From positions 670-64,669 of the forward strand of contig JAFRQS010000023.1 of assembly GCA_017428495.1 (NCBI GenBank): a DNA stretch of 64,000 bases. Direction: 5' to 3'. Numbering within the stretch: position 1 is the stretch's first letter; each line of letters begins with the position of its first letter. The notes under the pieces were generated by a model. It was not told where the DNA came from. It did not search any database and was given only the letters and a program-made list of their open reading frames with translations. Both the position numbers and the translations under genes were made by a program. This document shows positions 1 through 64,000 of the stretch, piece by piece. Source of the stretch: Bacilli bacterium. Its GTDB lineage: Bacteria; Bacillota_I; Bacilli_A; RF39; UBA660.

Positions 1-2
1 CA

Positions 3-1757
3 AATGGAGGAGTATGTATTCCTTCATCAGTAGAAGTGTTACCACAAAAAACATATCAGATGAAAGCTGTACCAATACCAGCAGATGCAGATGATAAAGA
101 AGTAACATGGTCTAGTAGTGATACAAGTGTTGCTACTGTTGATTCAAATGGTAAAATAACTGCAAAAGCAGAGGGTGAAGCAACAATAACTGCTAAGATA
201 GGTGAAGTTAGTGCAACATGTACATTAAAAGTAAGTAAGCAAGTTATAACTTGTGCACCAGGTGAATATTTACCAAAATCAAAAGATAAATGTGAGAAAT
301 GTTTAGTTGGTAGTGAATGTTCTGGAGGATCATATCCAATAAGTGATGCAACAGATCAAGGAATAAAGATGTGCCCAGCAGGAACATATGCTGATAAAGA
401 GGGTATGGTAAGTTGTACACCATGTCCAGCTGGTACAACAAGCCCAGCAGGTTCTAAATCAGCTTCTGATTGTAAAGCATCAAATGAACCAACACCAGCA
501 CCTTCTCCATCAACAAGTTATAAATGCTATCAATGTGGTGGAAGTCAAGGAGTAAGATATTATTGGGCTTCACAATCTCCAGACACTTCTAATTGTGGTG
601 TTGCTACAGTTGTATTAGATCCAGCAACAGGAAGTCAAGTGGCAGCAAATTCTAATAACTGTAATGGAACATCAACATCTAAAATGAGAGAATATTGTGA
701 AAATAAAAACATGAAATATTTAACATGTCCATCAGGTCAAGAAGTAGATAAGAAAGATTCATATGGATGTGTAACATGTAAGAATGCTTCTACAGGATAC
801 AAGTGTTATGCTTGTGGTGGAAGTCAAGGCGTAAATTATTATTGGACTGATAAAGCTCCAAGTACTAATTGTGCTATAGCTACATCAGTACAAGATCCAT
901 CAACAGGAAATTCAGTTGGTGCAAATGCAGGAAATTGTAATGGTTCATCAACGTCTAAGTCAAGACAATATTGTGAAAGTAGAGGAATGTATTATTTGAC
1001 ATGTCCATCTGGTAGAACTCAAACTGGAACAGAAGGTCATGGTTGTGTAACATGTAAATTAAATTCAACACCAAAATGTCCACAAAGACAATATTATACT
1101 GGAGTTTCATGTCAGAATTGTCCAGCAAATATGTATTGCCCAGGTGATGATAAATCATATGCATGCCCAGCACATTCTCAGGCTAGAGGTTCTGCAGGTC
1201 AAAAAATAGATTGTTTATGTGATGATGGTTATAAAATGGTAGCAGGTAAATGTGAACCAAATGGGGCGTCAAATTTAATATGTGCAGCTGGCCAATATAA
1301 ATCAGGTGATAAATGTGTATCATGTCCATCAGGTTATACTTCAAATAAAGGAGCAACAAGTATAAGTTATTGTTATATAAATGTTGCTGCAGGTCATGCA
1401 GTTGTTAGAGCTGGTGGTGGCCAAGTATCATGTGGAGCTGGAACATATAAAGGAGCACACACAGTATATTATAATCAAACAAGTTCATGTAATAAGTGCC
1501 CAGCAGGAACATATTCAAGTTCAGGAGCTAGTGTATGCCCATCATGTAGAAAAGGAACATATTCAACAGGTGGCGCAGCAAGTTGTACAAGTTGCCCATC
1601 AGGATATACAACTTCAGGAACAGGTGCAACATCTAGTTCACAATGTGTTAGAGCAACAGTACCAAATTGTAAGGATGCTTGTGTTCAATCTTTCTCAGGC
1701 GCAACATATGATGGTACTTATGATCCAAAGACAAATACATGTTTGTGTTGGGGTTAG
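3..1757 (+). CDS. 5'-partial Cys-rich secreted/surface protein: Big_2-like Ig domain, ephrin-receptor-like/GCC2-GCC3-type CxxCPxG repeats and two 93-aa 8-Cys repeats
   Basis: Frame 3 is open from the window edge (NGGVCIPSSVEVLPQ...). VTWSSSDTSVATVDSNGKITAKAEGEATITA is a typical Big_2 signature. Many CxxCPAGTY motifs; 49 Cys counted in the 573-aa ORF. Confidence 0.8.
   Translation, partial: NGGVCIPSSVEVLPQKTYQMKAVPIPADADDKEVTWSSSDTSVATVDSNGKITAKAEGEATITAKIGEVSATCTLKVSKQVITCAPGEYLPKSKDKCEKCLVGSECSGGSYPISDATDQGIKMCPAGTYADKEGMVSCTPCPAGTTSPAGSKSASDCKASNEPTPAPSPSTSYKCYQCGGSQGVRYYWASQSPDTSNCGVATVVLDPATGSQVAANSNNCNGTSTSKMREYCENKNMKYLTCPSGQEVDKKDSYGCVTCKNASTGYKCYACGGSQGVNYYWTDKAPSTNCAIATSVQDPSTGNSVGANAGNCNGSSTSKSRQYCESRGMYYLTCPSGRTQTGTEGHGCVTCKLNSTPKCPQRQYYTGVSCQNCPANMYCPGDDKSYACPAHSQARGSAGQKIDCLCDDGYKMVAGKCEPNGASNLICAAGQYKSGDKCVSCPSGYTSNKGATSISYCYINVAAGHAVVRAGGGQVSCGAGTYKGAHTVYYNQTSSCNKCPAGTYSSSGASVCPSCRKGTYSTGGAASCTSCPSGYTTSGTGATSSSQCVRATVPNCKDACVQSFSGATYDGTYDPKTNTCLCWG
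516..1058 (+). repeat. Two tandem ~279-nt (93-aa) Cys-rich domain repeats
   Basis: YKCYxCGGSQGVxYYW...NC...DP.TG..V.AN..NCNG.STSK.R.YCE...M.YLTCPSG......GCVTCK occurs twice, starting near 516 and 795. Confidence 0.9.
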
Positions 1758-1808
1758 TAATATAGACTTATCTGTATGAGTTTATAATCATAAATGATAT
1801 TAAAATTT

Positions 1809-1843
1809 AGTAGAAAAATCTTATGAGGTTTTTCTACTTTTTT
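1809..1843 (+). terminator. Rho-independent terminator
   Basis: AGTAGAAAAATC-loop-GGTTTTTCTACT followed by a T tract. Confidence 0.8.
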
Positions 1844-1850
1844 ATTATTT

Positions 1851-1879
1851 GAATTATTAATTATTATAAGTGCATACTA
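1851..1879 (+). promoter_or_regulatory. Putative sigma-G-type promoter for the DUF421 gene
   Basis: GAATT-N17-CATACTA versus the sigma-G consensus GHATA-N17/18-CATAHTA; YetF-family genes are forespore-expressed in Bacillus. Confidence 0.45.
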
Positions 1880-1893
1880 ATAGTGGTGATTAT

Positions 1894-2613
1894 ATGAATA
1901 TAAATATTAATGAGTTACTTAATGTTGTTTTTAGAGCTTTGATTTCTTTGATTGTATTATTTCTTGTAACAAAATTGATTGGAAAAAAACAGGTGTCTCA
2001 GCTAAGTTTATTTGATTATGTTATAGGGATATCAATAGGTAACTTTGCTGCAGAAATGACTATTAATCTTGAATCAGAAGAAATATATGGGATACTTGCT
2101 GTAGTTATTTTCGGTGGAATTGCATATTTGGTATCTATTCTTTCAATAAAAAGTATTAAATTAAGGAGATTTTTTATGGGGACACCTACAATATTAATTG
2201 AACATGGAAAAATACTTCAGGATAGTTTTTATAAGGTTAGGTATGATATTAATGATATGCTTGAGCAATGTCGAATAAAAGGATATTATGATATATCAGA
2301 AATTGAGTATGCAATTGTAGAAGCTAATGGAGAATTAAGTATAATGCCTAATGGTAGTAATAGAAATGTTACTATTAAGGATATGAATTTAAAAGTGGAA
2401 AAACAAGGGTTATGTGCTAATGTAATTATTGATGGTAAAATTATGTATCATAATTTAAAAGTGATAAATAAAGATGTAGAATGGTTAAATAAGGAATTGA
2501 AGATAAAAGGTAAAAAAATAGATGATATAATTTTAAGTACTGTTGATATTAATGGTAAGATAAATTTTTATGAAAGAAATAAAAAAGGAAAAATTCTAAA
2601 TGTATTAGAATAA
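1894..2613 (+). CDS. DUF421/YetF-family membrane protein
   Basis: KLIGKKQVSQLSLFDYVIGISIG, PTILIEHGKI and AIVEANGELSI motifs; start moved to ATG 1894 after GTGGTGA. Confidence 0.9.
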   Translation: MNININELLNVVFRALISLIVLFLVTKLIGKKQVSQLSLFDYVIGISIGNFAAEMTINLESEEIYGILAVVIFGGIAYLVSILSIKSIKLRRFFMGTPTILIEHGKILQDSFYKVRYDINDMLEQCRIKGYYDISEIEYAIVEANGELSIMPNGSNRNVTIKDMNLKVEKQGLCANVIIDGKIMYHNLKVINKDVEWLNKELKIKGKKIDDIILSTVDINGKINFYERNKKGKILNVLE

Positions 2614-2630
2614 AATTTAATGGTGATAAA

Positions 2631-3080
2631 ATGAAAAATTTAATTATTAGTTTATTAATTAGTTTAGGAGTTGGTGGATTATCTGCACTAATTACAGGAG
2701 GCAGTATGGATACTTATATGCATCTTACTAAGCCCCCATTAGCTCCTCCTAGTATATTATTTCCAATTGTATGGACAATATTGTTTATACTTATGGGAAT
2801 AAGTTCTTATATGATATATGAATCAGGTGATGATAATAGTTCTTTAAAAACATATTTATTGCAATTAGTAATTAATTTTATATGGCCAATATTATTCTTT
2901 GTATTAGATTATAGGTTATTAGCACTTATATGGATAATATTATTAGATATTATTGTAATAATTATGATTGTAAAATTTTATAAAAATAATAAAATAGCAG
3001 CATACTTACAAATACCATATTTATTGTGGATATTATTTGCAACATATTTAAATTTAGGATTTTATATATTAAATAAATAA
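2631..3080 (+). CDS. TspO/MBR family tryptophan-rich sensory protein
   Basis: LTKPPLAPPSILFPIVWTILFILMG, NFIWPILFF and QIPYLLWILFATYLN motifs. Confidence 0.92.
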   Translation: MKNLIISLLISLGVGGLSALITGGSMDTYMHLTKPPLAPPSILFPIVWTILFILMGISSYMIYESGDDNSSLKTYLLQLVINFIWPILFFVLDYRLLALIWIILLDIIVIIMIVKFYKNNKIAAYLQIPYLLWILFATYLNLGFYILNK

Positions 3081-3102
3081 ATGTACAATATGTACATTTT
3101 TT
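3081..3102 (+). terminator. Short terminator hairpin after the TspO gene
   Basis: ATGTACA-ATA-TGTACAT followed by Ts. Confidence 0.55.
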
Positions 3103-3158
3103 TATTGTTTATATTTAATTATTATTTTTTGATGTATAATAAAATTAGGAGTAGTAGT

Positions 3159-4424
3159 ATGAATGGGTTGTATTTAGGAATATATGTAGTATTAATTTTA
3201 TTATTAGTTATACTTGGTGCTTTTATTTTTATGAATAGAAAGGCACACATTAAGAAAATCATATTTTTTTCAATACTTATTTTTACTATTCTTTTATTTG
3301 TTGGATATTATGGATATAGCATTTTAAATAAACCTATATTAAAAATAAATGGTAGTGAAATAGTAAACATATCTGTATTTGATAAATATAATGATGAAGG
3401 ATTTGAAATAAAGCATCCGAACTCTACTAAATTAAAAAAAGCAGTTAAAGTAGATAATAATGTGGATACTAATAAAGTGGGTACATATAACGTAAAGTAT
3501 TCATTAAAATATTTTGGAAAAGACATATATGCTACTAGGATAGTTAATGTAATAGATGAAATAAAACCTATAATTGAATTAAAGGGAAATACTGAATTGA
3601 CATTATCAAGAGGTATAGAATATGCTGAACAAGGTTATACTGCTACTGATAATTATGATGGTGATATAACTAATAAAGTAAAAGTAGAAAATAATATTTT
3701 AGATGAAGTTGGCAAGTATGAAATAATATATAGTGTTACAGATTCTAGTGGTAATAGTTATTCTATTAAAAGAATAGTAAATAGGTTAAATAACAATAAT
3801 GGTGTAATATATTTAACATTTGATGATGGGCCAAGTTCAAATACTTCTAAGATATTAGATATATTAAAAAGTGAAAATATTAAAGCAACATTTTTTGTGG
3901 TTAATTATGGTTCTGCATATGATTTGCTTGTGCAAAGAATAGTTAATGAAGGTCATACTATTGCCTTACATAGTTATACACATGATTATAAGATTATATA
4001 TGCATCTGAAGAGTCATATTTTAATGATTTAATTACTTTAAAAAATAAAGTTAAAAATACAACGGGAATAGATTCAATTATAATAAGATTTCCGGGTGGA
4101 AGTTCCAATACTATAAGTAGTTTTAATAAAGGTATAATGTCTAGATTAGTAAATGCAGTAAAAGAACAAGGATATCATTATTTTGATTGGAATGTAGATA
4201 GTAGAGATGCTGGTGTAGCAAAGAATAGTACTGAAGTGTATAATAACGTTATGAAAGGACTTATACCTAATAGATCAAATGTGGTTTTAATGCATGATTT
4301 AGGATATAATGTTAAGACTGTTGAAGCGTTGAAAAACATTATTGAAGATTCAAAGAACAAAGGATATTCATTTGCTAGAATAACTAATGATACACCTATG
4401 ATTACACACAAAGTAAATAATTAA
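3159..4424 (+). CDS. Membrane-anchored polysaccharide deacetylase (CE4/NodB) with two DUF5011-type Ig-like domains
   Basis: YLTFDDGP, ALHSYTH, IRFPGG, DWNVDSRD and VLMHD motifs; DNYDGDITNKV repeats; N-terminal TM segments; start at ATG 3159 after AGGAG. Confidence 0.9.
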   Translation: MNGLYLGIYVVLILLLVILGAFIFMNRKAHIKKIIFFSILIFTILLFVGYYGYSILNKPILKINGSEIVNISVFDKYNDEGFEIKHPNSTKLKKAVKVDNNVDTNKVGTYNVKYSLKYFGKDIYATRIVNVIDEIKPIIELKGNTELTLSRGIEYAEQGYTATDNYDGDITNKVKVENNILDEVGKYEIIYSVTDSSGNSYSIKRIVNRLNNNNGVIYLTFDDGPSSNTSKILDILKSENIKATFFVVNYGSAYDLLVQRIVNEGHTIALHSYTHDYKIIYASEESYFNDLITLKNKVKNTTGIDSIIIRFPGGSSNTISSFNKGIMSRLVNAVKEQGYHYFDWNVDSRDAGVAKNSTEVYNNVMKGLIPNRSNVVLMHDLGYNVKTVEALKNIIEDSKNKGYSFARITNDTPMITHKVNN

Positions 4425-4462
4425 AATTTACAAAAAAAGTATATTTTTGATTTAAATTTAAC

Positions 4463-4500
4463 AAAAGATAGATATTTCTATAAATATTTATCTTTTTTTT
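4463..4500 (+). terminator. Rho-independent terminator
   Basis: AAAGATAGATATTT-CTAT-AAATATTTATCTTT followed by a T run. Confidence 0.7.
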
Positions 4501-4585
4501 ATTGCTTATAAACTACAAAAAATGTATTTTTGTAATTTGAATTAAAGATTTAAAAATGATATCTTTGCACTAAAGGAGGAATAAA

Positions 4586-6100
4586 ATGAAAAAGTTTTTA
4601 ATAAGTGTAATGTTACTATTATTAGTTGTTACAGTACGTGCTGAAGAAAAAGTAAATTTAAAATTAGAGTGGATACCTAATATGTATTATAGTTATAAAA
4701 AGGATGGTATGACATATTGGGGTCAATTTGCATATGCCTATGTGGATGGTAAGATAGCATATTGTCTAGATATATACCATCCTATAACTAAGTATGAGTA
4801 TACATCGACAAGTGAAATTCAGGAAAATAATTTGGTTATATTAGCAGGATATTTTGGATATGGATATAATGGTGAATATTTACTAAAAGATTATGTCGCT
4901 ACACAAAAACTAATATGGGAATATTTGGGTATGAATGTAAAAATAACTGCTGAAAGTGAAGGAAAAGGTAGGGAAATAGATTTGTATGATAATACTTTAA
5001 AAATAATAGAAAGAATAAATAGATATGCACTATTTCCAAGATTTGATAGTGACTTTATATTTGATTTAAATACAACAAATCAGTTAAATGATTTAAATGA
5101 AATAAGTGATAATTTCGATATAATAAATGAGTCATATAATAATATATATTCTATAGATAATAATGTAATATTTGAAGCATATGAAGTTGGTACAAATGAT
5201 TTTTATTTAAAAACCAAATATGATATGAATCATTCTAATATTATATTTGTAGCACCAGATTCCCAAAAAATAATGATTATTGGTGAAGTAAATAACTTAA
5301 CACAAAGATATTCTTATGAGGTGGTTGATTCTGATGATGAAACTCCAATAATAGAAGAAAATCCAATAATAGAGGAAGACCCAGTAGTAGTGGAAGACCC
5401 AATAATAGAGGAAGACCCAGTAATAGAAGAAGACTCAGTAATAGAAGAAGACCCAATAATAGAGGAAGATCCAATAATAGAGGAAGACCCAGTAGTAGAA
5501 GAAGACCCAATAATAGAGGAAGATCCAATAATAGAGGAAGACCCAGTAGTAGAAGAAGACCCAATAATAGAAGAAGATCCAGTAATAGAAGAGGATCCAG
5601 TAATAGAAGAGGATCCAGTAATAGAAGAGGATCCAGTAATAGAAGAGGATCCAGTAGTAGAAGAATACCCGATAATAGAGGAAGATCCAATAATAGAGGA
5701 AGATCCAGTAATAGAGGAAGACCCAATAATAGAAGAAGATCCAATAATAGAAGAAGATCCAGTAATAGAAGAAGATCCAGTAATAGAAGAGGATCCAATA
5801 ATAGAAGAAGATCCAGTAATAGAAGAAGATCCAGTAATAGAAGAGGATCCAGTAATAGAAGAGGATCCAATAATAGAGGAAGATCCAGTAATAGAAGAAG
5901 ATCCAGTAATAGAAGAGGATCCAGTAATAGAGGAAGATCCAGTAATAAAGGAAGATCCAGTAATGGAAGAAGAGAGTGTAAATATTGAAAATAGTGTGAA
6001 AATTTCAGAAAAAATAGATAAGTTACCATTTTTAGGGGTATATTATGAAAAAAATCTTAATATTTGCATTTATTTTATTAAATTTAACTGGATGTACTAA
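4586..6100 (+). CDS. Cys-Gln thioester-domain (TED) surface adhesin with acidic repeat stalk and LPFLG sorting-like motif
   Basis: Signal peptide; AYCLD (Cys at 4763), ATQKLIW motif, candidate reactive Gln in DSQKIMIIG (5264); 35 EEDPVI-type repeats; C-terminal KLPFLG; adjacent sortase. Confidence 0.75.
   Translation: MKKFLISVMLLLLVVTVRAEEKVNLKLEWIPNMYYSYKKDGMTYWGQFAYAYVDGKIAYCLDIYHPITKYEYTSTSEIQENNLVILAGYFGYGYNGEYLLKDYVATQKLIWEYLGMNVKITAESEGKGREIDLYDNTLKIIERINRYALFPRFDSDFIFDLNTTNQLNDLNEISDNFDIINESYNNIYSIDNNVIFEAYEVGTNDFYLKTKYDMNHSNIIFVAPDSQKIMIIGEVNNLTQRYSYEVVDSDDETPIIEENPIIEEDPVVVEDPIIEEDPVIEEDSVIEEDPIIEEDPIIEEDPVVEEDPIIEEDPIIEEDPVVEEDPIIEEDPVIEEDPVIEEDPVIEEDPVIEEDPVVEEYPIIEEDPIIEEDPVIEEDPIIEEDPIIEEDPVIEEDPVIEEDPIIEEDPVIEEDPVIEEDPVIEEDPIIEEDPVIEEDPVIEEDPVIEEDPVIKEDPVMEEESVNIENSVKISEKIDKLPFLGVYYEKNLNICIYFIKFNWMY
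5336..5965 (+). repeat. Coding tandem repeat, 35 x 18 bp (EEDP[V/I][I/V])
   Basis: Units read directly, e.g. GAAGAGGATCCAGTAATA; 630 bp total from DETPII to KEDPVM. Confidence 0.97.
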
Positions 6101-6500
6101 TACTGATGTAAGAGATAATAGTCTTGTTATTGCTAAGATAGGTATTGATGAAAAATATAGTATAGTAAATTTGGATGATGATGTTAATGGTATAGTTATG
6201 TATAGTGAGTGTGGGAGACCAGATAAGGATGGATCTAATACAGTTATAGGTGCACATTCTGGAATAGGCAGTAATGCATTATTTAACAATATATCTAAAC
6301 TAGAAATAGGTGATTTAATAAGTTTAGTCTATAATAACTATGAATATACGTATGCGGTTATAGATGTTAAAGTAGTAAATGATAGTGATAGTTATATATT
6401 GGATGATACTGGTGAAAATTTGCTTACTTTAATTACGTGTAAGTTTGGCTATGTTGATAAAAGAATTGTTGTTATTTCTAAACTTACAATTGACTTATGA
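6045..6500 (+). CDS. Minimal sortase with lipoprotein signal peptide
   Basis: Catalytic GAHSG (His), LTLITC (Cys) and KRIVV (Arg); N-terminus MKKILIFAFILLNLTGC ends in a lipobox. Confidence 0.88.
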   Translation: MKKILIFAFILLNLTGCTNTDVRDNSLVIAKIGIDEKYSIVNLDDDVNGIVMYSECGRPDKDGSNTVIGAHSGIGSNALFNNISKLEIGDLISLVYNNYEYTYAVIDVKVVNDSDSYILDDTGENLLTLITCKFGYVDKRIVVISKLTIDL

Positions 6501-6518
6501 CACAATGTCAGTTATAAT
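6490..6518 (+). promoter_or_regulatory. Sigma-A promoter with embedded palindromic TetR operator
   Basis: TTGACT-N17-TATAAT, with TGACA-CAA-TGTCA (6498-6510) in the spacer, directly upstream of the TetR gene. Confidence 0.8.
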
Positions 6519-6535
6519 TTAATTGGAGGTATTAT

Positions 6536-7135
6536 ATGGCTAAACAAACTTTTATTAATTTACCTGAAGAAAAGAAAAATAAAATAATTAAATCTTTGAA
6601 GAAAGAATTTAGCAGAGCGTCATTAAAAGATGCTTTAGTGTCTAATATAGTAAAAGAAGCTGGTATTCCAAGAGGCAGTTTTTATCAATATTTTGAGGAT
6701 ATTGAAGATTCATACTACTATGTAATAGAAGAATATTCTAATAACATTAAAAAGTTTTTAATTGAAGACTTAAGAAATAATAATGGAGATATAATTTTGG
6801 CTTATAGACATCTATATATATACATATTAGATATGATAGATAATAAAAATAATAAAGAATATTTTGAAAAGATATTTTTAAATATGAGTTATGAAGTTCA
6901 AAGTATGTTTACGCCTAATTTTAATGATGGACTTAACTTAATAATAAATTATGTTGATTGTTCAAAATTAAATATAGCATCTAAGTTTGGTTTAGGATAC
7001 GTCCTTGATATAATTGAATCTACAATGATGAATAGTATAATAAAAAGTTATAAGAGAAATTTAAGTAGAGAAAAAAATATAGAAATATTTGAAAAAGAAT
7101 TAGCACTTATATGTGTTGGTGTATTAAAAAAGTAA
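6536..7135 (+). CDS. TetR/AcrR family transcriptional regulator
   Basis: N-terminal HTH VSNIVKEAGIPRGSFYQYFED. Confidence 0.92.
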   Translation: MAKQTFINLPEEKKNKIIKSLKKEFSRASLKDALVSNIVKEAGIPRGSFYQYFEDIEDSYYYVIEEYSNNIKKFLIEDLRNNNGDIILAYRHLYIYILDMIDNKNNKEYFEKIFLNMSYEVQSMFTPNFNDGLNLIINYVDCSKLNIASKFGLGYVLDIIESTMMNSIIKSYKRNLSREKNIEIFEKELALICVGVLKK

Positions 7136-7193
7136 TTATTTACTTTTTTTCTTTTTAATGGTAATATAAAACTTGTTTTTGGGAGGGGATTTT

Positions 7194-7703
7194 ATGTTTG
7201 GATTTTCAAGTTTAAGATGCTCAGATTGTTCATGGATTGATCCTAGGGATAGAAATAGATATGGAGAATATTATTGTACTAAAGAAAGAGAATATGTATC
7301 TGGTGATGATTATACTTGTAGAGATTTTGAACCTAATTTTTATGTTATGACGGCATATTGTAAAATAAAAAAATTGCCATATAATTGCGATGAAATGATT
7401 TCTTTAATTGCTCTTAGAGACAAATATATGGTAGAAGATTTAAAAGGTAGACCATTTTTAGAAGAGTATGAAATTATTGGACCTATTCTTGCGGTTAGAT
7501 TACAAGCTGATATGTATAGAAGTGATATAGTAAGAAGTATGGAAGAAGACTATATACATCCTGCTATGGAAATGATGCTTATGGGAGATTTTGATGGTGC
7601 TCAAGAATCTTATATACAAATGGTTGAAATGTTAAAAATTAGGTATGGATATGCTCCAGCCAGAAAAACTGATAAGAATAAGAAAAAAGACTTTAAATTT
7701 TAA
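7194..7703 (+). CDS. Small protein with N-terminal Cys cluster and CFI-box-CTERM-like domain
   Basis: CSDC...YC...TC at the N-terminus; FYVMTAYC...NCDEMISLIALRDKYM...GRPFLEEYEIIGPILA resembles the CFI-box pattern; start ATG 7194 after GGGAGGGG. Confidence 0.55.
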   Translation: MFGFSSLRCSDCSWIDPRDRNRYGEYYCTKEREYVSGDDYTCRDFEPNFYVMTAYCKIKKLPYNCDEMISLIALRDKYMVEDLKGRPFLEEYEIIGPILAVRLQADMYRSDIVRSMEEDYIHPAMEMMLMGDFDGAQESYIQMVEMLKIRYGYAPARKTDKNKKKDFKF

Positions 7704-8235
7704 AGTCTTTTATATTTTTATCATACATATCTTTTCCATCAAAGTATTTTTTTTCTTCTAATTTCATAATAAGGGCAACTAATTTTGATGGATAAGTTGT
7801 TACTAATTTGTTATATAGCGTTGTGCTTTCATTGTAGTATTTTTCACCAGCTTTTATCTTTGTATTTGTGCTAGTTATTTCATACCACAAATCATTTATA
7901 GCTGTATTTTTTTGAATTTGATTGTTTTCATTTTTAATAGTATATATTTCTTTTTCTATATCAACAAGTTTTCTTTCAAATTCAAATGATGATAATTCTT
8001 CATCTTTTAGTTTATCTAAATCTTTAAAACTTTTATTATCTTTATCAATTTTTTTAATTTCTGCTATTATCTTTGTTATTAAATCATATTTAATTCTCAA
8101 TGATTCATCAATTTCACTTTCTGCAGTATTAATTTTTAGTATTTGTACTTTGATTTTATTATAAATAAAGCAAAATGCAAAAATTAATATAACTGATAAT
8201 ATTAATATAATTAATAATAATTTAATTAAGTCCAT
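7693..8235 (-). CDS. LemA family protein
   Basis: N-terminal TM; AESEIDESLRIKYDLI, YYNESTTLYNKLVTTYPSKLVA and KKYFD. Confidence 0.85.
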   Translation of the reverse strand: MDLIKLLLIILILSVILIFAFCFIYNKIKVQILKINTAESEIDESLRIKYDLITKIIAEIKKIDKDNKSFKDLDKLKDEELSSFEFERKLVDIEKEIYTIKNENNQIQKNTAINDLWYEITSTNTKIKAGEKYYNESTTLYNKLVTTYPSKLVALIMKLEEKKYFDGKDMYDKNIKDFKI

Positions 8236-8339
8236 GTTTACACCTTCTATTCATATAAATTATATCAAAATAAGTCTATATGTACAATAAATTATATGAA
8301 AGAAATTGATATATATGATATAATTGTAGTGGTGATATT

Positions 8340-8909
8340 ATGAAGATTAGTATTGGTATATCTGCAAGGCATGTTCATTTGTGCCAAAGAGATTTTGAAG
8401 CATTATTTGGTAAAGATGGTCATTTAACAAAATATGTAGATTTAAATCAACCTACTATGTTTGCTGCAAATGAAAAAGTAAGTATTATAACTGATGGTGG
8501 TAGGATTGATAATGTAAGAATAGTTGGGCCAATAAGACCTTATACTCAAGTTGAAATAAGTAAGACTGACTCATATAAGTTAAAATTAAATCCACCTGTT
8601 AGAGGATCTGGTGATTTAGATAATTCTGAGTCTGTTTATATAGAATATAATGGCAATAGGATATTTGCAAAAAATTCTTGTATAATTGCTAATAGACATA
8701 TTCATATTAGAACTTGTGATTTGGATAAATATGGTTTTAAAGATAATCAAATAGTTAAATTAAAAGTAAATAGTATTAAAGGCGGTACATTAGATAATGT
8801 GTTTATAAAGGCTACAGATGAGGCTTATTTTGAGGCTCATTTAGATTTAGATGACGCGAATGCTAATTTTATTAATGATGGAGATATTGGGGAAATAATT
8901 AGTGAATGA
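8340..8909 (+). CDS. pduL: PduL-type phosphate propanoyl/acetyltransferase
   Basis: GISARHVHL, QVEISKTD, IIANRHIHI and AHLDLDDANA. Confidence 0.92.
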   Translation: MKISIGISARHVHLCQRDFEALFGKDGHLTKYVDLNQPTMFAANEKVSIITDGGRIDNVRIVGPIRPYTQVEISKTDSYKLKLNPPVRGSGDLDNSESVYIEYNGNRIFAKNSCIIANRHIHIRTCDLDKYGFKDNQIVKLKVNSIKGGTLDNVFIKATDEAYFEAHLDLDDANANFINDGDIGEIISE

Positions 8910-9117
8910 GTTTAAAGTATGTAATAAATGTAAAGGATTTAATTTTCATGAACTTATTGCTAAATTAAAGAATATTGATGAATCTGCTAAAATAATAATT
9001 GGATGTCAAAGTATGTGTGCTGTTGGTGCTAAAAAACCTTTCGTAATAGTTAATGGTATACCAATTGTAGGTGATAATATAGATTTGTTAATTGATAAAA
9101 TTAAAGAAGTTATATAA
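8902..9117 (+). CDS. DUF1450 (YuzB-like) small Cys protein
   Basis: FKVCNKC...IIGCQSMCAVGAKKPFVIVNG. Confidence 0.8.
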   Translation: MNEFKVCNKCKGFNFHELIAKLKNIDESAKIIIGCQSMCAVGAKKPFVIVNGIPIVGDNIDLLIDKIKEVI

Positions 9118-9144
9118 TTTCTTTTTTTATAGGAAGTGATAAAA

Positions 9145-10113
9145 ATGAAATGGAAAATAGGTAGTGTAGAAATAAAAAATCAAGTAGTACTTGCACCTAT
9201 GGCAGGTATTTGTAATAGTGCTTTTAGAAGAATAATAAAAGAGATGGGTGCTGGTCTTATATATGCTGAGATGGTTAGTGATAAGGCAATAGTATATGAA
9301 AATAAAAAGACTACTGATATGCTATATATGACTGATTATGAAAGACCTATAAGTCAACAAATATTTGGTAGTGATATTACATCATTTGTAGAATCTGCAA
9401 GAATAGTATATGAAAAGATGAAACCTGATATTATAGATATAAATATGGGATGCCCTGTACCTAAAGTGGCAGTAGGCGCTCAGGCTGGAGCAGCATTATT
9501 AAAAAATCCAGAAAAAATATATGAGATAGTAAGTGCAGTAGTGAAAACAGTTCCTGTTCCAGTAACTGTTAAAATTAGAAGTGGATGGGATAAAGATCAT
9601 ATTAATGCTGTAGAAGTTGCACGTGTTTGTGAAAAAGCTGGTGCAAGTGCAATATGTGTACACCCAAGGACTAGAAATCAAAGATATGAAGGGTTATCTG
9701 ATTGGAATATTATAAAAGAAGTTAAAAGTAATGTAAGTATTCCTGTAATAGGTAACGGAGATATAAAAAGTATTTATGATGCTAAAAGAATGCTAGATGA
9801 AACAGGTTGTGATGCTGTTATGATAGGTAGAGCAGCATTGGGAAATCCCTGGTTAATAAAAGACATAGTGGAATATTTAGAAAATGGTAATGAATGTAAT
9901 GCTATTACAAAAGATGAAAAAATAGATATGTGTATTAAACATATGAATTATTTATTAGAATTTAAACCTGAGAAAACAGCAATACTCGAAATGAGAAGTC
10001 ATATTGCTTGGTATTTGAAAGGTTTAAATGGTTCGAATGATGTAAAAAGAGAAATATTTAAATCTACTACTAAAAAAGAAGTATTAGAAATATTGGAAAA
10101 ATTTAGATATTAA
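9145..10113 (+). CDS. dusB: tRNA-dihydrouridine synthase DusB
   Basis: LAPMAG, IDINMGCPVPKV, IGNGDI and VMIGRAALGNPW. Confidence 0.96.
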   Translation: MKWKIGSVEIKNQVVLAPMAGICNSAFRRIIKEMGAGLIYAEMVSDKAIVYENKKTTDMLYMTDYERPISQQIFGSDITSFVESARIVYEKMKPDIIDINMGCPVPKVAVGAQAGAALLKNPEKIYEIVSAVVKTVPVPVTVKIRSGWDKDHINAVEVARVCEKAGASAICVHPRTRNQRYEGLSDWNIIKEVKSNVSIPVIGNGDIKSIYDAKRMLDETGCDAVMIGRAALGNPWLIKDIVEYLENGNECNAITKDEKIDMCIKHMNYLLEFKPEKTAILEMRSHIAWYLKGLNGSNDVKREIFKSTTKKEVLEILEKFRY

Positions 10114-10174
10114 GGCTTTAATTTATTTACAAGCCTTATAAATTGGTATAAAATGGAGATAAGGAGTGTTATTT

Positions 10175-11650
10175 ATGCGTGAGTATACAGAACAAGAGCT
10201 AGTAAGAAGAGAAAAAGCAAGAAAATTGTTAGAAAGAGGTATAGATCCATTTGGCTCTAAATTTGATGTAACATCAGATTCAAAAACTATAAAAGAATTG
10301 TATGGTGAATGTACTAATGAAGAATTAGAAGAAAAAGATATTGAAGTATCTGTAGCTGGAAGAATTATGACAAAAAGAGGTAAGGGTAAAGCTGGATTTA
10401 TGCATATTCAAGATAAATATGGTCAAATTCAGATTTATGTAAAGCTTGATAATGTAGGTGAAGAAGAATATCAATTATTTGATATGGCAGATATTGGAGA
10501 TATAGTAGGTATTAAAGGTAAAGTTTTTAGAACTCATATGGGCGAATTAAGCGTTAAGGCTTTAGAATATATTCATTTATCAAAAGCATTAAGACCACTA
10601 CCAGAAAAATATCATGGTCTTACTGATGTAGAAGAAAGATTTAGAAGAAGATATGTAGACTTGATAATGAATGAAGATGCAAGAAGAATAGCATTTATGC
10701 GTCCTAAAATTATTAGAAGTATACAGGAATATCTTGATAGTAATGGATATGTAGAGGTAGAAACTCCTATTTTAGGTACTATTTTAGGTGGTGCTGCAGC
10801 AAGGCCATTTATTACTCATCATAATACATTAGATTTAGATATGTATTTGAGAATAGCTACTGAATTAAATTTAAAAAGATTATTAGTAGGTGGTATGGAT
10901 GCTGTATATGAAATAGGTAGATTGTTTAGAAATGAAGGTATGGATAGAAAACATAATCCTGAATTTACAACTGTTGAATTGTATAAAGCATATAGCGATT
11001 TAGATGGTATGAAAAAAGCTTGTGAAGATATATTTAGAAAATGTGTTTATGATGCTACTGGAAGTTATATTTTAAATTGGAAGGGTCATGAAATAGATTT
11101 TTCTAAGCCATTTAAGAGTGCTAAAATGGTAGATTTAATTAAAGAAAAAACAGGTATAGATTTTTATGAAAAGATGACATTAGATGAGGCTAAAAAATTA
11201 GCGGTTGAGCATAATGTAGTAGTAGAAGATCATTTTGAAGTGGGTCATATAATTAATGCATTTTTTGAAACATTTGTTGAAGAAACATTAGTTGAGCCTA
11301 CATTTGTATGTGAGTATCCTATAGAAGTAAGTCCTCTTGCAAAAAAATGTAAAGATGAAAGATTTACTCAAAGATTTGAGATATTTATTTGTGGTTCTGA
11401 ATATGGTAATGCTTTTACAGAATTAAATGATCCAATTGATCAAAGAGAAAGATTTGAAAACCAATTAAAAGAGAAGAATCTTGGTAATGATGAAGCTAAT
11501 GATATGGATGAAGATTATGTAGAAGCATTAGAGTATGGTATGCCACCTGCAGGTGGACTTGGTATTGGTATTGACAGACTTGTTATGATGATATCAGGAT
11601 CTGAAAATATACGTGAGGTAATTTTATTCCCACACATGAAAAATAAATAG
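10175..11650 (+). CDS. lysS: Lysine--tRNA ligase (class II)
   Basis: RFRRRYVDL, YLRIATEL, FRNEG and EYGMPPAGGLGIGIDRL; follows dusB as in Bacillus. Confidence 0.98.
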   Translation: MREYTEQELVRREKARKLLERGIDPFGSKFDVTSDSKTIKELYGECTNEELEEKDIEVSVAGRIMTKRGKGKAGFMHIQDKYGQIQIYVKLDNVGEEEYQLFDMADIGDIVGIKGKVFRTHMGELSVKALEYIHLSKALRPLPEKYHGLTDVEERFRRRYVDLIMNEDARRIAFMRPKIIRSIQEYLDSNGYVEVETPILGTILGGAAARPFITHHNTLDLDMYLRIATELNLKRLLVGGMDAVYEIGRLFRNEGMDRKHNPEFTTVELYKAYSDLDGMKKACEDIFRKCVYDATGSYILNWKGHEIDFSKPFKSAKMVDLIKEKTGIDFYEKMTLDEAKKLAVEHNVVVEDHFEVGHIINAFFETFVEETLVEPTFVCEYPIEVSPLAKKCKDERFTQRFEIFICGSEYGNAFTELNDPIDQRERFENQLKEKNLGNDEANDMDEDYVEALEYGMPPAGGLGIGIDRLVMMISGSENIREVILFPHMKNK

Positions 11651-11661
11651 AGGAGGTTTTT

Positions 11662-13032
11662 ATGAAAAACAAAAGTGTATTAAAAGCGTTTGGTATAATG
11701 TTATTTATAACATTTATATTGACATGGGTTGTTCCATCTTCAATAATTGGTGATGGAGTAACTATTGGAAAGATTGCGCCAACAGGTTGGGCTGATATTT
11801 TTACATCACTTGAAGTTGTTGCACAATATTTCTTGAAACCAGCAATATTTGTATTATTTGTTGGTATGTTTTATGGGGTGGCTAATAAGTCTGGAGCATT
11901 AAAAGGTTTAGTTGATTATTTAGTAGCAAAGTTTAAGAAAAGAAAAGCATTGTTTGTAATAGTAACAGTTTTATTCTATTCACTTGTTACAGCATTAACT
12001 GGAATATATTTCCAAATGTTTATGTTTATACCATTGTCAATAGCAGTACTTATTGGACTTAAATACAATAAAGTTCAAAGTATACTCGCAACAGTAGGCG
12101 CTAGTACTATTGGGTTATTAGCAGAAATATCTAATAGTATGATAAAAGCTATGGCTAGTACAAATGATAATCCATATTTATGGATAAAAGTACCATTATT
12201 AGTAGTATTAGTGGCTTTAACAATATTGTATATTCTTAAAGTTTCTCAAAAGAAAGATGAGAAAAAAGAAGATAGCATAATGTTTGTTCCACAAGCAAGA
12301 GATGCTAAGAAGAAGGTAAATGTAAAAGGTTTATCTTTAGCAATTGTTTTGTGTCTTACATTTGTTGTGTTTGTACTTGGTTTAACACCTTGGAGTAATG
12401 CAGATGTATTTAGTAAAGCATATACAGCAATTAAAAATGTAAAATTAGTTAACTTTAATGTATTTGATGCAATATTAGGTAAATTTGAAGTTTTTGGAAG
12501 TTGGACATATAATTCAATATATCCAACTATAGGGTTAGGCATTTTAGTACTTTCATTGTCAACACATTTATCATTAGGAGAATTGTTTGAAAGTGCTATT
12601 GAAGGTGCAAAAAAGGTAATGAGTTTAGCAATTCTTACTGCTTTAATGAGTCTAATAGTAATATTCTCTTTAAATTCAGGATTTGTAGGTACTATACTAA
12701 ATTCAATAGCTAAAAATGGAAATGTAGCTCTTGCTGCGATTGGTTCTATTGTAGGTGCACCATTTATGACAGAAGAAACTTATGCATTACAATATTTAAT
12801 GTCAACATTGTTCTATTCAGTGAATAAACAAGAATTATTAAGTTTATATGGATTAATAATTCAGACAACATATAATACAGTAATGTTAATAGCTCCATCA
12901 AGTATATTACTAATGATTGGACTTGCTTATGTTGAAGAAGGCTATTGTAAGTGGGTTAAATATATATGGAAATTTGTATTAGCAGTATTTGTGGCAACAT
13001 TAATTTCTATTACTGTAGCAACATTAATATAA
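11662..13032 (+). CDS. YfcC/DcuC-like multi-TM transporter
   Basis: About 12 hydrophobic segments; FILTWVVPS, FVLFVGMFYGVANKSGAL and YxKWVKYIWK resemble the YfcC family. Confidence 0.7.
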   Translation: MKNKSVLKAFGIMLFITFILTWVVPSSIIGDGVTIGKIAPTGWADIFTSLEVVAQYFLKPAIFVLFVGMFYGVANKSGALKGLVDYLVAKFKKRKALFVIVTVLFYSLVTALTGIYFQMFMFIPLSIAVLIGLKYNKVQSILATVGASTIGLLAEISNSMIKAMASTNDNPYLWIKVPLLVVLVALTILYILKVSQKKDEKKEDSIMFVPQARDAKKKVNVKGLSLAIVLCLTFVVFVLGLTPWSNADVFSKAYTAIKNVKLVNFNVFDAILGKFEVFGSWTYNSIYPTIGLGILVLSLSTHLSLGELFESAIEGAKKVMSLAILTALMSLIVIFSLNSGFVGTILNSIAKNGNVALAAIGSIVGAPFMTEETYALQYLMSTLFYSVNKQELLSLYGLIIQTTYNTVMLIAPSSILLMIGLAYVEEGYCKWVKYIWKFVLAVFVATLISITVATLI

Positions 13033-13058
13033 CAAAGTAGATATCTACTTTGTTTTTT
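13031..13058 (+). terminator. Rho-independent terminator
   Basis: ACAAAGTAGA-TA-TCTACTTTGT followed by a T run. Confidence 0.75.
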
Positions 13059-13120
13059 TATTAATAATATGTATATTGTTTAAAATTGTAAAAAGTTATA
13101 TAATTATAATAGGTGATAGT

Positions 13121-14473
13121 ATGAATAAAAGAGGTTTTACTTTAGTAGAAGTTATAGTTAGCTTTGTTCTTATTACGGCAGTTTCATTAGCATTATTTAA
13201 AACTACATTGTCTATTCAAGAAAAACAAAAAGAGAATTTAGCAATAAATTCATTTAAAGCATTTAATCTAGCAATTAATAATGAGATACAATATGATTTT
13301 TTAACTGATAAAATATTATCTACAACTCCATGTGGAGATAGTTGTTATGATATTGTATTTGAGAATAGAGGAACCGTTAGGACAACTTTAAATAAAGAGG
13401 ATGGTATAATAACATATGGAAGTTTCAAGGAAAAATTGCCAAGTGAGTATAAGTTTTATGATGATATGCTAATTACCAGTTATTCATCAGATAATGAAGG
13501 TCTAAATTCATATGTAGTAATGACTATACCTGTAAAGAGTAATTATGAGCCAAATTTGAGTAATATAAAATATATGTATCAGTATGATAAGAATAATCCA
13601 AATGCATTGGTTGATTTAAATTTACCAAATGCAAGTGATATATTTGCATCTAAAGTAGGTGAATGTGGATTATATAGAGATGATCACGGTGATTTGAGAT
13701 ATCAAGGATCAAATCCATGTAATTATGTAACATTTAATGATGAAACATGGAGGATAGTAGGGATATTTACTGTTGATGGGGATAAAAGAATAAAGATTGT
13801 TAGAGAAGAGTCATTGGGCAGTTATTCATGGGATTCAAGTGATTCTACTATAAATGGTGGCGATGGAATAAATCAATGGGGACCATCTGGAACATATGTT
13901 GGTGCAGACTTAATGTTGGAATTGAATGGTGACTATTTGAATTCTTCATTATCCGCAAATACAAATTGGTATAATGGTGAAGATGGACAGCAGGATGCAG
14001 TATTTAATAAAGATTATGTTTTAAAGCAAGATTCAAAAAAATTAATAGCTGATACAACATGGCATTTAGGTGCGTTTACTGGGACCGCAATTAATTCATT
14101 AGCCTCAGTATATTTAGCAGAAAGAGGAGTGGATCATTTTGCAAATCCGACTGATGGTGTAGAAAGAACAAATACATGGAAAGGTAAAGTTGGATTGATC
14201 TATCCATCTGATTTTGGATATGCTTCAGCAAATTATTCATGCAAGGACAATATTAATTCGACTGGTATTTGTGATAATAATTGGATGTCTAATTATGGTT
14301 GGACTATTACTACTACCGCATCCACTGTGAAACATGGTTGGTATTCGGTTGCTCAGAATAATACTGGTTCCAAGATGGCGGTTGCACATCCAGTACATCC
14401 ATCAGTATACTTAAAATCAATTGTTAAAGTTGCTGGAGAAGGTACAACTGATAATCCATATATATTTAGTTAA
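13121..14473 (+). CDS. Prepilin-type N-terminal cleavage/methylation protein with large C-terminal extracellular (DUF6273-like) domain
   Basis: MNKRG/FTLVEVIVSFVLI class III signal; C-terminal NYVTFNDETWRIVG, KVGLIYPSDFGYA and GEGTTDNPY motifs. Confidence 0.8.
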   Translation: MNKRGFTLVEVIVSFVLITAVSLALFKTTLSIQEKQKENLAINSFKAFNLAINNEIQYDFLTDKILSTTPCGDSCYDIVFENRGTVRTTLNKEDGIITYGSFKEKLPSEYKFYDDMLITSYSSDNEGLNSYVVMTIPVKSNYEPNLSNIKYMYQYDKNNPNALVDLNLPNASDIFASKVGECGLYRDDHGDLRYQGSNPCNYVTFNDETWRIVGIFTVDGDKRIKIVREESLGSYSWDSSDSTINGGDGINQWGPSGTYVGADLMLELNGDYLNSSLSANTNWYNGEDGQQDAVFNKDYVLKQDSKKLIADTTWHLGAFTGTAINSLASVYLAERGVDHFANPTDGVERTNTWKGKVGLIYPSDFGYASANYSCKDNINSTGICDNNWMSNYGWTITTTASTVKHGWYSVAQNNTGSKMAVAHPVHPSVYLKSIVKVAGEGTTDNPYIFS

Positions 14474-14474
14474 A

Positions 14475-14500
14475 AATAGTGATTTAAATCACTATTTTTT
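14475..14500 (+). terminator. Rho-independent terminator
   Basis: AAAATAGTGAT-TTAA-ATCACTATTTT followed by Ts. Confidence 0.75.
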
Positions 14501-14501
14501 T

Positions 14502-14532
14502 GCATATAAAATACCTTTTAAACACATAATTA
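14502..14532 (+). promoter_or_regulatory. Putative sigma-G/F-type promoter for clpC
   Basis: GCATA-N18-CATAATT(A); no sigma-A -35 evident and no CtsR heptad repeat seen. Confidence 0.4.
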
Positions 14533-14549
14533 TATAGAAGGGAGATTAT

Positions 14550-16778
14550 ATGTTTCAAAAATTTGATGAGGAATCTAGAAAAGTATTGATATGTGCAAAA
14601 AGAGAAATGCAAAGTTTAAAACATGATTATATTGGAACAGAACATGTAATACTTGGTATTTTAAGTAATAATAATTGCATTACTGATATGCTTAAAAAGT
14701 ATGGTGTTAATTATGAGAATTTTAGAAATAAATTAATTGAGATAGTTGGAATTGGTAGTGTATCAAATGATTTGTATTTATATACTCCTTTATTAAAAAA
14801 AATAATAGAAAATGTAGTTGTTGAAGAAAGAGATAATGGTGGTGAAATATCATTGTCTAATATTTTTAATGGTATTATCTCTGAGGGTGATGGTGTTGGA
14901 ATAAGAATACTTTTAGAATTGAAAATAGATATAGATAAGTTATATGGTAATGTGATTAAAAATGTATCTAAGAAAAAACATAAAAAAAGTATTTTAGATG
15001 AATTAGGTGTTGATTTAAATTTAAAAGCTAAGAATGGATTGATTGATCCAGTCATAGGTAGAGAAAAAGAGATTAATAGAATGATTGAAATATTATGTAG
15101 AAGAACTAAAAATAATCCAATTTTAATAGGAGAAGCAGGAGTTGGTAAAACCGCTATTGTGGAATACTTATCAAAAAAAATTGTGGAGGGGAATGTTCCT
15201 GATATATTAAAAAATAAAAGAATTATTTCTTTAGATATGGCCTCTTCAGTTGCTGGTACTAAATATCGTGGTGAATTTGAAGAACGTATGAAAAAGGTTT
15301 TAGATGAGTTAGAAAATGATGAAGATATAATTATATTTATAGATGAAATACATACTATAATGGGTGCTGGTGGTGCAGAAGGAGCTATTGATGCTTCTAA
15401 TATATTTAAACCATCTTTAGCACGTGGTAAAATGAGATGCATTGGTGCAACTACTATTGATGAGTATAAAAAATATATAGAAAAGGACGGGGCGTTGGAT
15501 AGAAGATTTCAAAAATTAGAAATAAAAGAACCAAATGATTGTGAAATAAAGAATATACTTATGAATTTAAAAGATATATATAGCAAGCATCATAATGTTC
15601 TTGTAAATGATAAAATAATAAATAAAATAATTTTTTATTCTAAAAATTTTATAAAGTGTAGAAAAGAACCAGATAGGTCTATAGATATACTAGATGAAGT
15701 TTGTTCTAAAGTAGCATTAAAGAATAACAAAAAAGAAAAGAATATACTAAAATTAAAGAGTAAATTATCAACTGTAATAAAGAGTAAAGAAATATTAATC
15801 TCTAATAATAAATTTAAAGAGGCATATAAATTAAAAAAGTCTGAAGATAAAATGAATTCCATTTTAAATAAGTTGGAAATAGAAAATGCTAATATAATTA
15901 AATCTGTATCTGAAAATGATATTCTAGAAGTGATAAAATCTAAAGTTAATATTCCAATATTAAATATTGATGATAATTATTTAAATTATATTAAAAATTG
16001 TATAACAAAAAGAATAGTAGGGAATACTAATGCAATAAATGAAATATTAAAAATGTGCAAAGTTTTTAATAGAAATTATGATTGTTTATCATTGTTATTA
16101 TGTGGTAATAAAGGTCTTGGCAAATGTAGTGTAGCTAAATTATTTGCTGAGTTACTAGTGGGAAAAGATAATATAATTTATTTAGATACAAGTAGTATGT
16201 ATTCTGTTAATGCAATAAATAATAGTGGTATATTTAATGAAATAAAAAATAAATCTAGAGTTGTTATTATACTTGATGATATAGAGAAATGTAATAATGA
16301 TATATTAAATTTATTTATAGATGGATTAAAAAATGGAAGTTTTAAAGATTATAGTGGTAATGATATAAGTCTTAAAAATGTTATTATAATTATGATTGCT
16401 AATATAGATATAAGTAATAAATCATTTGGATTTTCTGATAAATCAAATGATAAATACTATTATTTAAATAGGAAATTTGGTAGGGATTTTATAGGTAGTA
16501 TAACTAAAATAATACAATTTGATAATTTAAATGAAAAGGAAAGAATTATGGTTGTTGATAAATACCTTAATAAATTAGAAGATAAATATAAAGTGAAGAT
16601 AATTTTATCTCTTGAAATAAAAAATAAAATTGTTGAGTCTATTAATTATGAAGGTGATACAACAAAAAATATATATAAAATTATTAGGGAAAGCATTGAA
16701 CCTATAATTATTGATAAATTATCGGCAGGTAATAGTGTTATTCATATTAATAGTTTAAATACTGTAAGGGTTGTTTAA
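14550..16778 (+). CDS. clpC: ClpC-family AAA+ chaperone with intact D1 and degenerate D2
   Basis: N-domain IGTEHVILG; D1 GEAGVGKT, GTKYRGEFE, IFIDEIH, ALDRRFQ; D2 GNKGLGKCS, ILDDIEK, no GYVG loop; lies between lysS and gltX. Confidence 0.9.
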   Translation: MFQKFDEESRKVLICAKREMQSLKHDYIGTEHVILGILSNNNCITDMLKKYGVNYENFRNKLIEIVGIGSVSNDLYLYTPLLKKIIENVVVEERDNGGEISLSNIFNGIISEGDGVGIRILLELKIDIDKLYGNVIKNVSKKKHKKSILDELGVDLNLKAKNGLIDPVIGREKEINRMIEILCRRTKNNPILIGEAGVGKTAIVEYLSKKIVEGNVPDILKNKRIISLDMASSVAGTKYRGEFEERMKKVLDELENDEDIIIFIDEIHTIMGAGGAEGAIDASNIFKPSLARGKMRCIGATTIDEYKKYIEKDGALDRRFQKLEIKEPNDCEIKNILMNLKDIYSKHHNVLVNDKIINKIIFYSKNFIKCRKEPDRSIDILDEVCSKVALKNNKKEKNILKLKSKLSTVIKSKEILISNNKFKEAYKLKKSEDKMNSILNKLEIENANIIKSVSENDILEVIKSKVNIPILNIDDNYLNYIKNCITKRIVGNTNAINEILKMCKVFNRNYDCLSLLLCGNKGLGKCSVAKLFAELLVGKDNIIYLDTSSMYSVNAINNSGIFNEIKNKSRVVIILDDIEKCNNDILNLFIDGLKNGSFKDYSGNDISLKNVIIIMIANIDISNKSFGFSDKSNDKYYYLNRKFGRDFIGSITKIIQFDNLNEKERIMVVDKYLNKLEDKYKVKIILSLEIKNKIVESINYEGDTTKNIYKIIRESIEPIIIDKLSAGNSVIHINSLNTVRVV

Positions 16779-16822
16779 ACTGTTTTTTTGTTTTATAATA
16801 ATTATGAATTTGGAGTGATTTT

Positions 16823-18472
16823 ATGAGTAATAAAGAATTAGCAGATTTAATATTTCCTAATATAACAAAAACTAGAGAAGATTATGAGAATATGTATCCA
16901 GTACGTGATTTGAAAGATGATGCTATAGTTACTAGATATGCACCTAGTCCAACAGGATTTATACATATTGGAGCATTACTTGCTTCATTTACTGAAAAAA
17001 CTTTTGCAAAACAATCTGGTGGTGTATTTTATTTAAGAATTGAAGATACAGATACTAAGAGAACTGTTGATAATGGTATTATGGAAATAATTAATGGTTT
17101 AAAAGAGTTTGAAGTTACTTTTGATGAAGGCCCTATTAATGAGAATGAGAGTATAGGTAATTATGGTCCATATATTCAAAGTGAAAGAAAAGAAATATAT
17201 CAAGCTTTTGTTAAGCATTTAATAAGTGAAGGAAAAGCTTATCCATGTTTTTGCACTCATGAAGAAATAGATGAAATAAGAAAAGAACAGGAAAGAGATA
17301 AATTACGTATTGGTTATTATGGTAATTATGCTAAATGTAGAAATTTAAGTAATGATGAGTGTGCAAGAAGAATAAAGAATGGTGATTCATTTATAATCAG
17401 ATTTAGATCTAATGGTGATTATAATAAGAAGATTATATGTCATGATGAAATAAAAGGAGATATATTATTCCCAGAAAATGATTTAGATATAGTTATAAAT
17501 AAAGCAGATGGCCTTCCTACTTATCATTTCGCACATTTAGTAGATGATCATTTGATGAGAACAACTCATGTAATAAGATCTGATGAATGGGTATCGAGTT
17601 TGCCGCTTCATTATCAATTGTTTGATGCCTTTGGTTTTAAAAGACCAAAATATGCTCATATTGCACCACTTGCTAAAGTGGATGAAGAAACTGGTGGAGT
17701 AAGAAAATTAAGTAAGAGAAAAGATCCAGAATGTGCAATGAGTTATTATCATAAGTTAGGTATACCATATGAGGCAGTAAGATTATATCTTGCTACTATA
17801 ACAAGCAGTGGTTTTGAAGAGTGGTATATACATAATCCAGATAGTAATATAGATGATTATAAATTTGAGTTTAAGAAAATTAGTAAGAGTCCATCATTAT
17901 TTGATTTGGATAAGTTAAATAATATATCTAGAAATTATATTAGTAGATTAAAAGCTACTGATTTGTATGATAAAGTTTCTAAATATTTAGAACAATATGA
18001 TAAAGAATTCTATGAAATATTTACTAAAGATAAGGAATATTCAACTAGTATATTGAATATTGAAAGAGAACAGAAGAAACCAAGAAAAGATATTGGATGT
18101 TATAGTGATGTTAGAAAAGAAATATGGTATATGTATGATTCATTATTTACTAATTTAAATTATGACTTTCAAAAAATAAATAATTTGGATGAAATAAGAA
18201 ATATTCTTGATATATACATTAATAAATATTATTCTTCATCTGATGATAAAGATACATGGTTTAATAAGATGAAAATGTTATGTGATGAACTTGGATATGC
18301 ATCTGATATGAAGGAGTATAAGGTTAATCCAGATAAATATAAGGGTAGTGTTGCAGATATCAGTATGGTTATAAGAGTATCGCTTACTACTAAGTCTATG
18401 ACACCTGATTTATATGAAATAATGAGAATTCTTGGTGAAGATAGAATAAGGGAAAGAATAAGCAAGATATAA
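16823..18472 (+). CDS. gltX: Glutamate--tRNA ligase
   Basis: TRYAPSPTGFIHIG, LRIEDTD, YPCFC and KLSKRK. Confidence 0.97.
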   Translation: MSNKELADLIFPNITKTREDYENMYPVRDLKDDAIVTRYAPSPTGFIHIGALLASFTEKTFAKQSGGVFYLRIEDTDTKRTVDNGIMEIINGLKEFEVTFDEGPINENESIGNYGPYIQSERKEIYQAFVKHLISEGKAYPCFCTHEEIDEIRKEQERDKLRIGYYGNYAKCRNLSNDECARRIKNGDSFIIRFRSNGDYNKKIICHDEIKGDILFPENDLDIVINKADGLPTYHFAHLVDDHLMRTTHVIRSDEWVSSLPLHYQLFDAFGFKRPKYAHIAPLAKVDEETGGVRKLSKRKDPECAMSYYHKLGIPYEAVRLYLATITSSGFEEWYIHNPDSNIDDYKFEFKKISKSPSLFDLDKLNNISRNYISRLKATDLYDKVSKYLEQYDKEFYEIFTKDKEYSTSILNIEREQKKPRKDIGCYSDVRKEIWYMYDSLFTNLNYDFQKINNLDEIRNILDIYINKYYSSSDDKDTWFNKMKMLCDELGYASDMKEYKVNPDKYKGSVADISMVIRVSLTTKSMTPDLYEIMRILGEDRIRERISKI

Positions 18473-18485
18473 TCTTGCTTTTATA
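18463..18485 (+). terminator. Rho-independent terminator
   Basis: AAGCAAGAT-ATA-ATCTTGCTT followed by Ts. Confidence 0.75.
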
Positions 18486-18524
18486 TTAAAAAAAAGATAC
18501 AATTATATTGTATTTGGAGGTATT

Positions 18525-18896
18525 ATGAAAAGAGATAATGAATTAGTTGAATTTATATTAGGAGTTGTTTTTTTAGCAGTAGGTTTATTTATGCTTAGTA
18601 AAAGAGTAATAGTATCTAGTGGATTTAGTATATTTTCAATTGGTAATTTTGATTTAACTACGGGTACTATAGTAATACCACTTATGATTGGAATAATTTT
18701 GCGTTTTGTATATCCAAAATCATTTATTCCTAAATTAATAGTAATACTAAGTTCTATATTTATAGTAGTTGCTATAATTATGAGTGTTAAATTGAGATTT
18801 GTACCTACGTCATTATTTGATTATTTATTAATAGTTGGACTTATAGCTGTTGGTACTGGACTATTATTAAAAACACTTACTAAAAAACAAAGCTAA
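18525..18896 (+). CDS. Hypothetical 4-TM membrane protein
   Basis: Good SD (GGAGGT); four hydrophobic segments. Confidence 0.8.
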   Translation: MKRDNELVEFILGVVFLAVGLFMLSKRVIVSSGFSIFSIGNFDLTTGTIVIPLMIGIILRFVYPKSFIPKLIVILSSIFIVVAIIMSVKLRFVPTSLFDYLLIVGLIAVGTGLLLKTLTKKQS

Positions 18897-18936
18897 CTTT
18901 GTTTTTTTTATGTTATAATGTTTTTAGGTGATTTAT

Positions 18937-19401
18937 ATGTATGAAATAGTAAATAAACTAATACAATTAAATAAAAGCATAAGTACTATGGAATCATGTA
19001 CTGGAGGATATATTGCTAATGCCATTACTAATGTACCTGGTGCTAGTGATATATTTATGTTTGGCGCTGTCACTTATTCAAATGAGTATAAGGTAAAGAT
19101 GGGAGTATCTTCATCTTTAATAGATAAATATAGTGTATATAGTATGGAAGTTGCTAATGATATGAGTAAGACCATATCTAATTATACTAATTCTGATTAT
19201 GGAATAGGTGTTACTGGTAAATTAAATAGAGTAGATAAAAATAATAATAGTGGAGAAAATAATGTTGTTTTTATAAGCATTTATGATAGGATTAATAATA
19301 AGTTTTATACTGATATTGTTACTGTTTTGTATGATGAGCGTTGTAAGAACAAGGAAATGGTTTTAGAAAGTATAAAAAAAATACTGGAGGAAATATTATG
19401 A
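18937..19401 (+). CDS. CinA C-terminal domain protein (PncC-like NMN deamidase)
   Basis: STMESCTGGYIA, GAVTYSNEYK and GIGVTG; no N-terminal MCF domain. Confidence 0.9.
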   Translation: MYEIVNKLIQLNKSISTMESCTGGYIANAITNVPGASDIFMFGAVTYSNEYKVKMGVSSSLIDKYSVYSMEVANDMSKTISNYTNSDYGIGVTGKLNRVDKNNNSGENNVVFISIYDRINNKFYTDIVTVLYDERCKNKEMVLESIKKILEEIL

Positions 19402-20795
19402 AAATATATAATACGTTGAGCAAAACTATAGAAGAATTTACACCTAATAATGGTAAAGAAGTAAATATGTATACTTGTGGGCCTACAGTTTATCATTTTG
19501 CTCATATTGGTAATTTGAGAACATATATATTTGAAGATGTATTAGAGAAAAGTTTAAACTTTCTTGGACATCACGTAAATAGAGTAATGAATATTACTGA
19601 TGTAGGTCATTTAAGTAGTGATGCAGATACTGGTGAAGATAAAATGCTTATGGGAGCAAAAAGGGAGCATAAGACAGTTTATGAAATAGCAGATTTTTAT
19701 ACTAAAGCATTTTTTAGTGATGCAAGTAAGTTAAATATTAAAAAACCAGATATTGTTTCTAAAGCATCTGATAATATTGATGAATATATCAAAATTATAA
19801 ATAAATTGTTAGAGACTGGATATGCATATAAGGCTGGTAATAATGTTTATTTTGATATCAGTAAAGCAAAAGATTATTATAAATTATCAGGTAAAAATGA
19901 AGAAGAATTAATAATTGGTGCTAGAGATGACGTAACAGAAGATACTGAAAAAAGAAACCCATATGATTTTGCACTTTGGTTCACTAAGTCAAAATTTGAT
20001 AATCAAGAAATGAAATGGGATAGTCCTTATGGAGTTGGATATCCTGGATGGCATATTGAGTGCTCTGGAATATCACTAAAATATTTAGGTGAATATTTAG
20101 ATATACATTGTGGAGGTGTTGATAATATATTTCCACATCATACTAATGAGATTGCACAATCTGAAGCTTATATTGGTCATAAGTGGTGTAATTATTGGAT
20201 ACATGGTGAACATTTGAATGATAAAAGTGGAAAGATGAGTAAGAGTAAAGGTGAATTTTTAACTGTTTCTTTATTACAAGAAAAAGGTTATAATCCTTTA
20301 AGTTATAGATTCATGTGTTTGCAATCTCACTATAGAAATCAGTTGGTATTTAGTTATGATTCATTAGATATAGCTGAAAGTGCCTATAATAAATTAAAAA
20401 ATAGGATTAAATCATTAGTTAAGAATAATGAAACATTAAATGATGAAAAAATAAAATATTATATAAATAGCTTTAAGGATGCTCTTAGTAATGATTTAAA
20501 TACATCTAATGCTTTAACAGTTTTATTTGAAGCTCTAAAAGATAATAATATTAATGATGATACTAAATTATATTTAGTAGAAGAGTTTGATAAAGTATTG
20601 TCATTGAGTTTAATAGAAAATAAAAAAGAAGCAGATAATGAATTAATTTATAAAATAAATAAACTAATTGAAGAAAGAAATAATGCTAAAAAAGATAAAA
20701 ATTATGAACTTGCTGATAAGATAAGAAATGATTTGTTAGAAATGAATGTAGTAATAAAAGATACTAGAGAAGGTACTATATTTGAAATAAGGTAG
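19398..20795 (+). CDS. cysS: Cysteine--tRNA ligase
   Basis: YTCGPTVY, HIGN, GYPGWHIEC, FPHHTNE and KMSKS. Confidence 0.98.
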   Translation: MKIYNTLSKTIEEFTPNNGKEVNMYTCGPTVYHFAHIGNLRTYIFEDVLEKSLNFLGHHVNRVMNITDVGHLSSDADTGEDKMLMGAKREHKTVYEIADFYTKAFFSDASKLNIKKPDIVSKASDNIDEYIKIINKLLETGYAYKAGNNVYFDISKAKDYYKLSGKNEEELIIGARDDVTEDTEKRNPYDFALWFTKSKFDNQEMKWDSPYGVGYPGWHIECSGISLKYLGEYLDIHCGGVDNIFPHHTNEIAQSEAYIGHKWCNYWIHGEHLNDKSGKMSKSKGEFLTVSLLQEKGYNPLSYRFMCLQSHYRNQLVFSYDSLDIAESAYNKLKNRIKSLVKNNETLNDEKIKYYINSFKDALSNDLNTSNALTVLFEALKDNNINDDTKLYLVEEFDKVLSLSLIENKKEADNELIYKINKLIEERNNAKKDKNYELADKIRNDLLEMNVVIKDTREGTIFEIR

Positions 20796-20803
20796 GTGAA
20801 AAT

Positions 20804-21472
20804 ATGGAATTGTTACTTATAATTATACCAATTATATTTATTATGTTATCTCAGTGGTACATTAATTCATCATATGCTAAGTATAATGAATATGAAGTTG
20901 CTAGTGGAAAAACGGGAGCTGAGGCCGCAAAGGAAATATTGGATGCTAATGGACTATCTAATGTGAAAATTGTTAAAATTGAAGGTACTTTAACTGATCA
21001 CTTTGATCCAAGAACTAATACAGTCAGTTTATCAAATGATATATATAGTGGATCTAGTGTTGCTGCTGTTGCTGTTGCTGCACATGAGTGTGGGCATGTA
21101 ATACAACATAAAGAAAAGTATGCACCAATTGTAATAAGGAGTGCATTAGTGCCAGTCGTAAATATAGCTTCTAAATTGGGTTATGCAATAATGGTTGCAG
21201 GAGTACTTGCATCAATATTTAATATGGCTCTTATTGGGTTGATATTGATGTGTGCAACTTTAATATTTCAACTAGTAACATTACCAACAGAATTTGATGC
21301 ATCAAATAGAGCAAAAAAACAATTGGTAAAATTAGGAATAATAACAAAAAAAGAATTATCAAATGTGTCAAGTATGTTATATGCTGCTGCTATGACGTAT
21401 CTTGCTTCTTTCTTTGCTAGTTTTGCTCAAATGTTAAGATTATTTTTACAAATAAATAGAAGAAATAATTAA
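20804..21472 (+). CDS. YugP-like membrane zinc metallopeptidase (Zn_peptidase_2)
   Basis: [20 protein letters not shown] and [12 protein letters not shown]. Confidence 0.93.
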
Positions 21473-22038
21473 AGAATTTTATCTATGATACCGTAAGATA
21501 ATGCTTCATCACTAGTCATGAAGTAATCTCTTTCGGTATCTTTTTCTATTTCTTCTATTTTTTTACTTGTATTTTTTGATAATATTTTATTCATTCTATT
21601 TCTAATTCTAAGTATTCTTTCTGCTGCAATTTTTATTTCAGTAGCTTGTCCTTCTGCACCTCCTAATGGTTGGTGGATCATCACTTCACTATTATTTAGT
21701 GCATATCGTTTACCTTTTTTTCCACTCGATAATAAGAATGCAGCCATAGAAGCAGCCATTCCTATACATATTGTACTTACATCACTTTTAATATAATTCA
21801 TTGTATCATATATAGCCATACCAGATGTTATAGATCCACCATTTGAATTTATATATATACATATATCATCATTATTTATTGAATCTAAATATAGCAATTC
21901 TGCAACAACTATATTTGCTAATTCATCATTTATTTCTCCTGATATAAATATAATCCTATCTTCTAATATTTTTGAATATAAATCATACACTCTTTCACTA
22001 TTATTTTTTTTCTCTATAACAGTAGGAATTAAATTCAT
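21469..22038 (-). CDS. clpP: ATP-dependent Clp protease proteolytic subunit
   Basis: YINSNGG, GMAASMA (Ser), MIHQPLGG (His) and ERDYFM. Confidence 0.97.
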
Positions 22039-22141
22039 AATATCACCTATAATTATAATAGGTATAAAGTTAAGTAAATATACACTATTATATGTGACAA
22101 AGTTTTTACTTATATGATATACTTATAGTAGGAGTGATAAT

Positions 22142-23770
22142 ATGGACAAAGTAAAAGTGTATTATAATAATAAGTTCTATGAGTATCCTAAAGGTATTAA
22201 ATTACTAGATGTTGCAAAAGATTTTCAAAAGGATTTTAAATATCCAATATTAGTAGGTATAGTTAATGAATACTCTGTAACTTTAGATTTTGAAATAAGA
22301 GAAGATTCAAAGGTAAAGTTTTATGATATATCATCATCTAAAGGTTTTAGAGCATATGAGAGAACAGCAATTCTTGTTTTAGTAAAAGCAGTGAGGGATA
22401 TATTGAATAAAGAAGTAAAAGTTGAACATTCTATAGATAGAGGCATATATTGCACAATAGATGGATTAAAAAAAGAAGATATTGATAATATTTCCAAAGA
22501 AATGCATGAACTAGTTGAAAGGGCTATTCCTATTGAAAAATTAAGCGTAAATAGATTAAAAGTAATTGAATATTTTAAAAAAATACATGATGATAATGCA
22601 AGTGTATTTAAGTACATGAGTAAGAATAATGTAACTTTATATAAAATAGATGGTATGTATGATTATATATTTGGTAAAGTATGTGTTAATACATCATATT
22701 TAAATAATTTTAAACTTGAATATATTGGTAATAATGGTTTTGTACTTATGCTACCATTTATATATGATAATATGAGAGTAAATGATTATACGCATCATGA
22801 AAAGTTTTTTAATTCAGTATTAGATTATATAAATTGGACTGATAAGATTGGTATTAAGTCATTTGTTGATTTAAATTTAAAAATATCTGAAGGCAAATGG
22901 AATGATATGGTATTTATGAGTGAAGCATCATATAATAAGTCATTACTTGATATAGTTGAAAAAATAGATGATAAAATTAAATTAATTTTAATAGCTGGTC
23001 CATCATCTTCTGGTAAAACTACAACTGCAAATAAATTGAAATTATTTTTAAGTGGAAGAGGATATAAACCGGTAATGCTATCGACTGATGACTATTTTAA
23101 GGAAAGAGATGAAACACCACTTGATGAGAATGGTAATAAAGATTATGAATCGGTAAATGCAATTGATATTGATTTATTTAATAAGCAATTGAAAGATTTA
23201 ATAGATGGTAAAGAGGTTACTATACCAACATTTAATTTTATAACTGGAAAAAAAGAATATAAGAAGAAATTACAATTGGATAAAGATGGAATATTAGTAA
23301 TAGAAGGTTTACATACATTAAATGATGTATTAACCGAATCTATTGAAAGAGATAAGAAATATAAAATTTATATTTCACCACTTACTGGTTTAAATGTGGA
23401 TGATCACAATAGATTAAATAGTACAGATAGTAGATTGCTTAGAAGGATGGTAAGAGATAATTTAACAAGAGGATATAATGCAAGTCATACGCTTTCAACA
23501 TGGGATAGTGTAAGAGCAGGGGAAACAAAGTATGTGTTCCCATATCAAGATGAAGCAGATATTGTTCTTAATACATCTTTGATATATGAATTGTGTGTAT
23601 TAAAAGTTTATGCAGAGCCATTACTATTCTCTGTTGATGAACTAGATCCATATTATAGTGAAGCAATTAGATTGATAGGTATATTGAAATTAATACTACC
23701 TATGCCAAGTGAAGGAATACCGCTTGATTCATTGCTAAGAGAGTTTATTGGTGGAAGTTGTTTTGAATAG
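22142..23770 (+). CDS. Nucleoside (uridine) kinase with N-terminal TGS/ThrRS-like domain
   Basis: [23 protein letters not shown] and LRRMVRD. Confidence 0.88.
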
Positions 23771-23778
23771 GAGGAAAT

Positions 23779-24780
23779 ATGATAAAAGTAGCAATTAATG
23801 GATTTGGAAGAATAGGAAGATTATGTTTTAGAGAAACATTTGGTACAAAAGAATTTGAAATAGTAGCAATAAATGATTTGACAGATGCTCATACATTGGC
23901 GCATTTGTTAAAATATGATTCTGCACAAAAAAGGTATGAAGGACATACAATAACTTATGATGATAATCATTTAATAGTTGATGGCAAAGCAATAAGAATA
24001 TATGCTGAGAAAGATCCTGTAAATTTACCTTGGAAGGAACTAGATGTTGACGTTGTATTTGAATGTACAGGATTCTTTACTAATAAAGATGATGCAATGT
24101 CACATATTAAAGCTGGCGCTAAGAAAGTTATTATTTCAGCACCTGCTAAGGGTGATGTTAAAACAATTGTATATGGGGTTAATGAAAATATATTAGATGG
24201 TAGTGAAGAAATTATTTCAGCTGCTTCTTGTACAACAAATTGTTTGGCACCACTTGCTAAGGTTATGAATGATAACTTTAAAATTAAATATGGTACTATG
24301 ACTACAATACATGCATATACAAATGATCAAAATACATTAGATGCACCTCATAGAAAGGGTGATTTAAGAAGGGCAAGAGCAGCAGCTGAGAATATTGTAC
24401 CTAATAGTACAGGCGCAGCTAAAGCTATTGGGCTTGTTATTCCAGAATTAGAAGGTAGATTAGATGGAAGTGCTCAAAGAGTACCAGTTGCGACGGGATC
24501 ATTAGTTGAGCTTACTTGTGTACTTGATAAAAAAGTTACAAAAGAAGAAATTAATGAAGTAATGAAGAATAATGCAAATGATACATTGGGGTATACAGAA
24601 GATGAAATAGTATCTAGTGATGTTATAGGTATTAGGTGGGGTTCATTATTTGATGCCACTCAAACAAAGGTAATATCTACTCCTGATGGTGATATGGTTA
24701 AAGTAGTTGCGTGGTATGATAATGAAATGAGTTATACTTGTCAGATGGTAAGAACTGCTAAATATTTAATGAATAGGTAA
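23779..24780 (+). CDS. gap: Type I glyceraldehyde-3-phosphate dehydrogenase
   Basis: [19 protein letters not shown] and WYDNE. Confidence 0.99.
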
Positions 24781-24804
24781 ATAAGTGCTAAGCACTTATT
24801 TTTC
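24781..24804 (+). terminator. Terminator separating gap from the pilin-pgk unit
   Basis: ATAAGTGC-TAA-GCACTTAT followed by Ts. Confidence 0.75.
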
Positions 24805-24854
24805 TTTGATTGTTTTATTCTACTATATGTGTTAAAATTATATTGGTGATGTAG

Positions 24855-25223
24855 ATGAAAAAAGGGTTTACTTTAATTGAAGTGACTGTTGTGATACTTT
24901 TGTTAGGAGTATTATCAATTTTTATAATTCCTAAGGTAACAACTACTATTGGTAATAATAAAGCTAAAGCTTGCGCAAGTATAGTGACAAGTGCGGAGGA
25001 AGCAGCAAAAGCGTATACTTATATGCATATAGAAACTATTGAAGAAGATATTGTATCTAATGGTTATTTTGATATTACAATAGGGGAATTACAAGATGAA
25101 GGTTTATTAAAAATGAATATAGAAAATCCATATGAAGAAGGTTATATTTCAACTTCTAATAATGTAAGAGTTACAAAAAATGGAAATAAATATATATACA
25201 CATATATGGGTGGTGAATGTTAA
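24855..25223 (+). CDS. Small type IV pilin/ComG-like prepilin
   Basis: MKKG/FTLIEVTVVILLLGVL class III signal; 122 aa; two Cys. Confidence 0.88.
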   Translation: MKKGFTLIEVTVVILLLGVLSIFIIPKVTTTIGNNKAKACASIVTSAEEAAKAYTYMHIETIEEDIVSNGYFDITIGELQDEGLLKMNIENPYEEGYISTSNNVRVTKNGNKYIYTYMGGEC

Positions 25224-26407
25224 TGAAAAAAAATATTACTGATTTTAAATTAAAAAATCAGAGAGTAATTGTTAGATGTGATTTGAATGTACCAATAAAG
25301 GATGGCGTTATTTTAGATGATACACGTATAAAAGCCTGTCTAGAAACTATAGAACATTTAGTTAGTGCTAAGGCTAAAGTAATTATTTTATCTCATTTGG
25401 GTCGAGTAAAAGAAGAAAAAGATAAGGAAACCAATTCATTAAGACCGGTAGCTGATAAATTAAGTGAATTAATTGGTAGGCCTGTAAAGTTTGTACCATA
25501 TACTAGAGGTATGGAGGTAGAAAATGCTATAAATTCTATGGAACCTAGAGATATAGTTATGCTTGAAAATACTAGATTTGAAGATTTAAATGGTAATAAA
25601 GAAAGCGGAAATGATAGTGAACTTGCACATTATTGGGCTTCATTAGGAGATATATTTATTAATGATGCATTTGGGACTATACATAGGGCACATGCTTCTA
25701 ATGTTGGAATTGCAAAATTATTACCAAGTGGTATTGGTTTTTTAGTAAAAAATGAAATAGAAAAAATATCAAGTGCGCTAAATAATCCAGAAAGACCACT
25801 AGTTATAATGCTTGGTGGTGCTAAGGTGAGTGATAAGATTGGCGTTATTAATAATGCTGTAAAAATAGCTGATTATGTATTAATAGGTGGGGGGATGCCA
25901 TATACTTTTTATAAGGCTTTAGGATATAATGTTGGGTTATCAATTGTAGATGATAGTAGTTTGGAATTTTGTAGAAATATTTATTCTCAATATAAAAATA
26001 AAATCCTTCTTCCAGAGGATATTGTAGTTGCGTCTTCAATATCAGAAGGCGCATCTACAAGAATTACAACATATGCTGATATTGGAAGCAATGAAGTTGG
26101 TATAGATATTGGTATGGCTACAATAAGTAGATATAAATCAATACTTATGAATGCCAATACAATAATATGGAATGGTCCTATCGGAATGTTTGAAATAGCA
26201 AAATTCTCTCAAGGAACTAGGAAAGTAGTAGAAATTTTATCAAGTTCTAAAGCAAAAATAGTAGTTGGTGGCGGAGATACAATATCTGCATTAAATAAAT
26301 TTGGATTTAATAATAAAAGGGCACATATATCAACAGGTGGTGGAGCTACTTTAGAAATGCTTGAAGGTAAGGAATTGCCTGGATTAAGTGCAATAAGTGA
26401 TAAATAA
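25223..26407 (+). CDS. pgk: Phosphoglycerate kinase
   Basis: RCDLNVP, LSHLGR, LENTRF, FINDAFG and STGGGATLE; ATG overlaps the pilin stop (TAATG). Confidence 0.98.
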   Translation: MKKNITDFKLKNQRVIVRCDLNVPIKDGVILDDTRIKACLETIEHLVSAKAKVIILSHLGRVKEEKDKETNSLRPVADKLSELIGRPVKFVPYTRGMEVENAINSMEPRDIVMLENTRFEDLNGNKESGNDSELAHYWASLGDIFINDAFGTIHRAHASNVGIAKLLPSGIGFLVKNEIEKISSALNNPERPLVIMLGGAKVSDKIGVINNAVKIADYVLIGGGMPYTFYKALGYNVGLSIVDDSSLEFCRNIYSQYKNKILLPEDIVVASSISEGASTRITTYADIGSNEVGIDIGMATISRYKSILMNANTIIWNGPIGMFEIAKFSQGTRKVVEILSSSKAKIVVGGGDTISALNKFGFNNKRAHISTGGGATLEMLEGKELPGLSAISDK

Positions 26408-27402
26408 TGAAATTTAAAAGAAATATATTATTAATAATTTTTGTTGGTATTATAGTATTATTTTTTGCACTAAAAGATGATTTTGATGAAATAATGAATT
26501 TGTTATTAAATTCTAATAAGTTATATATAATAATATCTTTAATTTTTGTATTTATATCAGATGTGTTTAAGAGCATATCATTAAAGAAAATAGTAGTAAA
26601 TTCGGGATATAGTTTCAGCTTTAAAAAAGCTCTTTCTTTGATGATAACTGCAAACTTTTTTAATGGTATCACACCATTTTCATTAGGAGGGCAACCATTC
26701 GAATTATTTGTATTAAAAAAAGAAGATAATATAGGATATGTAGATGGTACAAATATACTATTTAAAGATTTTTATACATATCAAATGGCTTTCATATTAT
26801 TAGGCGCAATATGCTATATCTGTAGTTCTTTGTTTAACATGGTAGTATATTCTCCAATAGTTATAAGGATTATAAGATTAGGTTTGATTATAAATTTGTG
26901 CGTCGCATTGTTCCTAATATATATACCACATTCTAGAAAAGGAAATTACAAAATAGTTTCTTTTATATTAAATATATTGAATAAGTTTAAAATTATTAAA
27001 GATAAAGAAAGTATTGAAGAGAAAATTAATAATTCAATTATAAAATTTAAAAAACAAACACGTGAAACAATTAATAGTCCGAAAGTAATTATAAAATGTA
27101 TAATTTTAAATTGCCTTAAAATTATATGTATAGGAATTGCTACATATTATTGTTTTAAAGCTATTGGATCAAATATTAGTATTATTGATACAATAGTTAT
27201 GACTATATTAGTAATGATTATGTCATCATTTGTACCTATACCAGGTGCAAGTGGTGGTATGGAGTTTTCTTTTGTAGCATTATTTTCATACTTTGTTATA
27301 GATGCTAAATTAAGCGCTATAATGTTGTTGTGGAGGTTTTTAACATATTATGTGCCAATGATATTTGGTGGTCTTACTTTCTTGACGTTAAAGGGGGAAT
27401 AA
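26407..27402 (+). CDS. UPF0104 / lysylphosphatidylglycerol synthase TM-domain (flippase-like) protein
   Basis: FFNGITPFSLGGQP, FVPIPGASGGME and LWRFLTYY. Confidence 0.9.
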   Translation: MKFKRNILLIIFVGIIVLFFALKDDFDEIMNLLLNSNKLYIIISLIFVFISDVFKSISLKKIVVNSGYSFSFKKALSLMITANFFNGITPFSLGGQPFELFVLKKEDNIGYVDGTNILFKDFYTYQMAFILLGAICYICSSLFNMVVYSPIVIRIIRLGLIINLCVALFLIYIPHSRKGNYKIVSFILNILNKFKIIKDKESIEEKINNSIIKFKKQTRETINSPKVIIKCIILNCLKIICIGIATYYCFKAIGSNISIIDTIVMTILVMIMSSFVPIPGASGGMEFSFVALFSYFVIDAKLSAIMLLWRFLTYYVPMIFGGLTFLTLKGE

Positions 27403-27404
27403 CA

Positions 27405-28616
27405 ATGCGTATAGGAATTTTTACTGAAGTGTATAAGCCATATGTAAGTGGGGTTGTAACAAGTATACTTATGCTAAAAAAATCATTAGAAGATCTAGGA
27501 CATACAGTATATGTTGTTACAATAAATATGGATAAGATGAAATATGAATATGATGATAAAGAAAAGGTTTTAAAGGTTCCTGGAATTGAATCTGGTATTT
27601 ATGATCATTTTAAAGTTAGCAGCATTTATCCAATTAAATCAACTCGAATTATAAAAAAATGGAAATTAGATATAATACATACTCATACTGAAGGAAGTAT
27701 GGGATTATATGGTAGATTATTAGCAAAGCAATTTAATATACCTATAGTACATACATATCATACTATGTATGAAGATTATATGTATTTGGTAACTAAAGGA
27801 CATTTTGATAAACCTGCAAAAAGATTATTAGAGTACTTTACAATGTTTTATTGTGATAAAACAGTATCTGAACTTATAGTACCTACTAAAAAGACATATG
27901 ATTTATTTAAGATAAAATATGAAATGCAAAGAGAAGTAAATATAATTCCCACGGGAATAGATACTGATAGATTTAAAAAGAGTAATTTTGACAAAAAGGA
28001 AATTATAGAACTTAGAAATAAGCTTGGAATATCTAAGGATGATTTTGTCTTGTTATTAGTTAGTAGAATATCTGAAGAACAAAAAAATATAAAATTTTTA
28101 ATAGATTGTCAAAATAATTTAAATAAGAAATATAAAAACATAAAATTTTTGATTGTTGGAGATGGCCCAGATTTAGAATATTTTAAAAAGTTAACTGCTA
28201 AAGATGACTCTATTATATATACTGGTATGGTACCATGGAATGAAGTTGCTAAGTATTATCAAATTGGTGATGTATTTGTAACTGCTTCAAAAACTGAAAC
28301 ACAAGGATTAACAGTTATTGAAGGAATGGCTGCATCATTGCCAGTAGTATGTATGAATGATGATAGTTTTAAGATAGCAGTTATAGAAGATTATAATGGA
28401 TTGTTTTTTAAAACAAAGAGGGAATATATTAAAGCAATATCAACGTTACATGATGATTATGATAAATATATAACTATGTCAAAACAGGCTCTTTCCTCTG
28501 CGTCTCAGTTTTCTGTTAAATTTTATGGTCAGAAAATACTAGAAGTATATAAAAAGGCTATTGATAGTAAAAAAGAATCATTGATTAGTAAATTAAAAAA
28601 AGTTGTGAGAAAATAA
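27405..28616 (+). CDS. GT4 glycosyltransferase (monoglucosyl-diacylglycerol synthase-like)
   Basis: MRIGIFTEVYKPYVSGVVTS, HTYHTMYEDY, VGDGP and ETQGLTVIEGMA. Confidence 0.92.
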   Translation: MRIGIFTEVYKPYVSGVVTSILMLKKSLEDLGHTVYVVTINMDKMKYEYDDKEKVLKVPGIESGIYDHFKVSSIYPIKSTRIIKKWKLDIIHTHTEGSMGLYGRLLAKQFNIPIVHTYHTMYEDYMYLVTKGHFDKPAKRLLEYFTMFYCDKTVSELIVPTKKTYDLFKIKYEMQREVNIIPTGIDTDRFKKSNFDKKEIIELRNKLGISKDDFVLLLVSRISEEQKNIKFLIDCQNNLNKKYKNIKFLIVGDGPDLEYFKKLTAKDDSIIYTGMVPWNEVAKYYQIGDVFVTASKTETQGLTVIEGMAASLPVVCMNDDSFKIAVIEDYNGLFFKTKREYIKAISTLHDDYDKYITMSKQALSSASQFSVKFYGQKILEVYKKAIDSKKESLISKLKKVVRK

Positions 28617-28617
28617 A

Positions 28618-28657
28618 TGCAAATAATGTGTAAATTTACACGTTGTTTGCGTTTTTT
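28618..28657 (+). terminator. Long hairpin terminator
   Basis: GCAAATAATGTGTAAA/TTTACACGTTGTTTGC inverted repeat followed by GTTTTTT. Confidence 0.7.
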
Positions 28658-28721
28658 CTATTTTATTCTACAAATATGTGTGATATATTAAGATTGTAAA
28701 AGGTAGAAAGGCTGTGATAAA

Positions 28722-29042
28722 ATGAATTCAACTAAAATTTTATTTCTAAAAATGCTTAGAAGTGATATTAAGAGATCCACATATGCCAAAATGGGGATTA
28801 GTTCTGATGCTTCAAGTAGTGAAGAATTGTTAGCTGGGCAAACAATTGGTAGGAATGAGATAGAAGGCTTTTCGTCTTTTAAATTGATGAATGCTGAAGA
28901 ACGGAGTGTTGTTAATTCAATATTAAATAGCTTTAGGAGAGACTCTTCTAGCAATGAAAAAGGAAGGGCTTTGCTAAAACATATTGATTCTTTAGTGCCA
29001 AAAGATGAATCTTATGAAGCTGAATATAAAGACGCGGCATAG
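28722..29042 (+). CDS. Hypothetical protein (106 aa)
   Basis: Isolated ORF bounded by terminators; weak SD; no recognisable motif. Confidence 0.6.
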   Translation: MNSTKILFLKMLRSDIKRSTYAKMGISSDASSSEELLAGQTIGRNEIEGFSSFKLMNAEERSVVNSILNSFRRDSSSNEKGRALLKHIDSLVPKDESYEAEYKDAA

Positions 29043-29059
29043 AAAATATATCTTTTAAA

Positions 29060-29088
29060 TGTAGTACAAAAATGTACTACATTTTTTT
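29060..29088 (+). terminator. Rho-independent terminator
   Basis: TGTAGTACA-AAAA-TGTACTACA followed by Ts. Confidence 0.75.
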
Positions 29089-29089
29089 A

Positions 29090-29096
29090 ATCGACA
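29090..29096. promoter_or_regulatory. Possible Spo0A box upstream of spo0A
   Basis: ATCGACA is a 6/7 match to TTCGACA (reverse complement of TGTCGAA), about 50 nt upstream of the start. Confidence 0.35.
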
Positions 29097-29145
29097 AAAT
29101 TAGATATCAATAATAATTATATTAATAATGTAAATAGGAGGAAAC

Positions 29146-29910
29146 ATGAAAACAAGAATATTAATGATTGATGATAATATAAATTTAGTTGAGATGATTG
29201 GAGAATATTTTAAGGATAATAAATATATAGAAATGAGTTTAAAGGCTAATTCTGGTGAAGAAGGAATAAAATTAATTGAGGAAAGAAAAGATGATTATGA
29301 TGTAATTATTTTAGATTTGATAATGCCCAATAAAGATGGTATTTATGTATTAGAAGAAATGAAGAAAAAGAGTATAGATAAACCAGTAATAATATCTACT
29401 TCATATAATAGTGATGATATGATTAGAAGAGTGTCTGAATATGGAGTACAGTATTTTTTGTTAAAACCATATGAATTATCAGATTTAGAAAATAGAATAT
29501 TGGAACTTTGTAATTCGGATTTTAAAGAAAGTAAAAATATAAATTTATATCATAATAATTTACAAATATCTATTACAAAAATATTACATGAATTAGGAGT
29601 TCCTTCCCATATCAAAGGATATCAATATATTAGAGAAGGAATAACGCTTTTGTATAGCAATCCAGATATGATTGGTGGTATAACTAAAGAATTGTATCCA
29701 GAAATAGCATTAAAGTTTAGTACTACTGTTTCAAGAGTAGAAAGAGCTATAAGACATGCTATAGAAGTTAGCTGGAATAGAGGTGATTGGGATTTGATGG
29801 ATGAAATATTTGGACATAGTGTAGATATAGATAAAGCAAAACCAACTAATTCAGAATTTATAGTAACAGTTGCAGATAAACTTAGACTAGATAGAGCAAA
29901 AACTAATTAA
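29146..29910 (+). CDS. spo0A: Sporulation master regulator Spo0A
   Basis: Receiver domain LDLIMP; C-terminal [26 protein letters not shown] and KPTNSEFI. Confidence 0.98.
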
Positions 29911-29952
29911 AAATTAGTTTTTTTGTGTTATTATAAATATAGGAGTGGTAAT

Positions 29953-30636
29953 ATGATAAAATTAGTTTTAGTAAGACATGGTGAATCAATATGGAATCTA
30001 GAAAATAGATTTACTGGATGGACAGATGTTGATTTATCAGAAAATGGTGTAAGTGAAGCTATAGAAGCTGGTAAAATATTAAAAGAGAAAGGGTATACTT
30101 TTGATATTGCTTTTACTAGCGTACTAAAAAGAGCAAATAGAACTTTAGATATAATTTTAGATGAGTTAGGATTGAAAATTCCTATTGAATATAGTTATAA
30201 ATTGAATGAAAGACATTACGGAGCTTTACAGGGATTAAATAAAGAAGAAACTAGAAAAAAATATGGTGAGGAGCAAGTACATCTTTGGAGGAGAAGTGTA
30301 AATGTTAGACCTCCTGCATTAACTATTGATGATCCAAGATATCCATTAAATGATCCTAAATATAAAGATGTAGATAGAAAAAACATACCATTAACTGAAA
30401 ATTTATTGGATACTATAGAAAGAGTAGTGCCTTATTATAAGAGTGCAATAGAACCAAAATTAAGAGATAATAATGTAATTGTAGTAGCGCATGGTAATAG
30501 TTTAAGAGCTTTAATCAAATATATAGATAATTTAACTGATGAAGAAGTTATGGCTTTAGAAATACAAACTGGTAATCCAATTGTATATGAATTTGATGAT
30601 AATCTAAAGCCAATAAATCATTATTACCTAAAATAA
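29953..30636 (+). CDS. gpmA: 2,3-BPG-dependent phosphoglycerate mutase
   Basis: [18 protein letters not shown] and AHGNSLR. Confidence 0.97.
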
Positions 30637-30637
30637 T

Positions 30638-31429
30638 ATGGATGAAGAAGTTAAATATTTGAAAACAGCTCTTAGAATTATAGATTGTAAACATGTAAGT
30701 AGTTATATAAATGATAATGAGATATTAATTAGATTTACATATAAAAATAGAAATTATATACTACATATAAATAATGATTATGGACTAGTCACAATAGAAC
30801 AAATTGAATCTGCTAATATTGGAAGTGTGGGATATGATGAAATCGCATTATTGAATGATATTAGAGAGATATTACCATATACTGAATTTGAAGGATATAA
30901 TGTGTATGCAATATCATATTTTAATTCTTTAGGTTACGTAGGAAATAAACCTGTTACAATAAAAAAGATGGAAATAAGTATAGATACTGGTAATGAAGAT
31001 ATTGCAGTATATAGAGCAATAATAAAACCTACTAAAGAAGTGGAAGGGGAATTTGTAGATTATTTTGGCGGATTATATGAATTTGATAGTAGGATATTTG
31101 AGGATGATTGGTTAGAAGATTTTAATGAAAAAGTAGATACATATTCTGAAGAGGATTTATTTATAATAATTTCTACAATTGCGTCATATCCATACAAATT
31201 ATTAACTAATTCATGGAAAGGCAAAAAAATAGATCCGTTTGTGCTTTCATATGTTAGTGAGCAAGCAATAAATGAAGCACAAAAGTATATTAATTTATAT
31301 CCTGTTAATGAAGGTGAAGATAAATTTGAAGGCTGGTATCATATGTGGGAATTATATTTTACTGATAAGACATTAGAAGATTATTTGAATAAAAGAGGCG
31401 GTAATCAGAAGAAAAAAGAGTTTAGTTAA
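30638..31429 (+). CDS. Hypothetical acidic protein (263 aa)
   Basis: ORF starts 1 nt after the gpmA stop and ends at a terminator; no family recognised. Confidence 0.7.
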   Translation: MDEEVKYLKTALRIIDCKHVSSYINDNEILIRFTYKNRNYILHINNDYGLVTIEQIESANIGSVGYDEIALLNDIREILPYTEFEGYNVYAISYFNSLGYVGNKPVTIKKMEISIDTGNEDIAVYRAIIKPTKEVEGEFVDYFGGLYEFDSRIFEDDWLEDFNEKVDTYSEEDLFIIISTIASYPYKLLTNSWKGKKIDPFVLSYVSEQAINEAQKYINLYPVNEGEDKFEGWYHMWELYFTDKTLEDYLNKRGGNQKKKEFS

Positions 31430-31490
31430 TATTGAATTAAACTCTTTTTTGTTATATACTATATTTGAGAATAGAATAGAGGTGTTTTTG

Positions 31491-31628
31491 ATGGATAGAG
31501 AAATTAAAACAGAATACGTTGATAAGCTTTTATCTCTAACAAAAGAAGAATTAGAGGGCATATTTAATGAATTGAGTTTATCTGAATTAGAAGACTTAAT
31601 ATCAAAAATAAACGAGGGGGTTGAATAG
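31491..31628 (+). CDS. Small hypothetical helical protein (45 aa), absent from the ORF track
   Basis: SD GAGGTG at ~31480; reads MDREIKTEYVDKLLSLTKEELEGIFNELSLSELEDLISKINEGVE*. Confidence 0.65.
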   Translation: MDREIKTEYVDKLLSLTKEELEGIFNELSLSELEDLISKINEGVE

Positions 31629-31629
31629 T

Positions 31630-33135
31630 GTGACAAAAAAGGAATTTAGTGAATATATAGAAAAAGCAATGGAAGAATGCAGAAGTATTTATAAAGAAAC
31701 GAAGAGTTATACTGAAAAGATGTATTCTAGTGCTATGAAAGAAAATATGAATAAATCAGCAATCGGTTTATATACATTAGAAAATGATCCTGAATATATG
31801 TATAACAAATATATGGAAAGATTAGCACTTTCTAAACTAGATAGATTATATTCTTTATTAAAAGAAGCTGCAAGAGAAAGAATGGAATCAATGTCCGATG
31901 AAGATATTGAAGAATATAGAGAAGAAAAACAAGCGGAGATTAGTGAAGAAATAAATAGAAAAATGCTTAAGTTTGAAGCACTAACAGATGAAATGGCTAG
32001 ATTAGTTATTAAAGATTCAATAGATGAACTTATAATTGAACAAAAAAGAGTTAGAACATGTGCTGTAGATGAAATTAAATCTTCTTTAATAGAAAAGTTA
32101 GGTATATCAAAGACTGTTTCAAATATAGCTCCGTTAGCAGATGATGAAGCTAAAGTATTGGCAAATATTTCTAGGGATAAAGAAACTCTAACAAGATTTT
32201 TTAAACTGCTAGAAGAATATAGAAATTTACAAAGTGATGTTAAGACAATTGGAATAGAAAGAGTTATAATTGCAAGAGATTTAATTCCATCAAATATGAA
32301 TTTCTCATTATCTGATATAAATGAAGAAGAATTATTTAGTGATGAAACTTTTGACAAAATTCAAAAACAAATATCTATCTATATTCAGAGTGCTGTTGAT
32401 GAAGAAACAGTTGAAAGCATGTATTTTTCAGATGGGGCAGAAGAAAGTTATTATGCATTAAAATCAACTAGTTATAAGTATTCAGATGAAATACCACATG
32501 ATGAAAAGGCATTAAAACACTTTAAATCAATAATAACAGATAGATTATATGAGCTTGCACAATTACAAAATCAAGAATGGGAAAGATTACATAACAAAAT
32601 GTTTAAAACCAATGAAACAACATCTAGAATAGCAAGTTTATCTTCTGAAATAGATGAAACAAAAGAGTTAATAAATCATTGTATAATAGAAAAATACAAG
32701 GAACATTATTCTAATAATGATATATATGGATCTATTTCTACAAGAATAAATGGCAAGTTGGAATATGCTTTAGGAAGAGAATCATTAGAAGATTTCTATA
32801 ATACAGGAATTTGGCCAACTAAAGAGCAGATAGATGCGCTTAAAAGAGCTAGAGAATTAAATAAGAAAGAAGCAGAAAAATGCGTTATAAGAGTTGAGGT
32901 TGCAAAGGAGAAATTCTCTGGATTACAAGAAAGAGCTTTAAATAATAAAAATGAAAAGATAGAACTAGTAAGAAAAGAAATGACAGATCTTGTTGGTAAT
33001 TGGGAAAATCCTACAATATTAAATATTATAAATAGTGGAATAAGAATTGATGAAAAACCAATAACCAAACCTGTTCAAGAAGAAAGTACAAATAAATTTA
33101 TCAATGAAACAGAAGAATTATTAATTGAAGATTAA
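31630..33135 (+). CDS. Hypothetical E/K-rich coiled-coil protein (~501 aa)
   Basis: Probable GTG start at 31630 after GAGGGGG; heptad-like helical composition; no signal peptide. Confidence 0.75.
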   Translation: MTKKEFSEYIEKAMEECRSIYKETKSYTEKMYSSAMKENMNKSAIGLYTLENDPEYMYNKYMERLALSKLDRLYSLLKEAARERMESMSDEDIEEYREEKQAEISEEINRKMLKFEALTDEMARLVIKDSIDELIIEQKRVRTCAVDEIKSSLIEKLGISKTVSNIAPLADDEAKVLANISRDKETLTRFFKLLEEYRNLQSDVKTIGIERVIIARDLIPSNMNFSLSDINEEELFSDETFDKIQKQISIYIQSAVDEETVESMYFSDGAEESYYALKSTSYKYSDEIPHDEKALKHFKSIITDRLYELAQLQNQEWERLHNKMFKTNETTSRIASLSSEIDETKELINHCIIEKYKEHYSNNDIYGSISTRINGKLEYALGRESLEDFYNTGIWPTKEQIDALKRARELNKKEAEKCVIRVEVAKEKFSGLQERALNNKNEKIELVRKEMTDLVGNWENPTILNIINSGIRIDEKPITKPVQEESTNKFINETEELLIED

Positions 33136-33183
33136 GCAATAAGTTAGCACTTATTGTTTTTTTTAAAAACTTGTAATTTTGTA

Positions 33184-33212
33184 TTGATTTTTTGCATAAA
33201 GTTTGATAAAAT
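33184..33212 (+). promoter_or_regulatory. Sigma-A promoter of the S10 operon
   Basis: TTGATT-N17-TAAAAT, preceded by the terminator CAATAAGT-TAGC-ACTTATTG at ~33139. Confidence 0.7.
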
Positions 33213-33229
33213 GTATAGGAATGTTGTGG

Positions 33230-33315
33230 CTTAGATGTGCAAGGTTGCTGATACGCTAGGTTAAGTTGTACAAATAAAATCTAGAATAAATCAGGTTATT
33301 TGCGCGGAGCAAGTT
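33230..33315 (+). ncRNA. Structured rpsJ (S10) 5' leader
   Basis: Nested pairings GTGCAA/TTGCGC, CTGAT/ATCAG and CTAGGTT/AATCTAG; AGGTTGC...GGAG ends resemble Firmicute S10 leaders. Confidence 0.65.
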
Positions 33316-33348
33316 TATACATGATATAAGCGAAGGGAGGATTTTTTT

Positions 33349-33654
33349 ATGTCAAAGATACGTATAAAGTTAAAAGCATATGATCATAGAATCCTTGATC
33401 AAGCAGCTGGAAGAGTTGTTGAGGCAATAAAAAGAACTGGTGGTGAAATAAGTGGACCAATTCCACTACCAACAGAAATTGAAAAATTCACAATTTTAAG
33501 AGCTGTTCATAAGTATAAGGACTCTCGTGAACAATTTGAAATGCGTACGCATAAGAGATTAATTGAAATCAATAATCCAAGTAAGGAGACTGTTGAGGCA
33601 TTAACAAGAATCGACTTACCAAGTGGTGTTGATATAAAAGTAGAAAACAAATAG
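33349..33654 (+). CDS. rpsJ: 30S ribosomal protein S10
   Basis: [12 protein letters not shown]...GPIPLPT. Confidence 0.99.
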
Positions 33655-33664
33655 GAGGAAAAGT

Positions 33665-34396
33665 ATGAAAGGAATCTTAGGTAAAAAGATTGGCATGACT
33701 CAAGTTTTTGCTAATGATGGTAAGTTAATTCCTGTCACAGTAGTTTCAGTAGAACCAAATGTAGTAATGCAAGTTAAAACTAAAGAAACAGATGGTTATG
33801 AGGCTATTCAATTAGGATTTGCTACTAAGAAAGAGAAACATAGCAACAAACCTGAAGTAGGACATGCAAAAAAAGCAAATACTGCACCTAAGCGCTTCTT
33901 AAAAGAAATTAAAGGTGTAGAAGGCAATTATGAACTAGGACAAGAAATCAAATGTGATATCTTTGAAGCTGGTGAAATAGTTGATGTTACAGGAACAAGT
34001 AAAGGTAAAGGGTTCCAAGGCGTTATTAAACGTTATAATCAATCACGTGGACCAATGGGACATGGATCTCAATATCATAGAGGTGTAGGTTCTATGGGTA
34101 CACTAAGACCAATGCGTGTATTTAAAGGAAAGAAATTACCTGGTCATATGGGTAATGAAACTGTTACAATTCAAAATCTTGAAATAGTTGCAGTTGACGT
34201 AGAAGAAAATGTTATTCTAATCAAAGGAAATATCCCAGGACCTAAAAACTCATTTGTAGTTATTAAGTCTTCAGTAAAGCATCCAAATGCTAAGAATGAA
34301 GCTGCTAATTTAATTACATATGAAGAAGCTAAGGAAGAACCTGTAGTTGAAGAGACTGTTGAAACAGTTGAAGAAACTACTGAAGTTTCTGAATAG
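33665..34396 (+). CDS. rplC: 50S ribosomal protein L3 (acidic C-terminal tail)
   Basis: [10 protein letters not shown] and KGKGFQG. Confidence 0.99.
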
Positions 34397-34407
34397 GAGG
34401 TTAAATT

Positions 34408-35034
34408 ATGCCTAAAATGAATGTTATAAATGTTAAAGGTGAAAAAGTAAAGGATATTAAATTAGATGACAAAGTTTGGAGTATTGAACCAAATGATGCT
34501 GTTATATATGATGCAATAGTATTACAAATGGCTTCATTAAGACAAGGTACTCATAAAGTTAAAACACGCGCAGAAGTTTCTGGTGGTGGAAGAAAACCAT
34601 GGAGACAAAAGGGCACTGGTAATGCTCGTCAAGGTTCAACAAGAAGTCCACAATGGAGACATGGTGGTATAGTATTTGGACCAACAACTGAAAGAAATTA
34701 CAATGTTAAGATGAATAAGAAAGAAAGAAGATTAGCTTTAAAGTCTGCTTTATCTTATAAAGTAATAGATAGTGAATTAAAAGTATTAGATAGTTTAGTA
34801 TTAGAAAATTCTAAGACTAAAGGAATGCTTGATGTTATGAAGGGATTAAAATTAGAAGATTCAGTTTTATTTGTAGTACATGAATTAACTGATGAATTGA
34901 TATTAGCTTCTCGTAATATCAAAGGTGTTAAGGTAATACTTCCTAATGAAGTTAATGTTCTTGATTTAGCTACATATAAGAATATGGTAGCTACTGAAGA
35001 TGCTGTTAAAGCAATTGAGGAGGTGCTTATCTAA
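34408..35034 (+). CDS. rplD: 50S ribosomal protein L4
   Basis: [15 protein letters not shown]. Confidence 0.99.
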
Positions 35035-35315
35035 TGTTATCAAATTATAGAGATATCATATTAGCACCAATTATAACTGAAAAAAGCACAGCTATTGCAT
35101 CTAAAGAAGGAACTTATGTTTTTAAAGTAGATGTTAAAGCAAATAAATCACAAATTAAAGATGCTATAGAAAAGATCTTTAACGTAAAAGTAGAAAGCGT
35201 TAATACTGTTAATGTTCATCCAAAGAAGAAAAGAGTTGGAAGACATAGTGGTATGACAAACAAATATAAGAAAGCAATCGTTACTTTAGTAAGCGGTAAC
35301 AAGATTGATTTATAG
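35034..35315 (+). CDS. rplW: 50S ribosomal protein L23
   Basis: [15 protein letters not shown] and KKAIVTL. Confidence 0.98.
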
Positions 35316-35325
35316 GAGGGATAGT

Positions 35326-36159
35326 ATGCCTGTAAGAAATTATAAACCAACAACTGCTTCAAGAAGAAAAATGAGTACTTTAGTTAATGATGAAATTACT
35401 AAAACTACTCCAGAAAAAAGTTTAGTTGTTACTGTTAAGAAAAATGCTGGACGTAACAATCAAGGTAAGATTACAGTTAGACATCAAGGTGGAGGCGTTA
35501 AAAGAAAATATAGAATTATAGATTTTAAACGTAATAAATTAGATGTAGAAGGTACTGTAAGTGCTATTGAATATGATCCAAATAGAACAGCAAATATTGC
35601 TTTAATTAGTTATAAAGATGGTGAAAAAAGATATATAATCGCTCCAAATGGATTAAAAGTTGGAGATGTAATAGTAAGTAGTGAGAATGCAGATATTAAA
35701 GTAGGTAATGCTTTACCTTTAGTAAACATACCTGTAGGTACTGTAATTCACAATATTGAAATGAGACCTTTAAAGGGTGGACAACTTTGTAGAAGTGCTG
35801 GTTCAAGTGCTCAAATTCTTGGTAGAGAAGGAAACTATGTTTTAATAAGATTAACTAGTGGAGAAACAAGAAAAATATTAGGTGTTTGTAAAGCAACAGT
35901 TGGTGAAGTTGGAAACTTAGATAAAGAATTAGTTAAATTAGGGAAAGCTGGACGTAAACGTCATATGGGAATTAGACCAACAGTTCGTGGTTCTGTTATG
36001 AACCCTAATGATCACCCACATGGTGGTGGTGAAGGTAGAGCTCCAATAGGTAGAAGTGGACCAATGACTCCATGGGGTAAACCTGCTCTTGGTATGAAAA
36101 CTCGTAAGAATAGAAAAACTTCAACTAAGTTTATTGTAAAACGTCGTAATGATAAATAG
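35326..36159 (+). CDS. rplB: 50S ribosomal protein L2
   Basis: [12 protein letters not shown] and [13 protein letters not shown]; start ATG 35326. Confidence 0.99.
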
Positions 36160-36170
36160 GAGGTAAAAAT

Positions 36171-36440
36171 ATGGCAAGAAGTTTAAAAAAAGGACCTTAT
36201 GTATTCGCAAGATTACTAAAAAAGGTTAAAACATTAAATGAAACTGGTAAAAAAGAAGTAATTAAAACATGGTCTCGCCGTTCAACAATTTATCCTGATT
36301 TTATCGGTCATACTTTTGCAGTACATAATGGTAAGGAATTTATTCCTGTATATGTTACTGAAGATATGGTTGGTCACAAACTAGGAGAGTTTTCATTAAC
36401 TCGTAAGTTTGGTGGACACGGCGAAAACAAGAAGAAGTAA
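36171..36440 (+). CDS. rpsS: 30S ribosomal protein S19
   Basis: KTWSRRSTI and GHKLGEF. Confidence 0.99.
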
Positions 36441-36453
36441 TTAGGAGGCTTAT

Positions 36454-36786
36454 ATGGAAGCAAAAGCAATCGCTAAAAATGTAAGAATGTCTGCGGATAA
36501 AGCTAGATTAGTTGCTGACTTAATTCGCGGTAAAAAAGTAAATGAAGCAATGTCTATTCTTAAAAATATGAACAGAAAAGCTGCTAGAGTTATTGAAAAA
36601 GTATTAACTTCAGCAGTAGCTAATGCAGTAAATAATAATAATTTAAATAAAGATAACCTATATGTTAAAGAAGCTTATGTTAATGAAGGACCTGTTATGA
36701 AAAGAATGATAATGGATTCAAGAGGACATGTAGGAAGAAACGACAGAAGAACTAGTCATGTTACTGTTGTTGTAAAAGAAATTTAA
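36454..36786 (+). CDS. rplV: 50S ribosomal protein L22
   Basis: KARLVADLIRGK and SAVANA. Confidence 0.98.
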   Translation: MEAKAIAKNVRMSADKARLVADLIRGKKVNEAMSILKNMNRKAARVIEKVLTSAVANAVNNNNLNKDNLYVKEAYVNEGPVMKRMIMDSRGHVGRNDRRTSHVTVVVKEI

Positions 36787-36798
36787 TAGGAGGTAGTC

Positions 36799-37479
36799 AT
36801 GGGACAAAAAGTAAATCCAATCGGACTTAGAACTGGTATTAATAAAGACTGGAGTTCTAAATGGTATGCATCTAATAAAGATTTTGCTACTTTCTTAAAT
36901 AGAGACGTATTAATACGTAAATGCTTAAGTAAGAAGTTAAAAGATGCTGCTGTATCAAATATTGTCATTGAAAGAAATGCAAAAAGAACTGAAGTTATAA
37001 TATATACTGCTAAGCCTGGTGTAATAATTGGCCATGGTGGAGAAGAAATTGAAAATTTAAAGAAGGAATTATCTAAATTAACTTCTGAAAATGTTCAAAT
37101 ATCTATCATGGAAATAAAAAATCCTGACTTAAGTGCTCAAATTGTTGCTGATAATATAGCTCATCAAATAGAAAATAGAGCATCATTCCGTGTAGCACAA
37201 AAAAGAGCAATTAGAAATACTATGAAAGCAGGAGCTAAAGGTATCAAAACTAAAGTTTCTGGTAGACTTGGCGGAGCTGATATAGCACGTAGTGAAGGAT
37301 ATGCTGAAGGTACTACACCTCTACATACAATAAGAGCAGATATAGATTATGCTACAAGTGAAGCTGATACTACTTTCGGTAAGATCGGTGTAAAAGTATG
37401 GATTTATAAAGGTGAAATACTAAAGCAAAAGAAATCTAAGGGAGGTAATGACAATGGCACTAATACCAAAAAGAACTAA
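36799..37479 (+). CDS. rpsC: 30S ribosomal protein S3
   Basis: [11 protein letters not shown] and [10 protein letters not shown]. Confidence 0.99.
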
Positions 37480-37876
37480 ATATAGAAGACCTCACAGACT
37501 TAGATATGATGGTGAAGCAAGAGGAAACACTGAATTACATTTCGGTGAATATGGATTAATGGCAATGGAAGGTGCTTGGATTACTCAACAACAAATCGAA
37601 GCTGCCAGAGTTGCTATGACAAGATATATGAAACGTGGTGGAAAGGTATATAGAAATATATTCCCACATCTATCACTTACTAAAAAACCACTAGAAACTC
37701 GTCAAGGTAAAGGTAAAGGTGCACCTGAAAATTGGGTTGCAGTAGTAAAGAAAGGTAAAATTATGTTTGAAATCACTGGTGTTACAGAGGATGTTGCAAG
37801 AGAAGCATTAAGACTTGCAATGCATAAATTACCTATTAAATGTAAATTTGTTATGAAAGAAAGTGGTGAAGAATAA
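37454..37876 (+). CDS. rplP: 50S ribosomal protein L16
   Basis: PKRTKYRR and [11 protein letters not shown]. Confidence 0.99.
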
Positions 37877-38070
37877 TGGATGCAAAGAAAATAAGAGATT
37901 TATCCACTGAAGAAATAATGAAGAAAATTGAAGAAAATAAAGAAGAATTGTTTAACTTAAGATTTTCTCAAGCAACTGGAAATCTTGAAAAACCTTCAAG
38001 AATACCAGAACTTAGAAAAGAAATTGCAAGAATGAAAACTGTAATTAGAGAAAGAGAATTACAAAAGTAA
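37876..38070 (+). CDS. rpmC: 50S ribosomal protein L29
   Basis: [15 protein letters not shown]. Confidence 0.98.
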
Positions 38071-38081
38071 TGGAGGTAAGT

Positions 38082-38339
38082 ATGGAAATTAGAAAACAAG
38101 AATTAGTTGGTAAAGTTGTAAGTGCAAAAAATGATAAGACTATAACTGTACTAGTAGAAACATATAGAAAACATCCATTATATGGAAAAAGAGTTAAACA
38201 TTCTAAGAAATATGCTGCACATGATGAAAATAATATAGCTAAAATTGGCGATAAAGTTCGTATAGTAGAAACTAGACCATTATCAAAAACTAAGAAATTT
38301 AAATTAGTTGAGATAGTTGAAGAAGCAGTAATTTTATAG
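38082..38339 (+). CDS. rpsQ: 30S ribosomal protein S17
   Basis: KHPLYGKRV and ETRPLSKTK. Confidence 0.98.
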
Positions 38340-38365
38340 TCCAATTAATAAAGGAGGAATAAAGT

Positions 38366-38734
38366 ATGGTTCAACAAGAAAGTCGCTTAAAAGTAGCTGA
38401 TAATTCAGGCGCAAGAGAACTTTTAGTAATTAGAGTACTAGGTGGTAGTAAAGTAAAAACTGGTAATATTGGAGATGTAGTTGTTGGTACAGTTAAAAAG
38501 GCAACTCCAAATGGAACAGTTAAAGAAGGAAAAGTAGTAAAAGCAGTAATAGTTAGAACAAAATTTGGTGTAAGAAGAGATGATGGTTCTTATATTAAAT
38601 TTGATGATAATGCATGTGTATTAATTAAAGATGATAAGAGTCCAGTAGGAACACGTGTATTAGGACCTGTTGCTAGAGAACTTCGTGATAAAGATTATAT
38701 GAAGATAGTTTCACTAGCACCAGAGGTGTTATAG
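38366..38734 (+). CDS. rplN: 50S ribosomal protein L14
   Basis: VADNSGA, FDDNACV and SLAPEVL. Confidence 0.99.
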
Positions 38735-38742
38735 GAGGTATT

Positions 38743-39048
38743 ATGAACTTTAAGAAAGGCGATAAAGTAAACGTAATTGCTGGTAAAGATAAAGGCAAAA
38801 ACGGAAAAATACTATATGTATTAAAAGATAAGGTAGTAGTTGAAGGTGTTAATATTGTTAAGAAACATCAAAAACCAACTGCACAAAATCAAACAGGTGG
38901 AATCGTTGAAAGAGAACATCCTATTCACATTTCTAATATAATGATGGCTGATCCTAAAACAGGAAAAAGTACAAGAATAGGTCATGAAATAGATAAGAAT
39001 GGCAAAAAAGTTAGAATTTCTAAGAAATCTAATGAAAAGATTGATTAA
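38743..39048 (+). CDS. rplX: 50S ribosomal protein L24
   Basis: KOW motif [15 protein letters not shown]. Confidence 0.98.
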
Positions 39049-39065
39049 TTGGAAGGAGGGTATTT

Positions 39066-39605
39066 ATGAACCGCCTAAAAGAGAAATATTTTAAGGAAGT
39101 TGTTCCTAGTTTAAAAGAGAAATACCATTATACAACATTGATGGCAGTACCTAAAATTGAAAAAATAGTAATTAACATGGGTGTAGGAGATGCTAAAGAA
39201 AATAGTAAGTATTTAGAAGGTGCCGAGAGAGATCTTGAACTTATTACTGGTTTAAAACCTGTAGTAACTAGAGCTAAGAAATCTATAGCAGGCTTCAAAA
39301 TAAGAGAAGGTGCTCCTATTGGATGTAAAGTTACATTACGTGGTGAAAATATGTATGTTTTCCTAGAAAAACTTATAAGAATTTCATTACCTCGTGTTAA
39401 AGATTTTAGAGGAGTATCAAATAGAGCATTTGATGGAAGAGGAAATTATACTTTAGGTATTAAAGAACAATTAATATTCCCTGAAATTGAATTTGATACT
39501 GTTGTTAAAGTACGTGGTATGGATATAGTATTTGTTACAACTGCAAAGAGTAATGAAGAAGCATATGATTTATTAAGTGGACTAGGAATCCCATTTAGAA
39601 AGTAG
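39066..39605 (+). CDS. rplE: 50S ribosomal protein L5
   Basis: KIVINMGVG and FDGRGNY. Confidence 0.99.
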
Positions 39606-39617
39606 TGGAGGATATAT

Positions 39618-39803
39618 ATGGCTAAAAAGAGTATGATTGTAAAATCAAAAAGACCACAAAAATTTAAGGTACGTGAATATACTCGTTGTGAAAGATGTGG
39701 TAGACCACACGCAGTTATGAGTAAGTTTGGTATATGCCGTATTTGTTTTAGAGAACTTGCTAACAACGGACAAATACCAGGCGTTAAAAAATCAAGTTGG
39801 TAA
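39618..39803 (+). CDS. rpsZ: 30S ribosomal protein S14 (Zn-binding type Z)
   Basis: RCERCGR...ICRICFR. Confidence 0.98.
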
Positions 39804-39824
39804 TATTTGGGAGGAGGAATATAG

Positions 39825-40223
39825 ATGGTAGTAACTGACCCAATTGCTGATATGCTTACTAGAATACGTAATGCTAATCAGTTAAAATATAATGAAGTTT
39901 TAGTACCTACATCAAAGTTAAAAGTTGGTATTGCTGACATTTTAAAGAATGAAGGTTATATAAATGGTTATAGCATTGAAGATTCTGAAAATGGAAGTAT
40001 GATCAAAATAGAACTTAAGTATGGTGCAAAGAAAGAAAGAGTAATTACTGGATTAAAAAGAATATCTAAACCAGGATTACGTGTATATGCTAAAAAAGAA
40101 GAAATTCCTACTGTATTAAATGGTTTAGGAATAGCAATAATTTCAACACCTAAGGGACTTATGGTAGATAGAGAAGCTCGTAAGGCAAACCTTGGTGGAG
40201 AAGTTTTAGCATATATTTGGTAA
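39825..40223 (+). CDS. rpsH: 30S ribosomal protein S8
   Basis: [12 protein letters not shown] and ISKPGLRVY. Confidence 0.99.
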
Positions 40224-40244
40224 CAATTACAAGGAGGAAAAAAT

Positions 40245-40784
40245 ATGAGTCGTATTGGAAATAGAGTATTAACAATTCCTGCAGGAGTTGAGGTAACTTC
40301 AAATGAAGATAAGATTACAGTAAAAGGTCCTAAAGGATCACTTGATTTCCCTCTATCTAAAAGTGTAATTGTTAAAATAGATGGAAATGGTTTATCTGTA
40401 GAAAGAAAAGATGAATCTGATAATTCAAATATAATGCAAGGAACTACTAATGCAATTATAAAAAATATGATTGATGGTGTTTCAAAAGGATTTGAAAAAG
40501 GATTAGAAATAATCGGTGTAGGATATCGTTTTCAAGTACAAGGTAATTCACTTACTGTAAATGCAGGTTATTCTCATCCTGTAAAAATAACTGTTCCAGC
40601 AGGATTATCTGTTGAACAAGTTAGTAATACAGAAATAGTTGTAAAAGGAATAAATAAAGAATTAGTTGGCGAATTTGCTGCAAATATTAGAAAAGTTAGA
40701 AAACCTGAACCATATAAAGGTAAAGGAATTCGTTATAAAGGTGAAGTTGTTCGTCGTAAAGAGGGCAAGAAAGCCGCTAAATAA
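40245..40784 (+). CDS. rplF: 50S ribosomal protein L6
   Basis: MSRIGN and PEPYKGKGI. Confidence 0.99.
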
Positions 40785-40804
40785 TAAGTAAAGGAGATTA
40801 TGTT

Positions 40805-41167
40805 ATGATAAAGAAAATATCTCGTAATGAAGTTCGTAAAGCTAGACATAGTCGTATTAGAACTAAGGTTAGTGGAGATGCAAATACTCCAAGATTAAGT
40901 GTGTTTAGATCTAATAAACAAATTAGTTGTCAAATTATTGATGATGTTAAAGGTGTTACATTAGTACAAGCATCTAGTTTAGATAAAGATTTAAAAATCA
41001 CTAATGGTGGAAATATTGAAGCTGCTAAATTAGTTGGTAAGAGTATTGCTGAAAAAGCAAAGAAAGCAAAAATTAAAACCGTAGTATTTGATAGAAGTGG
41101 TTACTTATATCATGGACGTGTAGAAGCACTTGCTGATGCTGCACGTGAAAACGGTTTGGAATTTTAG
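40805..41167 (+). CDS. rplR: 50S ribosomal protein L18
   Basis: [10 protein letters not shown] and [12 protein letters not shown]. Confidence 0.99.
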
Positions 41168-41176
41168 GAGGCGACT

Positions 41177-41689
41177 ATGGAAAAACGTAGATTTAATGAA
41201 CCTAAAGCGAAAGAATATGAAGAATTAGTTATTGCTGTTAATCGTGTTACTAAAGTTACAAAAGGAGGAAGACGTTTTAGATTTGCTGCAACAGTAGTTG
41301 TAGGAAATAGAAAAGGTACAGTTGGATTTGGTACTGGTAAAGCTAATGAAGTACAAGATGCTGTTAAAAAGGCAATCCAATCTGCTACTAAAAACGTTGT
41401 AAGAATACCTCTAGTTGAAGAAAGAACTATACCACATGAAGCTACTGGTGAAAGCGGTGCTGCAAGAGTACTTATTAAACCTGCTAAAGCTGGTACTGGT
41501 ATTATAGCTGGTGGATCAGTAAGAGCTGTTTTAGAACTTGCTGGTGTAAAAGATGTAGTATCTAAATCTCTTGGATCAAATAGTAAAATTAATGTAGTAA
41601 GAGCTACAATGAGCGCATTAACTTCTCAAAGAAGTGCTGAACATATAGCAGCTTTAAGAGGTAAAACAGTAGAGGAGATTTTAGGATAA
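41177..41689 (+). CDS. rpsE: 30S ribosomal protein S5
   Basis: [12 protein letters not shown] and GTGIIAGG. Confidence 0.99.
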
Positions 41690-42132
41690 TGAAACTAAAT
41701 GAATTAAAAGTAACAGAAGGATCTAAGAAAGTAAGAAACAGAGTAGGTAGAGGAACATCTTCAGGTAACGGTAAAACTAGTGGTAAAGGACATAAAGGTC
41801 AAAAAGCAAGAAGTGGATATAGTAGAAAGGCAGGATTCGAAGGTGGACAATTACCACTATATAGAAGACTACCTAAAAGAGGATTTAGTAACGCAAAATT
41901 TAAAGTAGAGTATGCAGTAGTTAATTTATCAGATTTAAATAAATTTGATGAAGGTACTGTAGTAACTCCAGAATTATTGAAAGAGACAGGAATGGTTAAA
42001 AATCAATTATCAGGTATCAAAGTTCTTGGAAGTGGTGCTTTAGAAAAGAAATTAACTGTAAAAGCTAATAAGTTTTCTATGACTGCTAAAGAAAAGATAG
42101 AAGCAGCAGGTGGAAAAGTTGAGGTGATCTAA
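41689..42132 (+). CDS. rplO: 50S ribosomal protein L15
   Basis: [15 protein letters not shown] and FEGGQLPL. Confidence 0.99.
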
Positions 42133-42133
42133 T

Positions 42134-43396
42134 ATGTTTGCAACAATAAAGCAAATATTTAGCCCTAGAAACAAAGATTTAAGAAAAAGAATTTTATTTA
42201 CATTATTTGTATTATTGATATTTAAAGTTGGTACTGCTATAACAGTTCCAGGCACATCATCAATAACAAAAGATTTAGGATTCTTAGAATTATGGAATGC
42301 AATGAGTGGTGGTGCATTAGAGTCATTCTCTATATTTGCATTAGGTGTAGGACCATACATCAATGCATCTATCATTACACAATTATTGCAAATGGATATA
42401 ATTCCATATTTCTCAGATTTAAAGAATCAAGGTGCAACTGGTAGAAGAAAAATAAATGAAATAACTAGATATCTAGGTATTGCAATAGCATTTGTTCAAG
42501 GATATGTATTCTCATTCACTATCTATGGTCAAACAGGTGGTGCAATGGAATATCTAAGAATAGCAATTATTCTTACAGCTGGTACTTCATTCTTACTATG
42601 GTTAGGTGACCAAGTAACTCAAAAGGGTGTAGGTAATGGTATATCCTTAATGATCATGGCAGGTATTGTTGCTAATATGCCTAATATGTTTATATCAGTA
42701 TTTAAAAACTTTGTACATTTTAGTACATGGCAAAGTACATTAGTAGGATTATTAATATACTTAGTATTTATCTTACTATATATATTTATAATAGTAGGGG
42801 TTATATTTATTGATAAAGCTGAGAGAAGATTACCACTTCAATATGCAAATAGAACTACTAGTGCATATGGTGGTGAACAGACATATATTCCTATAAGATT
42901 GAATTCAGCAGGAGTTATGCCAGTTATCTTTGCATCAGTATTAATATCAATACCAGCTACTGTAGCGAATTTTGTAAAAAATACAGGATTCACAAATTTT
43001 GTAAATAATTATTTAACATATACAAAACCAGTTGGATTTATACTTTATGTATTATTAATATTTGCATTCGCATATTTCTATACATTTATGCAAATAAATC
43101 CAAAAGAATTATCTACTAATTTGAAAAATAATGGTGGATATATTCCAGGTATTAAACCTGGTAAAAGTACTGAGAATTATATAAGTAAAGTACTTAATAG
43201 ATTAACAATAGTTGGTGCATTGTTCTTAGTTGTACTAGCAGCTATACCAATCTTATGTACATTAATACCTAATATGCCAAAAAATGTAACAATTGGTGGA
43301 ACAGGATTATTAATTGTAGTAGGAGTTGCACTTGAAACTTATAATCAAATAGAAAACATACTAGTAAGTAGAAACTATAGTAGGAGTTATAGATAA
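42134..43396 (+). CDS. secY: Preprotein translocase SecY
   Basis: FALGVGPYINASII, NSAGVMPVIFA and GGTGLLIVVGV. Confidence 0.99.
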   Translation: MFATIKQIFSPRNKDLRKRILFTLFVLLIFKVGTAITVPGTSSITKDLGFLELWNAMSGGALESFSIFALGVGPYINASIITQLLQMDIIPYFSDLKNQGATGRRKINEITRYLGIAIAFVQGYVFSFTIYGQTGGAMEYLRIAIILTAGTSFLLWLGDQVTQKGVGNGISLMIMAGIVANMPNMFISVFKNFVHFSTWQSTLVGLLIYLVFILLYIFIIVGVIFIDKAERRLPLQYANRTTSAYGGEQTYIPIRLNSAGVMPVIFASVLISIPATVANFVKNTGFTNFVNNYLTYTKPVGFILYVLLIFAFAYFYTFMQINPKELSTNLKNNGGYIPGIKPGKSTENYISKVLNRLTIVGALFLVVLAAIPILCTLIPNMPKNVTIGGTGLLIVVGVALETYNQIENILVSRNYSRSYR

Positions 43397-44037
43397 TGAA
43401 TGTAATATTTATTGCTCCCCCTGCTGCAGGCAAGGGAACTCAAGCAGAAATGTTAGAGAAAGAATATAATATGTATCATTTATCAACAGGTGATTTACTT
43501 CGTGAAATTGCATCAAGCAAGACAGAACTTGGAAAGAATGTAAAAGAATTAATAGATAATGGCAAATTAATTGATGATGAATTAATGCTAAAACTATTAA
43601 AAGAGAAGATATCTTCATTAAAAGTTAATGGAATAATATTTGATGGATTTCCAAGGACAATTCATCAAGCAGAAATGTTAGATGAATTATTAGAAAATAT
43701 GAATCAGAAAATTGATTCAGTAATCTACTTAGAAGTAGATAAAGAAGTAGCACTAAAAAGAGCTACTGGAAGAGTCACATGTTCAAATTGTGGAAGCATT
43801 TATAATATTTATTTTGATAATATTAAAGATAATAAATGTAATAATTGTGGAAATGAGCTTTCAAAAAGAATGGATGATACAGAAGAAAAATTTAATACTA
43901 GATTTGATACTTATTTAAATAATACAAAACCGGTAATTGATTATTATCAAAATAATGGATTATTAAATACAGTTTCAAGTATGGGTGATAAATTAGAAAT
44001 ATTCAATAATATAAAATCTATAATAGAAGGTAAGTAA
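43396..44037 (+). CDS. adk: Adenylate kinase (Zn-lid type)
   Basis: [17 protein letters not shown] and CSNC...CNNC lid. Confidence 0.98.
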
Positions 44038-44038
44038 T

Positions 44039-44794
44039 ATGATTAATATCAAAAGTGATAGAGAAATAGAATTACTTAAAGAAGCAGGTAGATTAACATA
44101 TCTAACTCATTTAGAAGTAAAAAAACATATTAAAGTTGGTGTTACTACTAATGAGTTAGATAAAGCTGCTGCAGACTTTATTAAAAGTCAAGGTTGTACA
44201 TCATCATTTTTAAATTATAATGGATATCCAAAATCTATATGTGTATCTGTTAATGATGAAGTAGTACATGGAATTCCTTCTAATAGGAAACTAAAAGAAG
44301 GGGACATTGTGTCAGTAGACATAGGTGTCTGTTACAAAGGTTATCATGGCGATTCCGCATGGACTTATCCAGTAGGAAAAGTTAGTGATGATAAATTATA
44401 TTTAATGGAACATACACAAAAAGCATTATATGCTGGTTTAGAACAAGCTAAACCAGGTAATAGGCTTGGAGATATATGTTCTGCAATTGGTACTTATGCA
44501 AAAGATCATAAACTAGGTATTGTAAGAGAACTAGTTGGTCATGGAGTAGGTACTAAATTACATGAAGATCCAGAAATACCTAATTATGGTGTTAAAGGGA
44601 CTGGTCCAGTATTAAAAAAAGGAATGGTCCTTGCAATTGAACCAATGCTTAATTTAGGTGGTGATGCTGTAGTAATGTTAGATGATGATTGGACAATAGT
44701 TACAGAAGATTATAGTCCTAGTGCTCATTTTGAACATACTGTAGTTATTACAGATGATGGATATGAAATATTAACATTGACGCGAGGTGATTAA
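44039..44794 (+). CDS. map: Type I methionyl aminopeptidase
   Basis: VVHGIP, VGHGVG and SAHFEHTV. Confidence 0.98.
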
Positions 44795-45013
44795 ATGGCA
44801 AATAAAGATGCTATTGAAGTTGAAGGAAAGGTAATAGATATATTACCTGGAGGTAAATTTAAAGTTGAACTAGAAAACGGATTTACTGTAGAAGCTCACG
44901 TTTCTGGTAAAATTCGAATGAATTACATTCGTATCTTACCAGGCGATACAGTAAAAGTAGAAGTATCACCTTATGATTTAACACGTGGGCGTATAACCTA
45001 TAGAAGAGGATAG
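44795..45013 (+). CDS. infA: Translation initiation factor IF-1
   Basis: [18 protein letters not shown]. Confidence 0.99.
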
Positions 45014-45024
45014 GAGGAAATAAG

Positions 45025-45138
45025 ATGAAAGTTAGACCATCAGTAAAACCAATATGTGACAAATGTAAAGTCATAAAAAGAAAAGGTAAAGTACTTGTAA
45101 TTTGTGAAAATCCAAAGCACAAGCAAAGACAAGGATAG
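45025..45138 (+). CDS. rpmJ: 50S ribosomal protein L36 (absent from the ORF track)
   Basis: Translates to [37 protein letters not shown]; SD AGGAGG. Confidence 0.99.
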
Positions 45139-45146
45139 GAGGAATT

Positions 45147-45512
45147 ATGGCACGTATTAAGGGTGTAGATATACCTAATGATAAGAGAGTTGAAATAGCT
45201 TTAACTTATATTTATGGTATAGGAAGAAATTTATCAAATACAATTTTAAAAGCTGCTAAAGTAAATCCTGATACAAAAGCAAAGGATTTAACTGAAGAAG
45301 AAGTAGTAAGAATTCGTGATGAAGTATCTAAATACTTAGTAGAAGGAGATCTAAGAAGAGAAGTAGGTCTAAATATTAAGAATAAGATGGAAATTGGTTC
45401 ATACCAAGGAATTCGTCATAGAAAAGGATTACCTGTTAGAGGTCAAAGAACAAATAGAAATGCTAGAACTCGTAAGGGAAAAGGTAAGACTATTGCTAAC
45501 AAGAAAAAATAG
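45147..45512 (+). CDS. rpsM: 30S ribosomal protein S13
   Basis: [10 protein letters not shown] and LPVRGQRT. Confidence 0.99.
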
Positions 45513-45528
45513 TAATTAAGGAGGAAAT

Positions 45529-45912
45529 ATGGCATATAAAGCTAGAAAACGTAAAGTTAAAAAGAATGTACCTGAAGGTCAAGCACATATTCATGTAACT
45601 TATAATAATACTATTATTACTATTACAGATATGGATGGTAATACAGTTAGCTGGGCATCAGCAGGTACAATTGGTTATAAAGGAAGTAAAAAGAAAACTC
45701 CATTTGCTGCAGGTATGGCTGCAGAAGCTGCTGCTAAAGCTGCATATGATGCAGGAATGAGAAAAGTAGAAGCATATGTTAATGGTGTAGGCCCAGCTAG
45801 AGATACTGCACTACGTTCATTACAAACTGGAGGATTAGAAGTAACAGCTATGAGTGATGTAACACCTATTCCACATAACGGATGTCGTCCACCAAAACGA
45901 CCACGTGGATAA
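45529..45912 (+). CDS. rpsK: 30S ribosomal protein S11
   Basis: [14 protein letters not shown]. Confidence 0.99.
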
Positions 45913-45933
45913 AATTGAAAGGAGTGAATTATA

Positions 45934-46953
45934 ATGGCAGAAAAAGTTACTGAAAAATTAAATGTATCAGTTGAATTAGGTTTTAGTGAAGATAAAAATG
46001 CATATTTAGTATTTGAAAAACCAGAATATAAGATGACTGAATACATAGAAGGAAACAATTATGGTAAATTTGTATTAGAACCATTAGAAAGAGGATTTGG
46101 ACTTACTATTGGTAATGCATTAAGAAGAATATTATTATCTTCTTTACCAGGAGATGCAATTACTAGCGTTAGAATTGATGGAGTAATGCATGAATTCCAA
46201 ACTATTGATGGAGTAATAGAAGATGTAACATCAATAGTATTAAATTTAAAGAAAATTGTTGTTAAGAAAAATACTGATGAACAAGTAACAGTTAAAATCA
46301 GTGCTAAAGGAGAAGGAACTCTTACAGCAGCAAGCTTAGTAACAGATTCTACAATAGAGATTATTAATCCAGATCAAGAAATATGTACACTTGCTGAAGG
46401 TGGAAAATTAGATATGGAACTAACTATTGGTAGAGGTAGAGGTTACATAGTTGCTGATGAAGTAAAGGAAACTTTAGGAGATGTTAAAGTAGGAACTATT
46501 GCAGTTGATGCATTATATTCTCCAATTGAAAGAGTTAATTATGAAGTAGAAAAAGCTCGTGTTGGACAAAATAATAACTATGATAAGCTAACACTTGAAG
46601 TATGGACAGATGGTTCATTAAAACCACAAGATGCTGTTAAAGAAGCTGCAAGTATATTAATGGCTCAATTAGATAAGATTGATAGTCCAGAATTTACAGA
46701 TGCAATAAGAGGATTAATGAAACAAAATGAAGAAGATCCAAAGCAAAAGATTCTTGAAACATCAATTGATGATTTAGAATTATCTGTAAGAGCTTATAAC
46801 TGCTTAAAGAGAGCAGCAATAAATAATGTACAAGATTTAGTTAATAAATCAGAAAATGAGATGATGAAGATTCGTAACCTTGGTAGAAAATCTCTAAAAG
46901 AAGTAATGGACAAAATCAAGGAAATGGGTTTATCATTTAGAAATGATGAATAG
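45934..46953 (+). CDS. rpoA: RNA polymerase alpha subunit (N-terminal extension)
   Basis: EPLERGFGLTIGNALRR and LSVRAYNCLKRA. Confidence 0.99.
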   Translation: MAEKVTEKLNVSVELGFSEDKNAYLVFEKPEYKMTEYIEGNNYGKFVLEPLERGFGLTIGNALRRILLSSLPGDAITSVRIDGVMHEFQTIDGVIEDVTSIVLNLKKIVVKKNTDEQVTVKISAKGEGTLTAASLVTDSTIEIINPDQEICTLAEGGKLDMELTIGRGRGYIVADEVKETLGDVKVGTIAVDALYSPIERVNYEVEKARVGQNNNYDKLTLEVWTDGSLKPQDAVKEAASILMAQLDKIDSPEFTDAIRGLMKQNEEDPKQKILETSIDDLELSVRAYNCLKRAAINNVQDLVNKSENEMMKIRNLGRKSLKEVMDKIKEMGLSFRNDE

Positions 46954-46968
46954 TGAAGGAGTGAAAAT

Positions 46969-47421
46969 ATGGCTTATAGAAAATTAGGTGTAGATAACAA
47001 ACATAGAAGAAGCATGTTAGCTAACTTAACAAAAGATTTAATAATGAAAGAGTCAATTAATACAACTGAAACAAGAGCAAAAGAAGTTAGAAAATCTTTT
47101 GATAAAATGGTTACATATGCAAAAGAAGGTAGTCTAGTTTCTAGACGTAAAATATTAGCGTTCCTTCAAAATGATAATGTTGCTACAAAGAAAGTATTTG
47201 ATTTAGCAGAACGTACTAAAAATAGAAATGGTGGTTATACAACTATGTTAAAATTAGGAGAAAGAAAGGGAGACGATGCCCTAATGGTTATCCTAAAATT
47301 AGTTGATGAAGCTCCAAAAAAAGAAGTAAAAGAAGAAAAGAAAGCTAAAGCAAAGAAAGAAGTAAAAGAAGAAAAGGTTGCAAAACCTAGAACAAGAAAA
47401 ACAAAGAAGACTGAAGAATAA
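46969..47421 (+). CDS. rplQ: 50S ribosomal protein L17 (K/E-rich tail)
   Basis: [14 protein letters not shown] and ERKGDDA. Confidence 0.98.
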
Positions 47422-47434
47422 TTCAGTCTTTTTA
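47407..47434 (+). terminator. Terminator of the ribosomal cluster
   Basis: AAGACTGAA-GAATAA-TTCAGTCTT followed by Ts. Confidence 0.75.
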
Positions 47435-47504
47435 ATTGTATTATATAAATTAATGCATTTAATGCTTTACTATGCTATAATTTAATTAGTTATGGTGATA
47501 ATAT

Positions 47505-49688
47505 ATGAGTATAAAAGAATTAATAAATAAATTGTTTAAACCAAAAACAAGGCAACAAGGACTAGCCTTACCCACTGATTTAGTATCAGTTCCTATGCGT
47601 GATAGTTTAGATAATAGTAAGATTAAAGAATTAGATGAATATAAAAATAGTTATTTAAAAATACTATTGCAAAAGAAACATTTTACTAGTCATGATATTA
47701 GTTCAAAAGATTTTAGCCAGGAAATGGCTATGAATTTTGAACTATTTGGGAGATTGGTAATAAATCATGATAGTAATTATAATCTTGACACAATGCCTAA
47801 TTATGAAAAAAATGAATTACTTATTAAACAAAGAGTTAATCCTATAAAAATTCAACTATATATTGATAGAATGGGAGAAATGTGGGATGAAACACATTTA
47901 CAATTAATTGCTTTAAGAGAAATATATAGTGAATTAGGCAAAAAATTAACTAAAGATAAGAAAGAAGCAATTTTAAATGAAATATATAATCTAACTACTA
48001 AATATATTATTTTTAAAAGTAATGTATATGCCGCTTTAGCAGAAGTTGAGACTTATAAAAAAGAGATAACAAATGATTCAGCATCAAATGAAATTGATAA
48101 TCTAGTTATGTATCATCATAATGTAAGTTATTATGCTTTATATTTTATACCAGATATAGCACTTGAAATAGCGAAAAATAGAGAATATACTATTTTAGAT
48201 AAAATTGCTATTTTAGAACGGGAATTAGAAATGTATGCGTATAATCATCTTAAAATTGATGACTTGAATAAAGAGTTAGAAGAAATTGATAAAATAGAAA
48301 AAACACCTAGCAATAAACAAAAGTTATTAGATAAAATTAATAAATTAGAAATAAAATTTCTTGTTTTAAATGATTATGGTGGACATGAACTAGATTTAAA
48401 GCCATTATATGAAGTAAAATTTGATATTTTAACTATCGATATAGTTAGACAAAATGATAGTCCGTTTAAAAATGTTGAAGGAAGAGAGTTAAAATATTAT
48501 GAAAATATTATTTTAGATAAAATAACTACAAATATTACTGGGGTAGATTCATTACTCAATCAAAGATTAGATGAAGATAATAAAAAAATAATTGAATACT
48601 TTGTTGCATTGTTAAAGAATGGGGATAGTTATAATTTTTATATCATACTACAAGATATTTTTAAATTATCTTTATTACTTAGTGCAAGTAGTGATGAAGA
48701 AATGAGTTATTTTTTTGATAATTTTAAAATCAACTTTAATAAGAATGCTAAATATGATTTTCAATATCATTTTACAAGAGAAATTCCTAGAATAGGTATC
48801 AGCGCAAATAATACAATCCCTCTAAGTGCAGTTTGCTGGCTAAATAATCTTGATATATTGATTGAAAAACAGGGACAAGGCTTTATTAATGAGGATACAA
48901 ATAGAATTGTTCAGATATATAATTATTTTGCAGATAAAGAAACTGAAAAAACTTCACAATATAAGATACCAGAAGGAATTACTAAAATTACATTATCTTT
49001 TTATACCAGAAATTATATTATTAAAGATGAAATATTAAAAAAATCTTTAGGAAAAACACTTGTAACTCCGAGTAGTCTTAAAACCTTTAGTTTAGTAGAT
49101 ACAATTTATGGTAAAAAAGATAGATTAACTTTATCTACTGATGTAGCAAGTGAATCAAATGAAATAATAAATTCTAACCCTTGGTTTTCACCTGTTTTGC
49201 ATGCTTCTAATGTAATTTTTAATGAAGGATTAGAATATATTTATGAGCCATCTTTTATAGGTTGTACTACACAATCTTTAACAATACCATCTACATTGCG
49301 TAATGCAGATGAATCAGCAATTGCATATGCTTTTAGCACTTCTAGTGGTATACAATCAAGTATATATGAATTAATATTTACTAATTATGAAAATTCCATT
49401 ACTTTGCATGATAATGAACAAATGGATAATATAATTAAAAGATTATTTGATATATCATTTTTATATGAATTATCTATGTTAAGTGACATTGTTCCGATTA
49501 TATCTCCAAGAATACAAAAAATTGTTTTAGTTTCAAAAGACGGAGAGAGAATACAAATATTAATAAATGAAATTATCGCTAGTAATCTCTCAAATAATGA
49601 ATCAGATCCTGATAAAATTATTAGTGAAATAAAAAAAGAAATCTATGAAATAGTTAATAATACAAAAGAAGAAAATAAATCTAAATAG
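47505..49688 (+). CDS. Large hypothetical protein: helical N-half, degenerate BspA/LRR_5-like repeats in the C-half
   Basis: KIPEGITKI, TPSSLKTF and FNEGLEYIYEPSFIGCTTQSLTIPSTL; no signal peptide. Confidence 0.6.
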   Translation: MSIKELINKLFKPKTRQQGLALPTDLVSVPMRDSLDNSKIKELDEYKNSYLKILLQKKHFTSHDISSKDFSQEMAMNFELFGRLVINHDSNYNLDTMPNYEKNELLIKQRVNPIKIQLYIDRMGEMWDETHLQLIALREIYSELGKKLTKDKKEAILNEIYNLTTKYIIFKSNVYAALAEVETYKKEITNDSASNEIDNLVMYHHNVSYYALYFIPDIALEIAKNREYTILDKIAILERELEMYAYNHLKIDDLNKELEEIDKIEKTPSNKQKLLDKINKLEIKFLVLNDYGGHELDLKPLYEVKFDILTIDIVRQNDSPFKNVEGRELKYYENIILDKITTNITGVDSLLNQRLDEDNKKIIEYFVALLKNGDSYNFYIILQDIFKLSLLLSASSDEEMSYFFDNFKINFNKNAKYDFQYHFTREIPRIGISANNTIPLSAVCWLNNLDILIEKQGQGFINEDTNRIVQIYNYFADKETEKTSQYKIPEGITKITLSFYTRNYIIKDEILKKSLGKTLVTPSSLKTFSLVDTIYGKKDRLTLSTDVASESNEIINSNPWFSPVLHASNVIFNEGLEYIYEPSFIGCTTQSLTIPSTLRNADESAIAYAFSTSSGIQSSIYELIFTNYENSITLHDNEQMDNIIKRLFDISFLYELSMLSDIVPIISPRIQKIVLVSKDGERIQILINEIIASNLSNNESDPDKIISEIKKEIYEIVNNTKEENKSK

Positions 49689-49725
49689 TTTTTTATATAA
49701 TACTGTTTATGAATTTGTTTTAAAT

Positions 49726-49753
49726 TTGACAAAACAGCTTTAATATGTATAAT
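49726..49753 (+). promoter_or_regulatory. Near-consensus sigma-A promoter with extended -10
   Basis: TTGACA-N16-TATAAT with TG immediately before the -10. Confidence 0.75.
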
Positions 49754-49777
49754 ATGCATTACTTAGGAGTGATATAT

Positions 49778-50290
49778 ATGACAGAAGAAGTTAGAAAATT
49801 ATTATTAGAAGCAAGTAAAGAATTAGAGAAAGAAGATAAACAAAGCGATAGTATAATTTATGAGCAAGCTGCAAATGGTTCAAATAAAATTAGTTATATT
49901 GTTTGGAAGTCATTATTAGAGGAATGGAGAGAAGCTGCTTTAGGAAGTGAGATTACTAAGAAATTAAAAGTATTACCACCAGAAAAGATAAATTTAACAT
50001 CTCGAGATTTAAATTTTGGTACACGTGATGAATGTACATATGCAAAAAAGCAAATAAGAATGGCGTCAAGATTTAATGTAAGGCATGATGATTCGATTGC
50101 TTTTGTTATAGAAGGGAAAAAAATAACGCCTATATTGACTAAATATATGATTGGAACAATGCAAGATGATGGGCTTAATGTATCAGTTGCTACTGATGGT
50201 ATGATATGTTCTACATCAACTGAAAAATTTGAAGAAATAATGCGACAAATAAGTAAAAAACCAAGTATATATAGTAAAGGAACTAAATAG
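49778..50290 (+). CDS. Hypothetical protein (~170 aa)
   Basis: SD AGGAG, own promoter and a terminator at ~50289; no family recognised. Confidence 0.75.
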   Translation: MTEEVRKLLLEASKELEKEDKQSDSIIYEQAANGSNKISYIVWKSLLEEWREAALGSEITKKLKVLPPEKINLTSRDLNFGTRDECTYAKKQIRMASRFNVRHDDSIAFVIEGKKITPILTKYMIGTMQDDGLNVSVATDGMICSTSTEKFEEIMRQISKKPSIYSKGTK

Positions 50291-50346
50291 TACTGAATTT
50301 TGATTTCAGTACTTTTTATGTGGTATACTAATAATGAGGTGATAAT

Positions 50347-51090
50347 ATGAAAGCATTAATTACAGGAGGATCTTCTGGAATAGGAAGAGATATGGCTACG
50401 TATTTAAAGAAACTTGGACATGAAGTAATAATTGTTGGTAGTAATAAAGAAAAATTAGATAAAGTAGCAGATAAATTAAATTGTAAATCTATAGTTATGG
50501 ATTTAAGTATTAAAGATAATTGTAAGAAATTATATGAAAAAGTTAAATCTGAAAATATTGATATCTTAATTAACAATGCTGGATTTGGTAAATTTGGAGA
50601 ATTTACTGATATTAATTTAGATGAGGAACTTAATATGATAGATGTTAATATAAATGCAGTACATATATTAACTAAATTGTTTTTAAAAGATTTTGTAAAA
50701 AGAGATAGTGGTTATATTCTTAATGTAGCATCATCTGCAGCTTTTGAACCAGGTCCATTAATGGCAACATATTACTCTACTAAAGCGTATGTTTTAAGAC
50801 TTACTACTTCTATTTATGAAGAACTTAGAAGAAATAAATCAAATGTTCATATTTCTGTTTTATGCCCTGGACCAGTAAATACTAATTTTAATAATGTTGC
50901 TAATGTTAAATTTGATATTAAGTCAATTAGTAGTGAATATTGTGCAGAATATGCAATTAAAAAGATGTTTAAAAATAAGTTAATAATAATACCATCATTC
51001 TATATGAAAACAGGAATCTTTTTTACTAGATTTATTCCTACTAAAATGATGGCAAGAATTGCATATAATATACAGAGTAAAAAGAGATAA
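50347..51090 (+). CDS. Short-chain dehydrogenase/reductase (SDR)
   Basis: TGGSSGIG, NNAG and YYSTK. Confidence 0.95.
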   Translation: MKALITGGSSGIGRDMATYLKKLGHEVIIVGSNKEKLDKVADKLNCKSIVMDLSIKDNCKKLYEKVKSENIDILINNAGFGKFGEFTDINLDEELNMIDVNINAVHILTKLFLKDFVKRDSGYILNVASSAAFEPGPLMATYYSTKAYVLRLTTSIYEELRRNKSNVHISVLCPGPVNTNFNNVANVKFDIKSISSEYCAEYAIKKMFKNKLIIIPSFYMKTGIFFTRFIPTKMMARIAYNIQSKKR

Positions 51091-51155
51091 TTTTTATCTC
51101 TTTTAAATTGAATAAAAAGAAAATTTATAGTATTATTATAATTGAGGGATGATAT

Positions 51156-52769
51156 ATGAAAAAAAGTAGAACTTCTCCAATATTAATAATTATAATTATA
51201 TATATATTTATTTCATTAGTAAATAATATGAGAGTAGGCAATCCTCATAATAATGAAAAAGTAAGAGTAAGAGATAAAAATACTTTTAGAATAATTGCGT
51301 CTACTTCTACTAGTGCATTAGATGATAAGATTATTGCATATGCAAAAAAAGATGGATTTAAAGTAGAAATAGAACATTATGGAGACTTAGAAATAGTAAG
51401 TAAATTGAATAATAATAGTAAAGACTATGATGCTGTATGGATATCTAATTCTATATGGCTTTATATGCTTGATAATAGTTATTTAACTACTGATAGTAAG
51501 TCTATAGTTATAGATCCAGTAGTAATTGGTATAGAAAAGAGTAAAGCTAAAGAATTAGGATTTATTGATAATGACGTATATAATAAAGATTTGTTAAATG
51601 TTATTAGAGATGGTAAATTAAAATATGTAATGGCTTCAGTTACTAAGACAAATACAGGTGCTACTAGTTATTTGAGTTTTTTAAATAGTCTTGCTGGAAG
51701 TCCTGAAGTATTAACAGAGGAAATGCTAGATAATGAAGAATTAACTAATGATTTAAAAGATTTCTTTAAAGGTGTTGAAAGAGTATCTGGGGATGAGTCA
51801 TATTTAAAAGATATGTATTTAAATGGAAATTATAATGCAATGATAAATTATGAGAGTTCTTTAATTGAGTTAAATAAAGAGTTAATAAAAAAAGGAAAAG
51901 AGCCTTTATATTTAATATATCCAATTGATGGAGTAGCGATTAATGATATGCCATTCGCATATATAAATAATGATTCAAATGATACAACTACTAAGGATAG
52001 ATTTAAAGTAATTCAATCATATTTAAGAAGTGATGAAGTGATTAAATTATTAGAAGGTTATGGATATAGATCTTGGTATGGTGGTACAAATACTAATGTA
52101 AATAAAAATGTATTTAATCCTGATTGGGGAATAGATACTACTAAATATCTAAAAGATATGAAATATCCAAGCAAATCAGTCATTACTAAAGCAATGAGAT
52201 TATATATATCAATAATCAGGAAACCAACACATGTAGTGTTCTGTTTAGATTTATCAGGAAGTATGTATGGAAGTGGAATAAAAGAATTAAAAGAGGCAAT
52301 GAATTATATACTTGATTATGATAAGGCAAGTATAGATAATTTACAATTTTCTGATAGTGATAAAATAACTATTATTACATTTAATGGTGATGTAAAAGAT
52401 ATATATGATACTAGATATGGTAGTGAAACAAAAGATATAATTGTGGATATTAATAAACTAGAAACTGGTGGAACAACTAATATTTATAGTCCAAGTATTG
52501 AAGGTTTAAAAATATTATCTAAAGATAATTCAAATGAGTATACAAAAACAATAATTCTCATGACTGATGGTCAATCAAATGAAGGTTCATATGAGCAATT
52601 GCGTAGATATTATATAGATAATAAGTTTGATGTTCCAATATACAGTATTACCTTCGGTAATTCAAGTGAAAGGGAATTAAAATCATTAGCAGATTTATCA
52701 AATGCTAAAGTATTTAATGGTAAAGATGGATTATTAAAAGCATTCAGTGAAGTAAGGAGTTATAACTAA
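51156..52769 (+). CDS. Membrane-anchored substrate-binding (PBP-II-like) plus vWA domain protein
   Basis: N-terminal TM; SBP-like region; MIDAS motifs DLSGS, GGT and MTDG. Confidence 0.88.
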   Translation: MKKSRTSPILIIIIIYIFISLVNNMRVGNPHNNEKVRVRDKNTFRIIASTSTSALDDKIIAYAKKDGFKVEIEHYGDLEIVSKLNNNSKDYDAVWISNSIWLYMLDNSYLTTDSKSIVIDPVVIGIEKSKAKELGFIDNDVYNKDLLNVIRDGKLKYVMASVTKTNTGATSYLSFLNSLAGSPEVLTEEMLDNEELTNDLKDFFKGVERVSGDESYLKDMYLNGNYNAMINYESSLIELNKELIKKGKEPLYLIYPIDGVAINDMPFAYINNDSNDTTTKDRFKVIQSYLRSDEVIKLLEGYGYRSWYGGTNTNVNKNVFNPDWGIDTTKYLKDMKYPSKSVITKAMRLYISIIRKPTHVVFCLDLSGSMYGSGIKELKEAMNYILDYDKASIDNLQFSDSDKITIITFNGDVKDIYDTRYGSETKDIIVDINKLETGGTTNIYSPSIEGLKILSKDNSNEYTKTIILMTDGQSNEGSYEQLRRYYIDNKFDVPIYSITFGNSSERELKSLADLSNAKVFNGKDGLLKAFSEVRSYN

Positions 52770-52770
52770 T

Positions 52771-53394
52771 ATGAAGAATAAAGAAGTAGTATCAGCAATA
52801 TTAGGAAGTGCATTTTTTGCTGTTCCTTATTTAGCTTTATCTACAGCACTTCTTCCAGCATTGGCAATTGGATGCGCTGCATTTGGAGCCAGTGAACTTG
52901 TTTTATCAGGTAATACAAAAGAAATACTTAAAGACTCAAATCGTCCTTTATATCTAAAATTACAAGATGCAAAAAAACAAAGTAAAGAGATATTGAATTT
53001 AATACCAAAAGTTGAAAGAGAAGAAACAAAATACAATTTGAAAGAAATACATAGTACTGTAGATAAAATTATAGAAGTAATTGAAAATAATCCTAAGAAA
53101 GCAAAAAGAATTGACAATTTCTTTGATTTCTATTTACCTGTATTAATAAAAATAGTAAATAGATATGATGAAGTAGAAAATAAAAATTTGACTTCTAAAG
53201 AAGGAAAAGACTTCATGAAAAAAGCTGATAAAATGATTGCAGATACAAATACTGCATTTAAAACTATTTTATCTTCTTTATATCAAAAGGATTTAATTGA
53301 TGCTGATGCTGATATGAAGGTATATGATATGATGTTGAAAGCAGATGGTATAGTTGATGATGAATTAATGAAAGGTAGTGATAAGGATGAATAA
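52771..53394 (+). CDS. XpaC-like (5-bromo-4-chloroindolyl phosphate hydrolysis family) protein
   Basis: Two N-terminal TMs; NPKKAKRIDNFFDFYLP and DADMKVYDMMLKADG; upstream of TelA. Confidence 0.85.
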   Translation: MKNKEVVSAILGSAFFAVPYLALSTALLPALAIGCAAFGASELVLSGNTKEILKDSNRPLYLKLQDAKKQSKEILNLIPKVEREETKYNLKEIHSTVDKIIEVIENNPKKAKRIDNFFDFYLPVLIKIVNRYDEVENKNLTSKEGKDFMKKADKMIADTNTAFKTILSSLYQKDLIDADADMKVYDMMLKADGIVDDELMKGSDKDE

Positions 53395-54586
53395 GAAAAC
53401 GTTTATAGGGATCACAATATTTGTAGTTTTAATACTTTTAATAATTTTTATAAAAGTATCCAAAGATAAAAATGGTAAGGATATTTTTAGCGGTAATTTA
53501 ACAACAATTTATGTTGCAGCAGGTGGTGGTAAAGAAGATTTTCTTGCTGATTCTGATGTAAAGAAAATTTTAAAAAATAAATATAAAATAGAAGTTGTTT
53601 ATGATACATGGAGTAATGGTAAAACAATTACTAAACCTCTTATTCGTGAAAGTGTAGGACTTGGTGATAGTGCTATTGCAAGAGAAATAAGTGAAGGTGA
53701 GACATATACAATTAATTCTAGTGGTGTATCAAAATATGATGCATTGTTTACATCAGATCAAAGATTCTATGATTACTATAAATTATTTCCAAATAAGGAA
53801 TTAGGTGAATCAGATAGATATACAGTATTAGACGGAGGACTTACATTAAATACACCTATAGTAATATATAGTTGGAGAGAAGTAGTAGATGCTTTAATAA
53901 ATGAAAAAATAGTGACATTGGATAATGGTGTTTACTATATAACTGATATGAATAAATTAATAAATTATATATTAACTGGTAAGAAATGGAAGGACATTGG
54001 GTTAAGTAATTTATATGGAACAATTAATATTGCATCTACAGACCCAGTTACATCAAGCCCAGGTGCAACTTATTATGGATTGTTACTTTCAATATTAAGT
54101 GAAAGTCAAGTAACAAGTGAAAATATAGAAAAGAATTTACCAAAATTAAAAGAATTTTATATTAAATCTGGATATATGAATAATACACCAGCTGATTTAT
54201 TTGAAAGGTATTTAAAGACAGGTATGGGTGGTGAACCAATGATAGTAGATTATGAGAAAAGCATGATTGATTTTGCTAACTCTAGTCCAGATGCATTTAA
54301 TCAAGTAAAGGATGAAATAAGGGTTTTATATCCAACACCTACAATATGGAATTCACATTGTTTTACAGTGTTTACTGAGAATGGTAAAAAGCTATATGAA
54401 GCATTAAATGATAAAGAAATTGGTCAAATTGCATGGTCTAAATATGGTTTTAGAACTGGTGTTACTGGTGGTACATATGATGTATCTGGAATAGGTATTG
54501 GAGTACCTCAAAGTATTACAAGTACAGTATCTAGTTTAAAAATGGATACTTACAATAAATTAATAGATTATTTGAAGGAGAATTAA
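53387..54586 (+). CDS. Second membrane-anchored SBP-like protein
   Basis: N-terminal TM; YVAAGGGKEDFL, NTPIVIYSW and STDPVTSSPG. Confidence 0.75.
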   Translation: MNKKTFIGITIFVVLILLIIFIKVSKDKNGKDIFSGNLTTIYVAAGGGKEDFLADSDVKKILKNKYKIEVVYDTWSNGKTITKPLIRESVGLGDSAIAREISEGETYTINSSGVSKYDALFTSDQRFYDYYKLFPNKELGESDRYTVLDGGLTLNTPIVIYSWREVVDALINEKIVTLDNGVYYITDMNKLINYILTGKKWKDIGLSNLYGTINIASTDPVTSSPGATYYGLLLSILSESQVTSENIEKNLPKLKEFYIKSGYMNNTPADLFERYLKTGMGGEPMIVDYEKSMIDFANSSPDAFNQVKDEIRVLYPTPTIWNSHCFTVFTENGKKLYEALNDKEIGQIAWSKYGFRTGVTGGTYDVSGIGIGVPQSITSTVSSLKMDTYNKLIDYLKEN

Positions 54587-54587
54587 T

Positions 54588-55739
54588 ATGAGTATGGAAC
54601 TAAAAGTAAAAGCTAAAATGGATGATAAGAAGGTAGAAGAATTAGCAAATAATAAAAAAGTATCTGAAGAAATGATTGAATCATCATTAAATTATGATTT
54701 GCTATCTAAAGAAGAAAAAGAAGCAATTGATGAATTTAATAGTATGATTGATATTAATGATTCAGCGCAAATTCTTCAATTTGGTGCTGCTGCACAAGAA
54801 AAAATATCTAAATTTTCTGATAGTATATTAGAAGATGTTAAAACAAAGAATACAGGAGAAGTGGGTGATTTACTAGCCAACTTAGTTAGTCAAATTAAAT
54901 CATTTGATTCTGATATAACAAAAAGTAACAAAAGAGGATTGATTGCTAAGATATTTAGTAATGCTAAAAAAGAATTGGATTTTATAATTGCTAAATATAG
55001 CAAAATTGAAAAGAATATTGATGGTATTGAAAATAAATTGGAAAAAGATAAGATTCAAATGTTAAAAGATATTACTGTATTTGATAGTATGTATGAAAAG
55101 AATCTTGAATATTTTAAAGAATTATCATTATATATAATTGCTGGAGAAAGAAAGTTAACAGAATTAAGAGAAGTAGAGTTACCTAAACTTGTAAAGCAAG
55201 CTAAAGAGAGTGGAGAACAGTTGGATACTCAAAAGGTTAATGATATGGAAAATCTAATTAATAGATTTGAAAAGAAAATATATGATTTAAAAACTACAAG
55301 AATTATATCTATTCAAATGGCTCCACAAATTAGATTATTACAAAATAATGAAGCTGAACTTGCTGAAAAGATTCAAAGTTCAATAACTAATACAATACCA
55401 TTATGGAAGAATCAAATGGTACTTGCGCTTGGAATTAATAATGCAAAGCAAGCATTAAAAACTCAACAGGCTGTGTCTAAATTGACTAATGATATGTTAG
55501 TTAAGAATAGTGAGACTTTAAAGCAAGGTTCTGTTGAAATAGCAGAAGAGAGTGAAAAAGCTATTGTTAATGTTGAAACATTACAAAAGACTAATCAAAA
55601 TTTAATTGAAACATTAGATAAAGTAATAGAAATACATAAGAATGGAAGAATAAAGAGACAAGAAGCTGAAAAGACATTAGAAGAAATAGAAAAAGAATTA
55701 AAAGCAAAAATGTTGGAAATACAAGTAGATAAGAAGTAG
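54588..55739 (+). CDS. telA: Toxic anion resistance protein TelA/YaaN family
   Basis: ILQFGAAAQ, LYIIAGE, QMAPQIRLLQ and TIPLWKNQMVLALG. Confidence 0.93.
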   Translation: MSMELKVKAKMDDKKVEELANNKKVSEEMIESSLNYDLLSKEEKEAIDEFNSMIDINDSAQILQFGAAAQEKISKFSDSILEDVKTKNTGEVGDLLANLVSQIKSFDSDITKSNKRGLIAKIFSNAKKELDFIIAKYSKIEKNIDGIENKLEKDKIQMLKDITVFDSMYEKNLEYFKELSLYIIAGERKLTELREVELPKLVKQAKESGEQLDTQKVNDMENLINRFEKKIYDLKTTRIISIQMAPQIRLLQNNEAELAEKIQSSITNTIPLWKNQMVLALGINNAKQALKTQQAVSKLTNDMLVKNSETLKQGSVEIAEESEKAIVNVETLQKTNQNLIETLDKVIEIHKNGRIKRQEAEKTLEEIEKELKAKMLEIQVDKK

Positions 55740-55745
55740 GTTTAT

Positions 55746-57314
55746 ATGAATACGCGTAATTACTTTGAAGGTATTTATGATGATTTTTTTGGAGTAGAAA
55801 AAGAAAAAAGTAATGAAGAAATAAAAAAGGGAAGTCAGGAAGAAATGACTTCTCTCTTTGAAAAGATTAATAATCTGTATGTTACGGATGATTCTAAAAA
55901 TCTACTTAAAAAAATTATTGAATACATGAGAAAATATGATGAAGGTATAGAAAAGAATTATATACCATTTAATATAATATTAGAAATTAATAATAGTGCT
56001 ATTAAAAATGAAATAGTGGAAATATTATCTACATCTGCATTATATTTTTCATACATTGATAAAGATAAAAAAGAAATATCAATGTATGAATTAGATAATG
56101 ATTTTAATTGTGGATTTATAATACTAAATTATTTAAATGGTATAAATTTAGAAGAAGATAAAAATATTAAAACATTCTTTCATAATTTAGAAGAACATTT
56201 AAAATTAAATTCTAAATCTATTATGCTAGTAAGTGGTACTAATGAAGAACTTACTAATTTCTTTTTGGGTAGAGAATCTATTAAGAATAAGTATTTTGAA
56301 TTTAAATTAGTAGGAATAAATCCAGATGTACAAGATATATATGAATATGTTAATAATAAATTAGAATTAGATGATAATTTAAGAATAGAATTATTAGATT
56401 ATATATCAAATACATATAATAAGGGATCTAATTATATTGAATATCAAAATGATTTGGTTAGATATATATCATTTAATAAAGAAATACCTAAGAAAGAAGA
56501 ACCTAAGTCTTTAGAAGAAATATTTAAAGAATTGAATGAATTAGTAGGTTTATCTAAAGTTAAAAAAGTATTATATGAATTAGTTGATATGATTAAATTA
56601 AAAGAAAAGGCAGGTTCTACTTTAAAGATTAATGATATTAATTTACATATGATATTTTTAGGTAATCCTGGTACTGGTAAAACTACTATTGCTAGGATAA
56701 TATCAAGTATTTTGTATAATCTTGGTTATGTGAAAGAAAATAAATTAATAGAAGTATCTAGTAAAGATTTAGTAGCAGAGTATGTTGGTCAAACTGCTCC
56801 TAAAACTATGTCAGTAATAGAGAAAAGTTTAAATGGAGTATTATTTATTGATGAAGCTTATACTTTAGCAGTAAAAGGTGATAATACATATAATAGTGAA
56901 GCAATAGCTACATTAATACAATGTATGGAAAATTATAGAGATAAATTAGTAGTTATATTTGCGGGTTATACAAAAGAAATGCAAGACTTTTTAAATTCAA
57001 ATTCTGGAATTGCATCAAGAATAGGTTATACTTTAGAATTTGATGATTATACTACAGATGAGTTAAAGCAAATATTCTTAGGATTTATGAATAAAGCAGG
57101 ATTTATAGTAAAAGATGATGCTTTGGAATATTTAGAAGAAATAATTAATAAATATAGAAATATGAAAAATTTTGGTAATGCAAGATTTATAAGAAATATA
57201 TATGAAAAAACTATAGTAAAACATGCTTCTAATGTAAAAGATAAGAAGAGAAAAGATATATTAAAGACTATTACTAAAGAGGATATAAATATAGAGAATT
57301 TAATATTAGAATAA
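55746..57314 (+). CDS. SpoVK/CbbX-type AAA+ ATPase with a degenerate N-terminal AAA-like module
   Basis: HMIFLGNPGTGKT, LVAEYVGQTAPK, LFIDEAY and FGNARFIRN; the N-half lacks a Walker A. Confidence 0.88.
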   Translation: MNTRNYFEGIYDDFFGVEKEKSNEEIKKGSQEEMTSLFEKINNLYVTDDSKNLLKKIIEYMRKYDEGIEKNYIPFNIILEINNSAIKNEIVEILSTSALYFSYIDKDKKEISMYELDNDFNCGFIILNYLNGINLEEDKNIKTFFHNLEEHLKLNSKSIMLVSGTNEELTNFFLGRESIKNKYFEFKLVGINPDVQDIYEYVNNKLELDDNLRIELLDYISNTYNKGSNYIEYQNDLVRYISFNKEIPKKEEPKSLEEIFKELNELVGLSKVKKVLYELVDMIKLKEKAGSTLKINDINLHMIFLGNPGTGKTTIARIISSILYNLGYVKENKLIEVSSKDLVAEYVGQTAPKTMSVIEKSLNGVLFIDEAYTLAVKGDNTYNSEAIATLIQCMENYRDKLVVIFAGYTKEMQDFLNSNSGIASRIGYTLEFDDYTTDELKQIFLGFMNKAGFIVKDDALEYLEEIINKYRNMKNFGNARFIRNIYEKTIVKHASNVKDKKRKDILKTITKEDINIENLILE

Positions 57315-57339
57315 AAAGGTAACAATGTTACCTTTTTTT
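57314..57339. terminator. Bidirectional terminator
   Basis: AAAAAGGTAAC-AAT-GTTACCTTTTT between convergent genes. Confidence 0.8.
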
Positions 57340-57480
57340 ATAACTTACACACATAGTGCTTTCTTTTGTATCTTTTTTACCACAATTACTTATTTTAATA
57401 CAGTTTAGTTTGCATTTTCCTAAACTGCAATCACAGTATTTACATGATTTAACTGTGCAATCTATATTGTCATTAACCAT
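57328..57480 (-). CDS. DUF1540 small Cys-rich protein
   Basis: MVNDNIDCTVKSCKYC...CKLNCIKIS...STMCVSY; SD GAAAGGAG. Confidence 0.82.
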   Translation of the reverse strand: MVNDNIDCTVKSCKYCDCSLGKCKLNCIKISNCGKKDTKESTMCVSYKKR

Positions 57481-57498
57481 AAATACTCCTTTCATTAT

Positions 57499-57527
57499 TA
57501 TTATGTCCATTTTAATTATTGATATTC
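57499..57527 (-). promoter_or_regulatory. Sigma-G consensus promoter for the DUF1540 gene
   Basis: Minus strand GAATA-N17-CATAATA is a full match to GHATA-N17/18-CATAHTA. Confidence 0.65.
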
Positions 57528-57565
57528 TATTTCTAAATGTTATAATAAATTGTAATGGAGGGTTT

Positions 57566-58369
57566 ATGGATATAGTTAAGATTGATAATTTAATATTTAG
57601 ATATAATGATAATTATGTGTTTGATAAATTCTCCTTAGATATAAAAGAAGGCGAATGGTTGTGCATTTCTGGCCCAAATGGGAGTGGGAAATCCACATTA
57701 ATAAAAATCATTACTGGTTTATTAAAAACTGAATCTGGGGTATTTGTATGTGGTTTTAGAGTGAATCATAGAACTTTATTAAATATAAGAAAAAACATTG
57801 GAATAATATTTGATAATTTAGATAATTTATTTGTATGTGAAACAGTAGAAGACGATCTTGCATTTACATTAGAGAATCTATGCTATAAACCAGATGAAAT
57901 AAGTAGAAAAATAAGAAAAATTGCTATAGAATTAAATATAACTAATTTATTAAATAAATCAATAGAAGAATTAAGTGGTGGAGAAAAAGCAAAAGTAGCT
58001 TTAGCAGTAGCATTGATACACAATCCAAAAATATTAATAATAGATGAGTCTTTATCTATGATAGATGAAGAGGAAAGAACAAATATATTACAAGTATTAA
58101 ATAAAAAACATAAAGATGGTTTGACAATAATAAGTGTTATACATGATTTAAGGGAATCTTTTCTAGCAGATAGACTCATTATTCTTAATAATGGAGAAAT
58201 AATGTTAGATGGTAAACCATTAAAAGTAATGGAATATGATAAGATTTTAAATAGATTAGGGATAGAGTTGCCTTTTGAAACTGAATTATCTATTAAATTA
58301 AAATTATATGGATTATTAGATGAAATAATACCTGACGTAGAAAAGATGGTGGATACATTATGGCAATAG
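57566..58369 (+). CDS. ecfA1: ECF transporter ATPase EcfA1
   Basis: GPNGSGKS, ETVEDDLAFTLEN and LSGGE; start ATG 57566 after GGAGG. Confidence 0.92.
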   Translation: MDIVKIDNLIFRYNDNYVFDKFSLDIKEGEWLCISGPNGSGKSTLIKIITGLLKTESGVFVCGFRVNHRTLLNIRKNIGIIFDNLDNLFVCETVEDDLAFTLENLCYKPDEISRKIRKIAIELNITNLLNKSIEELSGGEKAKVALAVALIHNPKILIIDESLSMIDEEERTNILQVLNKKHKDGLTIISVIHDLRESFLADRLIILNNGEIMLDGKPLKVMEYDKILNRLGIELPFETELSIKLKLYGLLDEIIPDVEKMVDTLWQ

Positions 58370-59169
58370 TTTTAAAAAATGTATCATATAAACATAGTCC
58401 ATATGATAAAGAATATTTTTTAAGTAATGTTAATTTAGAAATAGATGATAATAAAATATGTGGAATAATAGGTAAAAGTGGTTCTGGCAAAACAACATTA
58501 TTAGAAATATTAGGTGGTATAAATAAACCTACTGATGGTGAAGTATTAATAAACTATGTTGACATAAATAAAGAAGATTATAGAAAAAATATTGGTATAG
58601 TATTTCAATTTCCAGAAGAACAATTTTTTGAAATAGATGTAAAAAGAGAAATAGAGTTTGCTGCAAAAAACTATCATGTAAAGAGAAAAAAATTAAAAGA
58701 AGTATTAAAAGTTGTTGGCTTAGAAGATAATATTTTGACTAGAAAATTAGATAGTTTAAGTAATGGCGAGAAAAGACTAATAGCAATAGCATCAGTATTA
58801 ATATATAATCCTAAAGTAATATTATTTGATGAGCCTACTATAGGATTAGACTATAAAAACAAAAAAAAGATTATTAATCTAATTAAAGATTTGAAAAATA
58901 GATATGATAAAACAATAATAATAGTGAGTCATGATATAGACTTATTGTATTTAATGTGTGATGATTTAATAATACTTAGTAATGGTAAAATAATTTTATA
59001 TGGTGATGTAGATTCCGTATTTAATGAAATTGATATACTTAAAAAGTATAATATACAAATACCTAGAATATTAAAATTTACTAATTATTTAAAAGATAAA
59101 AAAAACATAAGATTATTACCATGTAAAACAATTAATGATTTAATTAAGGAGGTGTATAGAAATGTATAA
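58360..59169 (+). CDS. ecfA2: ECF transporter ATPase EcfA2
   Basis: GKSGSGKT, VFQFPEEQFF and DEPTIGLD. Confidence 0.92.
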   Translation: MAIVLKNVSYKHSPYDKEYFLSNVNLEIDDNKICGIIGKSGSGKTTLLEILGGINKPTDGEVLINYVDINKEDYRKNIGIVFQFPEEQFFEIDVKREIEFAAKNYHVKRKKLKEVLKVVGLEDNILTRKLDSLSNGEKRLIAIASVLIYNPKVILFDEPTIGLDYKNKKKIINLIKDLKNRYDKTIIIVSHDIDLLYLMCDDLIILSNGKIILYGDVDSVFNEIDILKKYNIQIPRILKFTNYLKDKKNIRLLPCKTINDLIKEVYRNV

Positions 59170-59902
59170 CCTCACAAGATATTATAATGGTAATTCTGTA
59201 ATACATAACATTAATCCATTATGTAAACTTATATGTATATTAATGTTTACTTTTCTAGTATTGATGACTAATAATATATTATTTTTATTGATACTAACAA
59301 TACTTGTAGTTATATATATAGTATTAAGTGAAGTTCCAATAAAATTATATATAGATAATTTTAAATACATTTTACCATTTATATTATTTATATTAATTAT
59401 TAATATATTAACAAGCAACGTACATTCATCTATTATATCAATAATGAAATTGGTATTATTTATACTTTATTCATCAGTAAATATATTTACTACTAAATCA
59501 AATGATTTAACATATGGATTAGAGAAATTATTATCACCACTACAAATAATTGGTATAAACACTTCTAGTCTAGCACTTACTATATCTTTAGCTGTTAGAT
59601 TTATACCTACCATATTTAAACATGGACATAAAGTATACAAGTCTCAAATGAGTAGAGGATTAAGCTTTGAAGGTAGTTTAAAAGAGAAAATAGATAAATT
59701 GATGTCTTTAATAATACCCATCTTTAATATTTCATTAAAGAAAAGTGATGATATATCTAATGTGTTAGATATGAGATTATATGATTCTAATAGGAAAAGA
59801 TCAAAATATAAGCTTGTTGGCTTTAAAAATATAGATCAAAATATTTTATTAATTCATATTTTTGTGTTAATATTGTTCTTAGTTGTAGAGGTGATTTTAT
59901 GA
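59162..59902 (+). CDS. ecfT: ECF transporter T component
   Basis: LTISLAVRFIPT and QMSRG. Confidence 0.92.
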   Translation: MYNLTRYYNGNSVIHNINPLCKLICILMFTFLVLMTNNILFLLILTILVVIYIVLSEVPIKLYIDNFKYILPFILFILIINILTSNVHSSIISIMKLVLFILYSSVNIFTTKSNDLTYGLEKLLSPLQIIGINTSSLALTISLAVRFIPTIFKHGHKVYKSQMSRGLSFEGSLKEKIDKLMSLIIPIFNISLKKSDDISNVLDMRLYDSNRKRSKYKLVGFKNIDQNILLIHIFVLILFLVVEVIL

Positions 59903-60621
59903 GGTATTTAATAAATTTTTCATATGATGGTACACTATTCTATGGATATCAAAAACAGCCTAAACTAAGAACTGTTGAAGGGGAATTAGAAAAGGCATTA
60001 AAATTTATTAGTGGTGGAGAAGATATAATTATTCATTCATCAGGTAGAACTGATAGAGGAGTGCATGCAATTAATCAATATGCTCATTTTGATTTGAATA
60101 AAGATATAACATTATATAAACTTAAATGTGCACTAAATACCTATACGCCTAATGATATATATGTAAAGAGAGTAGAAATAGTAGATAATGAGTTTCATGC
60201 TAGATACAATGCAAAAAAGAAGACATATATTTATAAATTAAATACTAATGAATACAATCCATTAGAAAGAAATTATGTATACCAATATAATAAGAAATTA
60301 GATATAGATAAAATGAATATAGAAATAAAATATTTAATTGGTAAACATGATTATAGTTCTTTTGTAAACATGGAAGATAAGAAAGAATCATACGTAAGAA
60401 CTATATATGATGCATATATAACTGAAAAAGATGGACTTGTTACTTTCACTTTTATTGGTGATGGATTTTTAAAATATCAAATAAGGAATATGGTTGGGGC
60501 ATTGATAGAAGTAACTACTAAAAATAAAAGTATAAAAAAGATATTAGATTCTAAAGATAGAACTACTTTTGGTAAAATTGCACCTTCTGAGGGATTATAT
60601 CTTTTAAATGTAGAGTATTAA
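59899..60621 (+). CDS. truA: tRNA pseudouridine(38-40) synthase
   Basis: YDGTLFYGYQ, SGRTDRGVHA and FHARY. Confidence 0.97.
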   Translation: MRYLINFSYDGTLFYGYQKQPKLRTVEGELEKALKFISGGEDIIIHSSGRTDRGVHAINQYAHFDLNKDITLYKLKCALNTYTPNDIYVKRVEIVDNEFHARYNAKKKTYIYKLNTNEYNPLERNYVYQYNKKLDIDKMNIEIKYLIGKHDYSSFVNMEDKKESYVRTIYDAYITEKDGLVTFTFIGDGFLKYQIRNMVGALIEVTTKNKSIKKILDSKDRTTFGKIAPSEGLYLLNVEY

Positions 60622-60648
60622 AAAAAATTCACATTTGTGAATTTTTTT
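60620..60648. terminator. Bidirectional terminator
   Basis: AAAAAAATTCACA-TT-TGTGAATTTTTTT between convergent truA and DUF378 genes. Confidence 0.8.
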
Positions 60649-60847
60649 AATCTCTATCAAATAAATCTACTAATAAACCAATATTAACTAATCCAGCAAT
60701 ACCAACTAAACCATATACTATCATTGTGACTAAACTGCCAGCACCAAATAATGTTGCAACTAAGTCAAAATTAAACAATGCAATTAATCCCCAGTTCAAT
60801 GCACCAATAATAGTAATAATTAATGCAATTATTTGTAATGTTTTCAT
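60647..60847 (-). CDS. DUF378 (YuzA-like) small membrane protein
   Basis: IIGALNWGLIALFNFDLVATLFG and VYGLVGIAG. Confidence 0.93.
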   Translation of the reverse strand: MKTLQIIALIITIIGALNWGLIALFNFDLVATLFGAGSLVTMIVYGLVGIAGLVNIGLLVDLFDRD

Positions 60848-60945
60848 ATATCCTCCTTATTCACTTATTATAATTTCCATATTTTTAATAGTTATACATG
60901 AATATTTATAAATGATACCAATATAATTTATTGAAGAGGTGGAAA

Positions 60946-61938
60946 ATGAAAAAAATAATAAGCATTTGTGCTATTTTGATGTTACTTACTGGATGTGGTA
61001 AAACCACAAAGAAGGATATATTGAAAGATATAAATAAAAAAATTAATTCTATGGATTCATATTATTTAGAAGGAGACATGGAAATAATTAATAATGAAGA
61101 TGTATATAAATATGATATTAAAGTATCATATAAAGCAAAAGACTTTTACAAGGTAAGCTTAGAAAATGAATCAAATGGTCATGAGCAAATAATATTAAAA
61201 AATAATGAAGGTGTATTTGTACTTACTCCATCATTAAATAAAAGTTTTAAATTTGAAAGTGAGTGGCCATATAGTAATTCTCAAGTTTATTTATTAGGTT
61301 CTATATTAAAAGATATGAAGAATGATAAATCATTAGAATTTAAAGAAGAAAATGGTAGTTATGTATTTACGTCTAAAGTAAATTATCCAAATAATAGAAT
61401 TTTAATTAAACAAAATATATATTTTGATAAAAGTTTAAACTTAGAAAAAGTAGATGTTTTAAATGAAAATGGAAATGCTGAAATAAAAATGATATTTAAG
61501 AAAATAGATACTAATCCTAAGTTTAATGATGAATATTTTTCATTAAATAAAAATATAGAGGTTTCTAAAATAGATGAAAGTATAAAATCTGTAACTAAAA
61601 TAGATGATGCTGTCTTTCCTATGTATTTACCAGATAATACAACTTTAAAATCTAAAGATACTATAGCAAAGAATGATGGTGAAAGAATAATACTTACATT
61701 TGCAGGGGATAAGCCATTTGTTTTGGTAGAAGAAACAATAAGTATACCTGATGAAGTAGAAATAATTCCTACAGTAGGTGAACCAACAATGTTAATGGAT
61801 ACAATAGGTTTTTTATCTGAGGATTCAGTGTCTTGGATAAGTAATGGTATGCAATATTATATTACATCTAAAAAATTATCAGAAGAAGAAATGCTATCTG
61901 TAGCTAAGTCAATAAGCACAATACCAGTTATGAAATAG
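60946..61938 (+). CDS. YdcC-like sporulation lipoprotein (LolA-like fold, DUF4367 C-terminus)
   Basis: Lipobox LTGC; EQIILKNNEGVFVLTPSLNKSFKFESEWP closely matches my recollection of B. subtilis YdcC. Confidence 0.85.
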   Translation: MKKIISICAILMLLTGCGKTTKKDILKDINKKINSMDSYYLEGDMEIINNEDVYKYDIKVSYKAKDFYKVSLENESNGHEQIILKNNEGVFVLTPSLNKSFKFESEWPYSNSQVYLLGSILKDMKNDKSLEFKEENGSYVFTSKVNYPNNRILIKQNIYFDKSLNLEKVDVLNENGNAEIKMIFKKIDTNPKFNDEYFSLNKNIEVSKIDESIKSVTKIDDAVFPMYLPDNTTLKSKDTIAKNDGERIILTFAGDKPFVLVEETISIPDEVEIIPTVGEPTMLMDTIGFLSEDSVSWISNGMQYYITSKKLSEEEMLSVAKSISTIPVMK

Positions 61939-61986
61939 ATATTGCTTCTATTTCTTTTTTGTTTTATAATTAGTTTGGTGATTGAA

Positions 61987-62505
61987 ATGGCAAATAGAGC
62001 GCAAAGAAGAAAAACAAAGAAAAATTATGATGATGATTTTACCCAAAGTACTAAAACAACAATTATTATTATAGGTGTGGTTTTAGTTGTAATTTTGCTA
62101 TTTTATTTATTAACAGTAGCAATAAATAATAAGAATAGGAAATTGAATACAACTGAAAAGGAAAAGACTGAAGCAACAATACAATATAAAGAAATACTAG
62201 CAGATAGTACTTTCGTTATGTTTCCTCATGAATATTATGTTTTATTCTATGATTTTGATGGACCTGAAGCAGTATATTTAGATTATTTATTTGATACATA
62301 TGCATCTTTAGAAAACAAATATATATATAAAGTTGATTTAGGTAATGGTTTCAATAAAAAATTTGTTAGTAATGAAACTAATAGCAAAGCTTCAAAAGCT
62401 TCAGAACTAAAAGTTAAGGACGCTACATTGATGAAAGTTCAAGAAGGAAAGAATGTATTATATGTAGAGGGGTCATCACAAGTAATTGCTAATTCGTTAA
62501 AATAA
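61987..62505 (+). CDS. Hypothetical membrane-anchored protein (possible thioredoxin-like fold without CxxC)
   Basis: Basic N-terminus, one TM, then YYVLFYD...YKVDL...TLMKVQEGK. Confidence 0.6.
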   Translation: MANRAQRRKTKKNYDDDFTQSTKTTIIIIGVVLVVILLFYLLTVAINNKNRKLNTTEKEKTEATIQYKEILADSTFVMFPHEYYVLFYDFDGPEAVYLDYLFDTYASLENKYIYKVDLGNGFNKKFVSNETNSKASKASELKVKDATLMKVQEGKNVLYVEGSSQVIANSLK

Positions 62506-62620
62506 TATTAATAGATTGTAAGTTATTTACAATCTTTTATATTTTATTTGAGTAATTATGTAAAAAAATTTAAAACTTTGAATAATTATGATATAATTTA
62601 TTATGATAGAGAGGTGTTGT

Positions 62621-63808
62621 ATGTTTAAGGGCAATGGAAGATTAATAGATATTATACTTGTAGTATTTATTTCTACGTTTATAGGTATGCTTAGTGGTGG
62701 AGTAGCTATGTATTCTATTGATCATAAAATAGATAAGGCATATGATTATAGGCAAGTATCAAAAATAAAAGAAATTGATAATATGTATAATACTATAGTT
62801 AATGAGTATTATGATGAAGTTGATAAAGATAAGTTGGTAGAAGGAGCTGTATCTGGGATGTTGTCTGTACTAGATGAACATACTTCTTATATGAATCAAA
62901 AGGCAGCAAATAATTTTAATAATAAGATAACAGGAGAATATTATGGTGTTGGTCTTGAAGTATTAACATTAAATGATACAGGCATTTTAGTTGTAAATGT
63001 AATTAAAGATTCACCTGCTTATAATGCAGGAATAAAAGCAAATGATATAATAACCAAAGTAAATGATGAAAGCTTGAAGGAAAATGATGCTTCATTCTTT
63101 ACTAGATTGGTATCTAAAAGTAAAGATGAAATTAAATTGTTAGTTTCTAGAGATGGAAGGGAATTAGATTTTAGTATTGTTCCAGAAAAAGTTGTTATTC
63201 CGTCTGTGTCAACAAATATATTTGATACATCAGGTAAAAAGATAGGTTATATAAAGATATCTATATTTGCAGCTAATACGGTTAAACAGTTTTCTGAGAA
63301 ATTGAATAAATTAGAAGAAAATGGTATTGATGCTCTTGTTATAGATGTTAGAGACAATGCAGGAGGATACTTATCTAGTGCTACAAGCATATTAGAATTG
63401 TTTATGAATAAAGGAGATGTTTTGTATAGTACTGAATCAAAAACTTCTACAATTGATAGAAAAGATGAAACAGATGAAAATAGAAATTATAAAGTTGCTG
63501 TGCTAATAAATAATGCTAGTGCATCTGCTTCTGAAATATTGGCTGCTTGTTTTAAAGAAAACAAGAATTCAGAAATTATAGGTGTTACTTCATATGGTAA
63601 GGGTACGGTTCAAGAAACAATAGATGTTTTAGATGGTAGTAAAGCTAAACTTACTACAAAGAAATGGTTGACGCCTAATGGAAATTGGATAAATGAAGTT
63701 GGTATAACTCCTACTATAGTAGCAAAACAATCAGAAGTATATTTAAAGAATCCGACATTTGATAATGATAATCAATTAGAAGTGGCTATTAAATCTTTAT
63801 TAAAATAG
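62621..63808 (+). CDS. S41 carboxy-terminal processing protease with PDZ domain (CtpA/CtpB-like)
   Basis: DVRDNAGGYL, SASASEI and GKGTVQ. Confidence 0.95.
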   Translation: MFKGNGRLIDIILVVFISTFIGMLSGGVAMYSIDHKIDKAYDYRQVSKIKEIDNMYNTIVNEYYDEVDKDKLVEGAVSGMLSVLDEHTSYMNQKAANNFNNKITGEYYGVGLEVLTLNDTGILVVNVIKDSPAYNAGIKANDIITKVNDESLKENDASFFTRLVSKSKDEIKLLVSRDGRELDFSIVPEKVVIPSVSTNIFDTSGKKIGYIKISIFAANTVKQFSEKLNKLEENGIDALVIDVRDNAGGYLSSATSILELFMNKGDVLYSTESKTSTIDRKDETDENRNYKVAVLINNASASASEILAACFKENKNSEIIGVTSYGKGTVQETIDVLDGSKAKLTTKKWLTPNGNWINEVGITPTIVAKQSEVYLKNPTFDNDNQLEVAIKSLLK

Positions 63809-63885
63809 AAAGCAGGTAACTGCTTTTTATTTTATAGGTTTATTTTTTTAAATAAAAAAGTTATAATGTTATTGAGGAGATATTT

Positions 63886-64000
63886 ATGGATAATATAAAA
63901 AAAGGAGATATATTAAAAATTCAATGTTATAAACATAATGGCCAAATATATAGAAACTGGGATGAGACATTAGTCATAGAAGTAAATGATAATTATATTG
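63886..64000 (+). CDS. 3'-partial DUF402 (YgaC/Ntdp-like) protein
   Basis: KIQCYKHNGQIYRNWDE; truncated by the window edge. Confidence 0.85.
   Translation, partial: MDNIKKGDILKIQCYKHNGQIYRNWDETLVIEVNDNYI

What the first reader, a model, noticed from the sequence alone, without database searches (positions are those of the whole stretch)
3..1757. Eukaryote-like Cys-rich surface protein in a gut-type Firmicute
Seen: a Big_2 Ig domain followed by ~490 aa of Cys/Gly/Ser/Thr-rich repeats (CxxCPAGTY; 49 Cys in 573 aa), with no C-terminal TM or LPxTG. The region looks less AT-rich than its neighbours (by eye, not computed). Known: such ephrin-receptor-like/GCC2-GCC3 repeats are typical of protist surface antigens and rare in Firmicutes. 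Inference: a disulfide- or metal-stabilised rod for host or protist interaction, which raises the question of how disulfides form in a presumed anaerobe.
Basis: partly seen in the sequence, partly recalled or inferred. Interest (0 to 1): 0.7.

Follow-up and report, generated by a model that had tools for sequence, protein, structure and literature searches.

The report
Cysteine-rich tip of gut-bacterium surface fibre
The stretch is the far end of a roughly 1,556-residue, membrane-anchored surface fibre of an uncultured sheep and cattle gut bacterium. Its tip combines eukaryote-type cysteine-rich repeats with a previously undescribed 8-cysteine domain, which is odd for a group that normally keeps cysteine out of exported proteins.

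Summary
Window 3..1757 (+) encodes a Big_2 Ig domain followed by about 500 residues with 48 cysteines, including Pfam Ephrin_rec_like repeats. There is no C-terminal TM segment or LPxTG.

Corrections:
- The ORF is only the C-terminal third of the protein. Identical and 98%-identical contigs from other assemblies give about 1,556 aa: a disordered N-terminal tail, one TM helix, then a roughly 900-aa Ig-like stalk.
- The higher GC comes from amino-acid composition alone. GC3 is 0.09, which is native codon usage.
- It is neither a contaminant nor a misassembly. Contigs from four independent sequencing runs span the gene and its neighbours unbroken.
- The Cys-rich part is the distal tip, not the whole rod.

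Orthologs in seven gut Bacilli MAGs keep the anchor and stalk but carry entirely different tips, two of them ending in pretoxin-HINT domains. Ectodomain Cys counts are even in 7 of 7, and all 60 Cys are conserved between strains, which argues for disulfides.

A tandem 92-aa 8-Cys module has no Pfam hit. It is found only in this protein, its adjacent paralog and one relative. It models confidently (pLDDT 87) with no PDB match.

Most likely this is a fibrillar adhesin-like protein with an exchangeable, disulfide-braced tip.

The parts
3..1757 (+). C-terminal 584 codons plus stop of a roughly 1,556-aa surface protein gene. The 5' part lies outside the window.
   Evidence: Open frame. L001 is 100% identical over window 1-1800 and extends the frame to at least 1,489 aa. 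The 98%-identical ortholog P0122 is 1,556 aa.
21..224 (+). Big_2 Ig-like domain (aa 7-74), the last stalk domain. It has a Cys pair (C5/C73) that is also present in the orthologs.
   Evidence: Pfam PF02368, E=2.3e-17. AF2 pLDDT about 80, and Foldseek matches intimin and LigA Big_2 domains. The Cys pair is visible in the ortholog tails.
237..482 (+). Ephrin_rec_like/TNFR-like Cys-rich segment A (aa 79-160, 8 Cys).
   Evidence: Best Pfam PF07699 stretch at aa 123-157. AF2 pLDDT 72-90.
474..518 (+). Pro/Ser/Thr-rich linker (KASNEPTPAPSPSTS).
   Evidence: Read directly from the sequence.
519..794 (+). Novel 8-Cys module, copy 1 (aa 173-264).
   Evidence: 61% identical to copy 2. No Pfam hit. Eight invariant Cys plus Y/W/G/P positions. 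AF2 pLDDT 86.9. No PDB or BFVD fold match.
795..1070 (+). Novel 8-Cys module, copy 2 (aa 265-356).
1071..1262 (+). 8-Cys segment with an EGF-like end (aa 357-420).
   Evidence: Weak EGF_MSP1_1 hit at aa 387-418, below the cut-off. Low AF2 confidence.
1263..1652 (+). Ephrin_rec_like segment B (aa 421-550, 12 Cys), with CxxCP[AS]G[TY]Y units.
   Evidence: PF07699 stretches. AF2 pLDDT 74-92. Sequence match to the Chlamydomonas Mst1 Cys-rich region, E=1.6e-7.
1653..1754 (+). C-terminal 34-aa cap with CxxxC ... CxC (C556, C560, C580, C582). Predicted as a helix plus a hairpin.
   Evidence: Sequence. AF2 helix 556-563 and strands 568-574 and 579-583, but pLDDT is only about 55. The motif occurs only in P0121 and P0122 among 278 fetched proteins.
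1809..1848 (+). Intrinsic-terminator-like hairpin plus T-run, 52 nt after the stop codon.
   Evidence: 13-pair stem; 0.1 such sites expected in shuffles.

Best explanation
The window holds the distal third of a large surface protein of an uncultured ruminant-gut Bacilli bacterium. The protein resembles a fibrillar adhesin.

Shown:
- The full protein is about 1,556 aa. It has a roughly 38-aa N/S/Y-rich N-terminal tail, a single hydrophobic helix followed by an invariant ...LLKFC motif, and then a roughly 900-aa stalk in which Pfam recognises at least five Ig-like domains.
- The 500-aa cysteine-rich tip described in the finding follows the stalk.
- The gene is native, present in many sheep and cattle gut metagenomes, and flanked by other surface-protein genes.

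Inferred:
- The helix acts as an uncleaved signal-anchor, so the polypeptide projects outward with the Cys-rich modules furthest from the cell.
- The 60 ectodomain cysteines form about 30 intradomain disulfides that brace the tip. This would make it rigid and protease-resistant in the gut, as in TNFR/ephrin-receptor-type ladders and the Chlamydomonas mastigoneme.
- The tip is the ligand-binding part. The stalk is conserved between species while the tip is replaced wholesale, so the tip sets a fast-changing binding or recognition specificity. The target (host, feed particle, protist or other microbe) is unknown.
- The oxidising route that forms the disulfides in this presumed anaerobe is not identified.
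For: Architecture:
- P0122 is 98% identical over the tip and has the same neighbours. It has one hydrophobic segment (KD 3.53 at residues 42-60) and no other.
- Pfam finds PF16403 x3, Big_3_2/DUF7743, Big_2 and Ephrin_rec_like.

Native origin and assembly:
- GC3 is 0.092.
- Contigs of four independent runs, 5.1-5.7 kb long with 0-32 differences, span window 1-2600, or 314-2600 for the fourth.
- Runs from sheep and bovine gut in at least nine studies hold the stretch.
- Short metatranscriptome contigs match the gene.

Disulfides:
- All 60 Cys are conserved between two strain variants that differ at 23 residues.
- Four stalk Cys pairs are invariant in orthologs of 46-56% identity.
- The ectodomain Cys count is even in 7 of 7 orthologs.
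- Every tip module has an even count.
- The only PDB relative by sequence is Mst1, a protein of Ig domains plus a disulfide ladder (PMC10602792).
- Foldseek gives weak hits to ELAPOR1, TNFR and the EphA2 Cys-rich domain.

Variable tip on a conserved stalk:
- Six GTDB-genome orthologs have 56-66% identity in the stalk, but their tips are unrelated: EGF-like Cys-rich, S/T-rich, short, or PT-HINT.

Surface-protein neighbourhood:
- A PF16403-bearing deacetylase, a repeat protein and a sortase lie nearby.
- A second Cys-rich paralog lies immediately upstream.
Against: - No recognised adhesive domain and no known ligand.
- No experimental data exist on any family member.
- Disulfides were not observed. 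The presumably reducing gut habitat and the known cysteine exclusion in Firmicutes (PMC2823432) argue that they are hard to form.
- No Dsb, VKOR or thioredoxin-like gene was seen among the annotated genes of the 64-kb window, and the rest of the genome could not be searched.
- The N-terminal helix could be a cleaved signal peptide, which would make the protein secreted rather than anchored.
- Two orthologs end in pretoxin-HINT, which hints at a different use of the scaffold.
- The transcription evidence is only a few 190-250-nt contigs and could be DNA carry-over.
Confidence: 0.6

Rival explanations
1. The scaffold delivers or presents a polymorphic toxin or another contact-dependent effector. 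The stalk would carry exchangeable C-terminal effector modules, and the 34-aa CxxxC/CxC cap of this protein would be a small defensin-like effector.
For: Orthologs L011 and L012, and the relative P0200, end in PT-HINT domains. Wholesale replacement of the C-terminus is typical of polymorphic toxins. The cap has the cystine-stabilised-helix Cys pattern, and AF2 predicts a helix plus a hairpin.
Against: The window protein has no HINT or toxin domain. In L012 the ORF stops directly after HINT, with no toxin module. Downstream lie DUF421 and TspO, not an immunity-like gene. The cap model has pLDDT of about 55 and lacks the third disulfide of CS-alpha-beta defensins.
Confidence: 0.1
2. It is a protective or antigenically variable surface coat rather than a specific adhesin. 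Like Giardia VSPs, dense disulfide-rich modules would shield the cell from gut proteases, phages or grazing protists, and the tips would vary to escape recognition.
For: Cys density is very high. Tips are unrelated between orthologs. Two Cys-rich paralogs sit in tandem. The habitat is the gut. The resistance of VSPs to proteases is from my own knowledge and was not checked here.
Against: There is one gene on a 900-aa stalk rather than a large switching gene family. No switching element was seen. Strain variants differ at only 8 of 506 tip residues, so there is no sign of rapid within-species variation.
Confidence: 0.15
3. The cysteines bind metal (Zn or Fe) or remain reduced, instead of forming disulfides, because the habitat is anoxic and reducing.
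For: There are many CxxC pairs. No Dsb-type gene was seen in the window. Firmicutes generally avoid exported Cys (PMC2823432).
Against: Solved relatives of these repeats use disulfides (Mst1, PMC10602792; ELAPOR1, EphA2 and TNFR hits). Cys counts are even in 7 of 7 orthologs and in every module. Paired Cys also occur inside Ig-like stalk domains, where metal sites are not expected.
Confidence: 0.1
4. The segment is eukaryotic contamination, a chimeric assembly, or a recent transfer from a protist.
For: GC is higher than in the neighbours. The repeat type is mostly eukaryotic (PMC6993872). There are eukaryotic hits such as Naegleria at E=1e-58.
Against: GC3 is 0.092, below that of the neighbours. 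The Cys-rich part is fused in frame to bacterial Ig domains and a TM anchor. Contigs of four independent runs span the gene and its neighbours unbroken, and contigs of several further assemblies carry the same gene order. The best hits are bacterial.
Confidence: 0.02

Closest known systems
Bacterial fibrillar adhesins (Ig-like stalk plus distal binding domain; Monzon et al., PMC8286594 and PMC9210967) and intimin/invasin-type Big_2 stalks
   Same: It is a long single polypeptide with tandem Ig-like stalk domains (PF16403, Big_2) that project a different module away from the cell. The distal part is variable and the neighbouring genes encode surface proteins.
   Different: The anchor is an N-terminal TM helix, not LPxTG or a beta-barrel. 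No catalogued adhesive domain is present. The distal part is a 48-Cys array of eukaryote-type repeats plus a new domain. 'Ephrin', 'cysteine' and 'disulfide' do not occur in the main text of the 2021 survey.
Chlamydomonas mastigoneme protein Mst1 (PDB 8tx1, 8wa2)
   Same: It is the only solved structure found by sequence (E=1.6e-7). Its order is the same: tandem Ig-like domains, then Ephrin_rec_like-type Cys-rich modules forming a disulfide ladder (PMC10602792).
   Different: Mst1 is a eukaryotic, glycosylated protein with a polyproline-II tail that polymerises into a filament. The match covers only about 115 residues. Nothing here indicates polymerisation.
Pfam Ephrin_rec_like (PF07699, formerly GCC2_GCC3) and TNFR-like Cys-rich domains of ELAPOR1, Eph receptors, CaSR (NCD3G) and protist surface proteins
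   Same: Segments A and B pass the Pfam cut-off. They show the CxxCPxGxY pattern and model as beta-hairpin ladders with high pLDDT. Foldseek gives weak hits to ELAPOR1, 4-1BB, OX40 and the EphA2 Cys-rich domain.
   Different: There is no ephrin-binding, FN3, kinase or 7TM part. The context is a bacterial anchor and stalk. The literature treats the domain as eukaryotic, with only isolated bacterial cases (PMC6993872).
Uncharacterised Cys-rich 'InlB B-repeat-containing' and pilin-like proteins of gut MAGs (Flg_new/N_methyl plus Ephrin_rec_like), e.g. P0124, P0126, P0036
   Same: They share Ephrin_rec_like, NCD3G and TNFR_ELAPOR1 repeats at 40-55% identity over parts of the tip. They come from gut metagenomes.
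   Different: Their scaffolds differ (Flg_new repeats, prepilin leaders). They lack the PF16403 stalk, the N-terminal anchor of this family and the 8-Cys module.
Giardia variant-specific surface proteins (VSPs)
   Same: They are CxxC-rich exported proteins of an anaerobic gut dweller, and they vary between copies.
   Different: VSPs have a C-terminal TM segment with a conserved tail and belong to a large switching gene family. Neither feature is present here. This comparison is from my own knowledge, not from a sequence test.

Membership tests
Pfam Big_2 (PF02368) | Score above the gathering cut-off of the family HMM | tested here: met
   63.1 bits against a cut-off of 22.8, aa 7-74.
Pfam Ephrin_rec_like (PF07699) | Score above the gathering cut-off of the family HMM | tested here: met
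   51.5 bits against a cut-off of 23.1, 3 stretches. 47 bits in the 1,489-aa version.
Eph receptor family | Ephrin ligand-binding domain, FN3 repeats, TM segment and tyrosine kinase | tested here: not met
   No such Pfam hits in the 1,489-aa protein.
Fibrillar adhesin (Monzon et al. definition) | Tandem stalk domains | tested here: met
   PF16403 x3, Big_3_2/DUF7743 and Big_2.
Fibrillar adhesin (Monzon et al. definition) | A recognised adhesive domain | tested here: not met
   The only other Pfam families above their cut-offs are the Cys-rich repeats. The 8-Cys module is unannotated.
Sortase-anchored LPxTG surface protein | C-terminal LPxTG, hydrophobic stretch and basic tail | tested here: not met
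   No [LIV]Px[TSAG][GAS] motif, and the highest KD19 is 0.99. The protein ends ...NTCLCWG.
Bacterial lipoprotein | Lipobox [LVI][ASTVI][GAS]C after a short signal peptide | tested here: not met
   The sequence is ...LLLKFC after a 38-aa polar tail. F at -1 and K at -2 do not fit the consensus (my own knowledge).
Polymorphic toxin with pretoxin-HINT | PT-HINT domain followed by a C-terminal toxin domain, with an immunity gene downstream | tested here: not met
   No HINT hit in the window protein, and DUF421 and TspO lie downstream. HINT is present in orthologs L011 and L012.
CS-alpha-beta defensin-like peptides | CxxxC on a helix bonded to CxC on a strand, plus a third disulfide | tested here: inconclusive
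Giardia VSP | C-terminal TM segment with a conserved cytoplasmic tail | tested here: not met
   No C-terminal hydrophobic segment.
Disulfide-bonded exported protein | Cystines present, and an oxidase (DsbA/BdbD, DsbB/VKOR) in the genome | not testable with these tools
No such Pfam family was seen among the annotated window genes. Indirect support comes from even Cys counts in 7 of 7 orthologs.

The most novel reading that the evidence does not exclude
Anaerobic gut Bacilli with very AT-rich genomes (about 27% GC here) carry out large-scale oxidative folding outside the cell, about 30 disulfides in one protein, by a route not yet recognised. They use a shared pool of eukaryote-type Cys-rich modules as exchangeable tips on a conserved surface fibre. 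That pool would also include lineage-specific inventions such as the 92-aa 8-Cys domain, which has no match in the solved or viral structure libraries available here.
Probability: 0.3. Interest if true: 0.75.

Novelty: new variant of a known kind. Interest (0 to 1): 0.55.

Why it matters
Firmicutes are the textbook case of cysteine exclusion from exported proteins (PMC2823432). The literature treats Ephrin_rec_like repeats as a eukaryotic invention with only isolated bacterial cases (PMC6993872).

Here a native, conserved gene of a widespread ruminant-gut Bacilli lineage puts 60 paired, conserved cysteines outside the cell. If they are disulfides, this lineage must have an oxidative-folding route, and that can be tested with a recombinant tip and a genome search.

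The family also gives a clear example of a conserved anchor and stalk with cassette-like tips. It also yields a compact new 8-Cys domain that is suitable for structure determination. The organisms are uncultured, so the function can only be reached through recombinant protein and metaproteomics.

Tried and rejected
- **Own genome.** So there was no whole-genome Dsb/VKOR search and no paralog census.
- **Genome-contig scan with the 584-aa fragment.** Nothing was found, so the window's genome is not among the GTDB representatives held. The window's contig is 65,737 bp in NCBI, so the gene is also cut at the contig end in its own assembly.
- **Rfam and tRNA scans of the window.** Both were empty, so there is no rRNA for taxonomy.
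- **Self-BLAST of the fragment.** It printed no off-diagonal pairs. The internal duplication was shown by a direct pairwise comparison instead.
- **AF2 on the whole fragment with a 9-sequence alignment.** Residues 160-405 stayed below pLDDT 50. Modelling the module alone worked.
- **Foldseek of the module against PDB and BFVD.** Nothing scored below E=1. No AlphaFold DB library was available.
- **Literature searches.** Searches for Ephrin_rec_like or GCC2_GCC3 in bacteria gave no description of this family.
- **One look-up of encoding contigs.** It failed, probably because the GTG start was wrong.
- **Readings rejected.** Eukaryotic contamination, misassembly and recent horizontal transfer (GC3, independent contigs); LPxTG or lipoprotein anchoring; membership of the Eph receptor or VSP families.
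Full report
**1. What is in the sequence**

Window 3..1757 (+) is an open frame of 584 codons that runs off the 5' end of the window.

- Pfam finds Big_2 at aa 7-74 (63.1 bits, cut-off 22.8) and Ephrin_rec_like in three stretches (51.5 bits, cut-off 23.1). There is only a sub-threshold EGF-like hit besides. NCBIfam gives only weak intimin-type Big_2 similarity.
- The fragment has 50 Cys. That is 8.6%, against 0.8% for the other 68 ORFs of the window.
- There is no LPxTG-like motif and no hydrophobic stretch.
- A hairpin plus T-run at 1809-1848 closes the gene.

GC is 0.35-0.39 here, against 0.19-0.27 just downstream. By codon position it is 0.44, 0.59 and 0.09, and the third-position value is below that of the neighbours (0.13-0.15). 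The GC excess therefore reflects the Cys/Gly/Ala/Ser/Thr/Pro-rich protein, and codon usage is native to this 27.5%-GC genome.

**2. Not an artefact**

- The downstream TspO protein is encoded on 11 contigs from other assemblies.
- One of them, L001, is 100% identical to window 1-1800 and continues the frame upstream.
- Logan contigs of four independent runs, 5.1-5.7 kb long with 0-32 differences, cover window 1-2600 (314-2600 for the fourth) without a break.
- The stretch is held by sheep and bovine gut metagenomes from at least nine studies.
- A few 190-250-nt contigs of bovine gut metatranscriptomes match the gene. This is weak evidence of transcription.
- The window's own contig is 65,737 bp in NCBI. 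Near-identical SecY and nucleoside-kinase proteins are labelled 'MAG: Bacilli bacterium'.
- The window also holds Spo0A, a sortase and ribosomal operons.

**3. Full architecture**

L001 extends the protein to at least 1,489 aa. P0122 is a complete ortholog of 1,556 aa that is 98% identical over the tip and has the same neighbours. In order, it has:

- a 38-aa N/S/Y-rich tail;
- one strongly hydrophobic helix (KD 3.53), the only hydrophobic segment in the protein, followed by ...LLKFC-GSGSG;
- three PF16403 Bact_surface_Ig-like domains, further Ig-like sequence (Big_3_2/DUF7743) and Big_2;
- the Cys-rich part.

This explains the missing C-terminal anchor: the protein is most likely held by its N-terminus, and the Cys-rich part is the distal tip. 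Whether the helix is cleaved was not tested. The LKFC sequence does not fit a lipobox.

**4. Anatomy of the tip**

After Big_2, the 48 Cys fall into six units:

| Unit | Residues | Cys |
|---|---|---|
| Ephrin_rec_like segment A | 79-160 | 8 |
| 8-Cys module, copy 1 | 173-264 | 8 |
| 8-Cys module, copy 2 | 265-356 | 8 |
| Segment with an EGF-like end | 357-420 | 8 |
| Ephrin_rec_like segment B | 421-550 | 12 |
| C-terminal cap with CxxxC...CxC | 551-584 | 4 |

A Pro-rich linker joins segment A to the first module. The two module copies are 61% identical.

AF2 on the whole fragment is confident for Big_2 and for segments A and B (pLDDT about 72-92), but not for residues 160-405. Foldseek finds intimin and LigA for Big_2. 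For the Cys-rich parts it gives only weak hits: mastigoneme, ELAPOR1, CaSR and sweet-receptor Cys-rich domains, 4-1BB, OX40 and the EphA2 Cys-rich domain.

By sequence, the only PDB relative is Chlamydomonas Mst1 (E=1.6e-7). That protein also places tandem Ig-like domains before a disulfide-ladder region (PMC10602792).

**5. The 8-Cys module**

- It has no Pfam hit.
- An exhaustive phmmer search of the two-module region against 1.84 billion representatives found five proteins at E<=1e-3 and only one below 1e-10 (P0034).
- An HMM of the module finds it only in P0121, P0122, P0034 and P0102 among 278 fetched proteins.
- P0102 turned out to be the gene immediately upstream of the ortholog in L007. 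It is a second Cys-rich paralog with seven Ephrin_rec_like stretches and further 8-Cys modules.
- The alignment shows eight invariant Cys plus invariant Y, W, G, N and P positions.
- Modelled alone, the module gives pLDDT 86.9 and pTM 0.67: a beta-hairpin, short strands, a helix and a second beta-hairpin.
- It has no match in PDB (best E=5.5) or in BFVD (best E=1.0).

Caveats: the alignment has six rows, three of the five models score below 70, and AlphaFold DB could not be searched.

**6. Evidence bearing on disulfides**

- All 60 ectodomain Cys are conserved between two strain variants that differ at 23 residues.
- Four Cys pairs inside stalk domains are invariant among orthologs of 46-56% identity.
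- The number of ectodomain Cys is even in all seven complete orthologs, at 60, 54, 72, 48, 20, 14 and 14 (not counting the HINT catalytic Cys). Each tip unit also holds an even number.

This is the signature that Daniels et al. use for disulfide-forming proteomes, and it is the opposite of the cysteine exclusion they report for Firmicutes (PMC2823432).

No Dsb, VKOR or thioredoxin-like family appears among the annotated genes of the window. Some clostridia do have DsbA and VKOR homologues, one of them recycled by small thiols (PMC12453122), so a route is conceivable.

**7. The family**

A profile of three full-length proteins found six orthologs in GTDB genomes. All are gut MAGs, variously labelled Erysipelotrichaceae (rumen RUG12915), Bacilli (Hadza), Mollicutes UMGS1266, Clostridium sp. 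CAG:1193 and others. They have 56-66% identity across the anchor and stalk.

Their parts after Big_2 are unrelated to one another:

- Cys-rich Ephrin-like plus PT-HINT (L011);
- low-Cys plus a terminal PT-HINT (L012);
- S/T/G-rich (L013);
- a short Cys tip (L015);
- 40 Cys in EGF-like units (L016).

P0202 and P0150 carry a Flg_new-like insert plus Ephrin_rec_like repeats.

Ephrin_rec_like repeats also occur in hundreds of other uncharacterised bacterial proteins on other scaffolds (Flg_new, prepilin leaders), and in protists. Earlier notes of this scan report the same repeat type in small-genome gut Alphaproteobacteria. I treated those notes as leads only. The published literature I could search describes the domain as eukaryotic, with isolated bacterial cases (PMC6993872).

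**8. Interpretation**

The topology and modular build are shown. The function is inferred. The most likely function is a fibrillar adhesin-like fibre whose disulfide-braced, exchangeable tip binds an unknown partner.

The rivals are:
- a toxin or effector-presenting scaffold, suggested by the HINT orthologs but without a HINT or toxin domain here;
- a protective or variable coat;
- metal-bound rather than disulfide-bonded cysteines.

Contamination, misassembly and recent transfer are rejected.

**9. Verdict**

This is a real and native gene. It is a new variant of a known kind: a bacterial surface fibre with an unusual N-terminal anchor, a eukaryote-type Cys-rich tip and a new small domain. 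It is moderately interesting because of the oxidative-folding question and the new module. Its value is limited because the organism is uncultured and no ligand is known.

Noticed in passing
L007:1-2181 (upstream of the ortholog; outside the window): A second Cys-rich gene (P0279, identical to the NCBI partial protein P0102) lies directly upstream of the target gene. It has seven Ephrin_rec_like stretches and further 8-Cys modules, so the locus holds a tandem pair of paralogs separated by about 580 nt.
   Followed up: partly
L011:1899-7322 and L012:5947-10032: Two orthologs end in a pretoxin-HINT domain. In L012 the stop codon follows two residues after the HINT motif ...ILVHN, with no toxin module behind it.
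   Followed up: partly
window 4586-6500: A 504-aa protein with a signal peptide and about 35 EEDP[VI]I repeats, ending in KLPFLG, overlaps a 151-aa sortase gene. In L001/L008 no long gene is called over the repeat part, so the repeat length may differ or collapse between assemblies.
   Followed up: no
window 3081-4424: A polysaccharide deacetylase carries the same PF16403 Ig-like domain as the stalk of the target protein, behind an N-terminal TM segment.
   Followed up: no
window 13076-14473: A 465-aa protein with a prepilin-type N-terminal methylation motif (PF07963) and no other Pfam domain. Relatives of the Cys-rich tip elsewhere are fused to the same kind of leader (P0124).
   Followed up: no
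window 47505-49688 and 31621-33135: Two long ORFs (727 aa and 504 aa) next to ribosomal and RNA-polymerase genes have no Pfam hit at E<=1e-3.
   Followed up: no
window 29146-29910: A response regulator with a Spo0A_C domain in this 27.5%-GC 'Bacilli' MAG. This suggests the lineage descends from spore-formers or still sporulates.
   Followed up: no
window 1039-1058 and 1497-1518 (runs X1, X2, X10): An 869-nt contig in the same metagenomes shares only two 20-nt words with the gene. It encodes a sequence like P0034 and the upstream paralog (YTKIGTAGD...), so a paralog or sister strain co-occurs in these samples.
   Followed up: no

What the first reader, a model, noticed from the sequence alone, without database searches (positions are those of the whole stretch)
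516..1058. Unrecognised 93-aa, 8-Cys tandem domain
Seen: two copies of YKCYxCGGSQGVxYYW...NC...DPxTG..V.AN..NCNG.STSK.R.YCE...M.YLTCPSG...GCVTC, with all 8 Cys and the aromatics conserved. They follow a Pro-rich linker (EPTPAPSPS). I do not recognise this as a named domain. Inference: an independently folding binding module inserted into the Cys-rich rod.
Basis: partly seen in the sequence, partly recalled or inferred. Interest (0 to 1): 0.65.

Follow-up and report, generated by a model that had tools for sequence, protein, structure and literature searches.

The report
Orphan eight-cysteine module in surface fibre
Two tandem copies of a real, unannotated 93-residue eight-cysteine module sit inside the cysteine-rich outer part of a giant membrane-anchored surface protein of an uncultured gut bacterium; it is known from a single species, and only its front third is related to a small repeat found in a few related bacteria.

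Summary
Window 516-794 and 795-1070 encode two tandem copies (93 and 92 aa, 61% identical, E 3e-40), each with 8 Cys. They follow a PT-rich linker.

No Pfam, NCBIfam, PHROGs or PDB sequence match covers the module. Two moderate-confidence AlphaFold2 models (pLDDT 68 and 73) found no PDB fold match.

A profile search of 1.84 billion representative proteins found only two real relatives. Both are paralogs from another assembly of the same species. That assembly also gives the complete 1556-aa ortholog: N-terminal membrane anchor, a long Ig-like stalk, Big_2, Ephrin_rec_like cysteine repeats, PT linker, two modules, then more cysteine repeats.

The module is composite. Its first ~55 residues are an expanded copy of a rare 4-Cys "CYxCG...YxW...C...C" repeat of about 44 aa. 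In four other genera of the same bacterial family, that repeat occurs in T4SS-pilin-like proteins, a thioester adhesin stalk and a Big_2 protein. The last ~38 residues (helix plus hairpin) were found only in this species.

My reading is a self-contained, probably disulfide-stapled building block of a variable distal rod. A binding role is untested. It is a new but very narrowly distributed domain of modest interest.

The parts
3..1757 (+). C-terminal 584 aa of a giant surface protein. The ORF runs off the window and off contig C18. The complete ortholog, P0006, is 1556 aa, with an N-terminal TM anchor and an Ig-like stalk.
30..239 (+). Big_2 (bacterial Ig-like group 2) domain
   Evidence: Pfam PF02368, E 1.3e-16; coordinates
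252..482 (+). Proximal Cys-rich repeats of the Ephrin_rec_like type (CxxCxxGxY units)
   Evidence: Pfam PF07699, E 2.5e-13, 3 stretches
483..515 (+). Pro/Thr/Ser-rich linker NEPTPAPSPST
   Evidence: read directly from the sequence
516..794 (+). Module copy 1 (93 aa, 8 Cys)
795..1070 (+). Module copy 2 (92 aa, 8 Cys)
516..680 (+). N-half of copy 1: a 4-Cys 'CYxCGG...YYW...NC...C.G' unit homologous to the 44-aa repeat of T4SS-pilin-like and adhesin proteins. It carries a 10-11-residue insertion that includes the DPxTG turn (within about window 600-644).
   Evidence: reciprocal HMM E 4e-6; alignment A6
681..794 (+). C-half of copy 1: predicted helix (SKMREYCENK) followed by a beta-hairpin (CPSG...GCVTC), 4 Cys. 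Found only in paralogs of this species.
795..956 (+). N-half of copy 2 (CYxC-YxW unit)
   Evidence: reciprocal HMM E 4e-5
957..1070 (+). C-half of copy 2
1071..1754 (+). Distal Cys-rich rod: an EGF-like stretch, further Ephrin_rec_like-type repeats, and the C-terminal tail ...CLCWG. No wall-sorting signal and no C-terminal TM.

Best explanation
The two copies are a genuine, previously unannotated extracellular module of about 93 aa and 8 Cys. It serves as a building block of the cysteine-rich distal part of a 1556-aa, N-terminally membrane-anchored, Ig-rich surface fibre in an uncultured small-genome Bacilli bacterium from the gut or rumen.

The module is composite:
- Residues 1-55 are an expanded member of a rare 4-Cys 'CYxCG...YxW...C...C.G' repeat, with a 10-11-residue insertion containing the DPxTG turn. 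Other members of the same bacterial family carry this repeat in tandem on surface proteins: at the N-terminus of T4SS-pilin-like proteins, and between a thioester domain and the membrane anchor of an adhesin.
- Residues 56-93 are a helix plus beta-hairpin 4-Cys unit seen only in this species.

Inferred mechanism: each half closes on itself through two disulfides, giving a compact, protease-resistant bead. The beads add length and rigidity to the rod. They are gained, lost and duplicated as cassettes, so the distal region differs between paralogs, strains and species.

What is shown: the repeat, its boundaries, its distribution, its architecture, and the homology of the N-half. What is inferred: disulfide bonding, the spacer role, and the absence of a dedicated ligand.
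For: Repeat reality: 61% identity, E 3e-40.

Distribution:
- Four aligned copies from three paralogs keep all 8 Cys at 41-61% identity.
- Only 2 true hits appeared among 1.84e9 representative proteins, both from the same species.
- There was no hit in genome contigs, one identical contig in metagenome contigs, and none in plasmids or phages.

Architecture:
- The full architecture comes from the complete ortholog.
- The module is internal to the rod in all paralogs and appears in 1, 2 or dispersed copies.

N-half homology:
- An HMM built only from pilin-type repeats hits, among 13,169 six-frame ORFs of this genome, only this protein. The hits fall exactly at the start of each module (E 4e-6 and 4e-5); the next hit has E 1.5.
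- Fifteen repeats from 5 genera share invariant C4, C7, Y15, W17, C27 and C49.
- Elsewhere the repeat occurs in tandem in surface proteins.

Disulfide reading:
- Cys numbers are always even.
- Relatives in G012 and G601 gained an extra pair of Cys at positions 6 and 13. These flank the loop of the hairpin that AF2 predicts (E3-6/E15-18).

Predicted structure: the two AF2 runs give a broadly similar secondary structure.

Selection: among three strains the 555-nt module region shows 4 synonymous differences plus two conservative replacements, K490R and S541A.

Cassette behaviour:
- A same-genus ortholog keeps the stalk but has a different distal Cys-rich region.
- The allele of paralog P0002 in this genome has lost the N-half of the module and most of the rod.
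Against: - There is no experimental or structural proof of disulfides.
- The 93%-complete genome has no detectable VKOR, DsbB, DSBA or Thioredoxin_4 homolog. The likely habitat is strongly reducing.
- AF2 confidence is only moderate (pLDDT 72.7, pTM 0.45, from 4 sequences). I could not read coordinates, so Cys pairing and the position of the termini are unknown.
- Conserved aromatics (Y2, Y5, Y15, W17, Y60, Y68) could form a ligand platform rather than a core.
- dN/dS of 0.51 between the two copies indicates only moderate constraint.
- The spacer role is an argument from context, not a test.
Confidence: 0.55

Rival explanations
1. One reading: the module is a ligand-binding (adhesive or receptor-recognition) domain displayed on the rod. 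The conserved Tyr/Trp cluster would form a binding face for a carbohydrate or for a partner-cell surface.
For: - Seven aromatic positions are conserved between the two copies, and five of them (Y2, Y5, Y15, W17, Y60) plus Y68 are invariant in all four copies.
- A PT linker precedes the pair, as often happens before binding modules.
- The distal region varies between species and strains, as contact surfaces do.
- The same-genus ortholog carries a PT-HINT pretoxin domain. That suggests a cell-contact fibre, which would need a recognition part.
Against: - The module is never terminal. It is followed by about 230-300 aa of further rod in all paralogs.
- The homologous N-half repeat occurs elsewhere in tandem in stalk-like positions.
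- There is no similarity to any CBM, lectin or adhesin-tip family.
- In a 93-aa, 8-Cys domain the aromatics are needed for the mini-core.
- The QCGG resemblance to fungal CBM1 is not conserved among copies.
Confidence: 0.25
2. It is not a distinct domain. It would be a diverged stretch of the same Ephrin_rec_like / TNFR-like cysteine repeats that make up the rest of the rod.
For: - The module begins with C-x2-C-G-G...Y and ends with CPSG...GC-x2-C. These resemble the 17-aa CxxCxxGxY units of the rod.
- The top, non-significant Foldseek hits are TNFR CrmE, ErbB and HVEM.
Against: - Pfam PF07699 and the TNFR models do not touch the module, even at E<=1.
- hhalign of the module profile against a profile of 9 rod repeats gives probability 4% and aligns only 9 columns, the 'CPSG' stretch.
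- The predicted 11-residue helix and the DPxTG hairpin have no counterpart in those repeats.
- The N-half has its own homologs in proteins that lack Ephrin-like repeats.
Confidence: 0.08
3. The cysteines bind metal rather than forming disulfides. The CxxC at the N-terminus (C4, C7) and the CxxC at the C-terminus (C85, C88) would form a zinc-ribbon-like Cys4 site that clamps the module, which would suit a reducing gut habitat without Dsb enzymes.
For: - Two CxxC motifs lie at opposite ends of every copy.
- No VKOR, DsbB, DSBA or Thioredoxin_4 is detectable in the genome.
- Aerobic Firmicutes generally exclude Cys from exported proteins and lack an even-Cys bias (PMC2823432).
Against: - The 44-aa homologous repeat is self-contained with only one CxxC plus two single Cys.
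- Relatives gained Cys as a pair across a predicted hairpin, which is the signature of a disulfide.
- The surrounding Ephrin_rec_like repeats are disulfide modules wherever they have been studied (established knowledge of the family).
- C85 and C88 are predicted to lie inside a strand, not in a knuckle turn.
- No zinc-ribbon family was hit.
Confidence: 0.12

Closest known systems
Unnamed 44-aa 4-Cys 'CYxCG...YxW...C...C.G' repeat of T4SS-pilin-like proteins (e.g. Bacillales bacterium UBA5026, DICM01000038; P0007-P0009) and of a thioester-domain adhesin (G714)
   Same: - Invariant C4, C7, Y15, W17, C27 and C49, with Y5 nearly invariant.
- The same 'CGGSQG' loop as in the G601 and G012 copies.
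- Extracellular location and tandem use.
- Reciprocal HMM hits at E 4e-6 and 4e-5.
   Different: - The window module has a 10-11-residue insertion (with the DPxTG turn) between C3 and C4.
- It is fused to an extra 38-aa 4-Cys helix-hairpin unit that those repeats lack.
- This repeat family is itself absent from Pfam and NCBIfam.
Ephrin_rec_like / GCC2_GCC3 cysteine repeats (Pfam PF07699) and TNFR-type CRDs
   Same: - Small extracellular Cys-rich units with CxxC and 'CPxG' motifs.
- They flank the module in the same protein and likewise build a rod.
   Different: - No HMM match.
- hhalign probability 4%.
- No fold match.
- The module is 93 aa with a helix, against helix-free units of about 17-48 aa.
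Stalk or spacer domains of bacterial fibrillar adhesins (Ig-like, Big_2, Bact_surface_Ig-like stalks)
   Same: - A repeated, self-contained module.
- It lies in the extended part of a cell-anchored surface protein.
- Copy number varies between paralogs.
   Different: - Those stalk domains are beta-sandwiches that lack, or nearly lack, Cys.
- This module is a Cys-knotted mini-domain with no detectable relation to them.
Plakin/plectin repeat (PDB 2n03) and fungal CBM1
   Same: - A 'DPxTG' hairpin-like motif, as in the plectin repeat.
- A 'QCGG' motif in copy 1, as in CBM1.
   Different: - The plectin match has E 0.66 and 13.8 bits.
- CBM1 is not hit by Pfam, and the Q is not conserved.
- Both resemblances are treated as chance.

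Membership tests
Ephrin_rec_like (PF07699) | Match of the Pfam HMM over the region at or above the gathering score | tested here: not met
   PF07699 matches the flanks only. Nothing falls on either repeat at E<=1.
Ephrin_rec_like (PF07699) | Profile-profile similarity to the rod's own CxxCxxGxY repeats | tested here: not met
   hhalign of A2 against A4: probability 4%, 9 aligned columns.
TNFR / furin-like cysteine-rich domain fold | Structural superposition on a solved CRD | tested here: not met
CYxC-YxW 4-Cys repeat (unnamed; defined here) | C-x2-C, then Y-x-W 8-10 residues later, a third Cys 9-13 residues on, and a fourth Cys followed by x-G | tested here: met
   Both N-halves keep every invariant column of A6.
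CYxC-YxW 4-Cys repeat (unnamed; defined here) | Significant reciprocal profile match | tested here: met
   An HMM from 7 pilin-type repeats hits only this ORF in the genome, at E 4e-6 and 4e-5. The genome search gives E 1.2e-7 and 1.4e-6. The match covers only HMM positions 2-28 in copy 1 because of the insertion.
CYxC-YxW 4-Cys repeat (unnamed; defined here) | Unit length of about 40-48 aa with 10-14 residues between Cys3 and Cys4 | tested here: not met
   The window type has 20-21 residues between C27 and C49. It is an expanded variant.
Zinc ribbon | Two CxxC knuckles at hairpin turns that coordinate Zn | not testable with these tools
   Two CxxC motifs are present, but no zinc-ribbon HMM is hit and C85/C88 are predicted to lie within a strand. 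Metal content cannot be computed.
Carbohydrate-binding module CBM1 | Pfam CBM_1 match and conserved QCGG plus three aromatics within 36 aa | tested here: not met
   No Pfam hit. QCGG occurs in copy 1 only.
Plakin repeat | Significant sequence-profile match to a solved plakin repeat | tested here: not met
   E 0.66, 13.8 bits.

The most novel reading that the evidence does not exclude
The module (a CYxC-YxW unit plus a helix-hairpin unit) has a new disulfide-rich fold. It would serve as the exchangeable recognition cassette of a contact-dependent surface fibre, since relatives of this fibre end in a PT-HINT pretoxin domain. Its 8 cysteines, and the rod's 48, would be oxidised or metal-stabilised by an unknown extracytoplasmic pathway in a strictly anaerobic Bacilli lineage that lacks DsbA, DsbB and VKOR.
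Probability: 0.12. Interest if true: 0.6.

Novelty: new variant of a known kind. Interest (0 to 1): 0.3.

Why it matters
If the reading is right, it adds two small entries to the catalogue of bacterial extracellular cysteine-rich modules:
- a family-restricted 4-Cys 'CYxC-YxW' repeat;
- a species-restricted 8-Cys elaboration of that repeat.

It also shows how the distal part of a giant surface fibre is assembled from cassettes that are duplicated, expanded and deleted between paralogs and strains.

The wider point concerns all the cysteine-dense exported proteins in this genome. A surface rod that is 9.6% Cys exists in an anaerobic Firmicute-type bacterium with no recognisable disulfide-forming enzymes. 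That contrasts with the cysteine exclusion described for exported proteins of aerobic Firmicutes (PMC2823432). It suggests either an unknown oxidative-folding route or metal stabilisation.

The module is known from one species only and has no functional handle, so its practical importance is modest at present.

Tried and rejected
Database and homology searches with no result:
- Pfam, NCBIfam and PHROGs on the repeats gave nothing. Ntox30 at 13-16 bits and two phrogs at E>0.02 are noise.
- Word-indexed search of 5.8e9 proteins with the repeat region of the window protein: none. With the P0002 region: only itself.
- HMMER of the two-copy profile against 1.84e9 representatives: 4 hits. Two of them (P0003, P0004) are spurious, boosted by repeats.
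- Genome-contig scans: none, or only the UBA5026 contig itself. Metagenome contigs: one identical contig. Plasmids and phages by tblastn: none.
- Family, class and phylum genome samples found nothing outside the family. The family searches found, besides this genome, only G175 and then four other genomes.

Structure and profile comparisons:
- PDB profile search gave only a plectin repeat at E 0.66, rejected as chance.
- hhalign against the rod repeats: 4%.

Specific leads dropped:
- I suspected the G012 protein carried the whole module because of its 'TCPSGY' stretch. The C-half and full-module HMMs score only 4-5 bits there, so I claim only the N-half.
- The CBM1-like 'QCGG' idea was dropped because the Q is not conserved.

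Not possible or unhelpful:
- The literature search on Ephrin_rec_like in bacteria returned nothing relevant.

Full report
**Observation.** The window's first ORF (3..1757, +) is open at its 5' end. The window is G000:C18:670-64669, and the frame is still open at base 1 of contig C18. That leaves an 807-aa C-terminal fragment.

The two units are window 516-794 (93 aa) and 795-1070 (92 aa). They are 61% identical with one gap, E 3e-40, and each has 8 Cys in register. The linker NEPTPAPSPST lies at 483-515.

At DNA level the copies are 70% identical, with dS 0.65 and dN/dS 0.51. This is an old duplication under moderate constraint, not an assembly artefact. The only correction is that the second unit ends at 1070.

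**The protein.** Pfam finds Big_2 (E 1.3e-16) and three Ephrin_rec_like stretches on the fragment, and nothing on the repeats.

Another assembly of the same species, NCBI MAG GCA_017388165.1, is labelled 'Bacilli bacterium' and is 98.5% identical in nucleotides. It carries the complete ortholog P0006 (1556 aa) in the same gene order, followed by DUF421, TspO and a polysaccharide deacetylase. The architecture of P0006 is (NCBIfam OmpL47-type barrel):
- an Asn-rich N-terminus;
- one hydrophobic anchor helix (about aa 38-60);
- three Bact_surface_Ig-like domains, then further Ig-like domains;
- Big_2;
- Ephrin_rec_like repeats;
- the PT linker and the two modules (aa 1144-1328);
- about 228 aa more of cysteine-rich repeats.

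There is no C-terminal sorting signal. The region from the first Ephrin-like repeat to the end is 9.6% Cys, 48 of 501 residues.

**Distribution of the whole module.** A profile of the two copies, searched with HMMER against 1.84 billion representative proteins, gave four hits at E<=0.001.
- Two are spurious repeat proteins.
- P0002 (one copy) and P0005 (one full copy plus the tail of another at its truncated start) are real.
- Both real hits come from GCA_017388165.1, so they are paralogs in the same species.

The four aligned copies are 41-61% identical and keep all 8 Cys together with Y2, K3, Y5, G12, Y15, W17, T38, G39, N48, G51, Y60, Y68, P72, S73 and G84.

Other searches found nothing more:
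- Word-indexed searches of 5.8 billion proteins: nothing else.
- One genome per GTDB species: nothing.
- JGI metagenome contigs: one identical contig.
- Plasmids and phages: nothing.
- 201 genomes of the same family: nothing except a partial hit in G175.

**The module is composite.** The partial hit in G175 (Bacillales bacterium UBA5026) lies in a 313-aa protein. That protein has a signal peptide, two tandem 44-aa units of the form 'ACYxCGG...YxW...P...NC...C.G', and a C-terminal region with a weak T4SS_pilin match, below Pfam's cut-off. It has only three close relatives in the large protein database.

I tested the relationship in the reverse direction. An HMM built from seven of these pilin-type units alone was run with all filters off against 13,169 six-frame ORFs of the window's genome. 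It hits only the window protein, exactly at the start of each module (aa 396-422, E 4e-6; aa 490-526, E 4e-5). The next hit has E 1.5.

The same profile finds the unit in 5 of 401 genomes of the family:
- this genome;
- G175;
- G714, with three tandem copies between a thioester (TED) domain and a C-terminal membrane anchor;
- G601, with three copies at the N-terminus of a protein whose C-terminal hydrophobic region resembles that of the G175 pilin-like protein (no Pfam match), next to a second such protein;
- G012, with one copy after two Big_2 domains in a protein that has the same N-terminal anchor.

A broader 15-repeat profile found none in about 400 genomes sampled across the phylum. An earlier 6-row profile found none in a class-wide sample.

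In the 15-repeat alignment C4, C7, Y15, W17, C27 and C49 are invariant. The window-type copies carry a 10-11-residue insertion that includes the DPxTG turn.

The C-terminal 38 residues (SK.R.YCE...M.Y..CPSG...GC..C) score only 4-8 bits on those other proteins. Elsewhere in this genome they occur only as a remnant at the end of contig C7.

**Structure.** AlphaFold2 gave pLDDT 67.7 with the two copies and 72.7 (pTM 0.45) with four copies. The secondary structure was broadly similar in both runs: hairpin 3-6/15-18, hairpin 32-34/41-43, helix 53-63 and hairpin 75-80/85-90.

**Is it a diverged rod repeat?** The module's ends resemble the rod's CxxCxxGxY units. However, hhalign between the module profile and a profile of nine rod repeats gives 4% probability over 9 columns, and PF07699 does not touch the module. 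I reject membership.

**Disulfides or metal?** Several points favour disulfides:
- Cys counts are always even: 8 per module and 4 per short repeat.
- The G012 and G601 repeats have gained exactly two more Cys, at positions 6 and 13. These flank the loop of the first predicted hairpin. Gain of Cys in pairs is the mark of disulfides.

Other points cut the other way:
- The 93%-complete genome has no match to VKOR, DsbB, DSBA or Thioredoxin_4, although the control genomes scored as expected.
- Each module has a CxxC at both ends.

A zinc-stabilised alternative therefore remains open, at about 0.12. Exported proteins of aerobic Firmicutes are reported to exclude cysteine (PMC2823432). The whole rod is unusual in that respect.

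**Variation.**
- Among three strains the 555-nt module region has four synonymous differences and two conservative replacements, K490R and S541A. The module is conserved within the species.
- A same-genus genome (G563) has an ortholog with the same anchor, Ig stalk, Big_2 and first Ephrin repeats, but an unrelated distal cysteine-rich region. That ortholog ends, at the contig edge, in a PT-HINT pretoxin domain (E 1.9e-16).
- The allele of P0002 in the window's genome (end of contig C7) lacks two internal segments, including the module's N-half, and changes frame.

The distal region therefore behaves as a set of cassettes.

**Interpretation.** The best-supported reading (0.55) is a self-contained, probably disulfide-stapled two-bead module. 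It lengthens and stiffens the distal rod of a membrane-anchored surface fibre. It arose by expansion of the family's 4-Cys repeat and fusion to a new 4-Cys unit.

The module's internal position in all paralogs, and the stalk-like use of its homologous repeat, weigh against it. The conserved aromatics, the PT linker and the contact-fibre context weigh for it.

**Limits.**
- The large-database searches were single-pass, not iterative.

**Verdict.** This is a real, unannotated and very narrowly distributed domain. It is a new variant within the known kind 'cysteine-rich extracellular repeat modules of bacterial surface fibres'. Interest 0.3.

Noticed in passing
L019 1926-7322 (G563:C18, same genus): The ortholog of the giant surface protein has the same N-terminal anchor, Ig stalk, Big_2 and Ephrin repeats. 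Its distal Cys-rich region is different, and it ends at the contig edge in a PT-HINT pretoxin domain (PF07591, E 1.9e-16). That makes it a polymorphic-toxin-type surface fibre. The window protein has no HINT domain.
   Followed up: partly
G000 contig C7 end (L004 4982-5414, minus strand), compared with L008 1-1636: The window genome's allele of paralog P0002 lacks two internal segments (L008 571-765 and 836-1552) and changes frame. Only the C-half of the module survives ('CENHGMYYKECPSNYT'). This is either strain-level cassette loss or pseudogenisation, or a MAG assembly artefact.
   Followed up: partly
whole genome G000: No match to VKOR (PF07884), DsbB (PF02600), DSBA (PF01323) or Thioredoxin_4 (PF13462) in a 93%-complete genome. 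The genome nevertheless encodes several cysteine-dense exported proteins, including the rod here (9.6% Cys), a 788-aa protein on C3, and the C6/C32 repeat protein.
   Followed up: partly
L006 1414-2355 (G175); L024 862-1752 and 1797-2873 (G601): Proteins with a T4SS-pilin-like C-terminal region (weak PF18895 match in G175 only) carry 2-3 tandem 44-aa 'CYxCG...YxW' 4-Cys repeats at the mature N-terminus. In G601 two such genes sit side by side, next to a large polytopic membrane protein. The repeat has no Pfam entry.
   Followed up: partly
L021 139-1713 (G714): A thioester-domain (TED) adhesin has a stalk of three CYxC-YxW repeats before a C-terminal membrane anchor, instead of an LPXTG signal.
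   Followed up: no
window 4586-6100: The neighbouring gene encodes a TED (thioester) domain protein with a long acidic 'EEDP[IV][IV]' repeat stalk (Pfam TED, E 8.8e-5). Another finding of this scan already covers it.
   Followed up: no
G000 contig ends C6, C20, C26, C27: Several near-identical type IV prepilin-like genes (KKAFTLVELLAVIVILAVI...) lie at contig ends. This suggests a repeated pilin family that breaks the assembly.
   Followed up: no
G000 C6:1-1070 and C32:31041-32163: A protein built from many copies of a roughly 22-aa two-Cys repeat ('VYSCEEGTLNGTKCIV...') is split across two contig ends.
   Followed up: no
L011 1-1889 and 2459-7129: In the sister assembly, a second module-bearing giant gene (P0005) lies directly upstream of the ortholog of the window protein. 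In the window's assembly that position lies beyond the contig start.
   Followed up: partly

Follow-up and report, generated by a model that had tools for sequence, protein, structure and literature searches.

How would a surface adhesin be fixed to its cell if its C-terminal motif reads LPFLG, its tail after the motif is short and the gene of a sortase begins inside its own coding sequence? This question is raised by two overlapping genes in the window, the whole 64-kb stretch of DNA analysed here. As judged from their sequences, they form a two-gene cassette of an uncultured rumen/gut bacterium that encodes a predicted covalent surface adhesin together with its own very small sortase. We consider it probable that the two proteins are a dedicated sortase-substrate pair, in which a thioester domain (TED) adhesin is anchored via a natural LPxLG signal and both partners are made from a translationally coupled cassette.

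The adhesin gene (positions 4586-6100, forward strand; 504 residues) is an open reading frame with homologs at 40-79% identity and conserved synteny, and its product consists, in order, of a signal peptide, a Class II TED, an acidic repeat stalk, LPFLG and a short tail. A Shine-Dalgarno sequence, AGGAGG (4574-4579, forward strand), is read 6 nt 5' of its ATG, and the upstream intergenic region is AT-rich and 160 nt long. Because promoter sites were no commoner than in shuffled sequence, we claim no adhesin promoter; terminator sites in the same scan did not exceed the shuffled count either, and an Rfam scan of the 64-kb window gave no matches. The sortase gene (6045-6500, forward strand; 151 residues), identified from its open reading frame, Pfam, TIGR01076 and the fold of its model, overlaps the adhesin gene by exactly 56 nt. 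Its start was wrongly placed by gene callers. The sortase Shine-Dalgarno sequence, AGGGG (6033-6037, forward strand), is located inside the adhesin Leu-Gly codons, 7 nt before the sortase ATG, and homologs carry AGGGG, AGGTG or AGGAG at this position, all synonymous in the adhesin frame. Adjacency and overlap of the two genes were found at 24/24 related loci checked, and the overlap measures 4-85 nt wherever both genes were seen (the window, L001-L007, L008-L022 and L027-L033). The building blocks of the original prediction, namely the sequence elements, the 56-nt overlap and a 151-residue sortase with His, Cys and Arg and an LTGC lipobox, were all recovered at their positions.

A TetR-family regulator (6536-7135, forward strand; Pfam TetR_C_19, 1.1e-18) begins 35 nt 3' of the sortase gene, always adjoins the adhesin-sortase pair (synteny in L001-L007 and L023-L033) and is a possible regulator of it. 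As context only, a membrane-anchored polysaccharide deacetylase with Ig-like domains (3081-4424, forward strand; PF01522 4.8e-23, PF16403 1.5e-28) lies directly upstream of the adhesin by synteny and is missing in L033. Candidate RNA runs yielded only a few low-depth contigs, which came from relatives. An antisense 250-residue open reading frame (5277-6029) was dismissed as a repeat artefact, a Leu/Pro-rich reading of the opposite strand.

The adhesin starts with a Sec signal peptide (residues 1-19, MKKFLISVMLLLLVVTVRA; 4586-4642, forward strand), probably cleaved after VRA, which is kept in all homologs; the N-terminal helix has low confidence in the structural model (pLDDT 50-63). It is followed by a Class II TED (residues 21-255; 4646-5350, forward strand), as indicated by a PDB profile match, AlphaFold2 and Foldseek. 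The Pfam TED match alone is marginal (23.3 bits versus a cutoff of 22), and the domain assignment is therefore based on the profile and structure evidence. A profile of 17 sequences, comprising the N-terminal 250 residues and run against the PDB, matched SaTIE-TED of S. aureus (6FX6) with an E value of 8.4e-19 over the whole domain length (query residues 21-255). The AlphaFold2 model of the domain (pLDDT 90.1, pTM 0.82) contains β-strands through residues 158-247. Its best Foldseek match is 6FX6 (E 7.9e-11, TM 0.60/0.63) and it also matches 6FWV, BaTIE; no further match below E 1e-3 was found by Foldseek with this model. Thus, the adhesin N-terminus is predicted to adopt the Class II TED fold, with a head lobe and an inserted β-sandwich, and the thioester domain that had been proposed is upheld by both the SaTIE profile match and the model.

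The predicted thioester cysteine, Cys60 (codon 4763-4765, forward strand), is found in AYCLD (residues 58-62), aligns with SaTIE Cys296 and fits the pattern [YFL]CΦζ; neither Cys60 nor Tyr59 varies among the homologs compared (17/17 and 24/24). TQKLIW (Thr106-Trp111; 4901-4918, forward strand) corresponds to the accessory TQxxΦW motif, with Gln107, Ile110 and Trp111 invariant among homologs. In known TEDs this motif packs against the thioester and does not supply the bond-forming Gln (PMC6194298), and the Gln of TQKLIW was rejected for that role by the alignment to SaTIE Cys296/Gln467. The residue that aligns with SaTIE Gln467 (6FX6 chain position 218) is Gln227 (codon 5264-5266, forward strand) of DSQKIM (residues 225-230). 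Gln227 is kept in 16 of the 17 loci (Asn in L021) and in each of the 31 clusters of full-length database homologs, and S-Q227-K-I-M matches the weak ΦQζΦΦ motif expected close to the TED C-terminus. The predicted thioester pair is Cys60-Gln227.

Behind the TED, 35 tandem 18-nt units (5344-5973, forward strand) encode (E-E-D-P-V/I-I)n. Tandem Repeats Finder returned one array with a period of 18, 35.0 copies, 89% matches and a score of 861, and the repeat is composed of E (31%), I (20%), D (15%), P (15%) and V (13%). The EEDPVI array is predicted to form an acidic proline-rich stalk or wall-spanning region. The figure of 35 copies is assembly-dependent. Short-read contigs of the metagenome with this sequence break within the array, and the near-identical strain L025 (N-terminal domain 98% identical) has 27 units, not 35. 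Different acidic repeats are carried by L003 and L005. The description of the system as minimal holds for this allele, which has no SpaA-like stalk domains, but is lineage-specific, as most relatives carry them.

The stalk leads to LPFLG (residues 480-484; 6023-6037, forward strand), a variant sortase motif of the LPxLG type. In the homolog cluster survey, 29 of 31 full-length adhesin clusters have LPxLG and the other 2 LPxLS; LPxTG occurs in 0/31, and Thr at P1 in none. Deeper relatives contain LP[DSQ]L[YNF], including LPxLY. The NCBIfam LPXTG-anchor models gave no match to the adhesin, and other proteins with an LPx[TL]G-type C-terminal signal are absent from the 64-kb window. The motif is not merely a by-product of the sortase ribosome-binding site, because it is kept where the sortase start is further downstream: in L008, L009 and L013-L021 the start and the ribosome-binding site are shifted by 12-45 nt and an LPxLG-type motif is still present. 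The non-canonical sorting signal that had been proposed, and the conservation of LPxLG expected of homologous pairs, are thus borne out, with LPxL[G/S] in 31/31 clusters, and our best reading is that LPxLG is the natural signal of the adhesin family.

The 20-residue tail (VYYEKNLNICIYFIKFNWMY) and its stop codon (6038-6100, forward strand) share most of their DNA with the sortase signal peptide, in a different reading frame. Preceded by KLPFLG, the tail is weakly hydrophobic and aromatic, and its highest Kyte-Doolittle mean over 12 residues is 1.05; by the same measure L003 reaches 0.41 and L005 -0.92, and relatives with canonical tails 2.1-2.7. Its end, ...FIKFNWMY, has one Lys in the last 8 residues and is not basic. 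Hence the window adhesin displays none of the three canonical elements, LPXTG, a hydrophobic span and a basic end, and the window-type tail is too polar and too short for a membrane anchor. In L009, L011 and P0020, a hydrophobic segment and then a cluster of K/R (3-4 at the end) come after LPxLG, and by its architecture this is a bona fide sorting signal. The short, partly polar tail without a basic end is thus a feature of this allele, but does not extend to these three relatives. A general rule that long overlap makes the tail degenerate was rejected, since L032 (P0020) has an overlap of ~85 nt and yet a hydrophobic-plus-basic tail. The W-M near the tail end is encoded by the nucleotides that form the lipobox Gly-Cys codons (GGA TGT) in the other frame. 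Within the overlap, pooled Nei-Gojobori pN/pS is 0.215 in the adhesin frame and 1.02 in the sortase frame, which taken alone would speak for constraint on the adhesin, but substitutions are spread flatly over the codon positions (9/9/10; 7 sequences). Overlap with the signal-peptide and lipobox codons may account for much of what looks like conservation in the tail.

The downstream protein is matched by the Pfam sortase model (PF04203, 5.1e-18) and by TIGR01076 (59.5 bits versus a cutoff of 39.35), and its AlphaFold2 model (pLDDT 87.9) gives TM values of 0.70-0.75 to many sortase structures. The catalytic residues His71 (GAHSG; codon 6255-6257), Cys132 (TLITCK, with the TLxTC motif; codon 6438-6440) and Arg140 (KRIVV; codon 6462-6464), all on the forward strand, are invariant in 17 sequences. 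Fold, His/Cys/Arg and TLxTC together assign the protein to the sortase family, with catalysis as a prediction. The triad is invariant and pN/pS of the mature sortase is 0.29, and the enzyme is therefore under selection. It falls into none of the curated classes (A-F, GN), as all its NCBIfam class scores fall far under the cutoffs for class C (51.8 bits versus 160), class D (45.4 versus 165), SrtD (46.3 versus 140), class E (32.2 versus 160), class F (21.1 versus 166) and GN (24.5 versus 158); its fold lies equally far from classes A, C, D and E. The 151-residue sequence contains neither a DP[FWY] lid nor a C-terminal transmembrane helix.

At its N-terminus, MKK-ILIFAFILLN-L-T-G-C17, the sortase has a lipoprotein signal peptide, MKKILIFAFILLNLTG followed by Cys17, with the lipobox LTGC (6045-6095, forward strand; Cys17 codon 6093-6095), which fits the pattern [LVI][ASTVI][GAS]C, scores 22.2 bits with PF08139 LPAM_1 (cutoff 20) and takes the place of an uncleaved N-terminal transmembrane anchor. 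An [LIV]xGC lipobox is present in 15/15 full-length close homologs, in L008-L012, L032 and L033 and in the six full-length library representatives that rank highest, and is conserved across the subclade down to ~45% identity; in the deeper relatives L013-L021 and P0065-P0069 an ordinary transmembrane anchor is found instead. On the sequences compared, the lipobox is derived and belongs to one sortase subclade. Presumably, the sortase is lipid-anchored via Cys17 on the outer face of the membrane. The proposal of a lipid-anchored sortase agrees with the lipobox, which all close homologs and the top-ranking library representatives share, and its conservation among homologous pairs is confined to the subclade. 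A full-text literature search found no description of a natural lipoprotein-type sortase.

How the dedicated pair might work can be outlined as follows. The adhesin would be secreted via Sec, and the Cys60-Gln227 thioester would form a covalent amide with an amine on the target surface. Behind the TED would stand the variable-length acidic Pro-rich (EEDPVI)n stalk, followed by LPFLG and the 20-residue tail. Translation of the sortase would begin inside the adhesin tail, from a ribosome-binding site in the Leu-Gly codons. The minimal enzyme, ~134 residues when mature, would be exported by its type II signal peptide and held in the membrane by diacylglyceryl-Cys17. With His71, Cys132 and Arg140 it would cut LPFLG between Leu and Gly and, via an acyl-enzyme, pass the adhesin on to an acceptor amine. 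The acceptor is most likely a peptidoglycan precursor, and the stalk would therefore present the TED at its tip. In this outline, the domain assignments, the catalytic and motif residues, the LPxL[G/S/Y] signal of the family, the lipobox and the gene overlap come from the sequence and model comparisons. That this sortase cuts LPFLG, that it is lipidated and that the thioester forms is what we infer, as are the acceptor and the target.

The sortase could act on LPFLG and use an acceptor other than peptidoglycan, either linking adhesin molecules to one another or to a partner protein, as in pilus-type polymerisation, or transferring the adhesin to the amine of a membrane lipid or lipoprotein in a lineage whose wall synthesis is eroding. 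We regard this as unlikely. The best class-specific model is indeed that of class C, though at 51.8 bits against 160, pilin sortases are among the top fold matches and some pili have a TED protein as their tip adhesin (Cpa; PMC6194298), but the enzyme lacks the class C lid motif (DP[FWY]) and a C-terminal transmembrane helix, the cassette has neither the pilin motif YPKN nor a second pilin gene, one sortase is paired with one substrate and the fold distances to classes A, C, D and E are equal. Erosion of the wall would fit the related orders, which include peptidoglycan-deficient families and have repeatedly lost peptidoglycan and PBPs (PMC10868615), and a lipid anchor with a very short linker would hold the active site at the membrane surface. 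Against this, spo0A is present in the 64-kb window and points to a walled cell, and a Pro-rich acidic stalk before the motif is the classical wall-spanning layout.

Slightly less likely still, LPFLG and its tail could be a sorting signal that no longer works in the subclade, with the adhesin released or non-covalently held, the sortase serving another substrate encoded elsewhere in the genome or nearing loss, and the motif kept mainly via its overlap with the ribosome-binding site and start. The tail, with no hydrophobic span or basic end and with no clear protein-level constraint by codon-position count (9/9/10), is compatible with such a loss, the sortase Shine-Dalgarno sequence does sit within the Leu-Gly codons, and the Class II TED adhesin of pLS20 works without any sortase signal (PMC8092201). 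However, Leu-Pro is invariant though it lies outside the Shine-Dalgarno sequence, the Gly residue is constant while the third position of its codon varies (GGG, GGT, GGA), and LPxLG is kept in relatives whose sortase starts well downstream of the motif. Nor do the invariant triad, the pN/pS of 0.29 for the mature enzyme, the universal adjacency of the two genes in the family and the absence of other candidate substrates from the 64-kb window suit a sortase without work on this adhesin. Very improbable is an assembly error or frameshift in an LPxTG-TM-basic gene, for example by slippage in the A7 run at 6047-6053. This homopolymer immediately follows the sortase ATG, and metagenome assemblies are error-prone around repeats, but a DNA run yields error-free contigs spanning 5902-6700, and in L003 the A7 run is missing (ATGATAAGATTT) with frames unchanged; the latter also rules out a programmed frameshift or fusion at this run. 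Assemblies obtained independently in different studies, with sortase identities of 58-87%, show the same type of 20-residue tail and again an overlap of 56 nt, and no homolog has LPxTG. The possibility raised in the original prediction, that homologs with a normal tail would unmask this allele as a frameshift, has therefore not materialised.

The dedicated pair signalled by LPxLG can be compared with several known systems. The TIE adhesins SaTIE (6FX6), BaTIE/BasC of B. anthracis (6FWV) and EfmTIE86 (PMC6194298) have the same architecture of signal peptide, Class II TED, stalk and C-terminal sortase signal, and their TEDs share the YCΦζ cysteine, TQxxΦW and the C-terminal bond-forming Gln with the window adhesin, although the window TED is only ~18% identical to SaTIE-TED. 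In the TIE adhesins the stalk is built of CnaB isopeptide/ester domains, the signal is LPxTG-TM-basic and the enzyme is the housekeeping SrtA, whereas here we find a low-complexity acidic (EEDPVI)35 stalk, LPxLG with a short aromatic tail and a dedicated sortase from an overlapping gene. TIE-pLS20 (p34) of the B. subtilis plasmid pLS20 (PMC8092201) is also a Class II TED adhesin without a canonical LPXTG-TM signal. It is encoded in a conjugation operon with no sortase gene or dependence, while the window locus is chromosomal, lies among housekeeping genes and is always accompanied by its own sortase.

The best PDB sequence matches of the window sortase are housekeeping class A sortases (S. aureus SrtA; B. 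anthracis SrtA, 2KW8; L. monocytogenes SrtA, 5HU4), which have the same eight-stranded barrel, His-Cys-Arg, TLxTC and a similar size. They differ in having an uncleaved transmembrane segment rather than a lipobox signal peptide with a very short linker, and Thr rather than Leu at the substrate P1; the window enzyme also has apparently one substrate, from an overlapping gene. In vitro, class A sortases of Streptococcus tolerate or even favour Leu at P1 and process LPxLG or LPKLG, although their known natural substrates are described as LPxTG (PMC8248031; PMC7586933). Since streptococcal active sites process Leu at P1, LPxLG is chemically plausible; the spySrtA-LPALA complex (8T8G) is listed among the fold matches of the window sortase. 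What is an in vitro preference in streptococci is here, as LPxLG/LPxLY, the only motif in a natural substrate family.

Substrate-dedicated sortases that adjoin their substrates include SrtB with IsdC (NPQTN), the class D enzymes SrtC/SrtD (LPNTA) and the class C pilin sortases. Like these, the window cassette combines a specialised enzyme, a variant pentapeptide and a gene linked to its substrate. It differs from them in its motif, in having no lid and no pilin partners, in its lipobox anchor and in that the substrate tail and the enzyme signal peptide share DNA.

More tentatively, and with rather less confidence than in the pair itself, a clade of rumen/gut Bacilli may use a self-contained orthogonal sorting system, in which a lipoprotein sortase of ~134 residues is specific for LPxL[G/Y], not LPxTG, and the membrane-retention element of the substrate, a hydrophobic span with a basic tail, is dispensable and overprinted by the sortase signal-peptide coding sequence, with capture via the lipid-tethered enzyme, translational coupling or direct recognition of the aromatic tail instead of a precursor anchored in the membrane. 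If true, a lipid-anchored sortase and a sorting signal with Leu at P1 would here be seen in nature for the first time.

The range of natural sortase signals would be widened by a whole substrate family with Leu at P1 (LPxLG, LPxLY), for which streptococcal SrtA, with its preference in vitro, had been the only precedent, and a very small sortase of different specificity could find use in orthogonal ligation. A lipid anchor with a linker of ~10 residues would put the active site at the membrane surface, which bears on how the enzyme encounters its substrate and lipid II. Family-wide, the overlap may couple the enzyme to its only substrate through one DNA read in two frames. A survey inferred reduced surface display in RFN20 and ML615J-28 from missing srtA/B orthologs (PMC10868615); a divergent sortase such as this would be missed by an ortholog screen of that kind, and, if the wider reading is true, these lineages, 'sortase-less' by KEGG orthology, do have sortase-dependent display. 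With this cassette, a lineage of the ruminant gut that is uncultured has a likely factor for covalent adhesion.

The adhesin ORF (4586–6100, + strand, 504 aa) and the sortase ORF (6045–6500, + strand, 151 aa) share 56 nt of the window sequence. The adhesin contains the motifs AYCLD (residues 58–62), TQKLIW (residues 106–111), DSQKIM (residues 225–230) and LPFLG (residues 480–484), and its C-terminal peptide, with an aromatic tail, is ...KLPFLGVYYEKNLNICIYFIKFNWMY. The ORFs, motifs, repeat array and overlap described in the original prediction are all present in the region. The arrangement is conserved, as the gene 5' of the sortase is an adhesin homolog in 15 of the 15 species-representative genomes found with a sortase profile, and it overlaps the sortase start by 4–83 nt in every one of them. 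Synteny is also kept, in a chromosomal setting that consists of TspO, a membrane-anchored polysaccharide deacetylase with Ig-like domains, the adhesin, the sortase, TetR, small ORFs, LemA, PTAC, Dus and LysS. Downstream of TetR in all relatives lies a Cys-rich protein (7173–7703, + strand, 176 aa; CSDCSW...YYCTKE...YTCRDFEP) with no Pfam match; in several relatives its gene is followed by an additional 126-aa ORF, which the window lacks.

On its own, the Pfam thioester domain (TED) match of the adhesin is marginal (23.3 bits, cutoff 22). A homolog search with residues 1–255 yielded 32 clusters of 40–79% identity, and a 17-sequence alignment of this region from the related loci, used as a profile against the PDB, gave one match, the S. 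aureus TIE thioester domain (SaTIE; 6FX6), with an E value of 8.4e-19 over profile positions 21–255. The AlphaFold2 model built from the same alignment (pLDDT 90.1, pTM 0.82) was matched strongly by Foldseek only to 6FX6 (E 7.9e-11, TM 0.60/0.63) and to the B. anthracis TIE structure 6FWV. These profile and fold matches bear out the claim of a TED and identify the adhesin head as a Class II thioester domain. In SaTIE the thioester consists of Cys296 and Gln467, and the role of the Gln and Trp of the TQxxΦW motif is limited to packing against it (Miller et al. 2018, PMC6194298). Because HMMER aligns Cys296 (chain position 47) with Cys60 and Gln467 (chain position 218) with Gln227 of DSQKIM, the predicted bond is Cys60–Gln227, and TQKLIW takes the accessory role. 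The homologs compared show no variation at Cys60, Gln107 or Trp111, and Gln227 is kept in each of the 31 full-length database homolog clusters and in 16 of the 17 loci. The adhesin of one related locus (L021, about 2900–2920) has an Asn (NGYNTLVK) at the position aligned to Gln227; either this variant lacks the thioester or the Asn is a sequencing error.

The stalk is encoded by a single array at 5344–5973 (Tandem Repeats Finder; period 18, 35.0 copies, 89% matches, score 861), whose 35 units specify (E-E-D-P-V/I-I)n with 31% Glu, 15% Asp and 15% Pro. A 250-aa antisense ORF with Leu/Pro runs (5277–6029, − strand) is the reverse reading of this array and not a gene. A near-identical strain (locus L025 from the NCBI MAG GCA_017388165.1; 8686–10056) has 27 units compared to 35 in the window, with heads that are 98% identical. 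Because short-read contigs end within the array, stalk length either varies by strain or depends on the assembly, and the count of 35 should be treated as assembly-dependent. Unrelated acidic repeats are found in other relatives, such as EEPTEEPEI in L003 and the DENxxEEPKDN type in L005. In most homologs (600–800 aa) the TED is separated from the acidic region by SpaA-like prealbumin domains, which have been lost in the window's subclade.

The sortase ORF matches Pfam Sortase (5.1e-18) and, above its cutoff, TIGR01076, and none of the sortase class models scores near its cutoff. His71, Cys132 (TLxTC) and Arg140 are kept in 17 of 17 homologs (39–100% identity). The modeled protein is a sortase barrel (pLDDT 87.9) that is equidistant to class C, A, D and E structures (TM 0.70–0.75), and the sequence has neither a class C lid motif nor a C-terminal membrane helix. 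When 1.84 billion representatives were searched exhaustively, only 13 clusters reached E 1e-30, which marks the enzyme as part of a small, distinct subfamily. This family is probably under-annotated in databases. Gene callers truncate the sortase because of its overlap with the adhesin: in L032 (3414–3895) and L033 (about 3261–3727) the automatic calls are shortened at the N-terminus to 114 and 97 aa, as the actual start codon is located within the adhesin gene.

The N-terminus of the sortase, MKKILIFAFILLN-LTGC17, agrees with the lipobox consensus and matches the lipoprotein lipid-attachment model at 22.2 bits (cutoff 20). The pattern [LIV]x[GA]C is present in 15 of 15 full-length close homologs and in genome loci L008–L012, the six best full-length library representatives have a lipobox, and L032 and L033, when read from the overlapped ATG, carry lipobox signal peptides. 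The proposed lipobox holds up across close homologs as a predicted lipid anchor. Relatives below about 43% identity (L013–L021 and library proteins P0065–P0069) have an ordinary N-terminal transmembrane anchor instead, and the lipobox is thus a derived trait of a single subclade. A full-text literature search found no description of a natural lipoprotein sortase.

The original prediction had allowed that homologs might carry a normal LPxTG signal and that the window adhesin might be a frameshift allele of such a gene. Among the C-terminal ends of 31 full-length homolog clusters, 29 have LPxLG, as the prediction of a variant signal would have it, the other two have LPYLS and none has LPxTG, which makes the signal a family trait. 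In addition, the 56-nt overlap and the tail V[YR]Y[ED]K..N.[YC][IM]YF[IT]K[FY].W[ML][YQ] recur in the window, L001–L007, L027 and L029–L031, which are independent assemblies with 58–87% sortase identity; this recurrence and the lack of an LPxTG homolog rule out a frameshift. The motif might also be a by-product of the sortase ribosome-binding site, which sits in its Leu-Gly codons (AGGGG in the window and AGGTG or AGGAG in relatives, each of which still encodes Gly), but LPxLG-type motifs are equally conserved where the sortase start is 12–45 nt further downstream, which contradicts this explanation.

LPxLG as a genuine sorting signal is also consistent with its context. In L009 (IINHVNYLIFFLLGYKRVKKNNC), L011 and the library protein P0020 it precedes a hydrophobic stretch of the classical type and a cluster of K/R residues, and it therefore stands at the position of a real sorting motif. 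Within the species-representative genomes, the motif reads LP[FYD]LG in the lipobox subclade, LP[DSQ]L[YNF] in the transmembrane-anchor subclade and VPPAG in the outlier L022. Leu at P1 is chemically acceptable to sortases: in vitro, class A enzymes of streptococci accept LPKLG (PMC7586933) and in many cases prefer LPxLG (PMC8248031). No other LPx[TL]G-type C-terminal end occurs among the window ORFs. The large Cys-rich surface protein at 3–1757 (+ strand), whose full-length relatives contain Big_2/Ephrin_rec_like repeats, ends in ...TNTCLCWG, has neither a sortase signal nor a C-terminal anchor, and is not a substrate of the neighboring sortase.

As originally described, the tail after LPFLG is short and lacks a basic end. 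In the window's subclade it is an aromatic, only weakly hydrophobic stretch of 20 residues, and its best 12-residue hydropathy is 1.05 in the window, 0.41 in L003 and −0.92 in L005, compared to 2.1–2.7 in canonical relatives. The tail coding sequence runs out of frame across the sortase signal peptide, such that the conserved W-M or W-L near the tail end arises when the lipobox Gly-Cys codons (GGN TGY) are read in a frame shifted one base 5'. Pooled pN/pS in the overlap (0.215 for the adhesin frame versus 1.02 for the sortase frame) would favor selection on the adhesin frame, but substitutions are flat by codon position (9/9/10).

The sequence occurs in runs from bovine, sheep and other gut metagenomes, and the titles of related MAGs name uncultured Bacilli, Mollicutes, Mycoplasmatota or Clostridium sp. 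CAG:1193. The loci L013, L016, L017 and L019–L022 carry a cassette of low-GC Bacilli type in MAGs titled 'uncultured Muribaculaceae bacterium', and these labels look wrong for the gene content. The window also encodes a Spo0A homolog (29146–29910, + strand; Spo0A_C 1.7e-40 and a receiver domain), which suggests that, of the sporulation machinery, the lineage retains the master regulator at a minimum. The proteins encoded at 13076–14473 (+ strand, 465 aa, N_methyl 5.7e-6) and 24855–25223 (+ strand) have type IV prepilin N-methylation leaders, which suggests that surface display in this genome may rely mainly on pilins and that the sortase serves one adhesin.

Taken together, the data support the overall interpretation of a TED adhesin with a variant signal and a lipobox sortase, with corrections, and they establish the anatomy of the pair and its conservation. 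Most likely, the adhesin would be exported via Sec, the co-encoded lipid-tethered sortase would recognize LPFLG and cut after Leu483, and the adhesin would be transferred to a wall precursor, so that the thioester 'harpoon' would be displayed on an acidic stalk whose length varies. The adhesin is of the TIE type and comes with a dedicated sortase. In the literature searched, there appears to be no earlier description of LPxLG/LPxLY as a natural signal, of a sortase with a lipobox, or of a substrate tail and an enzyme signal peptide encoded on shared DNA. A survey of the related orders RFN20, RF39 and ML615J-28 reported that RFN20 and ML615J-28 lack srtA/B, from which it inferred that their surface display is reduced (PMC10868615); if the present lineage belongs to one of these three orders, such a survey would have missed its divergent sortase.

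Follow-up and report, generated by a model that had tools for sequence, protein, structure and literature searches.

Double-ring Hsp100 unfoldases are a main model for the division of labour among AAA+ motors. In ClpA, the D2 ring accounts for 80-90% of ATP hydrolysis and has been called the principal unfoldase. In NSF, D1 is the motor; its D2 binds ATP, hardly hydrolyses it and serves hexamerisation. Work on ClpA treats D2 as the principal motor; a variant with inactive D2 fails on many substrates, and ClpA with inactivated modules can still bind to ClpP and open the pore so that peptides are cleaved (PMC7568338). A hexamer of S. aureus ClpC is inactive once it contains more than one ATPase-dead subunit, and the G672D/F673D substitutions abolish ClpP binding (10.1101/2025.06.06.658286). 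A ClpC-family protein with one degenerate ring has been described in ClpM, encoded in the reduced, AT-rich plastid genome of apicomplexans, and its authors concluded that D2 carries the critical function (10.64898/2026.05.20.726455). The converse case, a ClpC with a dead D2, was not described in the full-text literature that we searched, whose coverage was incomplete, so that this is an absence of evidence.

We analysed a 64-kb stretch of DNA (64,000 nucleotides, hereafter the window) from an uncultured ruminant-gut bacterium. It carries an open reading frame with the domain order of Firmicutes ClpC (B. subtilis, S. aureus; 3J3S, 9RAI), that is two Clp_N repeats, D1, a short M-domain and a D2 bearing an xGF loop. 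The gene lies between lysS and gltX/cysS, the position of clpC in Firmicutes (lysS…clpC…gltX-cysS), and its D1 shows 55% identity to that of Firmicutes ClpC. The synteny (dusB-lysS…clpC-gltX…cysS) identifies the frame as the positional ortholog of clpC. Among the NCBIfam equivalog models the best, TIGR02639 (ClpA), scored 440 bits, far below its cut-off of 993. The original prediction had described a full-length frame with a canonical D1, a D2 altered in Walker A (Thr to Cys) and Walker B (Glu to Asp) and deleted around GYVG, an FGF tripeptide retained at the ClpP-docking position, the loss of the second TEH site of the N-domain, no ctsR-mcsA-mcsB upstream and a clpP gene 4.7 kb downstream. 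All of these statements about the sequence were borne out (Table 1).

Table 1. Features of the clpC locus (positions in the window).
Feature	Position	Strand	Description
Terminator of upstream prepilin-like gene	14476..14501	+	hairpin and T-run: ATAGTGATTTAAATCACTAT then T7
clpC leader	14502..14549	+	candidate promoter and RBS
GCATA block	14502-14506	+	candidate promoter element; followed by 18-nt spacer
CATAATT block	14525-14531	+	candidate promoter element
RBS GGGAG	14540-14544	+	in clpC leader
clpC ORF	14550..16778	+	742 aa; Clp_N, D1, M-domain, degenerate D2
N-domain, two Clp_N repeats	14550..14984	+	PF02861, 1.6e-13, 2 stretches; aligned to ClpC NTD
D1 AAA+ module	14997..15779	+	fully canonical; alignment to B. 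subtilis ClpC
D1 Walker A GEAGVGKT	15129-15152	+	
D1 pore loop KYRG	15261-15272	+	
D1 Walker B IIFIDE	15330-15347	+	
D1 Arg fingers RR	15501-15506	+	
M-domain, short ClpC-type coiled coil	15729..15890	+	model helices 394-418 and 422-447; aligned to ClpC M-domain
D2 AAA+ module	15990..16775	+	fold retained (predicted); ATPase motifs degenerate
D2 Walker A GNKGLGKCS	16104..16130	+	P-loop Gly and Lys525 kept; Thr to Cys, codon TGT
D2 pore-1 loop deletion site	16191..16229	+	GYVG hairpin gone; gap of 11-14 residues vs canonical ClpC
D2 Walker B VIILDDIE	16263..16286	+	Asp576 kept; catalytic Glu to Asp577, codon GAT; 'allo-W' Glu579 kept
D2 sensor-1 Asn618	16401..16403	+	retained; equivalent to S. 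aureus ClpC N659 (10.1101/2025.06.06.658286)
FGF, residues 626-628	16425..16433	+	putative ClpP-docking tripeptide; flexible loop tip; aligns with B. subtilis VGF, S. aureus AGF
D2 Arg-finger position	16494..16499	+	NR to GS
D2 sensor-2 position	16659..16667	+	GAR to TTK
clpP	21469..22038	-	intact; TIGR00493, 4.9e-88; presumed ClpC partner

The motif residues of D1 (Walker A and B, KYRG and the tandem Arg fingers) were invariant across 54 sequences. In the N-domain, the first repeat keeps GTEH and the second reads SLSN. The motifs of D2 were read by alignment to B. subtilis ClpC, S. aureus ClpC and 80 relatives. Compared with Firmicutes ClpC, the D2 of the window protein has neither the catalytic Glu nor the Mg-binding Thr of the P-loop. 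The Arg finger, which in S. aureus ClpC is R704 and closes the helix PEFINR, the sensor-2 Arg and the whole pore-1 loop are missing as well, and the motif set of a catalytically competent D2 (GK[ST], DE, Arg finger, sensor 2, GYVG) is not present. With these elements gone, D2 is very unlikely to hydrolyse ATP or to translocate substrates actively, as judged from its sequence. The losses of the Arg finger and the sensor-2 Arg, like the retention of Lys525, Asp576, Asn618 and Glu579, add to what the original prediction had described. The only D2 columns invariant over the 54 sequences were G519, G524, K525, G627 and F628. Of 81 sequences, 80 carry the GF of the xGF loop, and the one that does not ends at a contig edge; the pair was kept in all complete degenerate D2s of three independent loss lineages, where most other D2 positions vary. 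The ClpP loop of the window protein is shorter than that of Firmicutes ClpC by about 6 residues.

The AlphaFold2 model (mean pLDDT 84.9) predicts that the AAA+ fold of D2 is intact, with pLDDT values mostly of 82-91 and a five-strand core. At the site of the pore loop, strand 542-546 of the model runs directly into short helices, and the FGF loop is modelled with a pLDDT of 57-72. The best structural match of the model was ClpC within the MecA/ClpC/ClpP complex (TM 0.75). By profile, D2 gave a weak match to Pfam AAA_2 (2e-11), and PF10431 was not detected in it by Pfam search. When D2 was compared with 1.84 billion representatives, a single cluster matched at E<=1e-30.

The genes located 5' of clpC encode a transporter resembling DcuC/YfcC and, next to clpC, a protein of the prepilin type. 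As the latter is followed by its own terminator, clpC has its own leader. The GCATA and CATAATT blocks of this leader form a candidate promoter resembling those read by forespore sigma factors (sigmaG/F-type); both are kept in L001, one of the two nearest relatives, and the spacer between them diverges. No CtsR heptad repeat was found in the leader. Firmicutes ClpC differs in this respect, having a CtsR box, ctsR-mcsA-mcsB at the locus and a second phospho-arginine (pArg) site in the N-domain. A tblastn search with Halobacillus CtsR, McsA and McsB seeds gave no match in the window, and radA, which usually flanks clpC alongside ctsR-mcsA-mcsB, is missing at this locus. Since the second pArg site is lost and mcsA and mcsB are missing beside clpC throughout the clade, the sequences suggest that substrates are not delivered through phospho-arginine tagging. 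The translation of clpP shows readable Ser, His and Asp motif contexts; compared with the sister strain, this gene displays 99% identity and an omega of 0.03. In the set of loci examined, clpP and clpC are within 10 kb of each other in no clades but the two that include degenerate-D2 ClpCs.

The reading that we favour, with moderate confidence, is that of a D1-driven ClpC whose non-hydrolysing D2 ring serves assembly and ClpP docking. D2 would act as a passive ring that helps the hexamer to assemble and attaches it to ClpP via FGF, while the classic-clade D1 ring alone would power ATP-driven unfolding and threading. The expected outcome would be a low-power ClpCP for unstructured or adaptor-delivered substrates. 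D2 may also bind nucleotide, as does the D2 of NSF (1NSF, 1D2N), likewise the second of the two AAA+ rings in its protein, whose Walker B (VVVDDIER) is similar to that of the window protein (VIILDDIEK). As in NSF D2, the P-loop Lys is present (K525) and the catalytic Glu is replaced (D576-D577). However, NSF D2 belongs to the classic clade and has a canonical GKT P-loop, whereas the window D2 is of the HCLR type with Thr replaced by Cys; furthermore, NSF has no peptidase partner. The Walker motifs read GKC, GKS or GKY and DD, ND or DG among the three sister taxa (GKC and DD in the window protein), and these differing replacements argue against conserved nucleotide binding. The NSF-like DD was accordingly rejected as a selected feature in general, the sister taxa reading ND and DG.

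The laboratory ClpA variant, like the window protein, combines an active-type D1 with an inactive D2 (PMC7568338). It keeps the D2 pore loops and ATP binding and fails on many folded substrates; the window protein, in contrast, has also deleted its pore loop and is maintained by selection. The poisoning of S. aureus ClpC by dead subunits indicates that the rings are tightly coupled, so that a ClpCP with D1 as its only motor may be very weak. The plastid ClpM is the opposite case: it retains D2, whereas its D1 motifs and its binding site for ClpP are gone. In the window protein D2 is dead and D1 and the ClpP loop are kept; the two proteins are mirror images. Gut Bacilli with a dead D2 may run the Clp protease on the D1 motor alone. 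If true, a single-motor ClpCP would be a natural counter-example to D2 as the indispensable main motor of ClpA/ClpC-type proteases. The case also bears on proteostasis in gut bacteria with reduced genomes.

The best surviving alternative, which we nevertheless regard as unlikely, is vestigial decay: ClpC-ClpP proteolysis would have become dispensable, being covered by ClpX, Lon or FtsH, and only the N-domain and D1 would keep a job. This could be work as a chaperone, holdase or regulator that does not involve ClpP and may belong to sporulation, with D2 as a drifting C-terminal scaffold for folding or oligomerisation and xGF as an uneroded remnant. Domain-wise dN/dS, which the original prediction had proposed as a check, was estimated by NG86 with codon bootstrap. 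Omega was 0.09-0.13 for D1 and 0.47-0.6 for D2 (0.13 against 0.47 in one estimate, the value for D2 having a 95% interval of 0.33-0.70). In favour of decay, dN in D2 exceeded that in D1 by a factor of 6 and that in the neighbouring gltX by a factor of 11. The lid subdomain of D2 gave an omega near 1 (1.0-1.4), a value from deeper comparisons (L001, lid) that extreme AT bias and saturation make unreliable and that alignment error and saturation may inflate. The variation of the catalytic-site replacements between sister taxa and the stepwise course of the loss, which resembles progressive erosion, point the same way.

Several results stand against decay. The GF pair is invariant in the 54 sequences and nearly universal in the larger set, although drift should have erased a motif of three residues; clpP remains near clpC and is strongly constrained. 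Over 157-241 substitutions D2 has acquired no stop and no frameshift, and every indel is in frame. In a neutral simulation the probability of observing no stop was about 0.0002 against P0002, the other nearest relative, and 0/5000 against L001. D2 is still under weakened purifying selection, as the interval of its omega lies below 1 and the frame is maintained. The view that the protein is repurposed, putatively as a D1-only unfoldase, a ClpP gate-opener or a decoy, and not randomly decaying therefore held in part. The changes are neither random nor strain-specific, as attested by the sister taxa, omega and the conservation of GF and Lys; the strong relaxation of D2, the near-neutral lid and the gradual loss speak against a tight repurposing. 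Even as a decaying remnant, the gene would be a clean case of domain-wise relaxation within one gene.

An intact D2 in sister genomes had been named as evidence against the original prediction. The two nearest relatives, P0002 and L001, share the decayed D2, and the Walker-B change from Glu to Asp goes back to the ancestor of all three; at least three related taxa are fixed for the trait. We counted losses on a tree of 81 ClpCs built from D1. Within one clade of uncultured gut Bacilli the Walker-B Glu disappeared on at least 3 occasions; the tree also shows 4 losses of Walker A and 2 of the pore loop. In basal members of the clade of the window protein both Walker motifs, the pore loop and sensor 1 are still in place, and a single ancestral loss shared by all the degenerate ClpCs was rejected on this ground. 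Since D2 is still largely intact in these members, its loss was gradual; the Arg finger and sensor 2 were lost first, the pore loop next and the Walker motifs last. A second degenerate clade (Clostridium sp. CAG:594; L041-L047, L052, L061, L064, L069, L079) belongs to the same wider gut Bacilli clade. As in the window protein, D2 has lost its Walker-B Glu, Arg finger and sensor 2 and kept the P-loop Lys and xGF, and clpP is found downstream of clpC at a distance of a few kb. Most members have lost sensor 1, whereas the window protein retains Asn618. Unlike the window protein, this clade has a well conserved D2 pore loop (TTAGYxGY) and mostly GKT, indicating another route to a D2 that does not hydrolyse ATP.

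At least three independent lineages have dropped the D2 motor and kept D1 and the ClpP loop, by two routes, with or without the pore loop. Tentatively, and with less assurance than for the window protein itself, we propose that the gut Bacilli clade may repeatedly have evolved a single-motor ClpCP, in which D1 alone drives and D2 is a collar for assembly and ClpP docking, with no grip on the substrate in the window lineage. These ClpCs are natural test objects for what a D1 ring can do alone, for the minimal needs of a ClpP-docking ring and for whether binding nucleotide, with no hydrolysis, is enough for a ring to assemble.

The second alternative, that the protein is a regulator of ClpP without threading, seems improbable. 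FGF docking would open or occupy the ClpP pore, making the protein an activator, a gate-opener or a decoy competing with ClpX. The retention of the docking loop beside a deleted D2 pore loop is consistent with this, as is the behaviour of the ClpA variants with inactive modules, which dock and open the pore of ClpP (PMC7568338). However, a canonical D1 with KYRG and such a low omega would be needless for a mere gate-opener. Moreover, the CAG:594 clade keeps AGYxGY in its D2 pore loop despite a dead Walker B, which points to continued passage of substrates.

We consider it highly improbable that the dead-D2 protein is a modulatory subunit of mixed hexamers with an intact ClpC/ClpE-type paralog encoded elsewhere. 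No second Hsp100 was found in the window or in the gut-clade loci screened, the gene occupies the conserved clpC position, and S. aureus ClpC hexamers are poisoned by more than one dead subunit (10.1101/2025.06.06.658286). In a separate tblastn search, an approximate ClpX core seed gave no match in the window or in any of the 86 loci.

Finally, an assembly or sequencing error, a strain-specific lesion or a recent pseudogene is already refuted, as an identical 742-aa protein is encoded on 4 independently assembled contigs from different samples, two further taxa share the dead D2, and the full-length frame is maintained under selection. Words of the clpC sequence were present in 20 metagenome runs, of ruminant or gut origin, that came from 11 studies. 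The search of RNA runs returned a single run, its type not specified, which gave only two contigs of 151 nt on D2. Metagenome contigs with 80% likeness mostly corresponded to the conserved D1 of other organisms, and a P0002-like allele, in which the pore-loop segment is replaced, co-occurred in another sample.

We compared the product of the clpC positional ortholog with B. subtilis ClpC and 80 relatives by alignment. The original prediction had described a ClpC with a canonical first AAA+ ring (D1) and a dead second ring (D2) that keeps its ClpP-docking loop, and the alignment bore out its motif readings. D1 carries GEAGVGKT, KYRG, IIFIDE and RR, whereas D2 has Cys for Thr in Walker A (GNKGLGKCS), Asp for the catalytic Glu in Walker B (VIILDDIE), and an 11-14-residue deletion that removes the GYVG pore loop. 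An FGF tripeptide occupies the place of VGF in B. subtilis ClpC and of AGF in S. aureus ClpC, and the TEH site of the second N-domain repeat is lost, as proposed. Two further D2 losses were found: the Arg finger (NR to GS), which corresponds to R704, closing the helix PEFINR of S. aureus ClpC, and the sensor-2 Arg (GAR to TTK). D2 has kept four residues: Lys525 of the P-loop, Asp576 of Walker B, the sensor-1 Asn618 and Glu579, termed 'allo-W' in the S. aureus ClpC structure paper (10.1101/2025.06.06.658286). Judging from these motifs, D2 is very unlikely to work as a normal ATPase or translocating ring, while D1 should be competent for both. Pfam recognized Clp_N, AAA and AAA_lid_9, with a weak AAA_2 match, and no NCBIfam Hsp100 model attained its cut-off, the best being ClpA with 440 bits versus 993.

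Coordinates of features in the window and in related loci
Feature	Position	Strand	Remarks
clpC	14550-16778	+	742 aa
clpC leader	14502-14544		GCATA, 18-nt spacer, CATAATT, then RBS GGGAG
ClpP-docking FGF	16425-16433		residues 626-628
clpP	21469-22038	-
Segment compared with the sister strain	14979-24919		versus L082 1-11821
Leader of sister taxon L001	L001 6210-6262
Clade (b) locus L052	10001-12241
Repetitive surface-type protein	3-1757		5'-open ORF
Secreted protein with acidic repeats	4586-6100		504 aa
TelA-containing cluster	51156-57314
AAA ATPase of the cluster	55746-57314		522 aa
ORF without Pfam family	31621-33135		504 aa
ORF without Pfam family	47505-49688		727 aa
ORF without Pfam family	53378-54586		402 aa
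ORF without Pfam family	60931-61938		335 aa

An AlphaFold2 model computed on a 54-sequence alignment (mean pLDDT 84.9) gave D2 a confident five-stranded AAA+ core (strands 513-518, 542-546, 571-576, 611-617 and 653-656) with its lid, and a short helical connection in place of the missing pore loop. The xGF loop had low model confidence, in line with a flexible docking loop. The top Foldseek matches were ClpC chains of MecA/ClpC/ClpP complexes, over the full length (TM 0.74-0.77).

Scanning one genome per species yielded 80 related loci, and a tree was built from the N-domain, D1 and M-domain only, leaving out D2. The window fell in a well-supported 62-sequence clade of uncultured gut Bacilli, whose MAG labels are Bacilli, Erysipelotrichaceae, Tenericutes, Candidatus Coprosoma, Clostridium sp. 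CAG:1193 and CAG:594; most of its members have lost none of the six D2 features. D2 degenerated in three places: the window's clade (a), the CAG:594 clade (b) and the singleton P0009 (c). Decay is graded among the eight members of clade (a) (support 99). L032 (CAG:1193) lacks sensor 2 only; L002 and L003 are graded as lacking the Arg finger, the contig of L003 stopping before the Arg-finger and sensor-2 regions, both thus unreadable there; L004 and P0004 additionally miss the pore loop and sensor 2. The two nearest sister taxa, P0002 and L001, lack nearly all D2 features, as does the window. The 11 members of clade (b), around Clostridium sp. CAG:594 (support 100), have lost the Walker-B Glu, Arg finger, sensor 2 and, in most, sensor 1, and retain the pore loop, conserved as TTAGYxGY, and for the most part GKT; they represent a second, independent dead-D2 type, and their D2 could be a passive gripping ring. 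Loci of clade (b) such as L052, L061, L064 and L047 have [DE]N[FY]x as Walker B and a highly conserved pore loop, LIGTTAGYxGYDNKNN. Parsimony required at least three losses of the Walker-B Glu, at least four of Walker A and at least two of the pore loop. Only G519, G524 and K525 (P-loop) and G627 and F628 (ClpP loop) were invariant D2 columns in the 54-sequence alignment, and GF was kept in 80 of 81 sequences, the lone exception stopping at a contig end. In a representative library of 1.84 billion proteins, the window's D2 matched one entry at E<=1e-30, its own 50% cluster; the next-best matches were almost all canonical.

Selection was examined domain by domain against P0002 (GCA_017388165.1), the closest relative, whose flanking DNA is nearly identical to the window's: identity is 97% for gltX, 98% for cysS, 99% for clpP and 100% for PRK and gap, with omega of 0.03-0.14. 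Within clpC, D1 is 93% identical and D2 just 66%; dN is 0.031 for D1, 0.196 for D2 and 0.017 for gltX at comparable dS (0.25-0.41). Omega, bootstrapped with the simple counting method NG86 on a very AT-rich genome, was 0.13 for D1 versus 0.47 (0.33-0.70) for D2, and 0.56-0.61 for D2 against L001. In deeper comparisons, prone to saturation and alignment error, the D2 lid subdomain reached about 1.0-1.4. When the observed 157 and 241 substitutions were placed randomly on D2, 0.02% and 0% of the simulated sequences still had an open frame, and all indels among the window, P0002 and L001 are in frame. The D2/D1 relative divergence was 1.27 in canonical ClpCs, 1.54 in gut-clade proteins with intact D2 and 2.5 in both degenerate clades. 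On these results, selection on D2 is strongly relaxed, yet the domain is no pseudogene tail.

The comparison with the same sister strain also revealed mosaic divergence, nucleotide identity being 89% over clpC-gltX-orf123 and 98% from cinA onward. As this boundary falls at a 1.9-kb insertion present in the sister strain only, encoding a 578-aa Flg_new/NAGPA surface protein, it suggests recombination there.

The clpP gene is intact and highly constrained, and the contexts of the catalytic Ser, His and Asp are readable in its translation. In the set of 86 loci, a clpP within 10 kb of clpC is confined to the two clades containing degenerate-D2 ClpCs, the other gut-clade and outgroup loci having none at that distance; this proximity may simply reflect common descent of the two clades, but it shows ClpP to be retained where D2 is dead. 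The clpP gene lies 3-5 kb downstream, on the opposite strand, in L001, L032, L047, L052, L061, L064, L069, L079, L081-L083 and the window. In L052 the ClpP match is in two pieces, possibly through a frameshift or gap.

Upstream of clpC are dusB, lysS, a DcuC/YfcC-like transporter and a prepilin-type protein; downstream are gltX, a small membrane protein, a CinA-domain protein, cysS, a Zn-peptidase and clpP. This is a Firmicute clpC neighbourhood minus radA and ctsR-mcsA-mcsB, whose absence had been predicted: CtsR, McsA and McsB seeds from Halobacillus loci matched nothing in the window or any gut-clade locus, and matched 16-21 outgroup loci, adjoining clpC. The clpC leader contains neither a CtsR repeat nor a CtsR operator. 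Its GCATA and CATAATT blocks form a candidate promoter that resembles those of forespore sigma-G/F; L001 keeps both, with a diverged spacer. In B. subtilis, MdfA is reportedly a forespore-specific ClpC adaptor.

The dead D2 is inherited, has arisen repeatedly and is kept in frame by selection, and the best-protected D2 residues are, as read from the alignment, the putative nucleotide-contacting P-loop Lys and ClpP-docking GF. The original reading of a repurposed protein is partly supported: the decay of D2 is neither random nor strain-specific and the ClpP loop is kept, but D2 is strongly relaxed. We propose that D1 would be the sole motor, with D2 perhaps reduced to a passive collar, possibly nucleotide-bound, that helps assembly and docks on ClpP. 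Degenerate AAA+ rings are familiar from NSF D2 and Pex1/Pex6 D1. NSF D2, which offers a helpful analogy, binds ATP with hardly any hydrolysis and keeps the hexamer assembled. NSF D2 also has DD in Walker B (VVVDDIER, confirmed in 1NSF), but the sister taxa have ND and DG there and GKS and GKY in Walker A, so a specific nucleotide-binding mode is not conserved. Plastid ClpM, with D1 as the degenerate ring, is the mirror image: it has lost D1 and the ClpP site but retained D2, and its authors assign the critical function to D2 (10.64898/2026.05.20.726455). A full-text search, covering the literature incompletely, turned up no previously described ClpC that combines a dead D2 with a retained ClpP loop.

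The main rival is vestigial decay, with D2 eroding while N-domain and D1 function is retained. It draws its weight from ClpA, in which D2, the main motor, accounts for about 83% of hydrolysis and a variant with inactive D2 cannot handle many substrates (PMC7568338), and from S. aureus ClpC, in which a hexamer tolerates no more than one dead subunit (10.1101/2025.06.06.658286); both results count against a vigorous D1-only protease. Evidence against this rival is that GF stayed invariant through three independent losses. ClpP docking and pore opening were still seen in D2-inactive ClpA variants (PMC7568338). An artefact was rejected, since four contigs, assembled independently from different samples, encode the exact 742-aa protein (100% nucleotide identity across up to 6.2 kb) and words of the gene turn up across 11 studies, in 20 metagenome runs of ruminant or gut origin.

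Elsewhere in the window (GC about 26%, strong GC skew), Pfam at E<=1e-5 assigned no family to the four ORFs so listed in the table. The TelA-containing cluster, unrelated to Clp, encodes a solute-binding/VWA protein, two proteins without family match, TelA and an ATPase with AAA and AAA_lid_6. The product of the 5'-open ORF, whose 35% GC is far above the remaining window, is rich in Cys and Gly/Ser/Thr and has a Big_2-like start, and the secreted protein with acidic repeats carries a long tandem array of about 40 P-[IV]-[IV]-E-E-D units.
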